In this document: one piece after another, positions 1 through 64,000 of the stretch
Position numbering within the stretch: the first letter of the stretch is position 1
Layout of the letters: every line of letters starts with the position of its first letter
Source of the DNA: an uncultured Clostridia bacterium
GTDB taxonomy: Bacteria > CAYTYR01 > UBA6262
Length of the DNA stretch: 64,000 bases
Direction: 5' to 3'
Assembly: GCA_964441745.1 (NCBI GenBank)
Contig: CAYTYR010000003.1
Coordinates: 35,348-99,347 of the forward strand
Notes under the pieces: model-generated
Database searches by the model: none
Told to the model about the DNA's origin: nothing
The model's input: the letters and a program-made list of their open reading frames with translations, nothing else
Program-made: the position numbers and the translations under genes

Positions 1-1269
1 TTTGGTATCAGTATCTTTATGATTGCGCAAGCTGATCTGCCAGGCAACTTCATAAACATTGTTAGATACCACTTTAAAATCTGTCTGTTTCCGTTCTCCG
101 ATCACGTCAAACGCTTCGCCCATTTTGATCTTGATGATCTCGTCTTTTGGCGTATGGTCAATGTTATCTTCGCCGATGAATTGCAGGTTGCCCCGGGGAT
201 CTGATTTATATACCCGGATAATGCCTTTGGGCAAAGGCATACCCAAGCGATTTTCTTTTTTGTTGTCAATATTGATATAGACGCCGACTTTTTGGTTGGA
301 AATTGGCTGGCCGTAGGAATTCCGGTAATAATACTCCGCCCCCCAGAAGATCAATTCTTTGCGGATCGGCACATTCGCTGCTTCCAGCAGGCTGATCTGC
401 TTAGTCTGGTTCTGTTTAATAGTGCTTTTCCGGTCCAGGGTATACAAATGGTACTCAAAAAAACTTTCTTCCTGGAAAGCGCTTTCCCTGGCCACTGCCC
501 CGGCCATACTCATGGCTTTATCATAACGCCTTTCCGGCTGCGCTACCCTGTTCACATCGCCGGCTACTAATTGGATACCCGCATCTTTATAGGTAGCCCC
601 GCTTTTGTTGTCAATAGTCACCCAGCCGCTCACATCCGCGGCATTATCATCCTTATTAAGTACAGTTACGTAATCAGCTTTCCAGTTTATGCCTCCGGTC
701 AGGTAAGTGACTTCCAGCTTCTGCGCCTTAAGCAGTTCATTTTCCAGCAGCCAGACCAGGGTCGGCTTGGCCATCAGGTTTTCCGGTATTTCCGGGTAGA
801 TTATCTGACCCGGAGAATAGGCGTAGATCTCATCACCGACTTGGAAAATTGGTCCATTATTTACGCTTAATAGTTTGGCATTATATACTTCCTCTTTTCC
901 GGTATACTGGTTCTTTTCCCTGATCCTGACCGTCTTGCCGACAAATTTTTCCATCAACTTTTCCGGACTGAGCAGGTCGTACTCATAATTTTGTTCCAAT
1001 ATATTCAGGCTCAAAGGATCAGTCAGAGACTTGATGTGTACCGTGGTAGGATTGATCTGGCTGGCCACATCCATGAACTTAAGTTCAGTGAGCCCTTTAG
1101 GCAGGCTGATGTTACGGGTATCTTTCACTAATCCCAGATTGGAATTATAAATAGTGATCGCCAGGCCTTCCTGATCACTGAGGGTGCTTTTAATTCCTTC
1201 CTCCTTGGCCCATAAAAAGCTTGGCGCCATCATTACCAGCAAAACAACAAGCCATACTTGCTTACGCAT
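1..1269 (-). CDS. secreted protein, 3' end cut by window edge (possibly DUF4139-like)
   Basis: rc ATG at 1267-1269 preceded by GGAGGAAG-like SD at 1271-1279; N-terminus MRKQVWLVVLLVMMAPSFLWA looks like a signal peptide; absent from ORF track, consistent with no in-frame stop before position 1; family assignment is from memory only. Confidence 0.5.
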   Translation of the reverse strand, partial: MRKQVWLVVLLVMMAPSFLWAKEEGIKSTLSDQEGLAITIYNSNLGLVKDTRNISLPKGLTELKFMDVASQINPTTVHIKSLTDPLSLNILEQNYEYDLLSPEKLMEKFVGKTVRIREKNQYTGKEEVYNAKLLSVNNGPIFQVGDEIYAYSPGQIIYPEIPENLMAKPTLVWLLENELLKAQKLEVTYLTGGINWKADYVTVLNKDDNAADVSGWVTIDNKSGATYKDAGIQLVAGDVNRVAQPERRYDKAMSMAGAVARESAFQEESFFEYHLYTLDRKSTIKQNQTKQISLLEAANVPIRKELIFWGAEYYYRNSYGQPISNQKVGVYINIDNKKENRLGMPLPKGIIRVYKSDPRGNLQFIGEDNIDHTPKDEIIKIKMGEAFDVIGERKQTDFKVVSNNVYEVAWQISLRNHKDTDTK

Positions 1270-1323
1270 ACTTCCTCCTTCGGTAAAAAACCTGAGATTA
1301 TCTAATAATAATTATAGTTCATT

Positions 1324-2061
1324 TTATTTAACTTGCAGCAAAAAGGGTACAGTCTTCATGGCTTTCTTTGTCCGATATTCCAGCCACAACTTATAAATCC
1401 CTTTTTTGGGAAAAGTTATTTTAAAATGAAGTTCTGGCCCATAAGCAGCCGCACCTTGTTCCTCAGATTGTTTTTGCAGATAAGTATCCTGATTAGCATT
1501 AATCGCTATCAGTTGCGCTCCCCGGCCAGCATAAGGCAGCAAAGTTTTTATTGGTCTGCCTGATTTTAATTCGGCAAAAATAAAAGTAAACATAATTTCT
1601 GTTTGTTCTTTTAATTCTTCCGGATTAGTGATAAAACAAATTACGGACCCGTCAGCAGTACGTTTTTCATTCTCCAGGCACATACTCACTGTCCCGAATT
1701 TATTGACCAGCTTGCCCACATCCAGCGGCACGATCTTGACGACCGGGACACTACCAGCAGGCTGGAAATAGAAATAGAGCAGATACCGGTCTTCCTCCGG
1801 GAAGATGATCTCTTGCTTAAAATCACCGGCCGCGTCCGCGACCGGGGCAAAATGATACATTATTTCCAGGTCCTTATCGACCATGACCAGATTCATCCTC
1901 TGTCCAGCTATTTCCTCCAGGTCCATCGCGCCGACATTGAAAACCAGCGGCACAGCCGTATTCAATACAGGCTTAGCCGGTTTTTCCTTAAAAGTTATTT
2001 CATAACCCCAGCTGGCATAGGCCAGACAAACTATAAATAATATACACCAGAAAGTTCTCAC
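1324..2061 (-). CDS. hypothetical secreted protein
   Basis: 245-aa ORF with hydrophobic N-terminus (MRTFWCILFIVCLAYASWG); no family recognised. Confidence 0.45.
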   Translation of the reverse strand: MRTFWCILFIVCLAYASWGYEITFKEKPAKPVLNTAVPLVFNVGAMDLEEIAGQRMNLVMVDKDLEIMYHFAPVADAAGDFKQEIIFPEEDRYLLYFYFQPAGSVPVVKIVPLDVGKLVNKFGTVSMCLENEKRTADGSVICFITNPEELKEQTEIMFTFIFAELKSGRPIKTLLPYAGRGAQLIAINANQDTYLQKQSEEQGAAAYGPELHFKITFPKKGIYKLWLEYRTKKAMKTVPFLLQVK

Positions 2062-2405
2062 GGTTTCTCCTTTAGCGGATACTGATGTTTAGTAACATAA
2101 GTGATCAATAAATCCATTTTAGTTTTCGGTAAGCTGGTGAACTTTAAACCAATGAAACAACCATGCTGATTACGGGTATAATGGGCTACTGAAGCATGGA
2201 CATCAGTGAGGATAATATCCTCACGCAGCATAATTTGCAGGAGCAATTTATCTACCTGGGGAAAAGGGAGAGCCGAATAAATTTTTGCCCCACCTTTGCT
2301 GATATCGACAATGACTCCTTCGCCAACCGGGGTAATTGACTCCAAGCCGAAAAATTTAACCGGAATAGCTGCCTGGTAACGTTGAATACGCGATTGTTCG
2401 GTCAT
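2058..2405 (-). CDS. PilZ domain protein (c-di-GMP binding)
   Basis: 115 aa; RxxxR-like segment followed by DISKGG motif (VIVDISKGGAKI), typical of PilZ; overlaps upstream gene by 4 nt. Confidence 0.65.
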   Translation of the reverse strand: MTEQSRIQRYQAAIPVKFFGLESITPVGEGVIVDISKGGAKIYSALPFPQVDKLLLQIMLREDIILTDVHASVAHYTRNQHGCFIGLKFTSLPKTKMDLLITYVTKHQYPLKEKP

Positions 2406-3160
2406 GGCTGATCCTTGGTTAAAGTCAACTCGACCAAAGCCTGAATGAATTTTACATAATTCTGGCCAACTTCCATAAAGAAGCCGGCTTTATTCCCTAC
2501 TCTTATTTTTCGCTGGCCCCAATCAACTATACCGCCAGACCAGTGCGGAGCCAAATCACTCATATAGCAGGCTGTATATCCTTTACCGAAACGGCCAGTC
2601 ACCAGGAGCGGGGATTCTTTCGCGGCCAGACTTATTTGCGGTAAATTAATTTTAAGGTTCCGTACGGCCAATAACATTTTACTACCCGGTTTGAGCACAA
2701 CCTTATTGTAGCCGCCAATTAAAGGCCCTTTTTTGAACTTTAAGTTTTTTACTTTTAAATCCCAGCCCCTTTTAGCCAGGATGATCCCCCCGGTACTGCA
2801 ATTGACCCGGTCATCATGCGCTAAACAACACACGGGCAAAGCTGCCGCTAATTTTGAACGATCATAATTACCGTCATAGCCATGGAAAGAACCCCAGCCG
2901 CCGATCATTAAAAATCCCGTACCCTTAGCTACGAGCCGTAGTATGCTTTTTTGCACTGTTGGGGAGATGCGGGCAGAGGGATAATCACTTAATATTACAA
3001 CATCATAGTGTTTATTAAACTGCCGATCCTTTAAAGACCGCTGGGAAGGGACATAGTCCAAGGTATATCCCAGGTGGGTGAGCACGCCATAAAGATAGCG
3101 TGCCGATTGCCTTAAATTGTCATCGCCGCAATAAAGGACGGAGATCTTATTTTTTTTCAT
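2402..3160 (-). CDS. class I glutamine amidotransferase-like (ThuA/DUF1355-like) protein
   Basis: 252 aa; general resemblance to GATase1-like fold proteins (DVVILSDYP, FLMIGGWGSF); family assignment weak. Confidence 0.4.
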   Translation of the reverse strand: MKKNKISVLYCGDDNLRQSARYLYGVLTHLGYTLDYVPSQRSLKDRQFNKHYDVVILSDYPSARISPTVQKSILRLVAKGTGFLMIGGWGSFHGYDGNYDRSKLAAALPVCCLAHDDRVNCSTGGIILAKRGWDLKVKNLKFKKGPLIGGYNKVVLKPGSKMLLAVRNLKINLPQISLAAKESPLLVTGRFGKGYTACYMSDLAPHWSGGIVDWGQRKIRVGNKAGFFMEVGQNYVKFIQALVELTLTKDQP

Positions 3161-3203
3161 TGGAGTTTTGGAAAAAGCATTTTATTAAGATTTTCACCTT
3201 AAC

Positions 3204-3233
3204 TTAAAACTCAACACTCAAAATTCAAAACTG
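3204..3233. repeat. REP-like intergenic palindromic element, copy 1 (AAAACTCAACAYTCAAAATTCAAAACTG)
   Basis: near-identical to 52666-52695; inverse-related to 55453-55475 and 52563-52578. Confidence 0.5.
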
Positions 3234-3241
3234 CATCTATG

Positions 3242-3628
3242 TTAGCCAATCAGTTTCTTAATTTGTTCCAGCAGGTCTTTGGATTCAAATGGTTTCTTGA
3301 TACAACTGGCCGCCCCCAGCTCCAGCGCCCGGTCACCCAGTTCCATCACGTGGCGGCTGGAAGCGGTAAAGAGAATGATCGGGATGTCTTTCAAAGCCGG
3401 GTCATTTTTAACCGCCTTGCACACCTGATAACCGTCTAGTTTTGGCATTTTCACATCCAGGAGGATCAGATCCGGATGCTCACTCCTGGTTTTAATTAAA
3501 GCCTCTTCCCCATCTCCGGCCAATATTACATTATACCCCAGGCTGATAATCCGCAGTCTGGTTAATTCGGCAATATCTTTTTCATCATCAACCAATAATA
3601 TCGTCTTGGCTTTTTTTTCTTCTATCAT
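3242..3628 (-). CDS. response regulator, stand-alone receiver (CheY-like) domain
   Basis: 128 aa; LLVDDE acidic pocket, phospho-acceptor D in LILLDVKMP, conserved T and K (FTAS, KKPF). Confidence 0.85.
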   Translation of the reverse strand: MIEEKKAKTILLVDDEKDIAELTRLRIISLGYNVILAGDGEEALIKTRSEHPDLILLDVKMPKLDGYQVCKAVKNDPALKDIPIILFTASSRHVMELGDRALELGAASCIKKPFESKDLLEQIKKLIG

Positions 3629-3639
3629 TTATTATCTCC

Positions 3640-6177
3640 TTAGCGGTCAAGCGCTCTTTCCCTGGCCAGAGCTATTAACTTTTCGTCGCTCTCACCATCA
3701 TCAGGGAAGAACACTTCCCCGGCGGCCAACTCTACATTTACTTCTTCTTTATCATAAAAATGCGTCTGGCCAGGTGTTAATTTGTGTAATTTCTCCGCAA
3801 ACTGCTTATAACCATTACCGTTATCTTTAACCATCACGATCACTGACCCATTATCCAGTTTGATCAGGCGGTCATCCCGCTGGATCTTCTCCTGCAATGA
3901 TTGGACAATGTCATCAGTTAATATCTTGCCCCAGGTCTGTCCATAACGGGTTATTATATGCTGGTAATTTTTGATCAAGACCAGCGAGATCACAAATTTT
4001 TCCTGGCGTTGTTTATATTCATCGGCAAACTGCCTGAAAATGTCCTTATATACTATATTTGGTTCAAAAACAGGCATAGTAAAGGAAAACATACTGCCCT
4101 TATTCAGATCGCTGGCTACGGTGATCTTGCCGCTATGCGCTTCCACGATTTGCCGGCAGATGGATAATCCCAATCCGGTTCCCTTAACCCCAGGCTTTAC
4201 TTCCCGGTCAACCTGCTCAAACTTTTCAAAGATCCGCTGCAAAGACTCCCGGGGGATACCTTTGCCGGTATCTTCGATGGCAAACTCGACCATTGAAGCA
4301 GTGGTACTGCGTTTGGCTTTAATGATAATCCTGCCGCCGCTATCAGTGAATTTGATACTGTTGCCAACCAGGTTAGTCAGTACTTGCAGCAACCGCGTTT
4401 CATCAGCATAGATAGTGGGGAGTCCTTCTTCTATGGAATATTCCAGAGCCAGCTTCTTGAGTTCTACCAGTGGCATCATCGTCGGGATAAAACCTTCGAT
4501 CAGCCGCTGGACCGGCTGTTCCCGTTTCACCATTTTCATTCTACCAGATTCCAGCTTGGCCAGATCCAGGATATCCTGGATCAAGGTTTCCAACCGTCCA
4601 ATATTTTTCTTGGCAATATTTAACACCCGCTCCTGCTCTGGTGAAATACTACCCGGCAAAACCCGGTCCATGATGAGGGAAACGCCCTCCTTGATCGCCG
4701 TCAGTGGCGTACGCAGTTCATGGCTGACGGTGGATACAAATTCATCTTTCATAATATCCAACCGCTCCAGCTTTTCATAAGCCTGACTTAACTCTTTATT
4801 CTTCTTATCCAGGTAGAGACGGACTTTCTCTAAATCCTGATTGCGTTCCTCTAATTCGCTTGTTCTCTCCCGCACTTTCCCTTCCAGTTTATTATAGAAA
4901 TTTTTCACATTGTCAGCCATCAGGTTGAATTGTTCCGCCAGATCCTGTAATTCATTGCCCGTATGAACCTGGATCCGATGCTCCAGGTTTCCCTGGCCAA
5001 TAATTTCCGAACCCCGGTGAAGCTCATAGACTGGCTTGAGAAAATCCCGGGCCAGGGAAACAGCAAAAAAAGGAATAAAAACGACAATAGCAATAATAAC
5101 AATGAGGAATCTGGTTTTAACTTCCTGCAATCCTTCTAAGACCGTGGTTTCCGGAATACTGACCAGGATGATCCAGCGATTAAATAGCAGGTTGGGGTCA
5201 ATTCCTATTTGCACTCCCCCGACATATCCATATTCTCTGGAGAAGGGGATCAAGCCGGAAGTAGCGAAAGGCGCTTCCTTCTGTTCTTCTTTCTTTTGCT
5301 CTTCATTTTCCTGGTTAAACGGATTACCACGTTTGACCTTTTGATAAACCTCATTGTCAGATAATCGTTCCTTCAGGAAGCGGGTAAAATGCATGCCATT
5401 GTCATATAACAACAGGCCACCTTCATCCAGGATAGTGACAAAAATATAACGCTTTTCGGCAATACTGCGCATGATCGTATAATGGGTGATCTCGCCAACC
5501 TTGCGCAAATCAATGATCCCGAAGATCACGCCGATCAATTTCTTGGTTTTCAGGTTCCTGACTGCCCGGCTGATCACTAATTCCGGCTGTTTATCCACTG
5601 CCCCGATGCCAGGCGCGGAAAAATAGATCCGGTCGTTATCCAGGGCCCCGACAAAATAATCCTGCGCGGAAAAATCCTGGCCTTGCCACAGGGCGGAGGT
5701 CAAAGCCAGCGGCTTGCCATTGGGAGCAATTAAGCCCAGCAGTTTATAGGACGATTCTTTTTGTTGGAATTCTTTCAGGTTGTTAATGACATCTTGCGTA
5801 ATATTATCAGCCCCGGCCGAAACCGGCTGGAAGACAGAATACATGTTGGAAAGATATTCTAATTCATTGATCCTTTTATTAAAAAAAGAACTGATATTAT
5901 TGCTCAGCGTATAAGAAGCGTTGGTCAAATAACCTTTGGCTTCCTTGACCAGCACATATTTGCTTAAATTATAGCCATAGACCGCGATCAAGATCGACGG
6001 GGCCAGGGAAGTGCTGAGGAAGAGAATTACAAAAACCGGGGTAAGCTTGATCTTGAATTTTTCCCAGAGGTGATATTTAGCCAGGAAATAATAAGGCAGT
6101 ATAAAGACCACGATCCCAAAAAAAAGAAACGAATAAGGTTCTATTAATCTAATAAAGTTTATTACCTGTGTCCTCAT
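3640..6177 (-). CDS. sensor histidine kinase (TM - Cache-like periplasmic domain - TM - HAMP - HisKA - HATPase_c) with extra C-terminal domain
   Basis: 845 aa; two hydrophobic segments, H-box STVSHELRTPLTAI, G-boxes DTGKGIP and GTGLGLSI; about 150 aa C-terminal extension of unknown type. Confidence 0.85.
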   Translation of the reverse strand: MRTQVINFIRLIEPYSFLFFGIVVFILPYYFLAKYHLWEKFKIKLTPVFVILFLSTSLAPSILIAVYGYNLSKYVLVKEAKGYLTNASYTLSNNISSFFNKRINELEYLSNMYSVFQPVSAGADNITQDVINNLKEFQQKESSYKLLGLIAPNGKPLALTSALWQGQDFSAQDYFVGALDNDRIYFSAPGIGAVDKQPELVISRAVRNLKTKKLIGVIFGIIDLRKVGEITHYTIMRSIAEKRYIFVTILDEGGLLLYDNGMHFTRFLKERLSDNEVYQKVKRGNPFNQENEEQKKEEQKEAPFATSGLIPFSREYGYVGGVQIGIDPNLLFNRWIILVSIPETTVLEGLQEVKTRFLIVIIAIVVFIPFFAVSLARDFLKPVYELHRGSEIIGQGNLEHRIQVHTGNELQDLAEQFNLMADNVKNFYNKLEGKVRERTSELEERNQDLEKVRLYLDKKNKELSQAYEKLERLDIMKDEFVSTVSHELRTPLTAIKEGVSLIMDRVLPGSISPEQERVLNIAKKNIGRLETLIQDILDLAKLESGRMKMVKREQPVQRLIEGFIPTMMPLVELKKLALEYSIEEGLPTIYADETRLLQVLTNLVGNSIKFTDSGGRIIIKAKRSTTASMVEFAIEDTGKGIPRESLQRIFEKFEQVDREVKPGVKGTGLGLSICRQIVEAHSGKITVASDLNKGSMFSFTMPVFEPNIVYKDIFRQFADEYKQRQEKFVISLVLIKNYQHIITRYGQTWGKILTDDIVQSLQEKIQRDDRLIKLDNGSVIVMVKDNGNGYKQFAEKLHKLTPGQTHFYDKEEVNVELAAGEVFFPDDGESDEKLIALARERALDR

Positions 6178-6192
6178 ATTTTATGATCTCAT

Positions 6193-6612
6193 TTATGCCG
6201 GGGTACTCTTATCCGGATTACTTTTGCCGTCATTCATATGTACGCGTCCATACAAAAAAGTGCTGATCGCTGTTGTTTTAAGCGGTTCCAGATTTAAAAA
6301 CTGCACCCCAGTGTTGAAAAAACCTTCTTTTTCACTGGGGACAACCCAGACCACCCGGACTTCAGAAGTGATCCTGGTCCGGTGCAGGCCGGGCAGGCTG
6401 AAAATAAAAATTGCTTTGCTGGCCATTTTCACCCGTTTGGGCAGCAGCACCATCATGCCCCGCTCTGAAAGATTAACTGCCTTGGTCAGTGTGCTATAGG
6501 CGCTGCCATCTTCCAGTGAAGCATTGATCACCTGGACTCCTTCTTCAAATTTTATACGCGTGCTTTGCCGGCGTTCCGGTTGTTTGAAATCGATCATGCT
6601 CTTCCCCTCCAT
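6193..6612 (-). CDS. PilZ domain protein
   Basis: 139 aa; RRQSTR followed by NLSERG (RxxxR and D/NxSxxG pattern). Confidence 0.55.
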   Translation of the reverse strand: MEGKSMIDFKQPERRQSTRIKFEEGVQVINASLEDGSAYSTLTKAVNLSERGMMVLLPKRVKMASKAIFIFSLPGLHRTRITSEVRVVWVVPSEKEGFFNTGVQFLNLEPLKTTAISTFLYGRVHMNDGKSNPDKSTPA

Positions 6613-6728
6613 ATTTTTACAAATACAGTTTGCTAGTTACCAGTTGCCAGCCAATACGAAAAACAGTTATGAGGTGTAAGTTTTGGAAGTAAGTTTGGTC
6701 TGAGGTCTATGGGTGTTAGGCTTTAAAC

Positions 6729-6792
6729 CACTAACTTTAGACTTACTTCCATACCTGCTTCTACAACTTTCACCCGATTACTATCGCTCGCT
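6729..6792. repeat. interspersed intergenic repeat of about 64 bp, copy A
   Basis: CCACTAACTTTAGACTTACTTCCATACCTGCTTCTACAACTTTCAC... closely matches 13324-13387 (by eye about 50 of 64 identical); also pairs with GGAAGTAAGT at 6686-6695 to form a hairpin. Confidence 0.55.
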
Positions 6793-6824
6793 AATTTTGC
6801 TGCTTTCCGGTTTTACTGGCTAAC

Positions 6825-8690
6825 TTATTTCACTGGTATACTAAAAGTAAATTTGGTACCTTTTCCCGTATCGCTATCAATAGCGATCGTACCGCCATGC
6901 ATTTCCACTAATTCTTTACAAATGAATAATCCTAAACCGCTGCCACCCCGGCCGGCGCTGAATTGCTGGAACCGGCCAAAGACTTTGCCTAAATTCTCCT
7001 TGGCTATACCTACACCGGTATCCTGGATAGTCACATAAATCTTGTTCTCCTCCGGCTGACTGTAGGTAGCCAAGGTAATCTGCCCTTCATCCGGGGTAAA
7101 TTTAATAGCATTACTGATGAGATTCATAATGATCTGGATGAATTTGTCATGGTCTACTTGCGTCTGGGGAATATTCCCAGGGATGGCTTTTAATTCCAGC
7201 TTTTTATTTTTAGCCCAGAGCTGGCTGGAATCAACAACTTTGAGCATTAATTCGTTAAGATCAGCCGGGGCTAACTTCAATTCCATCTTCCCGGATTCGA
7301 TCTTAGAAATGTCCAGCAAATCATTGATCAGTCTTTCCAGCCGGCTAATGCCTTCGCAAGCGTCTTTGAGAAAATCATCCTGATCGTGATTGAGCTCTCC
7401 GGCAATCTTATCCTTGACCATCAACACAGCTCCTTTGATCAAGGTTAAAGGAGAACGTAATTCATGCGAAACATGAGCTACGAATTTATCTTTCAACTGG
7501 TCTATTTCTTTTTGCTTGGTCACATCACTCAATACCGACACCGTACCAACGGTCATACCGCTGGTGTCTTCAATGATAGCGCTGGAGGCGCGCAGGATTT
7601 TCCTGGTATTTTCCTGCCCGTGCACCACTATTTCCTCTACTTTGTCTCCCTGGTCACCGGTACTGATCTCTTTACTGAACGAGGCTATTTGGTGTTCACT
7701 AATATTCTCGGAGATATGCTTACCGGCCACCTTGTCTTTGGGCTTACCCAGCAATTTCTCAGCAGCTTCATTAATAAAGAGCACCTTCCCCTCTTTGTCC
7801 ACTACGACTAGTCCATCGGATATACTACGCAGGATTCGCTCGGTTTTTTCCTTTTCCCGGACCAGTTTCTTTTTATCTTGGACTAACTCATTAACCGCTT
7901 CATGTACTTTTTGCTGCATCGTCTCGTCAAATTGCTTGGCTTTGGCTACCAGTTCTTTATATTCATCATAAGCGATCCTTTTCATCCGCCCGGCTTTTTT
8001 GACCACTGGTTCCATAGCACCGCCAAGTCCAGGTCCTAATCCCGGACCGAGACCAGGACCTAATCCAGGGCTTAACCCAGATCCAAAACCTGTTCCTGTC
8101 CCTATACCAGTTCCACTTTCCGAACCTGTACCGCTCCATGCGTCTATTCCAGCGCCGATGATAGCAGGCCTGTTCCGCCTCTTTGGTTTATCGCCAGCCG
8201 GGGTAGTAGTGACCCTCTCACCTTTTTTCACTTGGACAAAAGTACTTTGATTAACAATAATATGGGAGATATTCTTGTTTTTAAGTAATTGGTTTAGGCC
8301 GCCGTCCTTTACTGTTTTTTGCGGATCGCTCATGAACACTACAAATTCCTGCAATTCTGATTCAGGAACATTAGCCTCAATGGTCAAGCTTTCTACCATC
8401 AGGTGCTTCAAGGTCCCTTCCAGCAAGGCTGCGACTGGACCAGACTGTTCGGTCAGGTTGATATTTTCAATGATAATTTTCCCTTCGACGAAACCAATAG
8501 TAATTTCTTTGCGGCTGGTAAACAATTCTTGCAGTATGCCTTGCAGTTGCTTGAAGGAATCTTTGACAAAAGGATGATCAATAAAATACAGGCTGGTTTT
8601 GCGGATAGTAGAACCTAAAACCTTAGCGAGAGAGAGAAACCTGGCCAGGTCTTGCTCGCTGACTTGCGGCGTTTTATTTTCTTCAGCCAT
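6825..8690 (-). CDS. cytoplasmic sensor histidine kinase with PAS domain and Gly/Pro-rich linker
   Basis: 621 aa; H-box AHVSHELRSPLTLI, HATPase_c G-boxes (DTGVGI, GSGLGLFICK); PGLG repeats in linker; no clear TM segment. Confidence 0.85.
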   Translation of the reverse strand: MAEENKTPQVSEQDLARFLSLAKVLGSTIRKTSLYFIDHPFVKDSFKQLQGILQELFTSRKEITIGFVEGKIIIENINLTEQSGPVAALLEGTLKHLMVESLTIEANVPESELQEFVVFMSDPQKTVKDGGLNQLLKNKNISHIIVNQSTFVQVKKGERVTTTPAGDKPKRRNRPAIIGAGIDAWSGTGSESGTGIGTGTGFGSGLSPGLGPGLGPGLGPGLGGAMEPVVKKAGRMKRIAYDEYKELVAKAKQFDETMQQKVHEAVNELVQDKKKLVREKEKTERILRSISDGLVVVDKEGKVLFINEAAEKLLGKPKDKVAGKHISENISEHQIASFSKEISTGDQGDKVEEIVVHGQENTRKILRASSAIIEDTSGMTVGTVSVLSDVTKQKEIDQLKDKFVAHVSHELRSPLTLIKGAVLMVKDKIAGELNHDQDDFLKDACEGISRLERLINDLLDISKIESGKMELKLAPADLNELMLKVVDSSQLWAKNKKLELKAIPGNIPQTQVDHDKFIQIIMNLISNAIKFTPDEGQITLATYSQPEENKIYVTIQDTGVGIAKENLGKVFGRFQQFSAGRGGSGLGLFICKELVEMHGGTIAIDSDTGKGTKFTFSIPVK

Positions 8691-8723
8691 TAAGCACCTT
8701 CCTCACTTTTAACAATCCTATGC

Positions 8724-8760
8724 GTAATCGGTGTAATCTCTTTTAGAAATCTGGGTAATT
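8724..8760. promoter_or_regulatory. GTAATC direct-repeat element (same family as the Pho-region boxes) upstream of histidine kinase 6825-8690
   Basis: GCGTAATCGGTGTAATCTCTTTTAGAAATCTGGGTAATT closely matches 43830-43866 and 53515-53545. Confidence 0.35.
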
Positions 8761-8770
8761 ATCTTATATC

Positions 8771-9742
8771 TTAACCAAATCGCGCCCTGTTTTCAAGCAA
8801 AATCTCTGTCATTTCTTTGTATGTCGAACAGAGGTAAAGCTGATTGCGCAAATTTTTGGCTCCCGGGAAATCATGGACATACCATCCCAGGTGCTTGCGC
8901 ATTTCAATAATACCATGATCTCCTTTTTCTTCTTGCATTAATTGGGCTTGCTTTAAGATAGTCGGCACAATTTCACTGAACAGGGGTTTAGTATATTTCC
9001 CCTGTGCCAGAAACTCCCTGGCCTGAGTAAAGAGATATGGTTTCCCGAGCACGCCCCGGGCCAATCCCACCCCGTCACAGCAGGTTTGGGACAGGATCTC
9101 CTGAACTTGTTCAGGGGTATTTATATTGCCATTGGCCAGGACAATACCCTTAAACATTTTTTTAGCTTCCCTGATCAACTCTATATTTATCGCTCCGGAA
9201 AATTTTTGGGAAAAAGAACGGCCATGCACCATCAAGGCTTGCAACGGTATATTTTTTATGGCGTCCAGGAAAGCCAATACCGTCACCTCACCTACCTGAG
9301 TCCTGGTCTTAATAGATACAGGCAGGGTGGTATTTTCCCGGACCGCTGACAAGACTTCTCTGGCCAGCGTCAGGTTTTTCATTAAGTAACTGCCCGCCCC
9401 GGTTTTGATCACATCCTTGACCGGACAGCCAAAATTAATATCCAGGCCGGCTGGTTTCACCTGTTCAGTGATATATCTGGCAGCATAGGCAAAATGTTCC
9501 GGGTTCGCGCCGAAGACCTGGATGATGAGAGGTTGTTCCTGGGAGGTAAATTTAAATAATCGCTGGGTCTTGGGAGAATGATGGAACAAGCCAGTGACTG
9601 AAATCATTTCACTATAAACAACATCCGCACCCGCGGCCCGGCAAATCTGGCGGAATGAACTGTCAGTCACGCCAGCCATGGGGGCCAGGGCTAAGATCGG
9701 CTGCGGCAGATTATCCCAAGCAAATTCATTGATTTTTGTCAT
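8771..9742 (-). CDS. dus: tRNA-dihydrouridine synthase
   Basis: Dus family signature LAPMAGVTD and FMN-binding TIM-barrel segments; ORF track start at 9775 is a TTG, internal ATG at 9742 (MTKINEF) is more plausible. Confidence 0.85.
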   Translation of the reverse strand: MTKINEFAWDNLPQPILALAPMAGVTDSSFRQICRAAGADVVYSEMISVTGLFHHSPKTQRLFKFTSQEQPLIIQVFGANPEHFAYAARYITEQVKPAGLDINFGCPVKDVIKTGAGSYLMKNLTLAREVLSAVRENTTLPVSIKTRTQVGEVTVLAFLDAIKNIPLQALMVHGRSFSQKFSGAINIELIREAKKMFKGIVLANGNINTPEQVQEILSQTCCDGVGLARGVLGKPYLFTQAREFLAQGKYTKPLFSEIVPTILKQAQLMQEEKGDHGIIEMRKHLGWYVHDFPGAKNLRNQLYLCSTYKEMTEILLENRARFG

Positions 9743-9789
9743 AATTGTATTATATAATACCACAAAGTTCACCAAGGAGCAAACCGAAT

Positions 9790-12504
9790 ATGACTAACTC
9801 TAAATCTAATAAAAACCCAATCTGGCAGTTTACTGACGACCAGGGAACTTTTATTATGCCTAATCCGCAAGCTCTCTCGCGGCTCTATTTCCCGTTATGT
9901 AATGAACAAGGATTGATGGCGGCAATTACTCCGGACCTGCACGGCGATATTAAAACGGGACAGAATTCCTTTCTGCTGCAACCAGTCACTGAATTTGACC
10001 TGCATAATATTAAATCCAAACGTGATTTCTGGCTTTCTATTGAAGGAGACGGAGCTTTTTCCCTGGCGACACTGGGGCGGGAAGACACCCAGCTGGAAGC
10101 TGGATTCCTATACCAGAAAATAATCCGGAAAATAGCCAAGGTAAACCTGGAAACAGAGATCACCAGCTTGGTGCCTGTCTCCGGCGAACCGCTGGAATTA
10201 ATGCGGGTCACTATTAAGAATACCGGCCGCAAACAACTGGCGATCACTCCGACCTGCGCTATCCCCATCTATGGCCGGTCCGCGGAAAATTTACGCGATC
10301 ATCGTCAGGTTACTTCCTTATTACATCGTATCCTGGTCAGCCGCTCGGCTATTACCGTCACGCCCACCATGAGTTTTGATGAGCGGGGCCATACCTTAAA
10401 TAAGATCTCCTATATCGTGCAAGCCTGTACCGGCGCCGGCGGCTTACCGGTCGGGGCTTTCCCGACCGTAGAAGAATTTATCGGCGAGGGCGGAGACTTG
10501 ACTCATCCGGGCAGTATCCTGCGCCAGGTTCCCCCTACCGCCCAGAACGGCGCCACCAGGGCTGGTAAGGAAGCTATGGGCGCTCTGCAGTTTGCCCAGG
10601 CTATTCTTAAACCAGGCAAAGAGCTCTCCTATATAGTGATCATGGGTATTACCTCTGATCCCAAAGATACCAAGCGCTGGTTAAATAAATTCGGTTCGGC
10701 TGAAAAATTCTCTAAAGCTTTAACCGCCAACCAAATTTATTGGCGGGAGCGATTGGGACAGATCACCTTTAACACAGATAATGATAAATTCAATAATTGG
10801 ACTAAATGGGTCATGCTGCAGCCGATACTGCGGAAGATCTGCGGTAATTCCTTTCTGCCCGACCATGACTACGGCCGGGGCGGCAGGGGCTGGCGGGACT
10901 TATGGCAGGATTTACTGGCCTTGATCCTGATCCATCCGGGAGAAGCCAGGAGTTCCCTGATCAATAATTTCGCCGGCGTCAGGATCGATGGGTCCAATGC
11001 CACTATTATTGGCCATAAGCCTGGAGAATTCATCGCGGACCGCAATAATATTTCCAGGGTCTGGATGGATCATGGCGCCTGGCCTTACCTGACTTTAGAA
11101 TTGTACTTACATCAGACCGGGGATTTTGAAATTCTCCTGGAAGAAACTTCCTATTTCCGTGATCCGCAGCTAATGCGCGGTAAACACAAAGATCTTGACT
11201 GGACTCCCCAGCACGGCCTGCAGTTGAAAACTAAAAAAGGAGAGCTTTACTGGGGCAGTATTATTGAGCACATCCTGGTGCAGCACCTGGTACAGTTCTT
11301 TAACGTGGGAGAACATAATCATATCCGGCTGGAAGGCGCGGACTGGAATGACGGGCTGGATCTGGCCAGCGAACGCGGCGAGAGTGTAGCCTTTACCGCC
11401 TTATATGCCGGCAACATGTTGAAAATCGCTGATTTACTGGAAATTCTGGGCCAGCGCAAGCAGATCACTACCCTTTCTTTAGCGACTGAAATCCTGATCC
11501 TGCTGGATACCATCGGCGCTGCTGCCAATTATAATGTGATCAGCGAAAAACATAAAACCCTGGACCATTATTTTGCCGCTGTTACCCCAGCCCTCGGCGG
11601 CAAGAAAAAAGAAGTCCCCCTGACCGCCATCATCAAGGACCTGCGCGCTAAAGCAGAATGGCTGCGCAAACATATTAATGAAAATGAGTGGCTCACCATT
11701 AAGGGAGGAATAAATTTCTTTAATGGTTATTATAACAATGACGGCCAGCGCGTAGAAGGAGAACAGGCCAAAGGCCTGCGCATGACTTTGCCTGGACAAG
11801 TATTTCCTATTATGGGACAAGTAGCTAAAAACGAGCAAATTCCCCAGATCTTTGCGGCGATCAAGAAATATTTACAAGACAAAAACTCAGGCGGATTCCG
11901 TCTTAATACTAATTTCCATGAATTGCAGCTTAATCTCGGACGGGCTTTTTCATTTTCCTATGGCGACAAGGAAAACGGCGCTTTCTTTAATCACATGTGC
12001 ATCATGCTGGCTTATAGCCTCTATACCCGCGGCTTTGCCAGGGAGGGCTATGAAGTACTTAGTTCCATCTACCACATGGCTTCAGAAACCGCGCAAAGCA
12101 AGATCTATCCCGGGATCCCGGAATATTTTAACTCTGCCGGCCGGGGCATGTATCACTACCTGACTGGATCCGCCAGCTGGTTTATCGTGACCCTGTTGGA
12201 AGAAGTTTTTGGCGTCAAAGGATATTTTGGCGATCTCCTGCTTAATCCCAAATTCTCCTTAACCCAGATCAACGAATTAGGCCAGATCAGTGTGACCACT
12301 ACCTTTGCCGAAAGAAGAATTAAGGTGACCTATAACAATGCCCGGAACCTGGAATATAATAAATATTCTATCCAGGCCATCACTATTAATGGTGAAAAAT
12401 CAGATTTTAGGCTGATCGGCAAGGCCGCGGCCCTGATCTCCCGCCCGGCTTTGCTCAAGCGCGCTGCCAAAAAGGTTAACCTGATTGAAGTAACCCTGGA
12501 ATAG
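9790..12504 (+). CDS. large (alpha/alpha)6-type glycoside hydrolase/phosphorylase, GH94/GH65-like
   Basis: about 905 aa from ATG 9790 with AAGGAG SD at 9774-9779; EGADWNDGLD motif resembles catalytic segment of cellobiose-phosphorylase-like enzymes; family assignment from memory only. Confidence 0.5.
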   Translation: MTNSKSNKNPIWQFTDDQGTFIMPNPQALSRLYFPLCNEQGLMAAITPDLHGDIKTGQNSFLLQPVTEFDLHNIKSKRDFWLSIEGDGAFSLATLGREDTQLEAGFLYQKIIRKIAKVNLETEITSLVPVSGEPLELMRVTIKNTGRKQLAITPTCAIPIYGRSAENLRDHRQVTSLLHRILVSRSAITVTPTMSFDERGHTLNKISYIVQACTGAGGLPVGAFPTVEEFIGEGGDLTHPGSILRQVPPTAQNGATRAGKEAMGALQFAQAILKPGKELSYIVIMGITSDPKDTKRWLNKFGSAEKFSKALTANQIYWRERLGQITFNTDNDKFNNWTKWVMLQPILRKICGNSFLPDHDYGRGGRGWRDLWQDLLALILIHPGEARSSLINNFAGVRIDGSNATIIGHKPGEFIADRNNISRVWMDHGAWPYLTLELYLHQTGDFEILLEETSYFRDPQLMRGKHKDLDWTPQHGLQLKTKKGELYWGSIIEHILVQHLVQFFNVGEHNHIRLEGADWNDGLDLASERGESVAFTALYAGNMLKIADLLEILGQRKQITTLSLATEILILLDTIGAAANYNVISEKHKTLDHYFAAVTPALGGKKKEVPLTAIIKDLRAKAEWLRKHINENEWLTIKGGINFFNGYYNNDGQRVEGEQAKGLRMTLPGQVFPIMGQVAKNEQIPQIFAAIKKYLQDKNSGGFRLNTNFHELQLNLGRAFSFSYGDKENGAFFNHMCIMLAYSLYTRGFAREGYEVLSSIYHMASETAQSKIYPGIPEYFNSAGRGMYHYLTGSASWFIVTLLEEVFGVKGYFGDLLLNPKFSLTQINELGQISVTTTFAERRIKVTYNNARNLEYNKYSIQAITINGEKSDFRLIGKAAALISRPALLKRAAKKVNLIEVTLE

Positions 12505-12528
12505 CCTAAAAATACATATTAAAAATAA

Positions 12529-12563
12529 AAAGGAGCAGGATTTTCCCCTGCTCCTTTTTTATT
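12529..12563. terminator. bidirectional rho-independent terminator between convergent genes
   Basis: AGGAGCAGG-ATTTTCC-CCTGCTCCT hairpin followed by TTTTTTATT; A-run on the other side. Confidence 0.65.
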
Positions 12564-12634
12564 ATTTTACCATTTTCCACTTCCTGTCCCCCCTGCCAGT
12601 TATGCTTAGCAGAACTAGGGGGGATACCACTCTA

Positions 12635-13249
12635 TCACTGGGTGATTTGGTTTTCCGTTCTGATCTCTTTTCTTAGTTGTTTATTTTCCCGATGTTGCTC
12701 TTCCAGGTGTTCTTGTTTTTCCGTTCTTTGCTGCTGATTATAGGTTTTGATCGCTGCTACTTTCTGTTCCTGCGTCATATTCGGATCATTGGCGATCTTT
12801 TCAAAGAAAGCAACCTTGTCAGCATGTCTCTGTTCCCGGAAACTGACATTTTCCTGGTGCTGCTGCTCAAAGTTATTGATCAGTTCTGTCTTCTGGGCAT
12901 CAGTCAGTTTGTGATTATTTGCTAAGCGCTGTTGCAGGAATGCCATATTTTCTTCATGTTGTTTCTGGTTAAAAGCTTTATTTTCCTGTTTCTGCGTTTG
13001 CTTTTGCTCTTTGATCGCAGCTTTCTTCTGTTCCTTTGTTGCGCTGCCTAAACTCTCCCTTAATTCTTTATTTTCCTGGCGCTGTTCTTGCATATGCTCT
13101 TGTCTTTCAGTTCTCTGTTGCTGCCTGAATTGCCTGGTTTCCTGTCCCGTAGCTGAACCCTTGTTCAGCGCTTGCCCCTTATTTGCAGCCCCTAATATCA
13201 CCGGCAATAAAAATAACCCTGCCACCGTTAACAACATTACTTTTTTCAT
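12635..13249 (-). CDS. periplasmic Gln/Glu/Lys-rich protein with LTXXQ motifs (CpxP/Spy-like)
   Basis: 204 aa; signal peptide MKKVMLLTVAGLFLLPVILGAA; LTDAQK and MTQEQK motifs; internally repetitive. Confidence 0.4.
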   Translation of the reverse strand: MKKVMLLTVAGLFLLPVILGAANKGQALNKGSATGQETRQFRQQQRTERQEHMQEQRQENKELRESLGSATKEQKKAAIKEQKQTQKQENKAFNQKQHEENMAFLQQRLANNHKLTDAQKTELINNFEQQHQENVSFREQRHADKVAFFEKIANDPNMTQEQKVAAIKTYNQQQRTEKQEHLEEQHRENKQLRKEIRTENQITQ

Positions 13250-13323
13250 ACTGCACCTCCATTGATTTTACCTTCTACTTACATAGACGCCTGATTGACA
13301 AAAAGGATTACATCATGAAAAAC

Positions 13324-13387
13324 ACCACAAACTTTAGACCTACTTCCATACCTACCTCTACAACCTTCACCTATTACTATTGCTTCT
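13324..13387. repeat. interspersed intergenic repeat of about 64 bp, copy B
   Basis: CCACAAACTTTAGACCTACTTCCATACCTACCTCTACAACCTTCAC... matches 6729-6792; both copies sit just 3' of the stop of a minus-strand gene. Confidence 0.55.
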
Positions 13388-13390
13388 AGC

Positions 13391-14638
13391 TTATTTAGGA
13401 GCTTTCCAGTTCCTGATTATTTCTGCCAGCGTCTGATAGCTTGGTTTTTCAGAAAAATCAGCACGGATCAGGCCAAAATAATCTACGCCACTGCCAAAAT
13501 GATCCTGCGTATCGCGGAAAAACGCCCAGAATACTTTATCGATCTGCTCATCTTCAATAAAATCCGTGTAAATCTGTTTGACCCAGATCGCCTGTTGCTG
13601 TTCGTCAGGATTTTTGCCATTCCACCATTGTTTTACCGTCGAATTTTTAGGAACTCCCGGGCATCCCATTTCCGTCACCCAAATCCTTTTTTTACCATCT
13701 TTACTCCTGACCATGATCTTTTTAACCTGGGTAATGACGCTTTGCGCCGACTTCACGGGAGCAGGCCGCAGAGGAGAGATCAGGACATGGACATTGACGA
13801 TATCAAAATAATCCCGGCCGCCGTTCTTATAGATCCATTCTATTTTATAAGCCTCAGCCAACCCACCCATGAGGATCTTGCAGCTGGGGTCTTCTCTCTT
13901 GGCTGCCTGGTAGACGTCTTTCAGCAGAGAGGTATAGCGCACCAGCATATCTTGCGGCCGCCAGTAGGTCCGGGAATCAGGCTCATTCCAGACTTCCCAG
14001 TACTTTACCTTATTTTTATAACGCTTGATCACCGCGGTGGCGAAATTAACAAAGAATTTATTTTCGCGCGGTGCCGAACACCAGAGGTAATCCGGTCCTT
14101 CTGCCGCCCATCCTGAACAATAGGAAAAAATGCCTAAAACGCGGATATTATTTTCACTCAGCAGGTTAACAATGCGGTCATAGCGGCTGAAATCCCATTT
14201 ACCCTCTAATTCTTCGATATCGCTCCAGCCAAAATCCATCCGCACATAAGTGATCCCGGCTTTTTTCAGAGCCGCTGCCGCTTGATCCAGGTTTTCTCCT
14301 TTAAAGGAAAAATTGTTCCATTTATGGTCCCAGTTCAGGAAAGCCAGCGCAGCAAAAGGGTTATAACCGGTTTCCCGCCAATCATACGGTGAGGGATCGT
14401 ATTGGTTGAGGATACCGTCTTGATCATAATCAGTACTGACTGGGTCAAAGGTGATCTTGTTATCTTGCGCTGATTGTAAGATTGCTTTTAATTCATTTTC
14501 AGCGGGGATAGAAGCATCATTCCGGGCATGCCAGACTGCTGAATTTTTAGAAAAATCAGGTAATGGATACTCAACCTCGTTGAATTTGAATCCGCACAGG
14601 ACGATTAAGCTTAACAAGCAGAGCACCGATCTTGGCAT
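13391..14638 (-). CDS. secreted glycoside hydrolase, clan GH-A TIM barrel (GH5/GH39-like)
   Basis: 415 aa; signal peptide; WEVWNEPD (acid/base Glu) and VTEMG (nucleophile Glu) motifs. Confidence 0.6.
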   Translation of the reverse strand: MPRSVLCLLSLIVLCGFKFNEVEYPLPDFSKNSAVWHARNDASIPAENELKAILQSAQDNKITFDPVSTDYDQDGILNQYDPSPYDWRETGYNPFAALAFLNWDHKWNNFSFKGENLDQAAAALKKAGITYVRMDFGWSDIEELEGKWDFSRYDRIVNLLSENNIRVLGIFSYCSGWAAEGPDYLWCSAPRENKFFVNFATAVIKRYKNKVKYWEVWNEPDSRTYWRPQDMLVRYTSLLKDVYQAAKREDPSCKILMGGLAEAYKIEWIYKNGGRDYFDIVNVHVLISPLRPAPVKSAQSVITQVKKIMVRSKDGKKRIWVTEMGCPGVPKNSTVKQWWNGKNPDEQQQAIWVKQIYTDFIEDEQIDKVFWAFFRDTQDHFGSGVDYFGLIRADFSEKPSYQTLAEIIRNWKAPK

Positions 14639-14716
14639 CGTCTCTCTCCTTATAAGTGATGATATTGATCATAACTATATTACCATAAATCCTGAATTTT
14701 AAGAATACCTAAAGAT

Positions 14717-14747
14717 AAACCCTGCATTATATTATAATGCAGGGTTT
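14717..14747 (-). terminator. hairpin 3' of the RRM gene (candidate terminator)
   Basis: perfect inverted repeat AAACCCTGCATTATA / TATAATGCAGGGTTT; U-rich tract on minus strand is weak. Confidence 0.45.
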
Positions 14748-14810
14748 AGTTGTTATTATTATTTATCTCAAGCGCTTACCCTTCGACTTCGCTCAGGGTT
14801 GCTGGCGCAA

Positions 14811-15158
14811 TTACCATCTCTTCCCGCCGCCACCGCCGCCGTAGCCGCCTCTGCCGCCGCCACCGCCGTAGCCGCCTCTGCCGCCACCACCATGTCTTCC
14901 ACCGCCGCCGCCTTCAGTCTTGGGGCGAGCTTCGTTGACATTCAGGTTCCGGCCTTTCAAGTCCTTGCCGTTCAAACCGGCAATAGCTGCCGTGCCTTCT
15001 TCTTTAGTCGGCATTTCTACAAAACCAAATCCTCTTGATTCACCGCTGAATTTATCCTTGATTATGGCGGCAGTAGCTACCTGCCCATAAGCAGCAAAGG
15101 CTTGTTTGAGATCCTCTTCAGTTACATCTCTTGACAGGTTCCCTACGTAAATGTTCAT
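14811..15158 (-). CDS. RRM-type RNA-binding protein with Gly-rich tail
   Basis: 115 aa; RNP2 IYVGNL and RNP1 RGFGFVEM; C-terminal GGGGRGGYGGG tail encoded by a 30-bp tandem duplication. Confidence 0.85.
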   Translation of the reverse strand: MNIYVGNLSRDVTEEDLKQAFAAYGQVATAAIIKDKFSGESRGFGFVEMPTKEEGTAAIAGLNGKDLKGRNLNVNEARPKTEGGGGGRHGGGGRGGYGGGGGRGGYGGGGGGKRW

Positions 15159-15267
15159 TCTTACTCCTTTTCTTTCGATTTACCCCGTTAGAAAACTTTT
15201 CTAACCGGGTTTACTTGCTTATATTTTATTCTAAACCTCTAGTCTGTAAATTGCAAGCAAAATAATA

Positions 15268-17856
15268 TTATTTTTCACCGGCTCCGGCAAAAAGGACAAC
15301 CTGCTGGGAGACAATGTCAGCCATCAGCCTGGCTTTTAAAGGCTGCATATCTACAATTTTAACTATGTCCCTGTATTTTTTATATTCCGGCGCAAGCTGT
15401 TCCAGCATATTTGGCAGCTTTTTTAATAAGATGCGGTCAAAGATCACGGCCTTCTGCTCGGTATAGATAGCCAGGTAGAATATTCCGGTTTCTACCAGGT
15501 CCTGAAAGAAATGTGATCCAAAAGATATCTCCGGAACTACGTTAGCACTGACAAAAGACAGTTCTCCCAGTACCGTCATATTATTTATCTCTGAGAAAGA
15601 TACTGGTACTCCGAGAGACGGGGTGGTCGTACCCCAACGGCCCGGGCCAAGCAACATGACCGCCATCTTATCCCTATCTTCGATCTGCCGGTTGATCACT
15701 CCGATAAGCCTGGCGATATCGTATTTCTCGGTTTGGGACAGGGCATCGTACTTTTCCGGTTGTACATAGATGATCCGGTGGATATCCTGGGACGTATTGC
15801 CGCCTACAAAAGAACCCTGGACCGCGAGGATAATATTTTCTTTCTTAATATCCTTAGGGATAACAACTTTCCGGCCTATCCCTCTGCTCTGGTGGGGACG
15901 GCATTGCAGTAAATTGATCTGGAATCCGGTTTTATCCTTAAAATTGACGGTAAATTCGATATCTACCGGGTACTGGTACGCTGCTTCCAGGAGTTTCAGG
16001 ATCTGGTGCATCGTATGCACGAACGCTGTATCTTTCAACAGTTCATCAAAGGTGATCAACCAGGCTTGCCGGTCTTCCTGGCCCATTTCCCGCAAGCGGA
16101 GCAGCGCTTCTTCATCTGGTTCAGCGATATGCGCCAGGTTGAGATCCGCGTCTTCGGTCAATACTTCATTGATCGACTTGGTTTGCAGGGTATTTTCCAC
16201 TACATTGATCAGATCGATCTCATGCTGGGAAAAGCGCTGGGCATTCTTCATCCCCTGGTATGGTTTCAATAATGGGGCATCTAAGGCAACGATACGCGGA
16301 TAATCTCCTTCTACCCGGTTCACAGCCCTGGTTCCGAGCCCGAAGACCAGGCGTAACATGCCTGCCTGAGGGTCCATTTCCTTTTTCCAGATATAGGTAT
16401 TATAGGAAATGCCTACTCCGGCTACATCAGGGAAGAAATACTTCTGATGATAGGAGCCGGAAACCCGCTGTACCAGGAGAGCCATCTGCTCATCCTGCTG
16501 GTCCAGTCCCCGTTGCAAACGATAGGTTAAAGCATCCACATTCATGGTACTGGCATATACTTGCTTCACGGTATCCAGGAAATGCTTGTATCGTTCCTCA
16601 GGAGTACCCTGATTAGCGCAAAAAATACTTTCGTATTTACCGGCAAACGCGTTCCCATAGGCATCTTCCAGCAAGCTGCTGGAACGGACAATAAACGGCG
16701 ACTGGCCAAAATATTCGATCATCGAATGGAATTGCTCTTTTATTTCTTCGTTAAAATCACCGGTCAGGAATAATTCCCGTAACTGGGCCGCGGCTGGGAA
16801 ATAACCTTCCTTGGTTTTTTGCTCCATGCGTTTTTTCCACCAGCCGTTTTGGACGATATAGGTGTAAAACACGTCTGAACCGATGTAATAGGAATCATGC
16901 GGTTCCAATTTTTTTTGCCAGGTATGGTCATTATTCGCCAGGACCTTTCTGGCCAACAGCATGCCTACGGCTTTGCCGCCGATGAAACCGGTACCGATCA
17001 ACCGGGACTTGATGCTGACCAGGTCTTCGAGCCGGAAATTCTTTCTAGTTAATTCTAAAATGCGTTCATCCCTGGCCATCATGATCTTCAGCAGGCGGTC
17101 GATCATTTCTGCCTGTTCTTTTTTCCTGGTTTCAGCGCCGATCAATTCCTCAGCCCGTAAAAATAACAGGTCCCAGTAATCCAGGTTCCGCCGGGCGCTT
17201 TTCGCGCCCTGGGTCCCCAGGAAAGAAAATAGTTTAGCCACATCCACGCTGTTGGTTAAGGGCGTGAATTGCTCGCCTTTCTGGACATGCGGCAGGAACA
17301 TGGTCGGGGAATAGCGGTTCCACACCTTGATCGGATGCACAAAATATTTATCCTCGTATTTATAGACATCGATCAACAGCTGGGTGATCTCCCGGATCCT
17401 GGCTACGGTACGGAAAGAATGTTTGTTGCGGATAATGCCGAAATAGGCGATAGTATTTAAAATAAATAAATAGGGGCAGGTGATCTTAAAAAAATTGCCG
17501 ATCATCAGGTCTGTCGCCCAGGCGCTCAGGAGCTCGGAAAGGCAGTCAAAGACATAATAGACCCCTTCTCCCTCTTCCCCGATGATCTTATTAAGTTGTG
17601 TAGAAAAAGATTCAAAACCGCTATAGGCATCCAGTTTATATGTAACTATGTGTTTCCCGGCCGGGAGCAGTGGTTTATGCTTGGCAAAACGGATATAGAC
17701 CACTCTTTTATGGTCTTTGATGGCCTGCTGTACAAAAGGAGTGACAAAATGCTGGTAGTCTTCGATCGTATCTACCTGCCAGACCACATTATCGCCAAGC
17801 TGTAACCCGGTGACCAGCTTATCTAAACCCCGCAATCCAGTCGTTATCCCACTCAT
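15268..17856 (-). CDS. PEP/pyruvate-binding (PPDK_N-like) domain protein with degenerate KaiC/RecA-like N-terminus
   Basis: 862 aa; GGKAVGM and RSSSLLEDAYGNAFAGKYES resemble PEP synthase / pyruvate phosphate dikinase nucleotide-binding domain; sits 28 nt downstream of res. Confidence 0.55.
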   Translation of the reverse strand: MSGITTGLRGLDKLVTGLQLGDNVVWQVDTIEDYQHFVTPFVQQAIKDHKRVVYIRFAKHKPLLPAGKHIVTYKLDAYSGFESFSTQLNKIIGEEGEGVYYVFDCLSELLSAWATDLMIGNFFKITCPYLFILNTIAYFGIIRNKHSFRTVARIREITQLLIDVYKYEDKYFVHPIKVWNRYSPTMFLPHVQKGEQFTPLTNSVDVAKLFSFLGTQGAKSARRNLDYWDLLFLRAEELIGAETRKKEQAEMIDRLLKIMMARDERILELTRKNFRLEDLVSIKSRLIGTGFIGGKAVGMLLARKVLANNDHTWQKKLEPHDSYYIGSDVFYTYIVQNGWWKKRMEQKTKEGYFPAAAQLRELFLTGDFNEEIKEQFHSMIEYFGQSPFIVRSSSLLEDAYGNAFAGKYESIFCANQGTPEERYKHFLDTVKQVYASTMNVDALTYRLQRGLDQQDEQMALLVQRVSGSYHQKYFFPDVAGVGISYNTYIWKKEMDPQAGMLRLVFGLGTRAVNRVEGDYPRIVALDAPLLKPYQGMKNAQRFSQHEIDLINVVENTLQTKSINEVLTEDADLNLAHIAEPDEEALLRLREMGQEDRQAWLITFDELLKDTAFVHTMHQILKLLEAAYQYPVDIEFTVNFKDKTGFQINLLQCRPHQSRGIGRKVVIPKDIKKENIILAVQGSFVGGNTSQDIHRIIYVQPEKYDALSQTEKYDIARLIGVINRQIEDRDKMAVMLLGPGRWGTTTPSLGVPVSFSEINNMTVLGELSFVSANVVPEISFGSHFFQDLVETGIFYLAIYTEQKAVIFDRILLKKLPNMLEQLAPEYKKYRDIVKIVDMQPLKARLMADIVSQQVVLFAGAGEK

Positions 17857-17884
17857 TTTTACTGCTCCAACCTTATAAGTATCT

Positions 17885-20535
17885 CTACAATAAATCTTCC
17901 ACTTTAGTCACCACTTTATACTCAACATCCTTAAATTCCTTAAAATGGGCTTCCCCGCACTTGATCTTCATTCTCTCTTCCGGATATAATTCATTCATTT
18001 CCCGGGTTGATTTCGTCTCCGCCACGAAATACAGCTTCTTCTCCCCTTTAAAGATCAAGGCCCAATCGGGGTTATAACTGCCCAAGGGCGTCTTTATCTT
18101 GAACCAGGCAGGGAGTTTTATGTAGAACTCAACATTATCGTTAGTCTCGCAATCACTGGCGAACCGTTTTTCCGGTTCGCTCATTGAATCTATAGAAATA
18201 TAATTAGCTATAGTTTTATCCTGCTTTGATACTTGATAGAGATTCTTTCTATATGCCTCCACCTCATTGTCTTCGAATAATCTCATCTCATATTCAATAC
18301 CATTGATCTTTTCATATTTTATCCCATCCACAATCATTTCGGCTAAGACATTCTTTATCTCCGCTGTCGCCATATCCATGAACATTTGAGGATTTCTCAA
18401 GATATCAACCAGCCGGCCAGAGCCTTTCAATATCCGCAAGATCGTTGATCGGGTTAATTCGGTTCTCGATTGTATATATCCCAGCACATCCGGGACATCA
18501 AACAAAGGATTTTCAACCTGAGTTATTCCCACACCCTTCTGCACTCCGGTTAATCCTTCTCTGACGACCTGCATTCCCGTTTTAACATACTTAATGATCG
18601 GCTTGCGCACCGCAGGCATATTCTTTATCTCTTTGACCGACGCTTCTATAAGCTTTTCAGTATCGAAATCAATATTATAAGTTGTTTTATGTTTTATTTT
18701 GTCCCATAGCTCCTTAAACTTCTCATCAAACTGGTAATTTTTTCTTAACCGCACTTTCACCCTTTCGTTCTTATTTCTTATCCTCTCCTTGAATTCGACT
18801 CCGCAATCCTCTTCCATTTCTTTCTGTAACTCTGCAGCGAATTCCTCGTAACTTTCATTGGCAATAACCGTCAACCTGTTAGTGTTCTTATCCTGGATCC
18901 TGTCGCCTTGCTGATCCACGCAAAGCCGCAATCCCCTGCCAATTTCCTGCCTCTTTTTCATCTCGGATCTCGTCTCGTTCAGAGTGCATATCTGGAAGAC
19001 ATTGGGGCTATCCCAGCCTTCTCTTAAAGCAGAATGACTGAATATAAATCTTAGAGGATTATTAATATCGAGAAGTCGTTCTTTATCCTTCATTATCAAC
19101 CTGTATGTATCATCATCTGCCAGGGTTTCCCTGGATTCAGAAGAATCTTTAAAGATCCCTTTTTTGTCCTGCGCGAAATAGCCGTTATGAACGACTTCAG
19201 ATTGAAAAGGGATAACTCCCTGATATTCTTTTTTCCCCGCTATTTCCTTGAATATTTCTTCAAACCAGAGGGCAAATTTTCCTTTCGCAGGGTTCCCCGC
19301 CTCATCATAACTGCGGTAGTTGGCTACCCTGTCTATAAAGATAAGCGAAAGGACTTTTATTCCTTTTTCTTTATATTTTTTCTCTTTCTGGAAGTGTTCT
19401 TCCACAGTCTTCCTGATCTGGACCTTCATAACTTCATCCAGCAGGCCGCCCCTCTGCTCTCCAACCGCCAGTATCTCTCCATTGGAGAGCTCAACCTTGC
19501 CTTCCCCCACGTCTATGGCATTAATAATATATCCTTCCCGGTAAAGCTCTCTTTTATTTGATTTTTCATACAAGTCATCTCCAACCTCAACATTCACTGT
19601 TTTCCTGATTATTCCATTCTCGCCAAGGGTATCCAAGCTTATTTTTGCCAGAGTCTTTGTTTTCTTGGCCTTAATATCTTCAACCTTCAGAAAAGCCTGA
19701 TTACTGCTATTCTCGGCAAAAATTGAATCAACTTCTATCTGTTTGACTAATCCCAGATCATAAGCTTTGACAGGATTAAGGCTGTAAACAAGGTTATACA
19801 GATTTGCGTGAGTAGCAGAATAGCGGAGAGTGCAGGCAGGATTCAGATTATCTATGGCCTTTTTCCTTATTTCCGTTTCCATGTTCTGAGGTTCATCAAC
19901 AATGACTATGGGATTCGTCGCCTGTATGAATTCTATCGGTTTCTTCCCGGTTAGTTTATCATTAAACTTATTAATAACATTCACGTCCTTGGCAAATGAA
20001 TCAATATTGATGACCAATATCTGAATGTTATTGTTTAGAGCGAAATTCCTTAAAAGGGATATTTTCCCCGGATCATACACGTTGAATGTCGCCGGTTGTT
20101 TCTCATACAAAGACTGGAAATGGTCATGGGTTATCTCAAGGTTCTTAATAACTCCTTCTCTTATGGCGATGCTGGGGACTACGATTATAAACTTTTTGAA
20201 TCCATAGCGTTTATTAAGCTCATATATGGTCCGCAAATATACATAAGTCTTTCCTGTACCTGTCTCCATTTCCACTGAGAAATTAAGACCTTGCAGGTAT
20301 TCCGCTTCTTTGAGCCCATTTTTCCGCTGAATTGCCTGAAGATTTGCTAATATTTGCGCTTCTTCCAAAACTATCCCATTTCCAACACCGTTTTCAGACA
20401 GCATATAGCCGCTATTGGGAGACAAAGAAAATTCATAATCGCTCTTATTTAAAGGCTGCCCCTCGAACAGGTCAACTATGGAGTTAATAGCGTCTATCTG
20501 ATACTGCTGGTTTGGATCAAAATGGAGTTTCATTA
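17885..20535 (-). CDS. res: Type III restriction enzyme, Res subunit (helicase-nuclease)
   Basis: Walker A METGTGKTYVY, motif II VIVDEPQNM, C-terminal nuclease region; real start is ATG at 20533-20535 (MKLHFDPNQQYQ) with AAGGA SD, not the upstream in-frame start at 20668. Confidence 0.9.
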
Positions 20536-20543
20536 TTATCCTT

Positions 20544-21275
20544 CTATTTAAACATCCGCAGATAATCTTTCTGTGTTTCCCTGACCATACGGGCAATAAG
20601 ATCAACAAAATCCCGATCGTTTCCGTCTCGCGCTGTTTCCAAAGAAGCGATATATTCCTGCCTGACAATGGGCGGGATTATGGTTATAACATAACCTTCC
20701 TGCATTAAAATAGTGTTCATCAGCAGCCGCGCCACTCTGCCGTTACCATCCAGGAAAGGATGAATAAAAACAAATTCTTTATGAGCCAATGCCGCGAACT
20801 CCACCGGGTGTTTTTGCCGGCGCAGTCTGCCTAATTTTGGCGGCAATCGTTTCATCAACACTGGTAATTCCGCCGGTAAGGGCAAGGGATACTTGGAACC
20901 TGTAATAATAGCTCTTACCTTCCGATACTCACCGGCATTTTCCCGATCTATTCGATAATAGAAAAGCCGGTGCAAATCTTTTATCCCGCGTTCGGTTACG
21001 GTTTTTTTCCTGGCCAGTTCATACATAAAGTCATAGGCTTCGCTATGCCCGGCTGCTTCGTAATGATCTCTTAATGGTTTACCGCCAATGGTAATACCGT
21101 CTTCAATAACCACCTTAGTCTCAGATTCTGTTAAGGAATTACCTTCAAGAGCGTTACTGGCATAGGTTAACCCTATGCGGAAATATTCTTTTGTTTGCTC
21201 TAACAAATGCTTATCCAAAGGCCGGCGCTTGTTTATCTCTGCCTGTAATTTATCTATTTCCTGATAAATAGTCAT
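20544..21275 (-). CDS. fic: Fic family protein
   Basis: 243 aa; canonical Fic motif HPFLDGNGRVARLL; AAGGAG SD 7 nt upstream; stop is 9 nt before the res ATG. Confidence 0.85.
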   Translation of the reverse strand: MTIYQEIDKLQAEINKRRPLDKHLLEQTKEYFRIGLTYASNALEGNSLTESETKVVIEDGITIGGKPLRDHYEAAGHSEAYDFMYELARKKTVTERGIKDLHRLFYYRIDRENAGEYRKVRAIITGSKYPLPLPAELPVLMKRLPPKLGRLRRQKHPVEFAALAHKEFVFIHPFLDGNGRVARLLMNTILMQEGYVITIIPPIVRQEYIASLETARDGNDRDFVDLIARMVRETQKDYLRMFK

Positions 21276-21288
21276 TACTTAGCTCCTT

Positions 21289-21336
21289 TCAAAGCTCTAT
21301 CTGATACTGCTGGTTTGGGTCAAAATGGAGTTTCAT
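21289..21336 (-). repeat. R2: duplicated copy of res 5' end forming a 15-codon mini-ORF (MKLHFDPNQQYQIEL)
   Basis: ATGAAACTCCATTTTGACCCAAACCAGCAGTATCAGATAG matches the real res start (20497-20535) with one mismatch by eye, then diverges into the Fic RBS. Confidence 0.7.
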
Positions 21337-21369
21337 TATTTATTTCTCCAACTATTTCCAATATTCTTA

Positions 21370-21398
21370 TTGACATCATGGCGCCAATGCTGTAATAT
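21370..21398 (+). promoter_or_regulatory. consensus-like sigma70 promoter (TTGACA-17 bp-TAATAT)
   Basis: TTGACA at 21370-21375, 17-bp spacer, TAATAT at 21393-21398, in a 400-bp noncoding gap and pointing antisense to the RM operon. Confidence 0.5.
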
Positions 21399-21404
21399 TA
21401 TATT

Positions 21405-21550
21405 AGGCAATAATGCTAATAATTTTGGATCGGGGTGTCCCCGGTCGGTATTAATGAGCGGTAAGTCCGTTGTGAATTGTTCCAAGTGTTCCCTTCCATA
21501 GGTTGGCTATAGCTTGGACGCAACAAGTTCACAGGGCGCGCTCATTTTTT
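21405..21550 (+). ncRNA. candidate structured small RNA of about 145 nt, antisense to the Type III RM operon
   Basis: downstream of the promoter; local hairpin GATCGGGG-TGT-CCCCGGTC (21427-21446); long-range pairing AATGAGCG (21452-21459) with CGCTCATT (21538-21545) followed by T-run 21545-21550; only coding potential is a 15-aa ORF without SD. Confidence 0.35.
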
Positions 21551-21672
21551 ATTTTATGGCAATTTTGCCTTCATTACCCTTCCCATCACATGACCATCAC
21601 ATAAGATTTGCTTTATTTATCAACACATTTTGCCATTTAACAAATTCACACAAACTTACAATCACATAAACC

Positions 21673-23130
21673 TTAAGACCATATTGGTATATACTTAGCA
21701 TACTTTCTCGATTTATTCTCTGGATCAAAATCTTTAATTAATCTTGCTTTGATGGTATCAGCTATTATTCTTGAAACTATTGAGTAATTCTTTTCATCTA
21801 TTTTAAATCTTTCTCTTAGAGACTGATTGGTCATGTTACTATTTGAGACATATTTTAAGCAACAATGTTGATAACATGCTCTTATTTTATCATCTTTATC
21901 CATCTGCTTTAGAGTTTTATAAGAATACATAATAACCTTCAGAAAATTATCTCCCTCAATGAATTTCGGCGCAGGTAATTGATACTCCTCTACTTTATCA
22001 ATAACTTTATCAATACCGCTCCCTCTTTCTTCACAAATACCTGCCCTCCGCATAAAAGAAGCAACTTTCTCATTTCTTGACTGAGGATGATGGTCAATAA
22101 ACCTTAAAGTGCTAATTAACGGCTTTCCCGGATTAGTAATTTCAATTCTATCGTTAAATATTTCAATCATAGGCCCAGTGCCAATTTCATTAAAATCCTG
22201 ATGGATTAATGCATTGGCTACTAATTCTCTTATTGCTATTTCAGGATACATTTTTACTTCTTTTCTAAATGCTCTTCCTATTTCTTCATTTGCTTGCAAG
22301 TTATCATTAATATAATCAATTAATCCCTCAAATCCATTGGCATATCCTTTAGCCCCAATTTGTTCTTTTTTTGTATGTAATCTGTCATTACCCTTATATA
22401 TAATAACCCTGATTGCCTTCCTATTTAATCTTTCAAAATACGAAAGATTATTGGCTATCAAAATAGTGCCCAAATTAGTAATACTATGGCTATTTATTTC
22501 TTTAAGAATAAATCTTTCTCCTTCTAAATGTTTTAAAATAGCACTTTTATCAGCGGGTAAATTCGACTTCAATATCCTAAAATAACCTGGATAATCTAAT
22601 AATTCAAGTATTTTATCTTCATCCAATTCTTTCGCGGCTATGTCTTTTTCAAAACTATACGCTAGTGTTTTATTCCATATTTTTCTCGCTTTTTCTGGCA
22701 AGTCCTTTAATTTCTTTTTATAACTGCCAACTCTAATATACTCTGCCCCTTTAAAACCTACTGGCGTATTATGAGTAGCATTGATTTCAAACATTACAAC
22801 AGGAACCCCTTCATACTCAAATTCATTAATTCTGAAATCAATTCTCGGACTTAGCAATCTAATTAACCAATTTTCTAATTCCTCATTACCGTTTTTTGTT
22901 TGGCTAGGCTTAAAATCTGTACCAACTACTTTATGGGTCTGATCTTCAATGCCAAAAACAAAATATCCATAGCTTCTATTATGTAAGCAAGCTGAATTAG
23001 ATAAAGCAGATATATACTCCCCAATTTCATCAAGTGAGCAACTTAAATTTTGCTTGAATTCCACCCACTCTGTTTCCTTTGGCAGCATTATAAGTTCTTT
23101 TAATTTATTCTTAAGATCATCTGTGTTCAT
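21673..23130 (-). CDS. AlbA_2 (Schlafen-like) plus HATPase_c_4 domain protein, putative nucleic-acid-binding ATPase/regulator
   Basis: 485 aa; N-terminal ETEWVEFKQ...FVFGIEDQTHKVVG resembles AlbA_2; C-terminal ALIHQDF...IEIFNDRIEITNPG resembles HATPase_c_4; start overlaps R1 mini-ORF stop (ATGA). Confidence 0.65.
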   Translation of the reverse strand: MNTDDLKNKLKELIMLPKETEWVEFKQNLSCSLDEIGEYISALSNSACLHNRSYGYFVFGIEDQTHKVVGTDFKPSQTKNGNEELENWLIRLLSPRIDFRINEFEYEGVPVVMFEINATHNTPVGFKGAEYIRVGSYKKKLKDLPEKARKIWNKTLAYSFEKDIAAKELDEDKILELLDYPGYFRILKSNLPADKSAILKHLEGERFILKEINSHSITNLGTILIANNLSYFERLNRKAIRVIIYKGNDRLHTKKEQIGAKGYANGFEGLIDYINDNLQANEEIGRAFRKEVKMYPEIAIRELVANALIHQDFNEIGTGPMIEIFNDRIEITNPGKPLISTLRFIDHHPQSRNEKVASFMRRAGICEERGSGIDKVIDKVEEYQLPAPKFIEGDNFLKVIMYSYKTLKQMDKDDKIRACYQHCCLKYVSNSNMTNQSLRERFKIDEKNYSIVSRIIADTIKARLIKDFDPENKSRKYAKYIPIWS

Positions 23131-23180
23131 TTTATTTCCTTTGATAGATATCGCTGGTTCGGATCAAAATGGAGCTTCAT
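23127..23180 (-). repeat. R1: diverged copy of res 5' end forming a 17-codon mini-ORF (MKLHFDPNQRYLSKEIK)
   Basis: ATGAAGCTCCATTTTGATCCGAACCAGCGATATCTATC resembles res start; its TGA overlaps the ATG of the 485-aa ORF. Confidence 0.65.
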
Positions 23181-23200
23181 GAAGCAGCCATATATTTTCC

Positions 23201-25084
23201 TTATATGGTTCTGAATTCTATTCCTGCGTCTTTCATTTGCAGGACGGTATTTGTTTTAAGCTTGTCATTGCCGGCAAATAAGGAATCCAGGCACAGGCAT
23301 TTGGCAGGCTTTTGTTTGACTATTTCCTTGATCAGCTTGCTGTTTACCTCAGATAGAATAACAACCATTTCGCCGTTATTTACCGTATAAATCGGCGCAC
23401 CGTCTATTTTTTCTTCTTTCGCGACCGTATTCAGGCCGTAACCGGTTTTCAGAAGTATTTCCCATAGCATATTGGTTTGTTTTGCCTTAGGTTTAACCGG
23501 ATACTCAAAAGCATCCATCTGCTTCTTAAGTTCAGCTTCCTCTGTTATGACATCATTTCGCCAAATCTTAAAATTGGATAGCTTCAGCTTATATACTTTG
23601 AATCCCAGGTCTATTTCTTTAGGCCGCTCTTCCTTGCCTATCTGTTTAATTGCTCTGCGAATTCTTTCTTTGGCGATATCTGCTATGGTTTTATACCCGG
23701 CCTTATAAGCTTCTGTTTCTGCTTCAGTTTTTTCCGGAAGCTGGACGCAGATAAACTTTCTATTCCCCCCATCTTCCTTGTTTAAATCTAAAACAGCATG
23801 AGCAATAGTTCCGGACCCAGCAAAAAAATCAAGAATAATATCATCAGATTCAATACCGGTTATTAATTCTATTAGTTTTTTCATTAATCTTACAGGTTTA
23901 GGTGTATCAAAATACGATTCACCATTAAAAATTTCTTTAATCTCTCGTTTTGACTCCTGATTATCTCCAACTATATCTCTTGTCCATAGAGTTATGGGAG
24001 TAACTGAAGTTTTTACCTCTGATAAAAATCTTTTTTGTCTCGGAATATTGTCTCCATACTCTCCAAACCATATACGATTATCTTTTAGAAGCTCACTAAA
24101 TTTTCTCTCACTAACAACCCAACATCTTCCTTTTGTCGGAAAAACTTTCCTTCCGCTTGGTAAAATTATGGGATATAGTTTTTCCTTGATTTCTGGCCCC
24201 ACCGTTAAATCACCTGATGACCAAGGGCCTCTTAAATCATTATCAGGATTATGATATCTTGAATTAGTTTCTTCTGTTCTTTTTAACCCCAGCACACCTA
24301 GTTTTTCTACATTTTTTGCATAAACTAAAATATAATCATGACTCGTTGAAAATGTGGTTTTTAAATTAATGGGCGAAAATGCTTTCTCCCAAATTATACT
24401 TGCCACAAAATTCTCTTCTCCGAATATCTCATTCATTAACAGCCTGAGATTATGGACTTCATTGTCATCTATGGAAACAAAAATAACTCCGTCTTCACAG
24501 AGCAGATTTCTGGCGAGGAACAGTCTTGGATACATCATGGAAAGCCAATTGGAATGGAAATGGCCATTTTCTTTGTTATTTTTTCTAAATAGCCCTTCCT
24601 TCAACAGATAGCCTTCTTCGTCCTTTTCCCCTATTCTTTTCAGATAGTCTTCTTTGGACTCGGAAAACCGGTCAGGATAGATAAAATTGTCATTGCCGGT
24701 ATTGTAGGGCGGATCGATATAGATCATCTTGATCTTGCCATAGTAGGCTTTCTGCAGGACTTTCAAGACTTCGAGGTTTTCCCCTTCAATGAATACATTG
24801 CCTGTTTTATCAAAATTGACGGATTCTTCAGGGCAAGGAGCCAATGTAGCAGTTGTAGGAGTTTGCAGGACCTTAAAAGCTTCGGACTTACCGGCCCAAT
24901 TAAGGACATATCGCTCATTCTCCAGGGATAGCTCTTCACCTAAAGTAAGCTTGAGCTTCTCCTGATCTATTTTCCCTTCGCTGAATACCTCTGGAAAAAG
25001 TTCTTTTAGTTTCTTTACTTTATCCTTTTTCACATCTACCGATTTTCCATCCATTCCTGTCTCCTCTATTACAAACTTATTCAA
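23201..25084 (-). CDS. mod: Type III R-M Mod subunit, N6-adenine DNA methyltransferase
   Basis: 627 aa; DPPY motif in MIYIDPPYNTG; AdoMet-binding DFFAGSGT; overlaps upstream Fic gene by 8 nt. Confidence 0.9.
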   Translation of the reverse strand: MNKFVIEETGMDGKSVDVKKDKVKKLKELFPEVFSEGKIDQEKLKLTLGEELSLENERYVLNWAGKSEAFKVLQTPTTATLAPCPEESVNFDKTGNVFIEGENLEVLKVLQKAYYGKIKMIYIDPPYNTGNDNFIYPDRFSESKEDYLKRIGEKDEEGYLLKEGLFRKNNKENGHFHSNWLSMMYPRLFLARNLLCEDGVIFVSIDDNEVHNLRLLMNEIFGEENFVASIIWEKAFSPINLKTTFSTSHDYILVYAKNVEKLGVLGLKRTEETNSRYHNPDNDLRGPWSSGDLTVGPEIKEKLYPIILPSGRKVFPTKGRCWVVSERKFSELLKDNRIWFGEYGDNIPRQKRFLSEVKTSVTPITLWTRDIVGDNQESKREIKEIFNGESYFDTPKPVRLMKKLIELITGIESDDIILDFFAGSGTIAHAVLDLNKEDGGNRKFICVQLPEKTEAETEAYKAGYKTIADIAKERIRRAIKQIGKEERPKEIDLGFKVYKLKLSNFKIWRNDVITEEAELKKQMDAFEYPVKPKAKQTNMLWEILLKTGYGLNTVAKEEKIDGAPIYTVNNGEMVVILSEVNSKLIKEIVKQKPAKCLCLDSLFAGNDKLKTNTVLQMKDAGIEFRTI

Positions 25085-26198
25085 AAAGTTTCACATAACC
25101 TTGATAAGCATATACTCGGTTTCTCCTTTGCCCCGTTAATTCTTTTAAAATATCTAATTTAAGCAGTTTTTTAGTCAAGACAATAGCATTGGGATTGGCT
25201 AATCCTGTTATTTGTTCAATATCTTTTATTCTTACCAAGGGCTTTTTATATAATGCGTTAAGCAAAACCATAGCTTTTTCTGAGCGGCCCATGCTTACCA
25301 CTTTCTCTATATCCCTCTGCCTCAGCTTATGGATTTTTCTGGCAGTTTCTACCGCTCTCTCGGCAGTGTCGATTACTCCTGATAGGAAAAATATAAGCCA
25401 TCCTTCAAGATCATCTTTCTCCCGAGCGGTATCAAGCTTATCATAGTAATCTTGCCTGAAACGCTTAAAAAACTCTGATATACACAAAAGTGGTTTATGG
25501 AGAATCTTCTGCTGGCATAAATAAAAAGTAATGAGCAATCTCCCAATTCTGCCGTTTCCATCCAGAAAAGGATGTATCGTTTCAAACTGGTAATGTATTA
25601 ATCCAATTTTAATAAGTACTGGCAAAGGCGCCACATCATGTATAAAACTCTCTAAATTTCCCATTAAGGCTAATACTTCATGCGCTGGGGGTGGAACAAA
25701 AGAGGCGTTTTGCAAAGTCACTCCCCCTATCCAATTCTGGGAGGTTCGAAATTCACCCGGATATTTTCCTTCTCCTCTGACTCCTTTTAGGAGAATGGCA
25801 TGTATTTCTTTAATGAGCCGCAAGGAAAGAGGAAGTGTTTCAAGGCGTTCCAGCCCGTAATCCATAGCTTTTATATAATTCAATATTTCTTCAACATCTT
25901 TATGTATTTCAAAATCTTCCAATTTTGCTTCTGCTTTGAGAACATCAGAAAAAGTAGCTTTGGTGCCTTCTATTTGACTGGAAAGAGCCGCCTCCTTCTT
26001 TATATACATAAAAATAAAGAAATTAACATCTGGCAATACATCAGCAATCCCATCCAATCGACCTAAAGCCAGATCCGCTTTCGAAAGAAGATCCTGCAAT
26101 AAATAATCTTGCTTAATATTAAAAGGCAAGCGGTTAGGTATAAAAGCCTTATATTGCAAATCTCCTTTTAACTGATTAACATAATTCCCTGTTCTCAT
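25077..26198 (-). CDS. fic: Fic family protein with C-terminal winged-helix-like domain
   Basis: 373 aa; Fic motif HPFLDGNGRIGRLL; first gene of the RM operon. Confidence 0.85.
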   Translation of the reverse strand: MRTGNYVNQLKGDLQYKAFIPNRLPFNIKQDYLLQDLLSKADLALGRLDGIADVLPDVNFFIFMYIKKEAALSSQIEGTKATFSDVLKAEAKLEDFEIHKDVEEILNYIKAMDYGLERLETLPLSLRLIKEIHAILLKGVRGEGKYPGEFRTSQNWIGGVTLQNASFVPPPAHEVLALMGNLESFIHDVAPLPVLIKIGLIHYQFETIHPFLDGNGRIGRLLITFYLCQQKILHKPLLCISEFFKRFRQDYYDKLDTAREKDDLEGWLIFFLSGVIDTAERAVETARKIHKLRQRDIEKVVSMGRSEKAMVLLNALYKKPLVRIKDIEQITGLANPNAIVLTKKLLKLDILKELTGQRRNRVYAYQGYVKLFE

Positions 26199-26204
26199 AA
26201 CACC

Positions 26205-26335
26205 TCAACCGTAGATAAGATTTTTAATAACTACGATATCATTATAATTCGTAGATAGTAATTTGTCAAGTTTTTTTAATCGTAGATTAGACTAAAATTA
26301 TCTATGATAATTATTAATATCATAGATTATAGCTA
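26205..26335 (-). promoter_or_regulatory. promoter/operator region of the Fic-mod operon with iterated YRTAGATW repeats
   Basis: at least six copies in both orientations (CGTAGATAAG, CTACGATATC, CGTAGATAGT, CGTAGATTAG, TATCTATGATA, CATAGATTAT) within about 130 bp. Confidence 0.45.
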
Positions 26336-26388
26336 AGTATTATCATATATTGGCATGTAAGTTAGTAGGTAGTGAAGCAAGGGGAAAA

Positions 26389-27066
26389 TTACTTGTTTTT
26401 GCCTTTACAGGCTTTTACGCAGATACCGCAGATGGCTTGTGATACATACTTTTGTTTTTGGAATTCTTTTAAAGCCGCGCAGCAGGCCTGATGGTCGAAA
26501 TCCTGCGATTTTTCCCTGATCGCTTTGGCGGGACACACCGCGATACAGGCGCGGCAGTCAGCGCAATCAGCAGCCAATGCTTTGTCCACAGCTAACGGCA
26601 TATCGGTTAAGATAGTCACCAGCCTTAACTGGGCGCCATAAGATAATGTGACCAGCAGATTATTGCGGCCGATCCAGCCTAATCCTCCCGCCACCGCAAT
26701 TTTTTTATGAGACAAGTGCCCTTTCTGATTTTGCCAGTCGATTACTTGCGAAGCCGGTATAGGCATGGCTTTGTATCCCTGCTCCTGGATCAAAGCCGCC
26801 AGTTTCAGCGCTGATTGGTCCAGGAAATTATTGACCTGCCGGTAATGGTTAAAATAAAGCGGGGTGGGACGGTCACTGATCTCTGCCAAAACCTGGCTCT
26901 GCAAGGGGAAGCCCAGGGTAATGCCATAATTTAAGTCTTTAATCACTTCCGGCGGAAAAAGAAACTCTGCCTTCAGGGTACCAATATCAGCTACGCCGAA
27001 GAGACGAAAACCAAGGCCCAGGGCCTGGTCTTTGAGCTGGTCATATTGTTCTTTTGGCTGCCCCAT
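26389..27066 (-). CDS. 4Fe-4S protein, epoxyqueuosine reductase (QueG)-like, short form
   Basis: 225 aa; GGLGWIGRNNLL and CADCRACIAVCP motifs recall QueG; shorter than canonical QueG. Confidence 0.5.
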   Translation of the reverse strand: MGQPKEQYDQLKDQALGLGFRLFGVADIGTLKAEFLFPPEVIKDLNYGITLGFPLQSQVLAEISDRPTPLYFNHYRQVNNFLDQSALKLAALIQEQGYKAMPIPASQVIDWQNQKGHLSHKKIAVAGGLGWIGRNNLLVTLSYGAQLRLVTILTDMPLAVDKALAADCADCRACIAVCPAKAIREKSQDFDHQACCAALKEFQKQKYVSQAICGICVKACKGKNK

Positions 27067-27529
27067 GATTCAACTCCGTTTCAAAATATTTTTTTAAAGC
27101 CGCCAGTAATCGTAGTTCCTTTTCTTTCTTTATTTTTTCCCAGGAACTCTGCGGCGCTATTTCCTTACCGTTATTATTATAGAAACTGCCTTCGATCACT
27201 ACTTTTGTGCCTTTTTCCAGGCCCATGAAAATCAGGGTATAATGTAACCCGTAAACATTATATCCAGAAGCATCATTATCACCACCGGAAATTTCCATAA
27301 TACCTTTATCACTATCCAGATTGATCAGGCGGTAATCATATTTATTAGTGAATCGCATCACTGCCCGCCAGCTCTCTTCTACGGACAAGCTGGTAATGTA
27401 CTCAACAGCCTCTTGATCCTGAAAAACGGCTGGTACCTTTCCCGTAGCGCAGCCCGCGGCCAGGACCAGCATGAGAATAATAAAATGGAGAGTTACCAGT
27501 TTCAAGTTACGAGTTTTATGATTTGGCAT
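27041..27529 (-). CDS. hypothetical lipoprotein
   Basis: 162 aa; signal peptide with lipobox LAAGC. Confidence 0.5.
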
Positions 27530-29381
27530 TTTTATTCCGGTGTAAGTATATCATCAAGATCGAAATGGCGGCTGGAGTGATACCCGATATGCGCGCGGCC
27601 TGACCGACCGAAGCCGGCCGGAAAGAACTCAACTTTTCCCGTACTTCCCGGGATAAAGCTAAAATGGCCTGGTAGTTAAAATCTGCCGGGATCTTCAGCC
27701 TTTCGACTTTCTTGAATTTTTCTATTTCCCGGGCTTGCCGTTCCATGAATCCGGCATACTTGATCTCTATTTCGATTTCCTGGATCTCCGCCTCGCTTAA
27801 AGCCTGTCCAGAGGGAGACAATTCAGCTATCTGTTTATATGATAGTTCATTTCGTTTTAGCAATAAAGATAATTTAGCCGGATTTTTTATCGCCGGGCTG
27901 TGCCAGAGCGCCAAGCTGTGGTTAGCTTTAGCCGGGGCGATCCTGGTTTTATTCAGCCGTTGTAATTCTGCCGTAATATGCTCTTTCTTGATTAAAAAAA
28001 GCTGGTGTTCTTTCTCACCCACTAATCCCAGCTGGTGGCCAAACTCCCGTAAACGCAGGTCCACATTGTCTTCGCGCAGGACCAACCGGTATTCGGCGCG
28101 GGAGGTGAACATCCGATACGGTTCCGCAGTCCCCTTGGTCACCAGGTCATCAATCAGCACACCGATATAGGCCTGGCTGCGGTCCAGGATAAACGGCGGC
28201 CGGCCTTGCACTTTTAAAGCGGCATTGATACCAGCCATCAAACCCTGCGCGGCGGCTTCTTCATAACCAGTAGTGGCATTGATCTGGCCGGCCAAATACA
28301 GGCCAGGCACTTTTTTCGTTTCCAGGGTTAGCTGTAATTCGGTCGGGTCCACATAATCATATTCTATGCCATATCCCGGATGCAGGATCTTTACTTCCTC
28401 TAATCCAGGGATCGTATGCAAAAATTTTTCCTGCACATCCACCGGCAAACTGGTAGAAACGCCATTGGGATAATATTCATCCGTATCCAGCCCTTCAGGT
28501 TCCAGAAAAATCTGGTGTCTTTCTTTATCCGGAAAACGCTTCAGCTTATCTTCTATAGACGGGCAGTAACGGACTCCGGTTCCCTTGATCACACCGGTAT
28601 AGAGTGGAGACCGGTCAAGATTAGCCAGGATTATTTTGTGGGTTTCCTCATTAGTGTAGGTTAAATAGCACGGGACTTGTGGCAAGAGCGGTTTTTTGGT
28701 AGACAGGGAAAACGGTCGTGGCGGGTCATCGCCAGGCTGTATTTTAGTCTTGGAAAAATCTATGGTTTTTTTATCCAGCCGCGCGCAGGTACCGGTTTTC
28801 AAGCGGCCGGTCTGCAAACCCAGCTGGCGTAAAGATTCAGTCAAGCCAAGGGCTGGCTGTTCATTGATCCTGCCGCCAGGAAAATGTTCCAAACCTATAT
28901 GGATAAGTCCGTTTAAGAAAGTGCCCGGGGTCAGGATCACTGTTTTACTGGTGATAGTTTCTCCCTGGCCAGTCTTGAGGCCGCTGACCTGGCCATTTTC
29001 AGTCAATACTTCCGCTGCTGCCCCCGGCTTGACTTCCAGGTTCGCCTGCCGCTGTACAGCTTCTTTCATATATGTATTATAGCGGTATTTGTCAACCTGG
29101 GCTCGCGTCGACCATACGGCCGGGCCTTTAGAACGGTTCAACACCCGGAACTGGATCCCGCAGGCATCAGTGGCTTTGCCCATTTCGCCGCCAAGAGCAT
29201 CCACTTCTTTGACCAGCTGTCCCTTAGCCAGGCCGCCAACCGCCGGATTACAGCTCATGACTCCTATTTTTTCTGTGTCCATAGTGAGCAAAAGCGTCCG
29301 GCAGCCCATCCGGCTGGCTGCCAGCGCTGCCTCGATCCCGGCATGCCCGGCACCAACTACTATTACATCATAATTTTTCAT
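27516..29381 (-). CDS. mnmG: tRNA uridine 5-carboxymethylaminomethyl modification enzyme MnmG (GidA)
   Basis: 621 aa; FAD-binding [16 protein letters not shown] and conserved MnmG segments throughout. Confidence 0.9.
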
Positions 29382-29436
29382 AAAAAGCTTAACTCCTGAG
29401 TTAAAAGAAAAAATGCACTTTCAAAACGCAAAATAT

Positions 29437-29757
29437 TTATTTAAATCGCTTTAATTTCTCTAAAATGCCAGGGCTAATTTCAGCCTTTGAAATAAGGCCA
29501 TCGGCGATGGCCGGCGCGACAATCATATCAGTATACCCGTTTGTATAGAAACTCCATAAATCGCGTGCGATCCCGTTATGAAATTTATGAATAAAATCAC
29601 TAAGCTCAAACGCGGTTATCTTGTTTTCCTTCCATTGCTTAAATTTATCTTCAAGCGATTTCAAGGCCTTGGACAGATCGCGCTCATAAGCTAATCCGGC
29701 AAGTCTGCGCAATTCTTTTCTTTCAGATTTTGTGAAGCAGTCTTTATTCACAGTCAT
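29437..29757 (-). CDS. hypothetical protein, last gene of the SNF2-SWIM operon
   Basis: 106-aa ORF co-directional and closely spaced with SWIM gene; no family recognised. Confidence 0.4.
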   Translation of the reverse strand: MTVNKDCFTKSERKELRRLAGLAYERDLSKALKSLEDKFKQWKENKITAFELSDFIHKFHNGIARDLWSFYTNGYTDMIVAPAIADGLISKAEISPGILEKLKRFK

Positions 29758-29852
29758 TTCGCCGCCTCGCTCTATAACCTTACCATCCCGCTTTCAAGCT
29801 TTCCAACGCTATTTTTTTATCAGTAATTAATTTTAAAATAAAAATACTCTTT

Positions 29853-30641
29853 TTATTTTTTCTTTTTTCTTTTCATTAACCGAGGGGTCCTGCCTGAACC
29901 GGCTTTTTCATCAAGCTCGATACCGAACATTTCGACTGCGTCCAAATCAGCAATCACCCGCCCGGTCTTTTTATCCGCTTTCTTCAGCATCTTCTTTGAT
30001 TTATCCCGCAAAGCTTCCGTAATCAGATCATCCATTTCGGTTTTACGCAGTAAGAAAAATAGCTTGGGATCATCATCCAATTTTACTCCCACCCCATAAA
30101 GCGTGGCCGCTACATGCTTGCACATACTTGCCCAGTCCGGGCAACTGCAGCTAAACTTAATCTCTTTAGGCGCCGGAAACAACCCCTTCCCTTTGGCGGT
30201 AAACAATTCCATAAGATCCTGGGGAAACCGGCCTTCAATAAGCTCTTGTAAAGATTCGATTTTCCCGGCGCATTTTTTCTTAATATCGTGCCAGGCTTCT
30301 TTGTTCAACGGATTTATTTTTACCGCTACTTTATAAGGATGCGGGCTGGTACCCTGCACCACTGCCGTTACTTCGCCCGGGTTTATTTTAAAATCCAAAA
30401 CAAAACCGTTTCTAACGTAACTGCGGCCCCGGCCGATCCGGTTTGAATAATCCGCATACTTTTCCAGGTTTGCATTCCAGGCTTTGCCCCACCAGGTATG
30501 GGCCAGTTTGTTCCCCTTTAAAATCAAAGGGTTGATCTGAGGATTTTTCTTCTTTAGCTGCGCTAATTTCCGCTGCGCCTTCGCGCATTTTTCTCCAACC
30601 GAAACATACCGGGGAAATCCTGAATAACCATAGTATCCCAT
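29853..30641 (-). CDS. SWIM zinc-finger protein
   Basis: 262 aa; CxC...CxH signature CSCPDWASMCKHV; 23 nt downstream of SNF2 helicase. Confidence 0.8.
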   Translation of the reverse strand: MGYYGYSGFPRYVSVGEKCAKAQRKLAQLKKKNPQINPLILKGNKLAHTWWGKAWNANLEKYADYSNRIGRGRSYVRNGFVLDFKINPGEVTAVVQGTSPHPYKVAVKINPLNKEAWHDIKKKCAGKIESLQELIEGRFPQDLMELFTAKGKGLFPAPKEIKFSCSCPDWASMCKHVAATLYGVGVKLDDDPKLFFLLRKTEMDDLITEALRDKSKKMLKKADKKTGRVIADLDAVEMFGIELDEKAGSGRTPRLMKRKKKK

Positions 30642-30664
30642 AAGCTTATCCTCCTGAAATTATT

Positions 30665-33340
30665 TTACAGCGACAGGGTAAACAGGTTCATTAATTTATC
30701 ATTGTTCATTTCGGTTATCCAGGCCTCGTTTGAGCTTTGGATGATTTCGTTTGACAAGTGTGTTTTTTCCTCAAGCATGGCGTCAATCTTTTCTTCCAGT
30801 GTGCCTCTGGTGATAAACTTATGCACCAGAACATTTTTTTTCTGGCCTATCCGGAAGGCTCGATCGGTGGCCTGGTTTTCCACTGCCGGATTCCACCACC
30901 GGTCAAAATGAATAACCTGGCTTGCCGCGGTCAGATTTAAACCGACTCCCCCGGCCTTAAGCGATAATACCATAAAAGGAACATATTCATGACTTTGAAA
31001 CTTTTCTACGATTTCCCGGCGTTTTTTAACCGGCGTACCGCCGTGGAGGACCAAACCCTGATGCTTAAAGATTGTTTCCAGATATTCCTTGAGCGGTCCG
31101 GTAATTTCCTTGAATTGCGTAAATACTAAAACCTTCTCTCTTTTTTCATAAATTGTTTCACAAATTTCGCGCAACCGCTGAAATTTGCCGCTGTCCGGTT
31201 CGCCATATTCATTCCTGCCCAAATATTGATCCGGATGATTGCAAAGCTGTTTAAACTTCATCAACGAAGCCAGAATCAGTCCTTTGCGCTTAATCCCCCC
31301 GGGTTCCTCTTCCAGCGCGGCTTTTAGTTCCGCCACAAGATTACCGTAAAGAACAACTTGTTTTTTGCTTAAATCCGCGTAAGTTTTCATCTCGACTTTC
31401 TCCGGCAGATCGGAAATAACAGACTTATCGGTTTTCAATCTTCTTAAAAGAAACGGCGCCGTAATTTTCTTCAGCCTGGCGTAACCGCCTGGATGGTCTT
31501 TTAATTCCTTAGAAAAATCGGAAAATTCTTTGCTGCTGCCGAGCATCCCGGGATTTAAAAAATCAAATAACGACCAAAGATCGCCTAAATTGTTTTCAAT
31601 CGGCGTGCCGGTCATAATTATTCTATTGTTGGCCTGCAAATTTTTAACTGCTTTGGTTTGTTTTGTGCCGGGATTTTTAATGGCTTGCGCTTCATCTAAA
31701 ATAACATAATTCCATTTGCGCGCTTTAAGCCAATCATACCTTTTGATTAAAGCATAAGTTGTTATAATAAGATCGTATTTGCCGCTAAAATCCTTGTCCC
31801 GACCGGCCTCGCCGCTATTTTTCTCAAACGAAGGATGAGCGATATAATACCTAATCTCCGGCGAAAATCGGCCTATTTCGCTAATCCAGTTAGAAATCAG
31901 GGAAGCGGGTATGATCAGCAGGCTGGCCGGATTTTGCCTGCTTGTTTTCAGCGTATTTAAGAAAGCCAACAGTTGTATTGTTTTCCCCAGCCCCATATCG
32001 TCGGCCAGACAGGCGCCAAACTGCAAAGAATGCAGGAAATAAAGCCAGTTCAACCCTTTCTGCTGGTACGGCCGAAGTTCTGCCAGAAAGTTTTTGGCGG
32101 GAGTGATTGAATCAATCAGCTCAGGTTTGCGCAGTTTTTCCACCACCCCTTTAAGCCATTCCCCGTTGGAAATACCGGCAGTCTCTCCATCGCTAACCCC
32201 CAGTTCTTTTTGTAAATTAAGCTGCAGATACATGGCCTCTTTTAAAGTTAAAGCGCCTTGTTCCATCAATTGTTGCGCTTTTTTATAGGCTTCCAGAGTT
32301 TTTTCGAGTTTTTCCGGGTCCACCTCCACCCATTTCCCCTTAATAAACGCCAGCCCGGCTGATTCATTTAAAAGTTTTCTTGCCTCCTCTTCCGACAGCT
32401 CGCTGTCGCCGCATAAAAGTTGTGTATTAAAATCAAGCAGCGAATCCTGGCCGAGAAACGACGGCGCTATATTGCCGATCCTGATATCCAGCTTTAGAAC
32501 ACTTGTTCTGTTCTTCCACCAGTTGGGAATCCGGCAAAGTATGCCGGATTTTTCATAGAGAGGAATTTCCTTTAAAATATCATAGGCGTCTTTGGCCGAC
32601 AAGGCCAGCGGATGAAATATTTCCCCGTTTTCAATAAGCCCGGCAATGATCCGGCTGTCTTTGGCGGCTAAATAAACAGTGGCCAAAAGTTCCAGCAGTT
32701 TTTTGTTGTTTTTGCCGTATTCGGTTAAGGCATACTTTAAGGGAATATGCTTGGCTTTCCCCTGCTCGTTTAAGCCGGTAGAATAGGTGGCTAAAAAAGC
32801 AAAAGGAAACTCCTCTTTTTTACTTTCCACCAAATGAAAATAAACCCGTCCGGCCAGATGAACATCAGCGCTGAAAGTTTTAATAAAATCAGCAACGGAG
32901 CCTCTATAAGTTTTCACTTTATGGCTAAAGGTAAGGTTTAGCTTTGACCAAATATCTTTCAGAAAAGACGGGTTTACATACTCTGCCCCAACCATAAATG
33001 GCCGCCGGGACAGAAAATCGTCAATCTCGTCAGTCGTTAAAACAAGCTCTACCCGCTCGCGCAAACCCTCAAGATCGGGTGTTTGCGCTAATTTTTTTAC
33101 ATACCTCTCCCCTAACTTTCTAAAAAATTCCAAACTTGCCGCTAACGGCACGGCTTGATTGCAAAATCCCAGCAACAGGAGAAAAGAGCCAAAGTCTTCC
33201 CGGTAGCTTTTGTATAATTCATTTTGCAGCAATTCCTGATCCTTGTTTAGCGGCTCTGCCCTGTCCTGCCATTCCAGTTCAATACTCTGACCCGGTAAAC
33301 AAACAACTGTTAATTCTTTATTCATTTTCTTTTTCCTCAT
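30665..33340 (-). CDS. SNF2-family helicase/ATPase
   Basis: 891 aa; motif I LADDMGLGKT, motif II DEAQAIKN, SNF2 block GTPIENNLGDLWSLFDF, C-terminal helicase domain. Confidence 0.85.
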   Translation of the reverse strand: MRKKKMNKELTVVCLPGQSIELEWQDRAEPLNKDQELLQNELYKSYREDFGSFLLLLGFCNQAVPLAASLEFFRKLGERYVKKLAQTPDLEGLRERVELVLTTDEIDDFLSRRPFMVGAEYVNPSFLKDIWSKLNLTFSHKVKTYRGSVADFIKTFSADVHLAGRVYFHLVESKKEEFPFAFLATYSTGLNEQGKAKHIPLKYALTEYGKNNKKLLELLATVYLAAKDSRIIAGLIENGEIFHPLALSAKDAYDILKEIPLYEKSGILCRIPNWWKNRTSVLKLDIRIGNIAPSFLGQDSLLDFNTQLLCGDSELSEEEARKLLNESAGLAFIKGKWVEVDPEKLEKTLEAYKKAQQLMEQGALTLKEAMYLQLNLQKELGVSDGETAGISNGEWLKGVVEKLRKPELIDSITPAKNFLAELRPYQQKGLNWLYFLHSLQFGACLADDMGLGKTIQLLAFLNTLKTSRQNPASLLIIPASLISNWISEIGRFSPEIRYYIAHPSFEKNSGEAGRDKDFSGKYDLIITTYALIKRYDWLKARKWNYVILDEAQAIKNPGTKQTKAVKNLQANNRIIMTGTPIENNLGDLWSLFDFLNPGMLGSSKEFSDFSKELKDHPGGYARLKKITAPFLLRRLKTDKSVISDLPEKVEMKTYADLSKKQVVLYGNLVAELKAALEEEPGGIKRKGLILASLMKFKQLCNHPDQYLGRNEYGEPDSGKFQRLREICETIYEKREKVLVFTQFKEITGPLKEYLETIFKHQGLVLHGGTPVKKRREIVEKFQSHEYVPFMVLSLKAGGVGLNLTAASQVIHFDRWWNPAVENQATDRAFRIGQKKNVLVHKFITRGTLEEKIDAMLEEKTHLSNEIIQSSNEAWITEMNNDKLMNLFTLSL

Positions 33341-33456
33341 ATTTGATCTGTTCCATGTTGTTTATTCATATCCGGACACCAGCGTGGACCCAGCATGACC
33401 TATATATCCACATATTCTCAACCGATTCTCAACCGCGTAGGTTGAGGATTGGTTAT

Positions 33457-34602
33457 TCAAACTTCACCTGCATTGCTTACTATCTTGAAATCAACCCCCA
33501 GTTCTTCAAAATGTTTTTTCCCGCAGTGAACTTTATCCGCTTCGTCCGGGCGCAATTTGGCAAGGTCGGCAAATGCCTTTGTTTCCCTTACCAAATACAA
33601 CGTTTGATCACCCTGCTTAACGATTGCCCAATCCGGATTATATGTCCCCAGCGGCGTGGTTACCTTAAACCAGTCCGGCAGCTTAACAAATAATTTAATA
33701 TCCTCACGGCTATCTAAGGCCTGCGCAAAGCGGCGCTCAACGTCAGAATCAAACTCAACCGCATCATAGACCGATTTACCAACGTCCACCTAGAACAGAA
33801 GCCACCTCGATACATTTGACCAACCGCATATCGTATGCTTTGACCGGATCCAACTTATATAGAAGGTTATACGGATTCACATGCGTAGCGGAATAACGAA
33901 GCGTACATAAAGGATTTAATGTTTCGATCGCTTCCTTGGCTTTGTCGGTGTTGTCAACGCTCTGCGGCTCATCGATAATCACAATCGGATGCGTCGCTTG
34001 AATAAACTCGATCGGCTTACGCCCGGAAAAACGATCGTTTTCCCTATGGATAACATTACTCTTCTTCTCATCATCCTTGTCCTCAAGCGTCTTGATTACT
34101 CGTAGCAAACTGCCGTACCTGACTGACCTTCTTGGAATCATACACAAAATAATCGAACGCCACGTTATTGTATAAATGTAAAAAGTGGTCGCGCGTAATA
34201 TCAATGTTTTTGAGAACACCCTCCCGGATAGCAACACTGGGAACAACGATAACAAATTTCTTAAAGCCGTATTTCTTGTTCAGCTCGAAAATAGATCGCA
34301 AATAAACATACGTCTTGCCGGTGCCGGTTTCCATTTCCACAGAAAAATGCCTCCCCTGCAAGACGCCAACCTTCTCAATCTCGTCTTTCTCCTGAATCTT
34401 CCAAACGTTATCCAGAAGCTTCTCATTATCCAGCACAAGGCTATTTCCAACGCCCAACTCTCGAAGCTCAAGAAGCCCGTAAGCTGTAGTAAAACTAACC
34501 TCAAAGTCCGCTCCCGGTCAAAGGCTGGCCGTCAAATACGCTGACCACAGCATTAACGGCATTAAGTTGATATTGTTGATTGGGGTCAAATTTTAATTTC
34601 AT
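33457..34602 (-). pseudogene. res: decayed Type III res gene (frameshifts plus large internal deletion)
   Basis: three ORF fragments in different frames match res 17885-20535: N-terminus MKLKFDPNQQYQL then stop after 33 codons, Walker A METGTGKTYVY fragment, DEPQ fragment, C-terminal nuclease fragment; about 1.1 kb versus 2.65 kb for the intact gene. Confidence 0.8.
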
Positions 34603-35591
34603 TTCTTCTTTCTTCCATTCCCAATCTGTTTAACAATTTTGTCAAAATCACTAATATAATCCTTACCTCTCTCTTTTCTGTAAATTTCGAATTCTTCTCC
34701 GGCCTTTTGAGCGGCTTGTTCGGCGCTTATGCTTCCGGCGTCAGCAAGAAGTTTCCGCTCGCTTAATTTCAAAAATTGATCCAGTTTTTCCACCCAATCC
34801 GCCATCTTCATCAGCCTGCCATTGGTTGCCTGCAATTCCGCAAAATCAAGATACATTGATACAATCAGATTAAGCTGGTTTAGCTCTTTTTCAGAAAGAT
34901 AGTTTTTCGCGATTTTAACATCTTGCGAAGTAATATAATTACCTTTAAAACTGGTAAGCCCCATTAATGGTTTTTGACTATCCGCGCGTTTTACTACAAT
35001 TTCCGCCGCGGTATGGCCGTGAACCGCGTAATGCATTTTATTCTGCACAGTAGCGAAAAACTCTTTAGTAAGATTATCGTCTTTGCGGTAATCAACGCTG
35101 GTAGCGTAAATATCGGTAACTTTCTGGTAAAAATTGCGCTCACTGCTTCGAATATCGCGAATACGCTGCAATAGTTCCTGAAAATACCGCGCTTTCTGCC
35201 CGCCCTGTTTTAATCGCTCATCGTCCAATGTAAACCCCTTGACGATATACTCTTTCAGGCGCTGAGTCGCCCAAATTCTAAATTGCGTTCCGCGAACCGA
35301 CTTGACCCTATACCCAACCGAAATAATGACATCTAAATTATAGCAATTTGTCGGTTTGGTAGAAAATTCGGAATTCCCGAATTTTCTCATCGTCTCCCCC
35401 TTCATAAGCTCTTTTTCTTCATAAATATTTTTTATGTGTTCATTGATTGTGGATTTTGATTTTTCAAACAACTCGGACATCTGATCCTGCGTAAGCCAAA
35501 CGGTTTCATCTTCTATCTTTACCTGAAGCCTTGCCTGCCCGTCTTCAGTTTCGTAAATGGTTATTTTTGCATCCTCAACAGGTTTTTTCAT
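34599..35591 (-). CDS. rhuM: RhuM-family protein inserted between mod and res of the decayed RM locus
   Basis: 330 aa; IYETEDGQARLQVKIEDETVWLTQDQMSELF and SVGYRVKSVRGTQFRIWATQRLKEYIVKGF are characteristic RhuM blocks; stop overlaps res2 ATG (ATGA). Confidence 0.75.
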   Translation of the reverse strand: MKKPVEDAKITIYETEDGQARLQVKIEDETVWLTQDQMSELFEKSKSTINEHIKNIYEEKELMKGETMRKFGNSEFSTKPTNCYNLDVIISVGYRVKSVRGTQFRIWATQRLKEYIVKGFTLDDERLKQGGQKARYFQELLQRIRDIRSSERNFYQKVTDIYATSVDYRKDDNLTKEFFATVQNKMHYAVHGHTAAEIVVKRADSQKPLMGLTSFKGNYITSQDVKIAKNYLSEKELNQLNLIVSMYLDFAELQATNGRLMKMADWVEKLDQFLKLSERKLLADAGSISAEQAAQKAGEEFEIYRKERGKDYISDFDKIVKQIGNGRKKK

Positions 35592-35641
35592 TAATAATCC
35601 CCTCTTTCTCTAACCCAACAGCTAAAGAATTACCGGCATTT

Positions 35642-37563
35642 CTACACCGTCCTAAAATCCTCGACGCCTTTTGATTTCATAATCTGAACAGCATTTGTTT
35701 TCAGCTGATCATTACCGGCAAAACCCTGATCCAAACAAATAACCCTACTGGGCGTTTTTTCAGCCATGGCTTTGATAACTTCTTTGGTCAATTCTTTCTC
35801 CAAACAAATCAGCATCAGCCCACCCTCGATGGAATAAATCGTCTTCCCGGCCATAATGGCTTTTTCGATCTTAGTCGTTAACTCAAATCCCGCCTTTAAG
35901 AGCAGTTCAAAAAGAATGTCCTCTTGCGAACTCTTAGGATTAATATGATCTACATGCATTACAAGTTGCTTCTCAACTATCTCTTTCTGCGCGTCAATAT
36001 CTCCTTCCCAAACCTTAAAAGTAGATTTGGCCAATTTGAAAACCTTAAACCCGAGAGCATTATTACTTAGCAAACTCACCTGAGATCCCGGCTCTTGTAA
36101 AGTTTTAATAATTTTCCTTAGACGCTCTTTACCAATATCGGCTATCGTCTTGAAATCATCTTTTCTGTTTTATCATCGAGAAGCTCTGGGAGTTGTATAC
36201 ATATAAATTTTCTTCCGATGTTATCCTGACGGTTCATTTCAAGAACGGCATGCCCAGTCGTTGCAGATCCAGCAAAGAAATCCAACACATAATCATCTTT
36301 ACCTACGCCCGAGATCGACATCAAATGAGCGATTAATTCAAAAGGCTTAGAAAAAGGAAAATCTATTCCAATTTTAATCAACGCCTTAGATCCGCACGAA
36401 TTTGTAAAAGATTTGTTATCAAACAAGGTATTAGGACGCAACCCCTTTTCTAGTCGCTCATTCAAATAAAGTTTTGTGTATACGTTCCAATTCGCTTGCT
36501 TCCCTTTTTGATCTAACAACGGCGACGTTTTGGTTTTCTTAAAAACAACTCGATTATCTGAAAGGTTCTTTTTGAACGTTTCTTCTGTCCATCTAAATAC
36601 TTTTCCGGCCGGGGGAATCACCTTTGTCCCATCCTGACATTCAATGTAATACCTTTGATTCGGACGCAAGTCTAAACTCGGCATGTATAGCGAAACTTCG
36701 TTGTACTTACCTCTCTTATCTTCGAATTTAAAAAGGCTGACATAATCTTCGTCCGCTTGCGCAGACCGATCAGTGAATTCAGGAAGACTGGATATATGTT
36801 TTGCATACGATAAAATATAATCACACGATGGTGAAAAGTGCGTCCCCTTGTTTGAGGTTAACTTGGACACTCGAGTTACAACATCCAATGCGTTCTCCTC
36901 GCCAAATATTTCATCGCACATTTTTCTTAAATGTGAAAACTCTCCATCGCCAATGCTAATAAAGATTATTCCATCTTCGCGTAATAAATTTCTCGCTAAA
37001 TACAACCGTGGATACATCATATTGAGCCATTTAGTATGGAAACGGCCACTATCTTCTGTATTGGTCGAAAAACGCCTCCCCTCATCATCCATCTGCCCTG
37101 TGTATTTCAAATATGTTTCCAAATTCTCAGCGTAATCGTCAGGATAAATAAAATCACTTCCGGTATTGTATGGCGGATCGATGTAGATCATCTTTATCTT
37201 GCCATAATACGATTTCTGCAAAAGCTTTAAAACCTCAAGGTTATCGCCTTCAATAAACAAATTCTCTGTTGTATCAAAGTTAATAGATTCATCTTTAACC
37301 GGAACAAGCGTTGCAACGCTCGGAGCCTGAATATTCTTGAAACAATCCGCTTTTCCCGGCCAATTCATCCCAAAACGTTCTCGACCAACGTCTGTATTTT
37401 CACCAATTACCACCCGTAATTTATCAATATCTATTTTTAGCCCTTCTGTGAAAACCTCGGGAAACGCCTGCTTTAATTGCCGTAATTTATCTTCCGGGAT
37501 ATTCATGGATTTCAAATCAGCTTTTTTAACTTCCGACATACTATTTTCTCCTTTTAAGATCAA
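35642..37563 (-). pseudogene. mod: Type III mod methyltransferase disrupted by a frameshift
   Basis: N-terminal ORF 36142-37563 (IYIDPPYNTG, DFFAGSATTG) and C-terminal ORF 35642-36079 both align to mod 23201-25084; frame breaks near 36140-36150 at an A-rich tract. Confidence 0.75.
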
Positions 37564-38323
37564 ACCACTTCCCAGCGAATCATAAATAGTGTTTCTTCGT
37601 TAATCCGGGGCTTTAATTTCTTTTCAATCTCATCTATAAGACCGTCCTTTTTATTTTCGATCACTTTAGCTTCCTGCTCATATGCCCGCCACGCGGCATC
37701 CCGCTTGGTTTCGAGTTGACGACGATCTTTCTCCAGCTTGAGTTTCTCCGGTAAATTGGACGCAAGCCGCGACCGCTTCCTTAATTGCGTTTGCAATCTT
37801 GCTTGATGGTTTATAAACATTGCGAAGACGGTGCGCCTCATCGATCACAATTAAATCCCATTGTATCTTTTTGATATAAACATCCATCTTCCGGGCAAAC
37901 TGATACGAACAGATAACAACCTTCCCCTGTTCAAAAGGATTCAAATTACCTTTTTTGATTTCCTGATTAAAATGACGCATTCTCAAGAATAGCGGACGAG
38001 AGAAAAAACTTATCAAGCAATTCCTGATTCCACTGTTTCCTAAGATTGGATGGAACAATAATGAGAATCTTTCGTTTGCGCTCAGCCCACTTCTGGGAAA
38101 TAACCAAGCCAGCCTCAATCGTTTTTCCCAAACCAACCTCATCAGCAAGAATTGCCCCTTTGGACAATGGCGACCGAAAAGCAAACAATGCGGCTTCTAC
38201 CTGATGAGGATTAAGATCAACCTGTGCGTCCGCTAAAGACGCGGCAAGCTTCTGGATGCTGTCTGATGCGCTCCGCTTGGTTAATTCATAAGCAAAATAT
38301 TTAGCGTGATATTCTGTTAACAT
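37560..38323 (-). pseudogene. remnant of a second SNF2/DEAD-like helicase gene
   Basis: three overlapping ORFs in different frames carry helicase motif I (ADEVGLGKT) and motif II (DEAHRLRN); far too short for a helicase. Confidence 0.55.
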
Positions 38324-38482
38324 TTATTCTTCCTGGAGGCTATAATACCCTTTTAATGTCGCCGCCTGATTACAAGCGCAACCCCTCCTTCCAATCGCGC
38401 GTATCCCTTACGGAACAGGCCGAATTTCAGCAAAATCTTGAGGGCAAGGTCAATTGCGCTGGCAGGACATTCTCTCCTTGAC

Positions 38483-38516
38483 AAAAAAACCCCATTACTG
38501 GGGTAAAATTCTTTTT
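38483..38516. terminator. rho-independent terminator 3' of the GAF-ANTAR gene
   Basis: CCCCATTACTGGGG hairpin flanked by A-run (minus-strand U-run) and CTTTTT on plus. Confidence 0.6.
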
Positions 38517-38542
38517 AGATCAAGGAGATATTCTGCATAATG

Positions 38543-39778
38543 TCACTTATTCATCTCCGCGGTCAAGAGGATAGCTTCAGCTATCTGTTTCATGCTCTTG
38601 CGGGTATTCATGCTTTGCTGCTGGATTATTTTAAAGGCCTCAGCTTCATTCATCGTGTATTTTTGCATGAGGACCCCCTTGGCTTTTTCCACTACTTTCC
38701 TGGTTTCCAGCGCCTCTTCCATTTCTGCGGCTTTATCGAACAATTTGGTGTTTTCTATGGAAATAGCTGCCTGGTTAGCAACCGATTGCAATACTTTGAT
38801 CTCTTCTTCACTAAAAGAATGTTCATGGGCAGTGTAGCTGTTAATCACCCCGATCACCTTATCTTTGATCATCATCGGGACAGAAAGCATACTAATAATG
38901 CCTTCCTTGCGGGCGACTTCCGGGTATTTATAGGCTGGTTCCCGGGTGACATTCAATACCATCACCGGCTTCTTTTCTTTCACTGCCTGACCGCTGACGC
39001 TTTCTCCCACCTTTAAATTTGGTTTTTTAATATAATCAGGGCTCAGGGATTGGGTGGCTTTGATCTCCAGCTCTTGCTTCTGGTCATCCAGCAGCATAAT
39101 TGAACATATTTTTGAGTTCATCATTTCCGCGGTCATAGTGACTACCAACTGCAGGATCTCCTGCAAATATCTCCCCGAAACGATAGTGGTAGAGATCCTG
39201 GAAATCGTATCCAGGCGCCGTGATTTTTTGCTGGATTCTATATCTAACCTGGCTTTTTCGATGGCTGATCCGACCTGGGTTCCGATCACTTCCATTAATT
39301 TCTTATCCCGGTCCGAATAGCGGTGGGCTTGGCGATGCCGTATGTTTACCACCCCAATAACTTCATTCTTGGCTATAATCGGCACAGCCAGGATCGCCTG
39401 AAACTTATCTTCCGGTAATCCCTGGAAAAACTTGTAACGCTGGTCTTTCATGGCGTCTTTATTAATCGCGACAATTTTTTTCTGCTTAGCCGCCGTACCC
39501 GCAATACCCTCACCAATATTGAGCCGCACCAAGCCGACAGTCTTAGGATGCAGGGGTTTCGCGGCCCGCAGGACCAAGTGTTCTTTGGCTTCATCAAAAA
39601 GGAATAGATGACAGGCATCGCTTTTGGTTATGGCCGCAGCTACTTCCAGGATCTTGCCTAGTAATTCATCGAGATTGGTGATACTGGAAATAACCTCGCT
39701 GATCCGGTAAAGGACCGCGGCTTCTTCTTTTTTCTCTTTCAGCTGTTTTTGCAGTTCTTTAATAGTAGTTTTAGTCAT
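38543..39778 (-). CDS. GAF-GAF-ANTAR regulator (RNA-binding antiterminator-type output)
   Basis: 411 aa; two GAF-like modules and a C-terminal ANTAR-like helix segment (LETRKVVEKAKGVLMQKYTMNEAEAFKII). Confidence 0.7.
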   Translation of the reverse strand: MTKTTIKELQKQLKEKKEEAAVLYRISEVISSITNLDELLGKILEVAAAITKSDACHLFLFDEAKEHLVLRAAKPLHPKTVGLVRLNIGEGIAGTAAKQKKIVAINKDAMKDQRYKFFQGLPEDKFQAILAVPIIAKNEVIGVVNIRHRQAHRYSDRDKKLMEVIGTQVGSAIEKARLDIESSKKSRRLDTISRISTTIVSGRYLQEILQLVVTMTAEMMNSKICSIMLLDDQKQELEIKATQSLSPDYIKKPNLKVGESVSGQAVKEKKPVMVLNVTREPAYKYPEVARKEGIISMLSVPMMIKDKVIGVINSYTAHEHSFSEEEIKVLQSVANQAAISIENTKLFDKAAEMEEALETRKVVEKAKGVLMQKYTMNEAEAFKIIQQQSMNTRKSMKQIAEAILLTAEMNK

Positions 39779-39906
39779 ATTATTATTATATCATAACTGC
39801 CGACCATAGTAAATGCCAAAATATTATTTAACTTACCTTTTACCTAAGCGTAATATGCCCTTATTATACATTCGTTATACTTATTGTAATAAAAAAGGAG
39901 AAAATT

Positions 39907-40614
39907 ATGAAAAACAAAGCAGATTTACACATCCATACTTACTACAGTGACGGGCTGGACAGTCCCGAACAAGTGGTCAGGACAGCTTCGATCAAAGAAC
40001 TGGCCGTCATCGCGATCTGTGACCATAACCGCATCAAAGGCGCCCAAAAAGCGCAGAATTTCGCCCAGAGTCATACCTATATGGGAGTAGAAGTAATCAT
40101 TGGGGAAGAGATCACTACTTTGAACGGTCATATTCTTGGCTTATTCCTGCATGAACGTATTAAGCCTGGCTTAAGCGCTGAAGAGACCATCGAAAAGATC
40201 CATGCCCAAGACGGGTTGGCCATATTACCGCACCCTTTCCATTTTTATATAGGTAAAAAACGGGGCAATGTCTCTGCCGGCAAGCTTATCGACACTTTAA
40301 AAATAGACGGGATTGAAGTTATCTGTAACTCCAGTATAGCCAGCTGGTGGGCCAATATGAAAGCTGCCTTGAAGAATGCCTCCAGTATGCATACGGCCAT
40401 TGGCTCAAGTGACGCCCATGATTCCCATTTTATCGGGCACGGGTATACCTTGTTCCCAGGGAAAACCGCGGCGGAGCTGCGCACAGCTATAGAAAATAAA
40501 AAATGCACCGCCCACTATCATTTCTGGTCTTTAAAAGATCTTTGGCGGTCGCTGCACACTGGCTTGCAGAATTTAGCCAGGTATTATTTTAATTCCGGCA
40601 TAGAGACAGAATAA
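39907..40614 (+). CDS. PHP-domain metal-dependent phosphoesterase
   Basis: 235 aa; N-terminal DLHIHTYYSDG and later CDHN, HPF histidine motifs; AAGGAG SD. Confidence 0.75.
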   Translation: MKNKADLHIHTYYSDGLDSPEQVVRTASIKELAVIAICDHNRIKGAQKAQNFAQSHTYMGVEVIIGEEITTLNGHILGLFLHERIKPGLSAEETIEKIHAQDGLAILPHPFHFYIGKKRGNVSAGKLIDTLKIDGIEVICNSSIASWWANMKAALKNASSMHTAIGSSDAHDSHFIGHGYTLFPGKTAAELRTAIENKKCTAHYHFWSLKDLWRSLHTGLQNLARYYFNSGIETE

Positions 40615-40684
40615 AACATTGCAATTAACTATTAGCTTTGATAAAATAAACCCATAATCTAGCCGGATATTAAGAAGGAATTAC

Positions 40685-41380
40685 ATGGCTAAAGAAAAAA
40701 TACTAATTGTGGAAGATGAAAAAGATATTGTAGAATTATTACAATACAACCTGGAAAAAGAAAACTTCAAGATCCAATCCGCCAGTAACGGCCAAAGAGC
40801 GCTCGATCTGGTACGAAAAAACCATCCTGACCTGGTCCTCCTGGACCTGATGCTGCCGGAAATAGACGGTCTGGAAGTATGCCGCATCCTGAAAAAAGAC
40901 TCTAAGACCAGCCATATACCGATCATCATGCTGACCGCTAAATCATCCGAAAGCGACAAAATTGTCGGACTTGAACTCGGAGCTGATGATTATATTACTA
41001 AACCCTTCAGTATGAAAGAGCTCATCGCCCGTATAAGGGCACTGCTGCGTCGACTCAATCCGGAGAACAAACAAGCGGAAGTTATAAAGATCGGTGACGT
41101 TTTCATAGATTTCAGTAAGTATTTGGTAACCCAGAAGAGCAAGCAAGTAGATCTAACCACCAAAGAATTTGAACTGCTCAAAGCCCTGATCAATGCCCGT
41201 GGCCGGGCCATATCCCGTGATTCTTTACTGGAAAATGTCTGGGGCTACGAACATTCCCTGGAGATTACCACCCGCACTGTGGATGTGCACATCCGCTACC
41301 TGCGCAAAAAATTAAAAAGCCTCGCTGACCGTATTATTACCATCAAAAATGTCGGCTATCGTTTAGAACTGGAAGGCTGA
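40685..41380 (+). CDS. phoB: OmpR/PhoB-family two-component response regulator
   Basis: 231 aa; receiver (DLVLLDLMLP) plus winged-helix output (TRTVDVHIRYLRKKL); adjacent to PhoR-like kinase and pst operons; gene name by context. Confidence 0.8.
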   Translation: MAKEKILIVEDEKDIVELLQYNLEKENFKIQSASNGQRALDLVRKNHPDLVLLDLMLPEIDGLEVCRILKKDSKTSHIPIIMLTAKSSESDKIVGLELGADDYITKPFSMKELIARIRALLRRLNPENKQAEVIKIGDVFIDFSKYLVTQKSKQVDLTTKEFELLKALINARGRAISRDSLLENVWGYEHSLEITTRTVDVHIRYLRKKLKSLADRIITIKNVGYRLELEG

Positions 41381-41385
41381 TCTCC

Positions 41386-43152
41386 ATGCAGATCAATCTT
41401 TCCACCAAACTTATCCTTAATTACCTTCTCTTAGTAGCGCTGGTTTTCTCGTGTACTACTTTTATTATCCTGCATAAATTAAATTATGAATCAAAAGTCC
41501 AGCTCGAAAACGAACTGGTAACAAAAGCGCAGTTAATTTCCGAATTTATCCCCGCGCCGATCATTAAACAGAAAAACACAAACCAGATCCAGCCCCTGGT
41601 CATGATCGCTAAACAAAAGGCCCAAGCCCGGATCACTATCATCGCCAAAGACGGCCAGGTACTGGGTGACTCTGAATCCGATCCCGGGGTCATGGAAAAC
41701 CACCGTACCCGCCCGGAAGTAATAGATGCGTTGCAGGGCAAAACAGGAGTCAGCACCCGCTATAGCTATACCCTGCAAAAAAACATGCTCTATATCGCGC
41801 TGCCAGTCAAAGCTATCCGGGGAGAAATCAGCGGGATCATCAGGGTCGCTTTGCCCATCACCACGGTTAATACTTTGACCGTCAATATCTTGCCAAATCT
41901 CTGGATCGGCATTATCGTAGCCCTGGTCTTGACTATTATCCTGGGATATGTCTCTGCTTATGTCATTACTAAACCGATCCGCCAGATCAATGACCTGACC
42001 CAGCAGGGGATCAAAGGCAATTGGTCCCAGAAAATACCAGTCAGCGCCCAGGATGAAATAGGGAGTTTGGCCAGGTCATTAAATCTCTTGTTCCGGCAGG
42101 TCCAGGAGAATATGGAAGCTATTAGAAATGAACAAAACAAGATCACGGCCATAATTTCCAGCATGAGTGAGGGAGTGATCGCCTGTGCTACAGACAGCCG
42201 GATCTTATTAATCAATAAATCCATCGAGAATATTTTTAGTGTGGCCGCGGCGGATTGCCAGGGCAAGATGCTGTTGGAAGCAATACGTAATAATGAGCTG
42301 GATGAAATATTAAATCTGACCCTGCAATCCGGACAGGCGCAACAAAGTGAATTGTCAATTCTTGTGCCCATACAAAAGATCTTCCAGATATATGCCAGTC
42401 CGCTTAAAAAAGAAGACCAGACCATCGGAGCCGTCCTGGTCATGCATGATATCACCGAATTGAAACATTTGGAAAATGTGCGCAAAGAATTCATTTCCAA
42501 TGTTTCCCATGAATTAAAAACTCCTCTGACCTCTATTAAAGGTTTTATCGAAACCCTGCTGGACGGCGCCTTGGAAGATAAAAATAATAGCCGGCGTTTC
42601 CTGACTATTATCCAGGATCATGCCGACCGGCTGGGCAAGCTCATTAATGGTATCCTGGAATTATCCAAACTGGAATCCAAGGAAATAAAATTGGATATCA
42701 AACCAGCAGCCCTGCCAGAGCTCATTAGGAAAACAGTAGAAACCTTTACCCCGCAACTAGTTAAGAGCAAAGTTACCTGCTCGGTAGATATTAAGGAAAC
42801 TCTTCCCCTAGTCCAGGCAGACCAGGATAAAATTGCCCAGGTACTGATCAACCTGCTGGACAATGCCATTAAATTCAATAAAGAGAATGGCAGTATCACC
42901 GTAACTGCCGCAATCCAGGATGATTCTATTAAAATAAGCATCAGCGACACCGGCCTGGGCATCCCGGAAAAAGATCTGCCCCGCATTTTTGAAAGATTTT
43001 ACCGCGTAGACAAAGCCCGCTCCCGCGACCTGGGAGGAAGTGGACTGGGATTATCTATAGTAAAGCATATAATCGAAGCCCATCAGGGCCAGGTCGGCGT
43101 AGAAAGCATCGAAGGAAACGGCTCCACTTTCTGGTTCACCCTGCCTAGGTAA
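41386..43152 (+). CDS. phoR: PhoR-like sensor histidine kinase
   Basis: 588 aa; two TM segments, PAS-like region, H-box SNVSHELKTPLTSI, G-boxes DTGLGIP and GSGLGLSIVK. Confidence 0.8.
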   Translation: MQINLSTKLILNYLLLVALVFSCTTFIILHKLNYESKVQLENELVTKAQLISEFIPAPIIKQKNTNQIQPLVMIAKQKAQARITIIAKDGQVLGDSESDPGVMENHRTRPEVIDALQGKTGVSTRYSYTLQKNMLYIALPVKAIRGEISGIIRVALPITTVNTLTVNILPNLWIGIIVALVLTIILGYVSAYVITKPIRQINDLTQQGIKGNWSQKIPVSAQDEIGSLARSLNLLFRQVQENMEAIRNEQNKITAIISSMSEGVIACATDSRILLINKSIENIFSVAAADCQGKMLLEAIRNNELDEILNLTLQSGQAQQSELSILVPIQKIFQIYASPLKKEDQTIGAVLVMHDITELKHLENVRKEFISNVSHELKTPLTSIKGFIETLLDGALEDKNNSRRFLTIIQDHADRLGKLINGILELSKLESKEIKLDIKPAALPELIRKTVETFTPQLVKSKVTCSVDIKETLPLVQADQDKIAQVLINLLDNAIKFNKENGSITVTAAIQDDSIKISISDTGLGIPEKDLPRIFERFYRVDKARSRDLGGSGLGLSIVKHIIEAHQGQVGVESIEGNGSTFWFTLPR

Positions 43153-43180
43153 CCCGGCAAAATCAAAATTTTAAACTTGC

Positions 43181-43219
43181 AACCCCTGTTTACTACAATA
43201 AACAGGGGTTTTCCGTTTT
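43181..43219 (+). terminator. rho-independent terminator after phoR
   Basis: CCCCTGTTTA-CTACAA-TAAACAGGGG hairpin followed by TTTTCCGTTTT. Confidence 0.65.
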
Positions 43220-43325
43220 ACGCAGATTTTACTTATTGCTAATTCATTCTTATTCCCTATCCTTTATATTTATCCCAGATAAAACAGCAGAGGAGGAAAT
43301 CCCGGGAGGCCCGGGATAAGAACTT

Positions 43326-43712
43326 ATGAACAAGAAGATCATTTTAATCGTTGAGGACGACCTGCCTATTATTGAATTGCTTACCTACAACCTGAACAAA
43401 GAAGGATTCAATGTCATTGCCCTGCCCAACGGGGAGACAGTGTTGGAGCTGGCCGGTAAGGTCAAGCCTGACCTGATCATCCTGGACCTGATGATGCCGG
43501 GACTAAATGGCCATGAAATCCTGTATCTGCTTAAACGCAATATGCAGTTATACCAAATCCCGGTCATTATTATCAGCGCTTTGATCAATAAAGATGTCAT
43601 TAACAAATCTTTTGAACTAAAAGCGGCAGAGTATGTCGCCAAGCCTTTTAATGTCGGTGAATTGATTAAAATAGTGCGCCGGGTACTGTCCCAGGAAGCG
43701 GTTGCGGTTTAA
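43326..43712 (+). CDS. stand-alone response regulator receiver domain
   Basis: 128 aa; IVEDD, DLIILDLMMP, conserved K in AKPF. Confidence 0.8.
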   Translation: MNKKIILIVEDDLPIIELLTYNLNKEGFNVIALPNGETVLELAGKVKPDLIILDLMMPGLNGHEILYLLKRNMQLYQIPVIIISALINKDVINKSFELKAAEYVAKPFNVGELIKIVRRVLSQEAVAV

Positions 43713-43829
43713 CTTACATTTTACTTGATATTCATTTCACCCTAACATCCTTTATTTATAATTAACTCATACATAATGCAACTATGCCTCACGAACAACC
43801 TAAAAAAGGAGGTGTCCAGTAAATGTTCA

Positions 43830-43866
43830 TTTTGTAATCGTTTTTAGAAATCTGTGTAATCATTTT
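43830..43866. promoter_or_regulatory. GTAATC direct-repeat element upstream of porin gene (candidate Pho box)
   Basis: TTTTGTAATCGTTTTTAGAAATCTGTGTAATCATTTT; two TGTAATC units 22 bp apart; reverse complement of the pstS-upstream motif. Confidence 0.4.
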
Positions 43867-43882
43867 AATAAAGGAGGAAGAC

Positions 43883-44950
43883 ATGTTGAAAGCCGTAAAA
43901 ACAGCAGTTGTTTGTATGTTACTGTTAAACTTGAGCCAAATAGCCTTTGCCGCTGCCGGAGATTGGACCTTTAGTGGAACCAACTGGTTAAGGACACGGG
44001 TAATAAGCAAGGACCTGCAAGGTCCGCTGAAGGATACTGATAAAACTACTGATTCCGGATTTTCGGTAGATCGGGGTTATGTCCGGTACGCCTACCAGTT
44101 CACTGATACGATCAAAGGACAATGGACGGCGGATTTCTTTTCCGCTAAGACCGGTGATTTCAAGGATGGCGCCGGGATTAAGCTTAAAGAAAGCTATGTG
44201 GACCTGCCGATAGGGATCCCGGAAGGAAAATTGACATTCGGTTTACAGAAGAACTATCTCGGCTTGATCTATGATTATGATTACCGTATTATCGAGAAGG
44301 AATTTATAGACCGGAATGGTATTGATGCTTCAGCAGACAATGGCCTGGTGCTGAACGGCTACTTCCCCATGGGCTATGGCGCTTATGCTGTCGGATTATA
44401 TAATGGTGAGGGGTATAAGAAAGCCCTTAGTCCTGATGTCAATACCGAGTTGGCTGTGGTGGCTGATGCCAGGTTTATTCTTATTCCCGGCTTGACAGTG
44501 GGCGCCAGCTATAAGCGCGACTTGCAGGGAACTGTAGCCGCCACCGGCAACAATGCTTATAATACCAATAACCTGATGGTCGGCATGATCCGCGCCGCGT
44601 ACGGACAATTTGATCTGTGGGGCGAATACATTGACCAAAAGATCGATACTTACAGCACGACTACTAACACCTTCACGGATATTAAAAAGAAAGGCTTCTC
44701 CCTTATGCCCTCGTACCAGGTCAATGCCGACTGGACTATCCTGGCCAGGTACGATAGCTGGGATCCTAACGCCGATTCTACTAATGATAAAGTCAATACG
44801 ATAATAGCCGGTGTAAATTATGCTATAACCAAAGGCGTTTTACTGCAATTGAATTACCAAAAAGATGATCCGGAAAACAGCGCCACCGCTTCAACAACTC
44901 AATACCTGGCGCAGTTAGCCTGGAGTTTTTCGAGAGTGTTTGTACAATAG
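43883..44950 (+). CDS. putative outer-membrane beta-barrel porin (Pho-regulon associated)
   Basis: 355 aa; signal peptide ending AFAAAG; alternating Tyr/Gly-rich beta-strand-like composition; GGAGGAAG SD. Confidence 0.5.
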   Translation: MLKAVKTAVVCMLLLNLSQIAFAAAGDWTFSGTNWLRTRVISKDLQGPLKDTDKTTDSGFSVDRGYVRYAYQFTDTIKGQWTADFFSAKTGDFKDGAGIKLKESYVDLPIGIPEGKLTFGLQKNYLGLIYDYDYRIIEKEFIDRNGIDASADNGLVLNGYFPMGYGAYAVGLYNGEGYKKALSPDVNTELAVVADARFILIPGLTVGASYKRDLQGTVAATGNNAYNTNNLMVGMIRAAYGQFDLWGEYIDQKIDTYSTTTNTFTDIKKKGFSLMPSYQVNADWTILARYDSWDPNADSTNDKVNTIIAGVNYAITKGVLLQLNYQKDDPENSATASTTQYLAQLAWSFSRVFVQ

Positions 44951-44954
44951 AGAC

Positions 44955-44989
44955 GATTACACAGATTAGAAAGAAAGATTACACAGATT
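44955..44989 (+). promoter_or_regulatory. tandem GATTACACAGATT boxes upstream of pstS (candidate Pho box/operator)
   Basis: two identical 13-mers at 44955-44967 and 44977-44989, 22 bp centre to centre, ending 16 nt before the pstS ATG. Confidence 0.45.
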
Positions 44990-45004
44990 AAAAAGGAGAC
45001 GACG

Positions 45005-45820
45005 ATGAAAAAAGTAGTAAAAGCAATATGTATGCTAAGCATCTTAAGTTTGATCGCCGGCAATGTACTGGCGGGGCAGAAATTGACCATGAGCGGCTCC
45101 ACTACGGTTCTGCCGATCGCCCAGAAAGCGGCAGAAGAATTTATGAATGCCCATCCTGACGTGGATATCAGTGTCAGGGGCGGCGGTTCCGGCGTTGGCG
45201 TCGCGGCAATTATTGACGGCACTGTAGATATTGGCAATTCTTCCCGCGCCGCTAAAGCCAAGGAGATCGCCACCGCCAGGGGCAAAGGGGTTAATCTATC
45301 CGGTACGATAATCGCCAAAGACGGTATCTGTATCATAGTTAATAAAGCTAACAGTATCAGCAGTATCTCCCTGGAGACGGCAAAAAAGATCTATACCGGC
45401 GAGATCAGTAAATGGAGCGAAGCCGGGGGCAGCGGCAGTACGATCGTAGTTATTTCACGGGATACGGCCAGCGGCACTTTTGAGGTTTTTAATGAAAAAG
45501 TGCTCAAAGGCAGCAAAGTAAGGGAAGACGCCATGATGCTGGCTTCCAACCAGGCCATCTTAACCTCTGTGTCCACTACCCCAGGAGCTGTCGGGTACAT
45601 TGGATTAGGTTATGTCACGGATGAAGTCAAATCCCTGGTGGTCAATGGGGTCACGGCAACGAAGGAAACCGTGATCAGCGGCAAATATCCGGTAAGCCGT
45701 CCATTATATATGTATACTAATGCCGCGCCTAAGGGCCTGGCTAAGCAATTCCTGGATTATATACTCAGCCCTACGGGACAGAAACTAGTAGAAGAAGTAG
45801 GATTTATCGCAGTAAAGTAA
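45005..45820 (+). CDS. pstS: phosphate ABC transporter substrate-binding protein PstS
   Basis: 271 aa; signal peptide; GSTTV and SRDTASGT phosphate-binding motifs; AAGGAG SD. Confidence 0.9.
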   Translation: MKKVVKAICMLSILSLIAGNVLAGQKLTMSGSTTVLPIAQKAAEEFMNAHPDVDISVRGGGSGVGVAAIIDGTVDIGNSSRAAKAKEIATARGKGVNLSGTIIAKDGICIIVNKANSISSISLETAKKIYTGEISKWSEAGGSGSTIVVISRDTASGTFEVFNEKVLKGSKVREDAMMLASNQAILTSVSTTPGAVGYIGLGYVTDEVKSLVVNGVTATKETVISGKYPVSRPLYMYTNAAPKGLAKQFLDYILSPTGQKLVEEVGFIAVK

Positions 45821-45843
45821 GAACGCCATCGTTCTTACACCCC

Positions 45844-45896
45844 GGCTAAAGGCGTCAGGGATTCACCTCCCCACGCCTTTAGCCAATCGTTTTTAT
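45844..45896 (+). terminator. intercistronic hairpin/attenuator between pstS and pstC
   Basis: GGCTAAAGGCGT ... ACGCCTTTAGCC 12-bp stem followed by AATCGTTTTTATT. Confidence 0.55.
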
Positions 45897-45911
45897 TAAA
45901 AGGATCAAATA

Positions 45912-46796
45912 ATGGCTAGTAACAAGAAAATTAGAGAACTAATACTTGAATGGCTTTTTCTTTTCTTTGCTTTCCTATCCAATATTTTATTAGTCGGTAT
46001 TATCATCATACTTTTTAAGGAAAGCTTACCCCTATTCAAGGAAATTAAAGTCCTGGATTTCCTGCTGGGCCGGCACTGGTATCCCACTTATGACCCGCCG
46101 GAATTCGGCATCCTGCCGCTGATACTCGGGTCACTATGGGTAACTATCGGTTCTTTACTGGTGGCAGTACCGCTGGGACTGGGCGCGGCTATGTATATAT
46201 CTGAGATCGCTTCAACTAACTTAAAAGAAATACTGAAACCGGCGGTAGAGGTGTTGGCCGGTATTCCCTCCGTCGTACTGGGATTTTTCGGTATGGTCGT
46301 GATCGCCCCTTTCCTGCAGAATGTTTTCAAGCTGCCTACCGGGCTCAATGCTTTGAATGCCTCTATTTTGCTGGGAATTATGGCTATCCCCACTATCACC
46401 AGCATTTCCGAAGATTGTATTTCCGCGGTACCGCGCGGATTCAAAGAAGCTTCATACGCTTTGGGCGCCAACCGCTGGGAGACTATGATCAAGGTCACTG
46501 TCCCGGCGGCTTTTTCCGGCATCAGTTCAGCGGTCATTTTGGGCATGGGACGCGCGATAGGCGAGACCATGACCGTGCTGATGGTCGCCGGCGGCGCGGC
46601 TATTATTCCGCATTCATTCCTGCAGCCGGTGCGGACCATGACCGCTACCATAGCCGCGGAAATGGGCGAAACCGCTATCGGCAGTGAACATTATTTTGCT
46701 CTGTTTGGTATCGCGGTAGTGCTTTTTATCCTGACCCTTATTTTTAATATCATCGCGGACCTGGTCGCCCAACGCTTCAGGAAAAGGATCGTCTAG
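45912..46796 (+). CDS. pstC: phosphate ABC transporter permease PstC
   Basis: 294 aa, multi-TM; permease signature region around ASYALGA. Confidence 0.9.
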   Translation: MASNKKIRELILEWLFLFFAFLSNILLVGIIIILFKESLPLFKEIKVLDFLLGRHWYPTYDPPEFGILPLILGSLWVTIGSLLVAVPLGLGAAMYISEIASTNLKEILKPAVEVLAGIPSVVLGFFGMVVIAPFLQNVFKLPTGLNALNASILLGIMAIPTITSISEDCISAVPRGFKEASYALGANRWETMIKVTVPAAFSGISSAVILGMGRAIGETMTVLMVAGGAAIIPHSFLQPVRTMTATIAAEMGETAIGSEHYFALFGIAVVLFILTLIFNIIADLVAQRFRKRIV

Positions 46797-47668
46797 TGCT
46801 GAATATAAGTAATCGTAAATGGCGTGAGTTCAAACAACAAATAGGTTTTATGGCCGTGCGCCTGGCCGCACTAATAATCTTCATTATCCTGGGTATTTTG
46901 CTCTACTTCATATTCAGTCGCGGCATTACCGTGATCAGTTGGGACTTCCTGACCAAGATGCCGGAGAAAGGTATGACGGCCGGAGGCATATTCCCGGCCA
47001 TATTGGGTACTTTTTATCTTACTATGGGAGCCATACTGTTCGCCCTGCCACTGGGTATATTGGCGGCTATTTATATGACTGAATATGCCACTCAGGGGAA
47101 GATCATCCGTATTATCCGTATTGGTATCAGCAACCTGGCCAGCGTGCCTTCAATTGTTTTCGGGTTATTTGGTTTGGCGCTTTTCGTTAATTACCTGAAG
47201 TTCGGCGTTTCCATTCTTTCCGGAAGCTTGACCCTGGGGATCATGATCCTGCCGGTAATAATCAGGGCCAGTGAGGAAGCTTTATTGTTAGTGCCTCAAG
47301 GTTTCCGTGAAGCATCCCTGGCTTTGGGCGCGACCAAGTGGCAGACTATCTATAAGATCGTATTGCCTAATGCCAGCGGCGGGATCATTACCGGGGCTAT
47401 ACTCGGTGTCGGCCGGGTAGCCGGGGAAACAGCGCCTATTCTATTCACTGCGGCAACTTTTTATATCCGGAAATTGCCTGATTCCATTTTCAGCGAGGTC
47501 ATGGCCCTGCCCTATCATATCTATGCTTTAATGACCGAAGGCAGTCATCCTAAAGAACAAAAAGCCATCGCTTATGGCGCTTCCTTAGTGCTTATTATTA
47601 TGGTCCTGGGGATCAACCTGTTAGCGATTTTTATCCGTAACCATTACAGGAGGAAAAAGAAATGGTAA
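46796..47668 (+). CDS. pstA: phosphate ABC transporter permease PstA
   Basis: 290 aa, multi-TM; GTG start overlapping pstC stop; [13 protein letters not shown] signature. Confidence 0.9.
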
Positions 47669-48438
47669 GTAGTATCGGGAACACCAATCTGCGCATGGAA
47701 GTAAAAAACCTTAATTTTTATTATGGCCGGAACCTGGCTTTAAAAAATATCAATATGGGAATAGAAAATAACAAGGTGACCGCAGTGATCGGTCCGTCTG
47801 GCTGCGGCAAATCCACTTTTATCAGGATCTTGAACCGGATGAATGATATAATCATTGGCAGCCGGGTGGAAGGCGAGATCCTGCTGGACAGGGAAAATAT
47901 CTATGATCCCCGCATGGATGTGGTGGAGATACGCCGCAAGATCGGCATGGTGTTCCAGAAATCAAATCCTTTTCCCAAATCCATTTTTGATAATATTGCT
48001 TATGGCCTGCGGATCAATGGCCTGAGTAATAAAACAGAAATAACCGATCGGGTGGAAATGAGCCTGAAAAATTCCGCTCTCTGGGAAGAAGTACAGGACC
48101 GCTTGGATGATAATGCTTTTGAACTGTCAGGCGGGCAGCAGCAAAGATTATGCATTGCCCGGGCTTTGGCCATCGAACCGGAAGTGATCTTGTTCGATGA
48201 GCCTTGTTCCGCTTTGGACCCTATCTCCACTGCCAAGATCGAGGAATTGATCAACCAGCTGAAAGAAAAATATACTATTGCTATTGTCACCCATAATATG
48301 CAGCAAGCGGCGCGTATTTCTGATTATACCGGGTTCTTTCTGCTGGGGGAGTTAATCGAATTCGATAAAACGGAAAAAATATTCACCAATCCGGCTCGGA
48401 AGCAGACTGAGGATTATATCACCGGCAGATTTGGATAA
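47662..48438 (+). CDS. pstB: phosphate ABC transporter ATP-binding protein PstB
   Basis: Walker [13 protein letters not shown] signature LSGGQQQRL, Walker B ILFDEP; AGGAGG SD. Confidence 0.9.
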
Positions 48439-48478
48439 ATCCCTTGAAACAGAGCAAGGTTTTTGCTATACTAAGTCC

Positions 48479-49270
48479 ATGCAAAAACCAATGCTCGTCT
48501 TTTTTTTATGTCTGCTGGTCATTACTAGTTGTGCCCGTAACGAACAACAGAAAGGTATCACTGTCGCGGGATCGACCAGTGTCCAGCCTTTTGCTGACAA
48601 ATGGGCAGAAGTATATATGGAGGAACACCCTGACCGCGTGGTTAATGTCCAGGGAGGTGGATCCAGCGCCGGGATCCAGGCAGCAAAGAGCGGAGCGGCG
48701 AATATCGGTACTTCTTCCCGTGAACTAAAGACAGATGAAAAAGACTTAAATGAAATTGTTGTAGCCCGTGATGGATTGGCAGTAATAGTACATCCTGCCA
48801 ATCAAGTTAATAACCTGTCCATGGTGCAGTTGAAAGACATCTTTGCCGGAACCATCCTGAATTGGAAAGAAGTGGGTGGTATTGACCGGCCGATCACAGT
48901 GGTTACACGCGAGGAAGGCTCTGGAACCCGTGGCGCTTTCCAGGATATGGTCATGGGGAAAACCCGTATTTGCAAATGGGCTATTGTTCAGGATTCTAAT
49001 GGAGCGGTCAGGGAAATCATCTCTGGCGACCCCCATGCCATGGGGTATATATCTTTAGGCTTGGTGAATGATAAAGTAAAAGCTTTAAAATTAGATAACA
49101 TTACTGCTACTGACGAAAATATAATTACTAAGAGATATAAACTGGTTCGTCCTTTCTTGTTTGTCACCAAAGGACAACCAACCGGACAGGTCAAGGATTT
49201 TATAACCTTTGCGCTTTCCCAGGAAGGCCAGAGCCTCGTAGAAAAGGAAGGTCTTATTCCAGCCAAATGA
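48479..49270 (+). CDS. pstS: second phosphate-binding protein PstS (lipoprotein form)
   Basis: ATG at 48479 gives lipoprotein signal MQKPMLVFFLCLLVITSC; GSTSV and TREEGSGT motifs; ORF-track start 48431 is a TTG. Confidence 0.85.
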   Translation: MQKPMLVFFLCLLVITSCARNEQQKGITVAGSTSVQPFADKWAEVYMEEHPDRVVNVQGGGSSAGIQAAKSGAANIGTSSRELKTDEKDLNEIVVARDGLAVIVHPANQVNNLSMVQLKDIFAGTILNWKEVGGIDRPITVVTREEGSGTRGAFQDMVMGKTRICKWAIVQDSNGAVREIISGDPHAMGYISLGLVNDKVKALKLDNITATDENIITKRYKLVRPFLFVTKGQPTGQVKDFITFALSQEGQSLVEKEGLIPAK

Positions 49271-50130
49271 ACAGGATTGAAAGAAACGAAAAACTCATAG
49301 AGCTGGCTTTACTCGTCTTAGCTTTCTCCGCTGTTTCCATATTGGTGGTGATCACTCTCTTTATTTTCAAAGAGGGCACTCCCATTATGTTCAAATATGG
49401 GTTTAAAAATTTTCTTTTAGGCACAGATTGGTATCCTACGGAACATAGTTTTGGCCTTTTATCGATGATCATTGGATCGATCATGGTGACTATCGGCTCG
49501 CTCTTTATCGGGATACCTTTTGGCCTGGCTTGCGCGATCTTCCTGACTGAATTTTCCACTAAGCGTCTCCGCCAGATCATTAAACCTATTATCGAGCTAT
49601 TAGCTGGAATACCTTCAGTGGTGTACGGTTTTATGGGAGTCATCATCCTGGTGCCTTTTATTCGCGAAAAATTCGGCGGACCAGGGTTCTCGGTATTGGC
49701 TGCATCCATTATTCTGGGTATCATGATCTTACCCACTATCATTAGTATTTCCATAGATTCTTTGCAGGCGGTACCGCGGAGCTATCGCGAAGGCTCGATC
49801 GCCTTGGGCGCCACTAAATGGCAAACCACCAAAATGGTTACCCTGCCGGCAGCCAAATCTGGTATTATCGCCAGTATCATTCTGGGTATGGGCCGGGCTA
49901 TCGGGGAAACCATGGCCACCATTATGATCGCCGGTAACGCGGTCATGATCCCTCACTCTATTTTAGATCCAGTCCGGACTTTAACCTCTAATATAGCCTT
50001 GGAAATGGGCTATGCCAGCGGTGAACATCGCCAGGCTTTGTTTGCTACTGGTGTTATATTATTCATTATTATCATGGTCTTAAATACAATTGCCAATGCC
50101 ACTTCCGCCAAGGGAAAGGCAGCTAAGTAA
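49267..50130 (+). CDS. pstC: phosphate ABC transporter permease PstC, second copy
   Basis: 287 aa multi-TM paralogue of 45912-46796; ATGA overlap with pstS2 stop. Confidence 0.9.
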   Translation: MNRIERNEKLIELALLVLAFSAVSILVVITLFIFKEGTPIMFKYGFKNFLLGTDWYPTEHSFGLLSMIIGSIMVTIGSLFIGIPFGLACAIFLTEFSTKRLRQIIKPIIELLAGIPSVVYGFMGVIILVPFIREKFGGPGFSVLAASIILGIMILPTIISISIDSLQAVPRSYREGSIALGATKWQTTKMVTLPAAKSGIIASIILGMGRAIGETMATIMIAGNAVMIPHSILDPVRTLTSNIALEMGYASGEHRQALFATGVILFIIIMVLNTIANATSAKGKAAK

Positions 50131-50966
50131 TGTATATCAATCCTAAACTTGAACAAAAAATGGTACAATCAATCCTCTGGCTTTTTACCCTTATTACTAT
50201 ATTCATACTTTTTTTCATTATTTTTTATATTCTGCGTAAAGGCCTGCCGGTATTAAACTATACTTTTTTAACAACCAATCCCATGGATATGGGGAAAAGC
50301 GGCGGTATCTATTCTACGATCATCGGCACCATAGCCCTGACTATCGGGGCACTTATTGTAGCCACTCCCCTAGGAGTGGGAACAGCCATTTATCTTAATG
50401 AATATACCAGGGAAAGCAAGATGACCAAGGTTATCCGCTTTGGTTCTGAGTGTCTGGCAGGTATTCCCTCAATTATCTTTGGGTTGTTCGGCTTTATTTT
50501 ATTTGTAACTAAATTAAAAATGGGTTGGTCCATATTGAGCGGCAGCCTGACCATGGCTTTCATGCTCCTGCCGACTATCATCAGGACCAGTGAAGAAGCG
50601 CTAAAGTCTGTACCATATAATTACCGGGAAGTAAGTTATTCCCTGGGTGGCACCAAATGGCAAACAGTCACTAAAGTGGTTTTCCCTTCCGCTCTACCCG
50701 GAATATTGACCGGTATCATCTTGAGTATTGGCCGAAGCGTTGGTGAAACAGCGGCTACTATTTTTACGGCTGGCAGCGCTTTGCGTATGCCAACTTCTAT
50801 CTTTTCATCCTCACGGACTATGGCGGTACATTTTTATATCCTGGCCCGTGAAGGGATCTCCATGCCCAACGCTTATGGCACAGCTGCTGTATTGATCATT
50901 ACTATTTTATTTATTAACATTATTTCGTACAGGCTGATGCATCAATTCATGAAGAAGTATTCATAA
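50130..50966 (+). CDS. pstA: phosphate ABC transporter permease PstA, second copy
   Basis: 278 aa multi-TM paralogue of 46796-47668. Confidence 0.9.
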   Translation: MYINPKLEQKMVQSILWLFTLITIFILFFIIFYILRKGLPVLNYTFLTTNPMDMGKSGGIYSTIIGTIALTIGALIVATPLGVGTAIYLNEYTRESKMTKVIRFGSECLAGIPSIIFGLFGFILFVTKLKMGWSILSGSLTMAFMLLPTIIRTSEEALKSVPYNYREVSYSLGGTKWQTVTKVVFPSALPGILTGIILSIGRSVGETAATIFTAGSALRMPTSIFSSSRTMAVHFYILAREGISMPNAYGTAAVLIITILFINIISYRLMHQFMKKYS

Positions 50967-50992
50967 GGATTTAGCACCAGACAGGACACCTA

Positions 50993-51751
50993 ATGGCAAA
51001 CATTACTATCAAAGCAAATAATTTCAGCCACTATTTCGGCGCTAACCAAACGCTGAAAAATATAAATCTGGATGTTTACCAAAATGAGATATTGGGCATC
51101 ATCGGCCCTGCCGGCAGCGGCAAATCCACTTTCCTGCGGGCGCTTAACCGGCTCAATGACCTGACCCCGAAATCACGGATAGAAGGATCACTATATATTG
51201 ACGGCCAGGATATCTATACGCCGGAAACGAGCGTGATCGAACTGCGGCGTAAATTAGGCATGGTCTTTGCCACACCGGTACCCCTGCCCCGCTCAATTTA
51301 CGAAAACGTGGCTTTCGGGCCTAGAATGGCCGGATTAGCTGGTAAAAACCATTTAAAAGAACTAGTTACTGATTGTTTGATTAAATCAACCTTATATGAA
51401 GAAGTCAAAGACCGGCTTGATTCCAGCGGCCAAAAACTTTCCGGTGGGCAGCAGCAGCGGCTGTGTATCGCCCGCATCCTGGCCTTGAAGCCTGAATTCA
51501 TCCTACTGGATGAACCGTGTTCGGGATTGGACCCGATTTCAACCATGAAGATCGAGGAATCACTGCGCAATCTAAAAAAGGATTATACTATTATCCTGGT
51601 AACCAATAACACCAAGCAGGCCGCCCGGGTAGCCGACCGGACGGCTTTTTTCCTGAGCGGAGAGCTGATCGAAGTCGGACCGACAGACAAGATCTTCACC
51701 ACTCCGGCCGACCAGCGGACCAATGATTATATATCGGGAAGGTTCGGATAG
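50993..51751 (+). CDS. pstB: phosphate ABC transporter ATP-binding protein PstB, second copy
   Basis: Walker A GPAGSGKST, signature LSGGQQQRL, Walker B ILLDEP. Confidence 0.9.
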   Translation: MANITIKANNFSHYFGANQTLKNINLDVYQNEILGIIGPAGSGKSTFLRALNRLNDLTPKSRIEGSLYIDGQDIYTPETSVIELRRKLGMVFATPVPLPRSIYENVAFGPRMAGLAGKNHLKELVTDCLIKSTLYEEVKDRLDSSGQKLSGGQQQRLCIARILALKPEFILLDEPCSGLDPISTMKIEESLRNLKKDYTIILVTNNTKQAARVADRTAFFLSGELIEVGPTDKIFTTPADQRTNDYISGRFG

Positions 51752-51757
51752 AAAGAC

Positions 51758-51791
51758 GATTACATAGATTAAAATGCAGATTACACAGATT
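51758..51791 (+). promoter_or_regulatory. tandem GATTACA(C/T)AGATT boxes upstream of third pstB
   Basis: GATTACATAGATT at 51758-51770 and GATTACACAGATT at 51779-51791, 21 bp apart. Confidence 0.45.
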
Positions 51792-51805
51792 TTTTAAAGG
51801 TGTCT

Positions 51806-52558
51806 ATGAGTATAATAGAAGTAAATAATTTATCATTATTTTACGGTAATTTTCAGGCGTTGAAAAATATTAACCTGAATATTGAAAAACAGAAGATCAC
51901 GGCTTTAATTGGGCCTTCCGGCTGCGGCAAATCCACCTTCCTGAGATGCCTCAATCGGATGAATGACCTGATTGAAGACGTACGCATAACCGGATCAGTG
52001 AAAATAGCGGATAATGACATTTATCATAACGGATACGATTTATTAGCCTTACGTAAGAATGTCGGCATGGTCTTCCAAAGACCAAACCCTTTTCCCTTAA
52101 GCATTTATGACAATGTCGTTTATGGTTTGAGGGTACATGGTATTCTGGACAATAAAATAATGGAAGAAAAATTGCAATGGAGCTTGGAATCAGTGCACCT
52201 CTGGGATGAGGTAAAAGACAAACTTGATACTAATGCTCTCGCTCTTTCCGGTGAACAGCAGCAGCGGCTCTGTATTGCCCGGCTGGCGGTAGTGGAACCG
52301 AAAGTCCTGCTGATGGATGAACCTTGTTCGGCATTAGACCCTATATCCACCGCAAAAATTGAAGATTTGATGTATGAACTTAAAAAGCAATATACGATAA
52401 TTATCGTAACGCACAATATGCAGCAGGCCGCCAGGGTATCTGAATATACCGGATACTTTTTATTAGGGGACTTGGTAGAGTTTGGTGAAACCACCCAGAT
52501 CTTTACCAGTCCGAAAGATAGCAGGACAGAAGATTATCTGACGGGAAGATTTGGCTAA
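51806..52558 (+). CDS. pstB: phosphate ABC transporter ATP-binding protein PstB, third copy
   Basis: Walker [10 protein letters not shown]; signature reads LSGEQQQRL (Gly to Glu in the second Gly); ATG at 51806, ORF-track start 51800 is GTG. Confidence 0.85.
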
Positions 52559-52562
52559 TAGT

Positions 52563-52695
52563 AAAACAATTTTGAGTTATAAGTTTTAAGTTTTGAGTTT
52601 AGGTGAATTTCTTTACCATAATTAATAATTCTCCGCCTTTAAGCTTGGCGGATCCGCCTCTGGCGGAAAAACTCAACATTCAAAATTCAAAACTG
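52563..52695. repeat. REP/MITE-like palindromic element between pstB3 and phoU
   Basis: left arm AAAACAATTTTGAGTT..., two internal CCGCC/GGCGG hairpins (52631-52667), right arm AAAACTCAACATTCAAAATTCAAAACTG; arms are inverse-related and match 3204-3233 and 55453-55475. Confidence 0.5.
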
Positions 52696-52717
52696 TATTA
52701 AATTTTAGGAGGAAACA

Positions 52718-53389
52718 ATGCAGCGACATTTTGACGAAGAATTAGCAGACCTGAGCAAAGAAGTTTTGCGTATGGGCAGTTTAACTGAAGAATCAATTTA
52801 TAAATCAATTGAGGCTCTTAAAGCTCTCAGTGCCGAACAAGCTAAACAGGTGATCATAGAAGATAAAAAAATAGATGAAATGGAATTAGCGATAGACGAA
52901 AAATGCCTCGATTTGTTGGCTTTAAATCAGCCCATGGCTATTGACCTGCGCTTCATTACCATGACGATGAAGATCTGCACGGACCTGGAACGCATCGCTG
53001 ATCTGGCTGTGGATATTGCCCAGCGGTGCCTGGAAATAGCAGGCAAACCCCAGCTTAAACCACTGATTGATATTCCCAAATTAGCTACCCTGGCTCAAAG
53101 CATGGTCAAGGAAGCGATCGATGCGTTTGTACATAAGGATGTAGAGCTGGCTAAAAAAGTCATTTTACGCGATCCGGAAGCTGATAACCTGCGTAATTTG
53201 GTCCAGTCTGAGTTGATCAAGGATTATATTGCCAAAGACCCAACGACTGCGCCAAGGGCTGTACCCCTACTGCTGGTAGCGCGCCATTTAGAAAGAATCT
53301 GCGACCATACTACGAATATCGCTGAAGATGTCATCTATATGGTTGAGGGAAAAATAGTGAAACACCATTTGGAAGCATTAGGATCATAA
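52718..53389 (+). CDS. phoU: phosphate signalling complex protein PhoU
   Basis: 223 aa; two-repeat PhoU architecture with DLERIADLAVDIA and LERICDHTTNIAED segments; GGAGG SD. Confidence 0.85.
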   Translation: MQRHFDEELADLSKEVLRMGSLTEESIYKSIEALKALSAEQAKQVIIEDKKIDEMELAIDEKCLDLLALNQPMAIDLRFITMTMKICTDLERIADLAVDIAQRCLEIAGKPQLKPLIDIPKLATLAQSMVKEAIDAFVHKDVELAKKVILRDPEADNLRNLVQSELIKDYIAKDPTTAPRAVPLLLVARHLERICDHTTNIAEDVIYMVEGKIVKHHLEALGS

Positions 53390-53447
53390 CACTTATTATT
53401 TATTAACCTATTTACAGCAAGCCTGAATTCTGCTACACTACTAAAGT

Positions 53448-53544
53448 GATTACACCGATTTCTAAAAAAGATTACCCCGATTAAAAAAACAAGTTCTAAT
53501 CATCTTGCTCTATCAGTGTAATCTCATTTCTAATCTGTGTAATC
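53448..53544. promoter_or_regulatory. cluster of four GATTAC/GTAATC boxes in palindromic arrangement
   Basis: GATTACACCGATT (53448-53460), GATTACCCCGATT (53470-53482), then TGTAATC at 53517-53523 and 53538-53544; upstream of gene 53566. Confidence 0.4.
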
Positions 53545-53565
53545 GTATTACAAGGAGGCAGGAAC

Positions 53566-53985
53566 GTGAAAAATGTAGCCAAATGGCTGTTGGCAGGGAT
53601 AGTGGTAGCTGCTGTTTCCTATTTTATCAATGCCCTCTTTACCATTCTCTTTAAGAATTTCTATGCCCAAACACCTGCGTTGATCAAACCCTTAAGTAAT
53701 GTCTGGATGGTCCAAACCCTGCTGGGTAACTTTTCCAGCGGGCTTATCTACGCCTTAATGTTTACAGTCTTGCAGCATGGTATTCCTGGCAAGGGGATCA
53801 CTAAAGGATTTTTTCTGGGGTTATTGCTGTGGGCTATTACTGTTCCGCCGCTCTTGATCACCTATAATACCAATATCGATATCAAACTTATTCTCTCGTG
53901 GCTGTTAACCGGGCTTATTGCTACCCCGCTCGCTTGCATCGCGGTTGTTATTATCTATGAAAAGGTCACTGATCGGGAGAAGTAA
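53566..53985 (+). CDS. hypothetical integral membrane protein
   Basis: 139 aa, about four hydrophobic helices; GTG start with AGGAGG SD 7 nt upstream. Confidence 0.5.
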   Translation: MKNVAKWLLAGIVVAAVSYFINALFTILFKNFYAQTPALIKPLSNVWMVQTLLGNFSSGLIYALMFTVLQHGIPGKGITKGFFLGLLLWAITVPPLLITYNTNIDIKLILSWLLTGLIATPLACIAVVIIYEKVTDREK

Positions 53986-53993
53986 CCACCTAA

Positions 53994-54917
53994 TTAATCT
54001 TGTTTCGATAAAGCTATCATTCTATCAATAGCCAGTTTCGCTTTACTGCGGACTGGCTCTTCTACTTTCACTGGGTAGATCATATCCCGCAAGGACCAAT
54101 AGATATTTTCCAAGGTGACCAATTTCATATTGGAGCAGGCAGCTTGCGTATTGGCAGGATAAAACTGCTTATCCGGATTTTCCTTTTTCAGTCTGTGCAG
54201 CATACCAACTTCTGTACCGACAATAAATTCTTTTTCTTCTTTCTCCCTGGCATAAGCGCTCATACTGCCTGTTGACAGTACGGCATTAGCTAACATGGTT
54301 ACATCGCTCCGGCATTCCGGATGGGCCATGACCAGCGCCTCCGGGTATTTCCTCTTCATTTTAAGAATATCATCGCTGGTAATGCGAACATGAGTTGGGC
54401 AATAACCTTCCCAAATTATAAATTTCTTACCCGGCACTTTCAGCTGTGTATAGCTGCCTAAATATTTATCAGGGATAAAGATGATCTCATCAGCAGCAGT
54501 TAAGGAATTGACTACTTTCAGGGCATTAGAACTGGTACAGCAAATGTCACTTTCGGCTTTTACCGCGGCAGTTGAGTTAACATAGCAAACAACTTTAGCC
54601 TGGGGATGCTGTCTTTTCAGCTCCCGCACATTTTCAGCATTGATCATACTGGCCATGGGACAACCGGCTTCATGATCCGGTATTAACACAGTTTTTTGGG
54701 GAGAAATAATAGCCGCAGTTTCAGCCATAAAAAACACTCCGCAAAAAACAATTATCTTGGCCTGTGTTTCGCTGGCCTTCAGGCTCAGTTCCAGGGAGTC
54801 ACCGACAAAATCAGCTACTTCCTGCACTTCCGGCAGTTGATAGTTATGTGCCAGTATCACCGCATTTTTTTTCTTAGCCATATCCTTTATTTCATTTAAC
54901 AATCTGGATATATCCAT
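53994..54917 (-). CDS. nadA: quinolinate synthase NadA
   Basis: 307 aa; NadA blocks ILAHNYQ, cysteine ligands in CPMA / CYVNS / CPT context. Confidence 0.85.
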   Translation of the reverse strand: MDISRLLNEIKDMAKKKNAVILAHNYQLPEVQEVADFVGDSLELSLKASETQAKIIVFCGVFFMAETAAIISPQKTVLIPDHEAGCPMASMINAENVRELKRQHPQAKVVCYVNSTAAVKAESDICCTSSNALKVVNSLTAADEIIFIPDKYLGSYTQLKVPGKKFIIWEGYCPTHVRITSDDILKMKRKYPEALVMAHPECRSDVTMLANAVLSTGSMSAYAREKEEKEFIVGTEVGMLHRLKKENPDKQFYPANTQAACSNMKLVTLENIYWSLRDMIYPVKVEEPVRSKAKLAIDRMIALSKQD

Positions 54918-55208
54918 TATTCCCTCAAAGTTGAAAAATCCTTGTTAGCCCCGTTTTACGGGACTAACAAGGTGAACCTGAAGCCCGCAAGAGATACTAT
55001 CTCCCGCGAGCTATCTTCGTTTCCCGCCGCAGCAATGAGCTACTGGACGCAGAAAATACTTTCTGGAAACTCTTGCTCTCATGATAATCACCACCCTCCC
55101 CTAAAACAAATTCGAAATTCGAATAGCGAAATTCTAAACTCTATTGTTTGCGCATTTTATTTATTTGAACTTGTTTAGTATTTCGGATTTAGAGTTTCGT
55201 ATTTGTTC

Positions 55209-55436
55209 TTAATTTACTGCTTCCACTTTTTTCACTTCCGGGACATCTTCCTTCAGGATCCGCTCAATGCCATTCTTTAAGGTCATCGTAGCCATGGGAC
55301 AGCCCAGGCAGGCGCCAAGTAATTTCACTTTTACCACTCCTGTCTTTTCATCGATATCTACCAACTCTACACTGCCGCCATCCGCTCCCAGCATTTTGGC
55401 GACCTTGGCCAAGCTTTTTAACACTTTTTCCTTCAT
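55209..55436 (-). CDS. NifU-like (Nfu) Fe-S cluster carrier domain protein
   Basis: 75 aa; GACLGCP CxxC motif typical of Nfu/NifU C-terminal domain. Confidence 0.75.
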   Translation of the reverse strand: MKEKVLKSLAKVAKMLGADGGSVELVDIDEKTGVVKVKLLGACLGCPMATMTLKNGIERILKEDVPEVKKVEAVN

Positions 55437-55452
55437 GTATAACCCCCTATTT

Positions 55453-55475
55453 AAAACAATTTTGAGTTTTGAATT
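55453..55475. repeat. REP-like element copy (AAAACAATTTTGAGTTTTGAATT)
   Basis: reverse complement closely resembles the 3204-3233 and 52666-52695 motif. Confidence 0.45.
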
Positions 55476-55530
55476 AAGGTTAAAACTTAATTATTAAATG
55501 CTTCTATCAAAACTCGTGACTCGCGACTTG

Positions 55531-56703
55531 CTACTTTTTTTTGTATAATGGTGACATTTCCCTGAGTTTTTTAACAATTCTTGGCAATGCTTCTAATAAA
55601 TATTCAACATCTTCATCAGTATTAAGACGGCCCAGGCTGAAACGAAGACTGCTATGCGCCACTTCCGGGCTTACTCCCAGCGCTTTGATCACATGGGAAG
55701 GCTCTAGTGAGCTGCTGGAACAAGCTGAACCAGTTGAAGCAGCGATCCCCTCCAGGTCCAGGTTAATCAACATTGATTCACCTTCTATATATTTTATAGT
55801 CACATTAACATTGTTTGGCAGCCGTTTAGTAGGATGACCGTTTAATTCTGATTCATCGATCTTTTCCAAAATTCCTTTGATCAGCTTGTCACGCAAGATA
55901 GTCACGTGCTGGTGGCGTTCCTGTTTTTCCTGTATCGCCATTTCTACTGCTTTGCCAAATCCTACTATACCGGGGACATTTTCAGTAGACGCGCGACGCC
56001 TTCTTTCCTGTTCCCCCCCATGCAGAAACGGCAGGATGCGCACGCCTTTCCTGATATACAGTAAGCCCACTCCTTTAGGACCGTATAATTTATGCGCGCT
56101 GGCGCTGAGCAGATCAATATTAAGTTTCTCTACATCCAGGTCCAGGCTGCCAAAGGTCTGTACAGCATCGGTATGAAAATAAATCCCTTTCTCCCTGGCT
56201 ACTTTCCCGATGCCGGCGATCGGTTCAATCGTGCCGACCTCGTTATTAGCGTGCATTACGGAGATTAAGATAGTCTGCGGCGTAATTGCTTTAATAATTG
56301 CTTCCAGATCCACCAGACCATATTTATCAACCGGTATATAGGTAACCTTGGCGCCGCGGTGTTTTTCCAGGAACTTACAAGTTTCCAAGACTGCATGATG
56401 TTCGATAGTCGTAGTAATAATATGATTGCCCTTCTTAGCATTAGCCTCAAAGACACCGATTAAGGCGAAATTATCTGCCTCTGTGCCACCACTGGTGAAA
56501 ACAATCTCCTCACTCTTGGCATTAATATATTTAGCGATCAAATCCCGAGCCTGGGTGACAGCAGCCTGCGCTTCCTGGCCAAAAGTATGAAGACTGGACG
56601 GATTACCGTAAACCGTGTCAAAATAGGGCTGTATCGCCTTAATTACTTCCGGATGCACCGGAGTAGTCGCGGCATAATCAAAATAACGTCGTTTAACATC
56701 CAT
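55531..56703 (-). CDS. iscS: cysteine desulfurase (NifS/IscS family)
   Basis: 390 aa; PLP-lysine context SASAHKLYGPKGVG and active-site Cys loop ASTGSACSS. Confidence 0.85.
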   Translation of the reverse strand: MDVKRRYFDYAATTPVHPEVIKAIQPYFDTVYGNPSSLHTFGQEAQAAVTQARDLIAKYINAKSEEIVFTSGGTEADNFALIGVFEANAKKGNHIITTTIEHHAVLETCKFLEKHRGAKVTYIPVDKYGLVDLEAIIKAITPQTILISVMHANNEVGTIEPIAGIGKVAREKGIYFHTDAVQTFGSLDLDVEKLNIDLLSASAHKLYGPKGVGLLYIRKGVRILPFLHGGEQERRRRASTENVPGIVGFGKAVEMAIQEKQERHQHVTILRDKLIKGILEKIDESELNGHPTKRLPNNVNVTIKYIEGESMLINLDLEGIAASTGSACSSSSLEPSHVIKALGVSPEVAHSSLRFSLGRLNTDEDVEYLLEALPRIVKKLREMSPLYKKK

Positions 56704-56864
56704 AGTTTCACCTCATATACCCAATTTTTGCCTTAGAACGTGAGCACCGAGACGAGAGAGGCTAAGCGCTTTTCGAAGTAAAAATTTGAAAGCATACTCA
56801 CAGCAGTATGGTTGAGAATTTTTACACAGAAAAGAGCTAGCATCTTTCGTCGAATGCCACGAGC

Positions 56865-57281
56865 CTAAGGTAAATTTTGGGTTAAATCATGCAAAGTTCG
56901 TTCGTTCAATACTTTATTTACTGCTTCCTGTAATTCCACCCAAACCGGCCTGGTCAGGCATTCCTTGATCTTACTGCAGCACTTATCCCTGGATTGCTTA
57001 GTACAAGAGATCAGCTGGATCGGGCCTTCCACCGCTTTCACGATATCCAATATCTTGATCATTTTTGGATCTTTTTTCAAGACAAATCCGCCCTTGGCGC
57101 CTCTGGTACTTTCTACTAATCCATTCCTTCTCAGTTTAACCAGCAGTTGCTGCAAATAAAATTTCGGAATATGTTGTTTCTGATAAATCTCTTGGGCTGA
57201 TACCGGGGCCTGGCCATAACTCTGGCCCAGCTCTACCATAGCTAATAATCCATAGCGGCAACGGGTTGATATCTTCAGCAT
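56865..57281 (-). CDS. Rrf2-family transcriptional regulator (IscR-like)
   Basis: 138 aa; N-terminal wHTH (RYGLLAMVEL) and three Cys in C...CC pattern. Confidence 0.8.
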   Translation of the reverse strand: MLKISTRCRYGLLAMVELGQSYGQAPVSAQEIYQKQHIPKFYLQQLLVKLRRNGLVESTRGAKGGFVLKKDPKMIKILDIVKAVEGPIQLISCTKQSRDKCCSKIKECLTRPVWVELQEAVNKVLNERTLHDLTQNLP

Positions 57282-57346
57282 TTCTTTTTATCCCTCTTGT
57301 CACAGTATACTATATATGACTTATTTTGTCAAGTATTAAATAAAAA

Positions 57347-57799
57347 CTAAAGATAGTACATTTTCAGCTCGTGAGAGCGGCGTTTCTCTTTAGCTTTCTT
57401 ACACAAGTAAGCAAAGGTAGTTTTATCAACAATCCCTTCGGTCATGATCCGTACTTTATCCCAAATTGGCCGGAATACACAGTGAGATTCTTCAGTACAC
57501 TTCTTATAGCAACTCTTACTTACACAGGTAATAGGAGAGATCGGCCCTTCCATGAACCTGATAATTTCACCTATCCTGATCTTTTTTGGTTCTTTGGCCA
57601 GATAGTACCCGCCTTTTGCTCCCCTTTGGCTGTTGACATATCCTGGTCCTTTTAAAGACAGCAGTATTTGCTCTAGATACTTTAAGGGGATATCCTGCCG
57701 CCGAGCGATATCCTGGATCTTGACCAAGCCTTGGTCATAATGCAGGGCCAAGTCCAGAATTGCTTTTAAGGCATAATCACCGCGAAAAGATATTTTCAT
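57347..57799 (-). CDS. Rrf2-family transcriptional regulator (second copy, adjacent to cysK)
   Basis: 150 aa; wHTH (DYALKAILDLA...AKGGYYL) with Cys residues. Confidence 0.8.
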   Translation of the reverse strand: MKISFRGDYALKAILDLALHYDQGLVKIQDIARRQDIPLKYLEQILLSLKGPGYVNSQRGAKGGYYLAKEPKKIRIGEIIRFMEGPISPITCVSKSCYKKCTEESHCVFRPIWDKVRIMTEGIVDKTTFAYLCKKAKEKRRSHELKMYYL

Positions 57800-57805
57800 C
57801 GTCCC

Positions 57806-58726
57806 TCACCACACACTTAAGTAACGTTCTCCAGTGTCACATAAAATAGTAACCACTGTTTTATCTTTTCCCAATTGTTCAGCTACCTGCAACGCCGCAA
57901 AAACATTAGCGCCAGAGGAAATGCCGGCCAATAGTCCTTCTTCCCGGGCCAGCCGTGAAGCAGTAGCAAAAGCATCTTCATCCTGTACTTTGATTATTTC
58001 ATCAATAATTTTCCGGTTCAGGACTCCCGGTACAAACCCGGCGCCAATACCTTGTATTTTATGCGGACCCGGCTGCCCGCCTGACAAAACAGGACTATTA
58101 GCCGGTTCTACTGCTATTACCCTGATTTTTCTGGCAATATCTTTCTTTAAAGCTTCACCTACGCCAGTTAGCGTCCCTCCGGTACCGACAGCAGCCACAA
58201 AAGCATCAATATTACCTTTAGTTTGGGCTATGATCTCCTGAGCAGTAGTCAAACGGTGAATCTCCGGATTGGCCTGATTATTAAACTGCATCGGCATATA
58301 ATAATCAGAATGGGCTTCTGCTATTTCTTTGGCTTTTCTTACTGCCCCGCCCATACCTTCTGCTCCTGGAGTTAATAAAAACTCGGCGCCATACGCAGTC
58401 AGGAGTTTACGACGCTCTATACTCATAGTTTCCGGCATAGCCAGTATTAACTTATATCCCTTGACCGCGGCGACCAAAGCCAGACCGATACCCGTATTAC
58501 CGCTAGTAGGTTCGATAATAGTCCCGCCTGGTTTCAGCCAGCCTTTTTTCTCTGCTTCCTCGATCATCGCCAGGCAGATCCGGTCCTTAACACTGCCTCC
58601 GGGATTGAAATATTCCACTTTAACTAGCACTTTAGCATCGTCTGACCCGGTAAGCTTGTTAAGTTGTACTAATGGAGTATCCCCGATCAGCCCCAGGACA
58701 TTTTTTGCGATTTCCGGTTTACCCAT
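57806..58726 (-). CDS. cysK: cysteine synthase A (O-acetylserine sulfhydrylase)
   Basis: 306 aa; PLP lysine in [19 protein letters not shown], Gly-rich GTGGT loop. Confidence 0.9.
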
Positions 58727-58789
58727 AATAACTCCTTCGGAGTAAATTCTAAATCCGAATATCTAAATCCTAATCTGTGAAATCGTTTT

Positions 58790-59203
58790 TTAATCAAATC
58801 TAATTTCCATTGCTTTGACGGGACAAACTTTGACACACATTTCACAGGCGATACAATGGTTGCTATTAAAAGTAACCTGTCGCGTTTTCTTATCCAGTAC
58901 TAAGGCCGGCGTTGGGCATACTGAAATACATAAACCACACTGGGTGCAGCGCTCTTCATTTTTGCTGATATTTTGGCCTAATTGTTCAATAGTCACTCCC
59001 GCTTTGGTCAGAAATTCTATACCCTTATTATAGTTTTCTTTCTGGCCTTTTAACTCCAGGGACATGATCCCTTCCTCGGAAGGAGTAACCTGGGCTTTAA
59101 GAATATTAAATTGCAGGTTATAATCCTTTACCAGATGATAAACAAATGGTTTCTCCACCAAATTTTTCGGAAATCTTAATACTACTCTTCTACAAATAGC
59201 CAT
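58790..59203 (-). CDS. NIL-domain plus 2x[4Fe-4S] ferredoxin protein
   Basis: 137 aa; two CxxCxxCxxxCP motifs (CTQCGLCISVCP, CIACEMCVKVCP) after an N-terminal NIL-like domain. Confidence 0.7.
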   Translation of the reverse strand: MAICRRVVLRFPKNLVEKPFVYHLVKDYNLQFNILKAQVTPSEEGIMSLELKGQKENYNKGIEFLTKAGVTIEQLGQNISKNEERCTQCGLCISVCPTPALVLDKKTRQVTFNSNHCIACEMCVKVCPVKAMEIRFD

Positions 59204-59250
59204 ATATCCTCCTTACCGGGGGTTGACTACACAGATTATAATATATCTTA

Positions 59251-60483
59251 TTAAATTGTCGGGGCAACTGGTCTTTCTTTTAAGAGTTTAGCCGCGACCC
59301 CATTATCTGGGCCAGGCAGGTTTTGCACTGGCTTGGCTAATTCAAAACTTCCTTTTTTGATCCATTCCTTTAACGTTGCCGCAATCTCCCTGGCCACTGA
59401 ATAGCTGGAAATCGGCGCCGTAGGGATTTTTTTGCCCTGTACCTCTATCTCTCCGCTAAACAATTGGGCATAGTTGACTTCCCCAAGACTTCCCCCTACA
59501 TTATTAGGATAATTCTTGCCATAATCAATAACTTGACACCAGAGATCCTGGTTTTTAACAGCTGTATATTGGCAAATCTCCTCATTCAGGATGGGTATAG
59601 GAACCCCAATGCCAACGGTCATAGTTGAACCATAGCCTAGAAAAGAACTCCCTCGTAAATATTTTGCGCTCATCTGTTTCAGGTCACCAATCACTGAAAG
59701 TGTCCCGGCGCCAGCCTGCGGCACGCCATTTTCTTTACGTTTTACAGATGGATTATGTTGAGTGCCATTCCAGGCTACATAACCAATTCCACCACCCAAG
59801 AAAATCCTGGTGCCAATACCTATCGTCTTGTAAAGTGGATCATTTAGTAATGGAGATAACTGCGCCGCACTGCAAAAATTGGCATTACCAAGATTTGGTT
59901 GCAAAACTCCCATATAGGTATAAATAATCTTATCCGTCAGGTTCACGGCGCAATTATAGTTCTGATAAGCATTGCGCGGGCTGAACAGAATAGCCTCGTT
60001 TATATCTCCAAGATTAATAAGAGTCTCCAACTTCTTCCGCGGATAGCAATCAGTCCCATAAGCGGTAGCCCTGAGCACCAGGTCCTTGCCACTTACCAAG
60101 TCTTCGATCACATGTCCGCCGCCATAGCTGAATTCACCAGGGAAAACTTTATTGCGGGGATCATCATCAGGAGTAGCGGTAGCTCCCAAATACACATCTA
60201 CCGCAGCCAAACCAGTATATACTGGCACTTCGTTTAAATAAGCATGCCCGCCTCCTAATTTAATACGCGGCGTAGAATGCCCAAAATTTAAAAAAGTACC
60301 GCTGGAACACATTGGCCCAAAAGTTCCGGTAGTGACCACATCCACTTCATAGGCAGCCTTTTTTAAACCCTTTTCCGCGACAATGTCGATTATTTCTTCA
60401 GCCGTCACTACTACTGCCTGCCCTTTTTTGATCTTTTCATTTATTTCTTCATAAGTCTTAGCCATAGCCCGAACTCCTTCCAA
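59251..60483 (-). CDS. DUF39 (COG1900) protein, putative sulfide-dependent homocysteine biosynthesis enzyme
   Basis: 410 aa; length and genomic pairing with NIL-ferredoxin fit the methanogen-type homocysteine biosynthesis pair; family assignment from memory. Confidence 0.6.
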   Translation of the reverse strand: MEGVRAMAKTYEEINEKIKKGQAVVVTAEEIIDIVAEKGLKKAAYEVDVVTTGTFGPMCSSGTFLNFGHSTPRIKLGGGHAYLNEVPVYTGLAAVDVYLGATATPDDDPRNKVFPGEFSYGGGHVIEDLVSGKDLVLRATAYGTDCYPRKKLETLINLGDINEAILFSPRNAYQNYNCAVNLTDKIIYTYMGVLQPNLGNANFCSAAQLSPLLNDPLYKTIGIGTRIFLGGGIGYVAWNGTQHNPSVKRKENGVPQAGAGTLSVIGDLKQMSAKYLRGSSFLGYGSTMTVGIGVPIPILNEEICQYTAVKNQDLWCQVIDYGKNYPNNVGGSLGEVNYAQLFSGEIEVQGKKIPTAPISSYSVAREIAATLKEWIKKGSFELAKPVQNLPGPDNGVAAKLLKERPVAPTI

Positions 60484-60586
60484 CTAAGTAATATTATATA
60501 ATCTCTATCTAATAAGTAGACAATATCACAAATAACTAACCCTGTCAAGCTGAATTTAACAGGGTTATGTTTAGCCGGCCTATTAT

Positions 60587-62086
60587 TTATTTCGTGCAGT
60601 GCACATCACAGATGTCATCCGGATTGACCGGAGAGGGTTTGCCGATCTTTTTATAATAATCATCGATCGCCGATTTCAGAGCCTGTTCCGCCAGGACCGA
60701 ACAATGCATCTTGACTGGCGGCAAGCCGCCCAAGGCTTCAGCGACCGCCTTATTGGAGATGACCAGCGCTTCGGGAATGGTTTTCCCCTTCACCATATCC
60801 GTGACCATCGAGCTGGTGGCAATCGCTGCCCCGCAATTGTGAACGGCAAAGCCTTTAACTAAATATGTATTTGGTTCAGAAGCAACCTGAAAATTATAAA
60901 CTTTTCCGCTGTAATCCAAGGTTTCAATTTTACGAATCGGCACTAAAAATTTTCGACCGTTAAAATGAACAAAACGATGATTTCTTTCCATTTTAAAAGA
61001 TACTAAATATTGCTCCGAATCTTTGAGTTTTCTGCCTTCAATTACACAGTTTGTTTTATAAATCTTCCTGATTGAACTAAAATTCCCACCCCTGGCTAAT
61101 ATTTCCTGGAGTTGAACAGCCAATAATTTCGACGTAGTTATCATCCTGTAAGTGTCGCTATTGTGAGTTCTTCTCTTATAGCTATCACCGTCACCAAGAA
61201 GGTATTTCTCTACTAGATGCCACTGCTTTTCAAAAGGCAAAGTAATGATCTCTTCCGCGAGTTTCTTATGGCATGCTAATTTTCCGCAATACTTGACTAA
61301 AAAGGAAACCAACTTCCTAGAGCAAATATATACTTCCGTTACATTATCTCTTGTTCTGGATTTCGCTTCCTTGCCGCAGAACTGACCCAATAGGTCTTTT
61401 GTTTCCCGGATCAGATCTGTTTCATTTTTATTGAACGCAAAAGCAACCGCGTTTCCTTTTGCTATGATATATCCTTCAGATAAATAATATCCCATAAGTT
61501 TCATTATGTCTACCGTAAAGAAAGGATTATCCTTAACTGTTTTGTTCACCGTAAATAATAGATAATCTCCAACTTTTAATTGATCTGCCCTGATAAAATC
61601 GGGATCGGTTCCAAGCAGCTCCTTTTTCCCCATCCGCAGCCAATCGCATTTCGGGCCAGATTTCCTGGCTCCTTTTACCTTTGTTCTTTGCAAGCATAAC
61701 ACCGGGTGATTCGGAGTTACGGCAAAAGCATTGTAAGGAGATACAAAGGGTTCGATGCAGCAGATTTTCCCGCAAAAATCCCGTGTATAAGTTTCCGCGA
61801 CTTCGGTCTGTTCGCCATTGCTGTTGATCACTGTTGCTCTCTTGGCGATATCGGGGACTCGCACCCAATCGCCTACACCGGCTACGACTTCCTCATTTGC
61901 CGGAAGACAACCAAAAGTCTTAAATTTGGCATCAGTGATAATACCATCTTTTACCTTTATATATAGCTCCATAATATCACCGCAGATCGCGTTACCCACA
62001 TGGCCGATGCCATCAGGGTTTTCCATTTCCCCGACATTGTGAGGATTACGGAAATGCTCCATTACTTTTTCACTATACTGACTCAT
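60587..62086 (-). CDS. iscU: Fe-S cluster scaffold IscU interrupted by an in-frame intein
   Basis: N-extein GNAICGDIMELYIKV...DAKFKTFG and C-extein CGAAIATSSMV...LPPVKMHCSVLAEQA together make a normal IscU; 358 aa inserted between. Confidence 0.8.
   Translation of the reverse strand: MSQYSEKVMEHFRNPHNVGEMENPDGIGHVGNAICGDIMELYIKVKDGIITDAKFKTFGCLPANEEVVAGVGDWVRVPDIAKRATVINSNGEQTEVAETYTRDFCGKICCIEPFVSPYNAFAVTPNHPVLCLQRTKVKGARKSGPKCDWLRMGKKELLGTDPDFIRADQLKVGDYLLFTVNKTVKDNPFFTVDIMKLMGYYLSEGYIIAKGNAVAFAFNKNETDLIRETKDLLGQFCGKEAKSRTRDNVTEVYICSRKLVSFLVKYCGKLACHKKLAEEIITLPFEKQWHLVEKYLLGDGDSYKRRTHNSDTYRMITTSKLLAVQLQEILARGGNFSSIRKIYKTNCVIEGRKLKDSEQYLVSFKMERNHRFVHFNGRKFLVPIRKIETLDYSGKVYNFQVASEPNTYLVKGFAVHNCGAAIATSSMVTDMVKGKTIPEALVISNKAVAEALGGLPPVKMHCSVLAEQALKSAIDDYYKKIGKPSPVNPDDICDVHCTK
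60836..61909 (-). mobile_element. intein with LAGLIDADG-type homing endonuclease domain, inserted in iscU
   Basis: starts with Cys directly after FKTFG, ends with His-Asn directly before the conserved extein Cys; internal LMGYYLSEGY and YLLGDGDSY blocks resemble LAGLIDADG motifs. Confidence 0.75.
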
Positions 62087-63185
62087 TTTTCCCCTCTGCT
62101 TTTTCTAATGGTATGGTGAAATAGAAGGTACTGCCCTTGCCCACTGTACTTTCTACCCACACCTTGCCTTGGTGATTTTCAATAATGTTTTTGACCAGGG
62201 TCAAACCCAATCCCAGTGATCCGCTTCTGAATTCAAAGGTCCCGGATGAATGCTGGTCATCAGATTTTATTTCATAAAAACTTTCAAAAATATTTTCAAA
62301 TTCATTTTCCGGGATCCCGATGCCGGTGTCGGCGATCTCAGCCTGGATCTTATCCGGGAACGTTTTGGTCCTGATCGTGATCTTTCCTTCATCTGGCGTG
62401 AATTTAATCGCGTTCATGATCAGGTTAGTCAAGACCTGGTTCATTTCCCGCCGGTTAAACTTAGCCAACGGTAAATTAGGGTCAAGCTCTAAGGCCAGCG
62501 CTTGTTTGCGCTTCTGCGCAAAAATCTCCATATCACCGTAAACCTCTTTGACCATATTATTTAAGTTGGCGTCATCCTTTTTTTCCAGTTTATCTTTTTG
62601 TTCAGTTTTAACCATATCCAGGATATTATCAATAGTTTGCAGGTAGCGATTGATAATTTCCTTGGCTTTGCCGCATTTTTGCTTAAATTCTTCTTCTTTG
62701 TTCTTGAACATACCCAGCTCAAAGAGGCTGATATACCCGTTAAGCACAGTTAAAGGGGTACGAAACTCATGGGAGGCTACGGAAATAAATTTAGACTTCA
62801 TTTTTTCTTTTTTTATCAGGTCCTGATGGGCTTTTTCCAAAGCGGCTTTGCCCCTATTTTCCAGCTGGACCAGGATATTGACTGTTAAGCCGATGATAAT
62901 AAAAATAATAAGCTGCAAAATATTATCTATCAGCCAGCTGGTCCCTAATTGCGCTGGCGGCGGCCAAATCCTTAACATGTAAAAAAAACTGCTGATAAAG
63001 GCTGCCGCGGTCACTCCGATCGGCCCCAGCTTAAAAGCGGCAAAAATGACCGGAATGTAATATAACTTACTGAAAACACTATCTAAAAAAATATTATCCT
63101 TAGGACTAAAGAAATGAAAAAATGCGATAATCGCTATAAAAATGAATAAGACGAAAAAATCAATGGTTACTTTTTTGTTTTTCAT
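62073..63185 (-). CDS. membrane-bound sensor histidine kinase
   Basis: 370 aa; N-terminal TM helices, H-box SVASHEFRTPLTVL, G-boxes DTGIGIP and GSLGLGLTL; overlaps iscU start by 14 nt. Confidence 0.8.
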   Translation of the reverse strand: MKNKKVTIDFFVLFIFIAIIAFFHFFSPKDNIFLDSVFSKLYYIPVIFAAFKLGPIGVTAAAFISSFFYMLRIWPPPAQLGTSWLIDNILQLIIFIIIGLTVNILVQLENRGKAALEKAHQDLIKKEKMKSKFISVASHEFRTPLTVLNGYISLFELGMFKNKEEEFKQKCGKAKEIINRYLQTIDNILDMVKTEQKDKLEKKDDANLNNMVKEVYGDMEIFAQKRKQALALELDPNLPLAKFNRREMNQVLTNLIMNAIKFTPDEGKITIRTKTFPDKIQAEIADTGIGIPENEFENIFESFYEIKSDDQHSSGTFEFRSGSLGLGLTLVKNIIENHQGKVWVESTVGKGSTFYFTIPLEKAEGKNESV

Positions 63186-63966
63186 CGATCACCTCGGTTA
63201 ATCGGGCAAATTCAGTAAGGCTGAGGGTCTCAGCCCGCCGGCGGGATTCTATGCCTGCTTCTTTCAGGCCTTGTTCAAGCAGATCCGCGGCCAGGCCATA
63301 GTTGTGTTTCAAGCTATTCAGGATAGTCTTTCGTCTCTGGGCAAAGGCGGCTTTGACCACTTTCTTGAAGGTGACACTGTTAGATACTCTTTCCCTTGGC
63401 TGCGATAAAAAATCTATTTTAATAACCGCGGAATCGACTTTAGGGACAGGACTAAAACAATAAGCCGGCGCCAGACGGATAATTTGAACTTCAGCGTAAA
63501 ATTGCAGCATGATCGAAATAACGCCATATTCCTTGCCGCCGGGGGCGGCTGCCAAACGCTCGGCTACTTCTTTTTGCACCATAATAATGGCTTGGCTAAA
63601 TTGCGGATTGGCCAAGTGCCAATCAAGTAACTGGAAAATGATCGGGGAGGTAATATAATATGGAACATTAGCTGTGACCTTGAACGGCATATTCATTAAT
63701 TCTGCCGGCAGTTGATAACTCATAATATCCTGGTGCAAGATCACCACATTAGGATATGGTTTTAAGCTTATCCGCAACTCTTGTATTAACCCCGGATCGA
63801 TCTCGACAGCGATCAATCGCTCCACCTGCGGGGCAATCAACCTGGTCAACACTCCCCGGCCAGGGCCAATCTCTATCACCCGGTCATTTCTGGTCAAAGA
63901 AGATGCTGTTATTATATCCAAAGCTACTTGCTGGTCAGTAAGAAATACTTGTCCCCATTTTTTCAC
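63160..63966 (-). CDS. rsmA: 16S rRNA (adenine1518/1519-N6)-dimethyltransferase RsmA/KsgA
   Basis: 268 aa; KKWGQVFL N-terminal motif, AdoMet motif VIEIGPGRGVLT, catalytic NVPYYI; ORF starts near window end. Confidence 0.85.
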   Translation of the reverse strand: MKKWGQVFLTDQQVALDIITASSLTRNDRVIEIGPGRGVLTRLIAPQVERLIAVEIDPGLIQELRISLKPYPNVVILHQDIMSYQLPAELMNMPFKVTANVPYYITSPIIFQLLDWHLANPQFSQAIIMVQKEVAERLAAAPGGKEYGVISIMLQFYAEVQIIRLAPAYCFSPVPKVDSAVIKIDFLSQPRERVSNSVTFKKVVKAAFAQRRKTILNSLKHNYGLAADLLEQGLKEAGIESRRRAETLSLTEFARLTEVIDEKQKSNH

Positions 63967-64000
63967 TTATCACCAAATCGGCAGGCTTTGGCCGCTACTT

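Follow-up and report, generated by a model that had tools for sequence, protein, structure and literature searches.

Three copies, one complete and two broken, of a small palindromic repeat with heptanucleotide arms in a 64-kb stretch of an uncultured Clostridia genome

Three intergenic sites in the window, by which we mean the whole stretch of 64,000 nucleotides analyzed here, hold copies of a small, non-coding palindromic repeat, of which one is complete and two are broken. The arms of the repeat are tandem degenerate heptanucleotides, as seen from a TRF period of 7 and an excess of periodicity at lag 7. With moderate confidence, we read the three sites as copies of a non-autonomous, rapidly turning-over palindromic repeat with arms of four heptamers each. 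Our best reading of its nature is that it is MITE/REPIN-like in behavior and heptanucleotide simple-sequence-repeat-like in build.

The 26-mer AACTCAACAYTCAAAATTCAAAACTG is present at 3208-3233 and at 52670-52695, and shuffled sequences gave an expectation of 0 matches even with up to three mismatches. The 16-mer AAAACAATTTTGAGTT is present at 52563-52578 and 55453-55468, with 0.11 matches expected. A profile assembled from six copies in the genomes of relatives recovered the three sites (E values of 6e-12 to 1e-4) and no other significant match in the window, so that the list of sites in a preliminary description of this DNA is complete for the TTTTGAG-type family, at three copies per 64 kb. 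That description had proposed a dispersed inverted-repeat module, and the shuffles and the profile search both bear this out. It had also called the module always intergenic, consistent with the position of all three sites between co-directional genes (Table 1), and had placed two GC hairpins between the arms of the middle copy, where they are indeed found. Only site 2, however, has both arms; sites 1 and 3 are incomplete.

Table 1. Coordinates of the repeat copies, their parts and the neighboring genes in the window
Feature	Positions	Strand	Description
GATase-like gene	2402-3160	-	Flanks site 1
Site 1	3162-3233		Truncated copy; centre TTAAGattttcaCCTTAA and right arm only, left arm missing
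Site 1, right arm	3203-3230		Four heptamers, CTTAAAA CTCAACA CTCAAAA TTCAAAA
Site 1, right terminus	3231-3233		CTG
Response-regulator gene	3242-3628	-	Flanks site 1; stop codon 8 nt from the site
pstB-like ATPase gene	47662-48438
pstB-like ATPase gene	50993-51751
pstB-like ATPase gene	51800-52558	+	Flanks site 2; stop codon 52556-52558
Site 2	52563-52699		Complete composite copy, the only complete one of the three
Site 2, left terminus	52563-52569		AAAACAA
Site 2, left arm	52570-52597		Four heptamers, TTTTGAG TTATAAG TTTTAAG TTTTGAG
Site 2, small central hairpin	52602-52617		GGTGAA/TTTACC
Site 2, nested GC hairpin	52633-52651		CCGCC..GGCGG
Site 2, nested GC hairpin	52653-52667		TCCGCC..GGCGGA
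Site 2, right arm	52672-52692		Three heptamers, CTCAACA TTCAAAA TTCAAAA
Site 2, right terminus	52693-52695		CTG
phoU Shine-Dalgarno	52707-52712
phoU	52718-53389	+	Flanks site 2; ATG at 52718
Type B palindrome	55103-55207		AAAACAA ATTCGAA ATTCGAA TAGCGAA ATTCTAA ... GTTTAGT ATTTCGG ATTTAGA GTTTCGT ATTTGTT
nifU-like gene	55209-55436	-	Flanks site 3; start at 55436
Site 3	55453-55530		Hybrid copy; centre of the element contains TTATTAAATGCTTC
Site 3, left part	55453-55473		AAAACAA and two left-arm units, TTTTGAG TTTTGAA
Site 3, hairpin	55474-55490		TTAAG..CTTAA
Site 3, right arm	55507-55530		Other heptamer type, AAACTCG TGACTCG CGACTTG
nifS	55531-56703	-	Flanks site 3; stop codon 55531-55533
PALP-domain gene	57806-58726	-	Type B single arm directly upstream of its ribosome-binding site
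Type B single arm	58743-58777		TAAATTC TAAATCC GAATATC TAAATCC TAATCTG

On either strand, the general layout of the element is 5'-(A)AACAR-[TKWTRAR]x4 - centre - [YTYAWMA]x4-YTG(T)TT-3'. The entering-side consensus TKWTRAR covers the units TTTTGAG, TTATAAG, TTTTAAG, TTTTGAA, and TGTTGAG, the leaving-side consensus YTYAWMA is the complement of that arm, and the outer ends are (A)AACAR on one side and YTG on the other. The basic element measures ~80 nt, which nested inserts extend to ~135 nt. By inspection of the sequence, the entering arm contains stop codons in all three frames, while the leaving arm contains neither a stop nor a start codon. The window also holds heptamer arrays of a second type (type B, GAAATTC/GTTTCGT). 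Only 1-2 nt separate the end of the type B palindrome from the stop codon of the nifU-like gene, and the syntenic locus L076 has an orthologous copy of this palindrome.

The sites are extremely improbable as an intrinsic terminator, a function that the preliminary description had considered, or as a chance similarity of low-complexity sequence. The GC hairpins of site 2 and the A/T-rich composition could suggest as much, but no U-tract follows any hairpin of the elements, the GC hairpins included on either strand, and a terminator scan returned nothing within the elements; these two results exclude a terminator of the usual build (a GC-rich stem followed by a U-tract). Promoter-like matches were at chance level. 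Nor is the similarity one of low-complexity A/T words only, since the arms are ordered heptanucleotide arrays that gave no matches in shuffles, support a specific profile search, and have homologous copies in relatives.

When each copy was folded as RNA, site 2 reached -38.6 kcal/mol (z = -3.46 against shuffles), whereas sites 1 and 3 folded no better than shuffles. The type B palindrome reached -21.3 kcal/mol (z = -2.0). Rfam searches of the window, of site 2, and of a full copy, at gathering and permissive thresholds, returned for the elements only generic long-hairpin microRNA models far below threshold. REP elements are said to act as intercistronic hairpins in some operons. With a comparable function here, the ~38-bp imperfect stem of site 2 would block 3'-exonucleases or serve as an RNase III site and thereby uncouple the levels of pstB and phoU. 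The folding of site 2 and type B agrees with such a role, as does the position of elements inside operons, just upstream of a free Shine-Dalgarno sequence, and most heptamer repeats of Xanthomonas are transcribed (PMC4692102). The pairing itself, however, is not conserved. RNAalifold of the arms gave one compensatory pair in 29 with a positive covariation term, and arm-to-arm comparison at variable positions gave 0/33 and 0/23 compensated pairs. Across 17 elements between co-directional genes, folding energy showed no bias between sense and antisense RNA, and both orientations relative to transcription occur. Together with the poor folding of sites 1 and 3 and the lack of conservation of the element at the pstB3-phoU spacer in nine relatives, these results make a functional intercistronic hairpin quite improbable. 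An effect of the element on pstB/phoU expression, which the preliminary description had raised, would be at most modulatory, and nothing indicates a conserved role in pst-phoU control.

The behavior of the repeat emerges from comparison with syntenic relatives. One locus of bacterium STB_132 (L022) is syntenic with positions 233-7771 of the window at ~77% identity, and loci of Elusimicrobia bacterium UBA6262 (L032/L077) are syntenic with 46848-54839 at ~78-80%. A search for PhoU homologues gave access to additional syntenic loci (L076, L078-L084); the homologues at 73% identity carry the label Candidatus Omnitrophica. Over nine syntenic relatives, we compared the intergenic spacers of pstB2-pstB3-phoU-x-nadA-nifU-nifS. 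Spacers are compact (3-50 nt) in the more distant relatives (L080-L083): the two pstB genes overlap by ATGA or stand 3-11 nt apart, phoU is preceded by 18-50 nt, and 10-17 nt separate nifU from nifS. The same spacers in the window and its closer relatives measure 48-166 nt and are filled by palindromic heptamer arrays. The type of heptamer is genome-specific, and one type recurs in several spacers of the same genome: GTTGATA in L076 and L084; GCGAGTT with a AAGCATTTAAT centre in three spacers of UBA6262 (L077), which has in addition a TTTTGAG composite between pstB2 and pstB3; and CTAGTCG, GCTTATA, and ATATCAA in L079. The window alone among the compared genomes has a TTTTGAG composite before phoU, a position at which the nine relatives have other elements or merely a spacer of 18-50 nt. 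The ancestral ATGA overlap of pstB2 and pstB3 is kept in three relatives and is split by different inserts in five genomes, including the window. As a side observation on this cluster, the window has three pstB-like ATPase genes (Table 1), and its permease genes are duplicated.

Orthologous spacers that are filled in one genome and empty in another differ by replacement of the whole spacer, without a clean insertion. L076 and L079 have common spacer flanks and arms of different heptamer type, which suggests in-place rewriting, by slippage or conversion, instead of separate insertions. At the nifU-nifS boundary, the element of the window is inverted relative to its UBA6262 counterpart, and the right half of site 3 has its homologues in the GCGAGTT-type elements of UBA6262, which run in the opposite direction. 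At the position of site 1, STB_132 (L022) has a full element followed by an extra response-regulator gene that is missing from the window. A ~425-nt indel accounts for the loss of this gene, with the half copy of site 1 at its edge. The window lacks both this second response-regulator gene and the arm next to it, so one boundary of the indel lies in the site 1 element. These presence/absence differences, and the breakpoint inside a copy, make "MITE/REP-like" and "recombination site", both terms of the preliminary description, reasonable descriptions of how the element behaves.

To survey the wider distribution of the arms, we used a degenerate 25-mer of the right arm as query against a collection with one genome per species. 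The search matched 72 stretches from more than ten phyla, among them Bacteroidota, Cyanobacteria, several deltaproteobacterial lineages, Acidobacteriota, Nitrospirota, Elusimicrobia, Bacillota (Anaerobacillus), Chloroflexota, and Planctomycetota; there was one match in viral contigs. An i.i.d. estimate puts the chance expectation at no more than 0.3 matches, a model from which low-complexity repeats depart, and we therefore inspected the parts of the hits that the search itself had not forced. The unit just inside the match is YTCAAAA in ~80% of the 74 distinct hits, the second unit inward keeps only "AA", and the unit after that is random. Array length peaks at four units (46 of 74), with 14 arrays of three units, 12 of five, and two of six. 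About half of the hits have a complementary arm 20-130 nt away. The order of arms runs from UG-rich to CA-rich in 37 palindromes and is reversed in three, all within one tandem array. The inverted-arm elements measure 63-190 nt and contain no ORF. Even single arms keep a polarity relative to genes: CA arms stand before a start codon in 12 cases versus two of opposite polarity, and UG arms follow a stop codon in 27 cases versus five. Elements end ~0-25 nt from stop codons or ribosome-binding sites. A crude caller placed 26 arms inside long ORFs; judging from the few inspected, most of these appear to be over-extended starts.

This pattern brings into consideration a protein-binding platform, in which the four heptamers would bind an oligomeric or cooperative protein at one protomer per 7 nt and the palindrome would present two such sites. 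Candidates would be cold-shock-domain or S1-type proteins on RNA or single-stranded DNA, and ribbon-helix-helix proteins of the plasmid omega-repressor kind on double-stranded heptads. Heptamer-specific binding by cold-shock proteins and the heptads of the omega repressor are precedents for such an arrangement. Conservation of the arm motif while arm-to-arm pairing is uncompensated argues for a platform of this kind, as do the polarity of single arms and the sharp peak at four units across phyla, which recalls the unrelated heptamers of Xanthomonas and Geobacter; the A/T-rich units cannot form G-quadruplexes, and the G-quadruplex account of the four-unit bias does not cover the TTTTGAG family. 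Binding of S1, Csp, or CsrA has also been proposed for TAACTGA repeats (MacGregor 2015, PMC4679880). Against this, close relatives have different heptamer sequences in one and the same spacer, a variation that a single conserved binder leaves unexplained, no candidate protein recurs near the elements in the 72 loci, and the elements are missing from the same spacers of slightly more distant relatives. We consider a binding platform unlikely as the explanation of the sites.

Several features common to copies at different loci bear on how the repeat spreads. An asymmetry between a TGTTGAG arm and a TTATAAG arm is common to copies at different loci in three to four genomes, and the order of the non-identical units within an arm is conserved between such copies. 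A composite with the same two GC hairpins is present at three loci in three genomes (pstB3-phoU in the window, pstB2-pstB3 in UBA6262, and elsewhere in STB_132), and a composite with a further 47-nt insert (CCCCTGCTG...GGGGACAGG) in its left arm is present at two different loci in one metagenome. These shared derived features, the arm asymmetry and the nested inserts, indicate that whole elements have been duplicated to new places. In metagenomes, the GC-hairpin module of site 2 was found in two contigs, both from relatives. A public (Logan) contig, L085, is 100% identical to the window over 10.7 kb and begins at 52647, inside this module; a break at that point would be expected of a module that has several copies in the genome or that disrupts the assembly graph. 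Separately, we note that the nested 47-nt module lies at 6400-6480 of L058, 300-370 of L073, and 1330-1410 of L074, and that a nested 20-nt GC hairpin, GCTCCGACTTACATCGGAGC, lies within an arm at 2870-2895 of L084. Such tiny nested GC-rich modules, akin to the GC hairpins of site 2, may be an independent class of tiny insertions.

Copying of whole elements contrasts with what pure replication slippage predicts, namely heptanucleotide simple repeats that arise and drift in place, with neither dispersal nor function. In the window and the 72 loci (599 kb), there are 182 periodic tracts at lag 7 compared with 1-13 at the other lags from 4 to 12, and 74 of the 182 are of other sequence types, including GGTAACA, GTTCAAG, GGAACCC, AGGAATT, TTTCGGA, and CTACGCT. 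Neighboring heptamer arrays are similar in inverted orientation in 45 cases and in direct orientation in 18. According to the summary in MacGregor (2015, PMC4679880), Mrazek et al. (2007) identified heptanucleotides as the long simple repeats with the strongest over-representation in many bacteria and as the most abundant ones in most repeat-rich bacterial genomes, and suggested polymerase slippage. This excess at lag 7 is what slippage would produce, and the combination of like flanks and different unit sequences in L076 and L079 also fits. However, array length is fixed near four rather than broadly spread, the units are non-identical and keep their order between loci, composites with identical nested inserts recur at unrelated loci, and a fixed inverted partner arm is not predicted by slippage. 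We think it very doubtful that slippage by itself explains the sites. The lag-7 excess extends well beyond the TTTTGAG family, which belongs to a widespread, poorly characterized class of "inverted four-heptamer" intergenic elements of many phyla and sequence types.

The repeat was also compared with established classes of small elements. A REP unit is an imperfect palindrome of 20-40 nt with a GTAG or CGTC tag at one end. The arms described here are direct heptamer arrays that are not self-complementary and lack either tag, so the "REP-like" part of the preliminary description stands for a palindromic, non-coding element whose presence varies among relatives and not for REP proper. Two inverted units forming one long hairpin, as in a REPIN, are seen in the 37 inverted-arm elements and in the fold of site 2. 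As for the term "MITE-like", the inverted terminal arms, the small size, the lack of coding capacity, and the presence/absence polymorphism at orthologous sites in the nine syntenic relatives all agree with it, but the examined loci revealed neither a target-site duplication nor a cognate transposase, as a classical MITE would have. The flanks have no consistent direct repeat and no conserved target, and a TA duplication of the IS630/Tc1-like kind (CAGT...ACTG) was confined to one syntenic block and does not extend to the family at large. Neither a transposase nor another recurrent protein was found beside copies in 535 kb of loci, and all-against-all clustering of 495 ORFs from the 72 loci returned only generic response regulators, kinases, and ABC proteins. 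No recurrent family that could be a RAYT stands beside the copies in these loci, and none was found among the ten window proteins scanned. Where pairs of arms lie 2 kb apart, the ORFs between them encode pilins, toxin-antitoxin systems, a glycosyltransferase, and metabolic enzymes, which are ordinary genes and do not suggest an autonomous element between these arms. As no transposase stands beside the copies, mobility is deduced here from their distribution only.

In its head-to-tail 7-nt units the element also resembles short tandem repeats of the STRR type, but it shows neither free length variation nor near-identical units: four units are the mode, and units differ within an arm. Integron attC sites are imperfect palindromes bounded by RYYYAAC ... 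GTTRRRY boxes and located between mobile cassettes; the termini of the element are (A)AACAR ... YTG(T)TT and its flanking genes are syntenic housekeeping genes, so this class was discarded. CRISPR was discarded on sequence and context. A resemblance of the units to tRNA anticodon loops (Y-U-NNN-R-A) was seen in 24 of 66 other heptamer types compared with 15.5 +/- 3.2 in shuffles, a weak excess.

In the account that we favor, a turning-over palindromic repeat, the element would be copied as a unit to new places, by copy-and-paste or by spread through gene conversion. It would acquire nested small-hairpin inserts, would be quickly replaced or lost, and would mark the breakpoints of indels. Copies would accumulate in the few bases between the stop codon of one gene and the ribosome-binding site of the next, surviving where they are least harmful. 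They are presumably tolerated there owing to the stop codons in three frames of the entering arm, the absence of start and stop codons from the leaving arm, and the lack of a terminator. Transcribed within an operon, the element would form a long imperfect A/U-rich hairpin that may have a modest local effect on the processing or stability of the mRNA; such an effect looks incidental and not like a conserved function.

Some observations sit less easily with a plain mobile element. It is unusual for MITEs or REPs to have near-identical arms in different phyla; the cause could be a constraint in common, such as a binding protein, or convergent evolution of repeats. The fixed length of four units, the conservation of a motif without that of its pairing, and the differing arms of L076 and L079 likewise misfit a plain selfish-element story and keep alive the idea of a common machinery. 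In that case, the "inverted four-heptamer" elements would be one cross-phylum system, with the four-unit arrays as loading sites of a conserved machinery, a possibility that we judge decidedly unlikely. The machinery could be a four-protomer nucleic-acid-binding assembly or a dedicated mobilizing enzyme that writes, copies, or reads arrays at gene boundaries. If real, it would account for the heptanucleotide excess, for the four-unit preference seen in Xanthomonas, in Geobacter, and in the present family, and for the fixed polarity that the arrays keep toward stop and start codons.

To our knowledge, the origin and role of heptanucleotide repeats have been unexplained since their first description in cyanobacteria. 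By the heptanucleotide build of its arms, the TTTTGAG family connects with the 7-nt repeats known to be in excess in bacteria, and a sequence-string search of the literature did not find its unit sequences in any paper. The closest parallel is with the four-unit GGGAATC and GGGGAYT repeats of Xanthomonas and Nostoc, in which the four-unit bias has been tied to G-quadruplex formation (Rehm et al. 2015, PMC4692102). Those repeats too are intergenic and mostly between co-directional genes. Their polarity is also similar, with the G-rich strand sense within 50 bp after a stop codon and antisense within 50 bp upstream of a gene; some form inverted pairs, and length and sequence vary between close relatives. 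In contrast to these G-rich units, the TTTTGAG family has one isolated G per unit and cannot form a G-quadruplex, its arms as a rule make up an inverted pair whose termini are defined, and entire elements, nested inserts included, are found again at other loci. The G-quadruplex explanation of the four-unit preference therefore cannot be general. A four-unit rule in the absence of G-quadruplex potential is the interesting part of the family, which provides a clean non-G-rich case of the four-unit preference and gene polarity reported for G-rich repeats, and it turns "why seven, why four" into a testable question.

Geobacter metallireducens has 49 copies of four GGACCGG units, and five MTYCTGA units drawn as inverted pairs (Aklujkar et al. 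2009, PMC2700814). These elements are likewise multicopy, with four or five tandem heptanucleotides and some inverted pairs, and were proposed as global regulatory sites. They differ in unit sequence, GGACCGG is also found inside genes, and no analysis across phyla or of turnover was reported. The TAACTGA direct repeats lie just upstream of start codons in Beggiatoaceae, Cyanobacteria, and Bacteroidetes (MacGregor 2015, PMC4679880). They and the cyanobacterial STRR heptamers resemble the present family as intergenic heptamer arrays with a patchy distribution across phyla, close upstream of starts in one orientation, and TAACTGA matches an AAACTCA unit at five of seven positions. The TAACTGA arrays, however, are direct sets of 2-6 units, with one inverted case in that genome, and overlap and replace the ribosome-binding site, whereas the elements described here have inverted paired arms, keep a Shine-Dalgarno sequence downstream, and occur directly after stop codons just as often. 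MITEs and REPINs (Bertels and Rainey 2011, PMC3116915) are similarly short, non-coding, dispersed, and intergenic, with two inverted arms that form a long hairpin, and their families are genome-specific and vary in presence between relatives. Unlike them, the present copies have no target-site duplication, cognate IS, or RAYT nearby, and their arms are tandem heptamers that are near-identical across phyla. In genome annotation, evidence should be required before such elements are named terminators or riboswitch-like regulators.

The window contains several further features. Direct repeats of GATTACAcagatt with a period of 21-22 nt are present at 43833-43861, 44955-44983, 51758-51785, 53448-53544, and 8732. 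They directly precede the ribosome-binding sites of genes that belong to the phosphate-transport cluster or neighbor it, occur in either orientation, and are also present in L078 and L083; relative to UBA6262, the window has a 118-nt insert with these repeats after phoU. Possible identities are Pho-box-like operator sites and a further repeat family. Upstream of nadA (53994-54917, minus strand), a block of ~150 nt at 54940-55090 on the minus strand is conserved in L076-L080 and L084. It holds a possible 23-codon ORF (MRARVSRKYFLRPVAHCCGGKRR), ends just before nadA in a strong terminator-like hairpin (54972-54940, 15 pairs and a T-run), and has no Rfam match even at a permissive threshold; we regard it as a candidate leader or riboswitch-like control region for nadA.

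Positions 21451-21548 on the plus strand are a full-length match to the Rfam DUF3800-V RNA (RF02964), at 71.5 bits compared with a gathering score of 37.4. Near it, two 45-nt stretches (20493-20537 and 21296-21340) are 98% identical, with weaker copies at 23140 and 34562, and look like the starts of paralogous genes. Another intergenic repeat, of ~140 nt, is present at 6639-6782, with a partial copy at 13324-13386 (48 nt at 90% identity, 13324-13371). This repeat is 85-86% identical to two regions of STB_132, one non-syntenic (L007, 3696-3837) and one syntenic (L022, 944-1078).

What the first reader, a model, noticed from the sequence alone, without database searches (positions are those of the whole stretch)
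60836..61909. Intein with homing-endonuclease domain inserted at the conserved cysteine of IscU
The iscU ORF is 499 aa instead of about 140. The extra 358 aa begin with Cys right after FKTFG, end with His-Asn, and are followed by the conserved cluster-ligand Cys, which is the classical intein boundary pattern. Two LAGLIDADG-like blocks indicate a homing endonuclease. I am not aware of IscU as a standard intein host, so this may be an unusual insertion site, and splicing would have to precede Fe-S scaffold function.
Basis: partly seen in the sequence, partly recalled or inferred. Interest (0 to 1): 0.7.

Follow-up and report, generated by a model that had tools for sequence, protein, structure and literature searches.

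The report
Intein inside the IscU iron-sulfur scaffold
The gene for the iron-sulfur cluster scaffold IscU is interrupted, just before one of its cluster-binding cysteines, by a real self-splicing intein with a homing endonuclease; I found no paper describing this host site, yet it is common in uncultivated bacteria and archaea.

Summary
The ORF at 60587-62086 (minus strand, 499 aa) is a NifU/IscU-type scaffold. It carries a 358-aa insert (60836-61909) between FKTFG and the Cys that aligns with E. coli IscU Cys63.

The insert is a canonical class-1 intein:
- It has Cys1, a TxxH block B, terminal His-Asn and a Cys at +1.
- It has two intact LAGLIDADG motifs.
- The AlphaFold model (pLDDT 90) matches solved intein-homing endonucleases such as TliVMA, PI-SceI and PI-PkoII.

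It is not a one-off. At least 120 diverged database proteins (48-61% identical inteins) carry it at the same IscU site. They come from Omnitrophota, CPR bacteria and DPANN and other archaea.

The window's closest IscU relatives are 92-96% identical, syntenic and lack the intein precisely. Its presence is therefore sporadic, most simply explained by horizontal gain.

The nearest inteins in other hosts form separate sister groups. One sits before SufB Cys254 (the persulfide acceptor) and one before Cys46 of 2-oxoacid:ferredoxin oxidoreductase beta.

No paper on an IscU/NifU intein was found. Verdict: a new host and insertion site for a known kind of element. Splicing, endonuclease activity and any regulatory role are inferred, not shown.

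The parts
60587..62086 (-). iscU/nifU precursor ORF (499 aa plus stop): a Fe-S cluster scaffold interrupted by an intein
   Evidence: ORF list. Pfam NifU_N scores 150 bits in two stretches. NCBIfam TIGR03419 NifU_clost scores 190 bits against a cut-off of 187.9.
61910..62086 (-). N-extein, aa 1-59, ending in FKTFG. It contains the first ligand Cys35 and Asp37 (GNAICGD).
   Evidence: Alignment to E. coli IscU.
60836..61909 (-). Intein, precursor aa 60-417 (358 aa): a HINT splicing domain with a nested LAGLIDADG homing-endonuclease domain
61871..61909 (-). Intein block A (CLPANEEVVAGVG). Cys1 is the first nucleophile.
   Evidence: Cys1 is present in 120 of 120 family members and is invariant in alignment A2.
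61691..61732 (-). Intein block B (NAFAVTPNHPVLCL) with the TxxH motif (intein T65, H68)
   Evidence: T65, H68 and P69 are invariant in A2.
61463..61507 (-). LAGLIDADG motif 1 (block C), IMKLMGYYLSEGYII, with catalytic acidic residue Glu145 (intein numbering)
   Evidence: L138 G140 Y141 Y142 L143 E145 G146 are invariant. It aligns to PI-PkoII 'LLGYYVSEGY'.
61235..61288 (-). Endonuclease block D (CGKLACHKKLAEEIITLP) with invariant Lys215
   Evidence: A212 K215 L224 P225 are invariant. It aligns to the PI-PkoII 'CGVLAENKRIPEFVFTSP' region.
61178..61216 (-). LAGLIDADG motif 2 (block E), LVEKYLLGDGDSY, with catalytic Asp240
   Evidence: G239 D240 G241 are invariant. It aligns to PI-PkoII 'YFIGDGD'.
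60857..60907 (-). Intein block F (GKVYNFQVASEPNTYLV)
   Evidence: G335 V337 N339 P346 Y349 L350 are invariant. NCBIfam TIGR01443 intein_Cterm scores 17.5 bits against a cut-off of 15.6.
60833..60856 (-). Intein block G (KGFAVHN) plus the +1 Cys. This is precursor Cys418, equivalent to E. coli IscU Cys63, a cluster ligand.
   Evidence: H357 and N358 are invariant. The junction is [VA]HN|C in 120 of 120 members. Numbering was checked against E. coli iscU.
60590..60835 (-). C-extein, aa 418-499 (CGAAIATSS...KMHCS...ICDVHCTK). It carries ligands Cys418, His461 and Cys462.

Best explanation
This is a canonical (class 1) intein with a nested double-motif LAGLIDADG homing endonuclease. It is inserted in frame in the only iscU/nifU-type scaffold gene found in the window, directly in front of the second cluster-ligand cysteine (the equivalent of E. 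coli IscU Cys63).

Inferred mechanism:
1. The 499-aa precursor is translated.
2. Intein Cys1 makes a thioester with Gly59.
3. The ligand cysteine itself (Cys+1) attacks that thioester.
4. Asn358 cyclises and releases the intein.
5. An S-to-N shift yields a 141-aa IscU with the native FKTFG-CGAAIA sequence.

Only the spliced protein has its three cysteine ligands on one contiguous polypeptide.

The freed intein is expected to cut intein-free iscU alleles at the sequence that spans the insertion point. Repair would then copy the intein in (homing).

The window's lineage most likely acquired the element horizontally. Its nearest relatives have an empty site, and the closest known intein is only 61% identical.

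What is shown: sequence anatomy, fold, family-wide conservation, empty sites and distribution. What is inferred: splicing, endonuclease activity and the direction of the gain.
For: Boundaries and host
- Insert coordinates and boundaries.
- The exteins hit NifU_N and TIGR03419 in two stretches.
- The spliced product aligns with E. coli IscU, with C37/C63/C106, D39 and H105 all matched.
- These ligand columns are invariant in 105 aligned sequences.

Intein features
- LAGLIDADG_3 and intein_Cterm score above their curated cut-offs.
- The endonuclease domain matches PI-PkoII by sequence (E = 1.5e-9).
- The AF2 model has pLDDT 90.2 and pTM 0.82.
- Its best PDB matches are the TliVMA intein (E = 5.8e-20), PI-SceI, PI-PkoII, PI-PfuI and I-DmoI. 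The exteins match A. fulgidus IscU (TM 0.85, rmsd 0.9).

Family
- 180 database clusters match the intein. The best 120 all contain NifU_N plus LAGLIDADG_3.
- All 120 share the same junctions, with intein lengths of 356-366 aa.
- Blocks A-G are conserved.
- The window copy departs from consensus at only 2 of 93 columns that are at least 90% conserved, which is the family median. It therefore shows no decay.

Empty sites
- 141-aa alleles are 92-96% identical to the window's exteins.
- They lie in the same gene order.
- They are 84-86% identical at nucleotide level, and the intein is absent to the base.
- Intein-bearing IscUs have exteins only 44-82% identical to the window's.

Not an artefact
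- The identical protein is found on independent assemblies.
Against: - No experiment shows splicing or DNA cleavage.
- The general Pfam Intein_splicing model scores only 20.2 bits, below its cut-off of 35.8. The NCBIfam scan at E<=1 listed no N-terminal intein model. The splicing domain is therefore divergent.
- Block F carries Asn339 and Pro346 where, from my memory of the block consensus, many inteins have Asp and His. Both residues are invariant in the family, so they are probably tolerated, but the mechanism may differ in detail.
- Intein GC (0.40) is within about one standard deviation of the window's genes (0.441 +/- 0.036). Composition therefore gives no independent sign of foreign origin.
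- A single precise loss in the ancestor of the sampled intein-free relatives would also explain the distribution.
Confidence: 0.9

Rival explanations
1. The intein splices but has been retained, or co-opted, as a conditional switch. Because Cys1 and Cys+1 (a cluster ligand) are both thiols next to the other IscU ligands, oxidation, persulfidation or metal binding would block splicing. That would gate production of active scaffold after translation, as reported for the M. tuberculosis SufB intein. Homing may be secondary or lost.
For: - The M. tuberculosis SufB intein is inhibited by oxidants through a Cys1-Cys+1 disulfide (PMC8529194).
- The P. abyssi MoaA intein is trapped by a disulfide (PMC10663303).
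- The IscU intein's nearest relatives in other hosts sit before SufB Cys254, the persulfide acceptor, and before OFOR-beta Cys46.
- Extra near-invariant cysteines occur in the IscU clade (intein C88 and C196).
- The gene overlaps a histidine-kinase gene and lies near Rrf2 regulators and a NifS-like gene.
Against: - Nothing in the sequence demonstrates regulation.
- Cys1/Cys+1 is the commonest intein nucleophile pair.
- Inteins target conserved active-site residues in general because those sites give stable endonuclease targets.
- The endonuclease catalytic residues are strictly conserved, as expected for a selfish, still mobile element.
- Close relatives do without the intein.
Confidence: 0.15
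2. The intein was inherited vertically from an old ancestor and precisely lost in the sampled relatives. It was not recently gained by horizontal homing into the window's lineage.
For: - The IscU-intein tree roughly follows broad host groups: archaea, then CPR, then Omnitrophota-like bacteria.
- The window's intein sits on a long branch with no close donor (61% best identity).
- Composition is unremarkable.
Against: - At least six distinct intein-free lineages share the window's clade-specific IscU tail ...ICD[EV]HCTK and its synteny.
- Intein-bearing IscUs have much more distant exteins, 44-82% identical.
- Precise deletion of an intein is rare without an intein-free donor allele (general knowledge of the homing cycle).
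Confidence: 0.3
3. The insert is a dead or non-splicing HINT-type insertion, so this iscU copy is a pseudogene or a protein with a permanent extra domain.
For: General splicing-domain profiles score below threshold, and block F is non-consensus.
Against: - All catalytic positions (C1, T65, H68, H357, N358, C+1) are intact and are invariant or near-invariant across the family.
- There are no frameshifts or stops in 358 codons.
- The copy shows only median divergence at conserved columns.
- The insert separates the ligand cysteines of the only IscU found in the window.
Confidence: 0.04

Closest known systems
SufB (Pps1) inteins, including the studied M. tuberculosis SufB intein
   Same: - The host is also a Fe-S cluster assembly scaffold.
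- Both have Cys1 and Cys+1, and the intein is about 358-359 aa with a LAGLIDADG domain.
- The SufB inteins found here are the closest relatives in another host: 33-39% identity over the full length, E down to 1e-74.
- They share the CLPxxE start and the GFAVHN end.
- Their site, HY[IV]EG|C...|CTAP, is the E. coli Cys254 position.
- The M. tuberculosis intein has a 359-aa length, a 235-aa C-extein and a conserved His at -5 (PMC8891592). These fit that same site by inference.
   Different: - The host protein and insertion site differ.
- IscU and SufB inteins form separate monophyletic groups.
- I could not obtain the M. tuberculosis sequence, so whether it belongs to this exact clade was not tested.
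Archaeal intein-homing endonucleases with solved structures (TliVMA, PhoVMA, PI-SceI, PI-PkoII, PI-PfuI)
   Same: They share the two-part architecture of a HINT domain plus a nested LAGLIDADG domain. They are the top Foldseek matches (E from 5.8e-20 to 7e-13). The PI-PkoII endonuclease domain is also detectable by sequence.
   Different: Sequence identity is only 11-17%, the hosts differ (V-ATPase, DNA polymerase), and the window's intein is more compact (358 aa against 360-537).
Inteins in 2-oxoacid:ferredoxin oxidoreductase beta subunits of DPANN archaea (found here; I know of no description)
   Same: They belong to the same intein clade at about 40% identity. The junction is SGIG|CLPxxE...GF[VA][VT]HN|CGSK. 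The +1 Cys aligns with Cys46 of S. tokodaii OFOR beta, 5B46_B.
   Different: The host is different, and only 7 of the 80 loci returned were of this type, labelled Aenigmatarchaeota, Micrarchaeota or simply archaeon. That Cys46 is a [4Fe-4S] ligand rests on my memory of the structure paper and was not checked here.
Redox-trapped intein of P. abyssi MoaA
   Same: It is an intein in an oxygen-sensitive Fe-S enzyme, with catalytic Cys1 close to other cysteines (PMC10663303).
   Different: No sequence relationship was tested, and regulation of the IscU intein is only a hypothesis.

Membership tests
Intein (class 1, canonical protein splicing element) | Nucleophile (Cys/Ser/Thr) as first residue | tested here: met
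   Cys60 of the precursor is intein Cys1. It is Cys in 120 of 120 homologues.
Intein (class 1, canonical protein splicing element) | Block B Thr-x-x-His | tested here: met
   TPNH at intein residues 65-68. T65 and H68 are invariant in A2.
Intein (class 1, canonical protein splicing element) | C-terminal His-Asn followed by a Cys/Ser/Thr at +1 | tested here: met
   The junction reads GFAVHN|C. It is [VA]HN|C in 120 of 120. TIGR01443 is above its cut-off.
Intein (class 1, canonical protein splicing element) | Block F consensus residues (Asp at F:4, His at F:13, as I recall the consensus) | tested here: inconclusive
   Asn339 and Pro346 occupy those positions. Both are invariant in the IscU family and are also present in the related SufB inteins. 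The consensus is recalled from memory.
Intein (class 1, canonical protein splicing element) | HINT fold with N- and C-termini brought together | tested here: met
   The AF2 model has pLDDT 90.2. Its best PDB matches are intein structures.
Intein (class 1, canonical protein splicing element) | In-frame insertion at a conserved host site, with colinear intein-free homologues | tested here: met
   141-aa alleles, 92-96% identical and syntenic, lack exactly the 1074 bases.
Intein (class 1, canonical protein splicing element) | Demonstrated protein splicing | not testable with these tools
   This needs expression or proteomics.
LAGLIDADG homing endonuclease (two-motif, monomeric) | Two LAGLIDADG motifs, each ending in a catalytic acidic residue | tested here: met
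   GYYLSEG (Glu145) and LLGDGD (Asp240), both invariant. Pfam LAGLIDADG_3 scores 33.7 bits against a cut-off of 22.5.
LAGLIDADG homing endonuclease (two-motif, monomeric) | Endonuclease fold | tested here: met
   Foldseek matches I-DmoI, I-Tsp061I and the endonuclease domains of PI-SceI, PI-PkoII and PI-PfuI. Sequence match to PI-PkoII has E = 1.5e-9.
LAGLIDADG homing endonuclease (two-motif, monomeric) | Site-specific cleavage of the intein-free allele | not testable with these tools
   This needs a biochemical assay. Candidate target sequences are available from L003, L004 and L089-L092.
IscU / NifU N-terminal-domain Fe-S scaffold (host protein) | Three conserved Cys plus Asp and His around the cluster site, and the family profile above its cut-off | tested here: met
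   C35, D37, C418, H461 and C462 align with Ec C37, D39, C63, H105 and C106. TIGR03419 scores 190 bits against 187.9. The extein fold matches 4EB5_C with TM 0.85.
SufB (Pps1) intein allele | Insertion in SufB before the Cys254-equivalent | tested here: not met
   The host here is IscU. The IscU and SufB inteins are homologous, but each group is monophyletic.
Bacterial intein-like (BIL) / non-splicing Hint domains | Located in variable, non-conserved proteins; often lack the +1 nucleophile or the C-terminal Asn; no endonuclease (as I recall the definition) | tested here: not met
   The insert sits in a highly conserved site, has Asn358 and Cys+1, and carries an endonuclease domain.

The most novel reading that the evidence does not exclude
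One clade of LAGLIDADG inteins (CLPxxE...GFAVHN) has specialised on Gly|Cys sites where the +1 cysteine handles sulfur or an Fe-S cluster. The three hosts are unrelated: IscU Cys63, SufB Cys254 and OFOR-beta Cys46. In these hosts splicing would respond to redox state, persulfide or cluster occupancy. The intein would then act as a post-translational gate on Fe-S cluster biogenesis in anaerobes, not only as a selfish element.
Probability: 0.12. Interest if true: 0.75.

Novelty: new member of a known kind. Interest (0 to 1): 0.5.

Why it matters
IscU is the central scaffold of the ISC/NIF Fe-S assembly route. An intein whose +1 nucleophile is itself a cluster ligand means that no functional scaffold exists until splicing has happened.

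This adds a second Fe-S scaffold, after SufB, to the list of intein hosts. The IscU, SufB and OFOR-beta inteins share ancestry, yet each colonised its site once. That makes a clean natural case of ectopic site switching by a homing endonuclease.

The family spans bacteria (Omnitrophota, CPR and others) and DPANN and other archaea, so it is a marker of gene flow between these uncultivated groups.

In practice, current annotation pipelines call these genes 'hypothetical' or plain scaffold proteins. A compact 358-aa Cys/Cys intein with many natural variants could also be useful in protein engineering.

If splicing proved to be redox- or sulfur-responsive, it would parallel the M. tuberculosis SufB intein and give a testable link between inteins and Fe-S homeostasis.

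Tried and rejected
- **Literature.** Searches for intein with IscU, NifU, 'iron-sulfur cluster assembly scaffold' or Omnitrophica returned nothing relevant. The Novikova 2016 survey does not mention IscU or NifU in its text, and its supplements are not held. Topilina 2015 (PMC4547236) is not held.
- **M. tuberculosis SufB intein sequence.** I could not obtain it. The Panda-lab paper contains no junction sequence. The link to the SufB clade found here therefore rests on the lengths and on the His at -5.
- **Composition as a sign of foreign origin.** Rejected. Intein GC is 0.40 against a gene mean of 0.441 +/- 0.036.
- **Co-conversion tract.** No obvious signal in extein DNA next to the junction.
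- **Organism name.** Cluster look-ups gave only 'bacterium'. MnmG relatives at 87-89% identity are labelled 'bacterium' or 'Elusimicrobia bacterium'. The next named ones, Aerophobetes and Omnitrophota, are only about 63% identical. The phylum stays uncertain, and the window's genome was not among the species representatives scanned (best intein match 59%).
- **Co-occurrence of alleles.** The intein-free alleles examined come from samples other than those carrying the intein-bearing one. Co-occurrence was not shown.
- **Second intein or second IscU.** Neither is present in the window.
- **OFOR Cys46 as a cluster ligand.** The literature search did not confirm this. Only the alignment to 5B46_B was verified.
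Full report
**1. The observation**

The minus-strand ORF 60587..62086 encodes 499 aa. Residues 1-59 end in FKTFG. Residues 60-417 (358 aa, CLPANE...GFAVHN) correspond exactly to window 60836..61909. Residue 418 is the Cys of CGAAIATSS.

Pfam finds NifU_N in two separated stretches (150 bits) and LAGLIDADG_3 above threshold (33.7 bits against 22.5). PT-HINT and Intein_splicing score below their thresholds. NCBIfam gives TIGR03419 (NifU_clost) at 190 bits against a cut-off of 187.9. It also gives the intein C-terminal model TIGR01443 above its cut-off, plus weak hits to the intein parts of several intein-containing 'exception' models.

The conceptually spliced 141-aa protein aligns with E. coli IscU. 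Precursor C35, D37, C418, H461 and C462 correspond to Ec C37, D39, C63, H105 and C106. These columns are invariant in an alignment of 105 intein-bearing and intein-free homologues.

The same protein is encoded on two independent Logan assemblies and on an NCBI contig of 121,858 bp. It is therefore not an assembly artefact.

**2. Anatomy of the insert**

All classical blocks can be placed, and all are conserved in the family:
- Block A: CLPxxE, with Cys1.
- Block B: TPxHP, with T65 and H68 invariant.
- LAGLIDADG motif 1: M-x-L-x-GYYLSEGY, with Glu145 invariant.
- Block D: invariant Lys215.
- LAGLIDADG motif 2: Y-x-x-GDGD, with Asp240 invariant.
- Block F: G-x-VYNFQV-x-x-EPN-x-YLV.
- Block G: KGFAVHN, followed by Cys.

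Block F carries Asn339 and Pro346 where, as I recall the consensus, many inteins have Asp and His. Both are invariant here and also occur in the related SufB inteins. I treat this as a family trait and not as damage.

By sequence, the endonuclease domain matches PI-PkoII (2CW7, E = 1.5e-9), with both LAGLIDADG motifs and block D aligned.

An AlphaFold2 model of the whole precursor, built on 105 sequences, has mean pLDDT 90.2 and pTM 0.82. Its best PDB matches are the TliVMA intein (E = 5.8e-20), PI-SceI, PI-PkoII, PhoVMA and PI-PfuI, followed by free-standing LAGLIDADG enzymes such as I-DmoI. The two exteins together superpose on A. fulgidus IscU (4EB5_C) with target TM-score 0.85 and rmsd 0.9.

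The window copy differs from the family consensus at only 2 of 93 strongly conserved intein columns (F for Y, A for S). That is the median for the family, so there is no sign of decay.

**3. It is a family**

A search with the intein alone found 180 database clusters. The best 120 (48-61% identity, full coverage) are all proteins of 437-624 aa that carry NifU_N plus LAGLIDADG_3. The few that are named are called Omnitrophica proteins, 'NifU-like protein' or 'hypothetical protein'.

All 120 have the insert at the same place: T[FLYM]G|C...[VA]HN|C. Intein lengths are 356-366 aa.

An exhaustive HMMER search of 1.84 billion representatives gave 3735 hits at E <= 1e-3 and 31 at E <= 1e-30.

A scan of one genome per species found 443 stretches that encode a relative. 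Among the best 80 loci I classified:
- 31 IscU inteins, from records labelled Omnitrophota, Caldiserica, Armatimonadota, 'Planctomycetia', CPR/Patescibacteria, several DPANN archaeal groups, Methanobacteriota and Thermoplasmatales.
- 42 SufB inteins.
- 7 inteins in the beta subunit of 2-oxoacid:ferredoxin oxidoreductase.

**4. Relatives in other hosts**

The SufB inteins sit at HY[IV]EG|CLPxxE...GFAVHN|CTAP. In E. coli SufB the corresponding sequence is SYIEG-C254-SAP. Cys254 is the accepted persulfide acceptor from SufE (PMC13228346).

The OFOR-beta inteins sit at SGIG|C...|CGSK. The +1 Cys aligns with Cys46 of S. tokodaii OFOR beta, 5B46_B. From memory this is a [4Fe-4S] ligand, but that was not confirmed here.

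In a neighbour-joining tree of 104 inteins, the IscU (57), SufB (40) and OFOR (7) groups are each monophyletic. Mean identity is 52-63% within groups and 37-40% between them. The simplest reading is one colonisation of each site followed by spread within that site.

The published M. tuberculosis SufB intein is 359 aa, with a 252-aa N-extein, a 235-aa C-extein, a conserved His at -5, Cys1 and Cys+1 (PMC8891592). This fits the same SufB site: P0248 also has a 235-aa C-extein and His at -5. I could not obtain the M. tuberculosis sequence to test whether it belongs to the clade.

More distant relatives sit before other cysteines, including the first Cys of a CxxCxxC ferredoxin motif.

**5. Empty sites and history**

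The proteins most similar to the window's exteins are 141-aa, intein-free IscUs at 92-96% identity. Four were traced to contigs with the same gene order: Mfd, two SurA-like, PdxA, RsmA, histidine kinase, IscU, HcyBio, NIL-ferredoxin, CysK, Rrf2.

At nucleotide level they are 84-86% identical to the spliced window gene, and almost all differences are synonymous. The 1074 bases are absent to the base. They share the clade-specific C-terminal tail ...ICD[EV]HCTK, which only 2 of 120 intein-bearing IscUs have.

By contrast, the exteins of intein-bearing IscUs are only 44-82% identical to the window's, and the closest intein is 61% identical.

MnmG from the window has relatives at 87-89% labelled only 'bacterium' or 'Elusimicrobia bacterium'. 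The nearest named phyla, Aerophobetes and Omnitrophota, are at about 63%. The host therefore appears to lie outside the groups where the intein is common.

I conclude that presence is sporadic and most likely reflects horizontal gain by homing from an unsampled donor. A single precise loss in the ancestor of the sampled relatives cannot be excluded. Composition does not help: intein GC is 0.40, exteins 0.48, and window genes 0.441 +/- 0.036.

**6. Mechanism**

The following is inferred from the established class-1 pathway summarised in PMC8891592:
1. Cys1 undergoes an N-to-S shift at Gly59-Cys60.
2. The thioester is transferred to Cys418, the future cluster ligand.
3. Asn417 (intein Asn358) cyclises.
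4. An S-to-N shift gives FKTFG-CGAAIA.

Until then the ligand Cys is separated from Cys35 by 358 residues in sequence and is chemically engaged in splicing. Scaffold function must therefore follow splicing.

The released intein is predicted to cleave intein-free iscU across the ...TTTGG[CT]|TG[CT]GG... junction. The strict conservation of both catalytic acidic residues, of block D Lys and of overall length across sequences only about 50% identical argues that the endonuclease has been under selection. Activity of this particular copy is untested.

**7. Context**

The iscU start overlaps the upstream histidine-kinase gene by 14 nt (62073-62086). Downstream lie HcyBio, a NIL-4Fe-4S ferredoxin, CysK, two Rrf2 regulators, a NifS-like desulfurase, a small NifU-C protein and NadA. 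No second IscU and no second intein are present in the window.

**8. Comparison, novelty and score**

This is a member of a well-known kind of element, the intein with a LAGLIDADG homing endonuclease, in a host and site for which I found no description. NCBIfam has intein 'exception' models for some hosts, but none for IscU appeared among the hits.

The sequences themselves have been public for years and are numerous. What is new is the recognition, not the data.

The added value is threefold:
- A second Fe-S scaffold is now known as an intein host.
- There is a three-host clade whose +1 residues are sulfur- or cluster-handling cysteines.
- There is a clear presence/absence contrast between near relatives.

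A regulatory role, such as redox- or persulfide-gated splicing as reported for M. tuberculosis SufB (PMC8529194) and P. abyssi MoaA (PMC10663303), is attractive but unsupported here. I give it about 0.12-0.15.

Overall interest is 0.5.

Noticed in passing
P0241 (638 aa) and P0026 (624 aa), database IscU homologues: Some IscU genes carry two inteins. Besides the Cys63-site intein, a mini-intein of about 150 aa without an endonuclease sits before the first ligand cysteine (VGNPV|CVVEG...LHN|CGDIM). IscU therefore has at least two insertion sites, both at ligand cysteines.
   Followed up: partly
L035-L086 (SufB loci) and L040, L041, L045, L053, L055, L056, L070 (OFOR-beta loci): The same intein clade occupies the site before the SufB Cys254-equivalent (persulfide acceptor) and the site before the OFOR-beta Cys46-equivalent. 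Each host group is monophyletic in an NJ tree.
   Followed up: yes
P0261 (583 aa): An IscU/NifU intein at the same site begins with Ser instead of Cys (WRTFG|SLIADE...GISFHN|CGSAIA). This host has a long C-terminal extension.
   Followed up: no
window 21451-21548 (+): A DUF3800-V RNA (Rfam RF02964, 71.5 bits against a gathering score of 37.4) is the only Rfam hit in the window.
   Followed up: no
window 17885-25084 (-): This looks like a defence island with low GC. It holds a type III restriction Res-like helicase-endonuclease (17885-20668), a Schlafen/AlbA_2 plus HATPase_c_4 gene (21673-23130, GC 0.31) and an N6/N4 DNA methylase (23201-25084, GC 0.38).
   Followed up: no
window 62073-62086: The iscU start codon region overlaps the end of the upstream histidine-kinase gene (62073-63185) by 14 nt. 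The same overlap exists in the intein-free relative L003, and a 4-nt overlap in L004, L005 and L091, which suggests co-transcription of a sensor kinase with the Fe-S scaffold.
   Followed up: partly
window 60590-60616 (C-terminal tail of IscU): The tail ...NPDDICDVHCTK contains an extra Cys-x-x-His-Cys. It is specific to the window's clade: 14 of the 120 nearest IscUs have it, against 2 of 120 intein-bearing ones. It could be an additional metal-binding or sulfur-relay site.
   Followed up: partly
window 55531-60483 (-): The sulfur-metabolism neighbourhood downstream of iscU comprises HcyBio (59251-60483), a NIL-domain 4Fe-4S ferredoxin (58790-59203), CysK (57806-58726), two Rrf2 regulators (57347-57799 and 56865-57281) and a NifS-like aminotransferase (55531-56703), followed by a small NifU-C protein and NadA.
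   Followed up: partly
P0364, P0331 (database proteins): More distant relatives of this intein sit before the first Cys of a ferredoxin-type CxxCxxC motif (DYGR|C...VVHN|CVFCGFCI). This is another case where the +1 residue is an Fe-S ligand.
   Followed up: no
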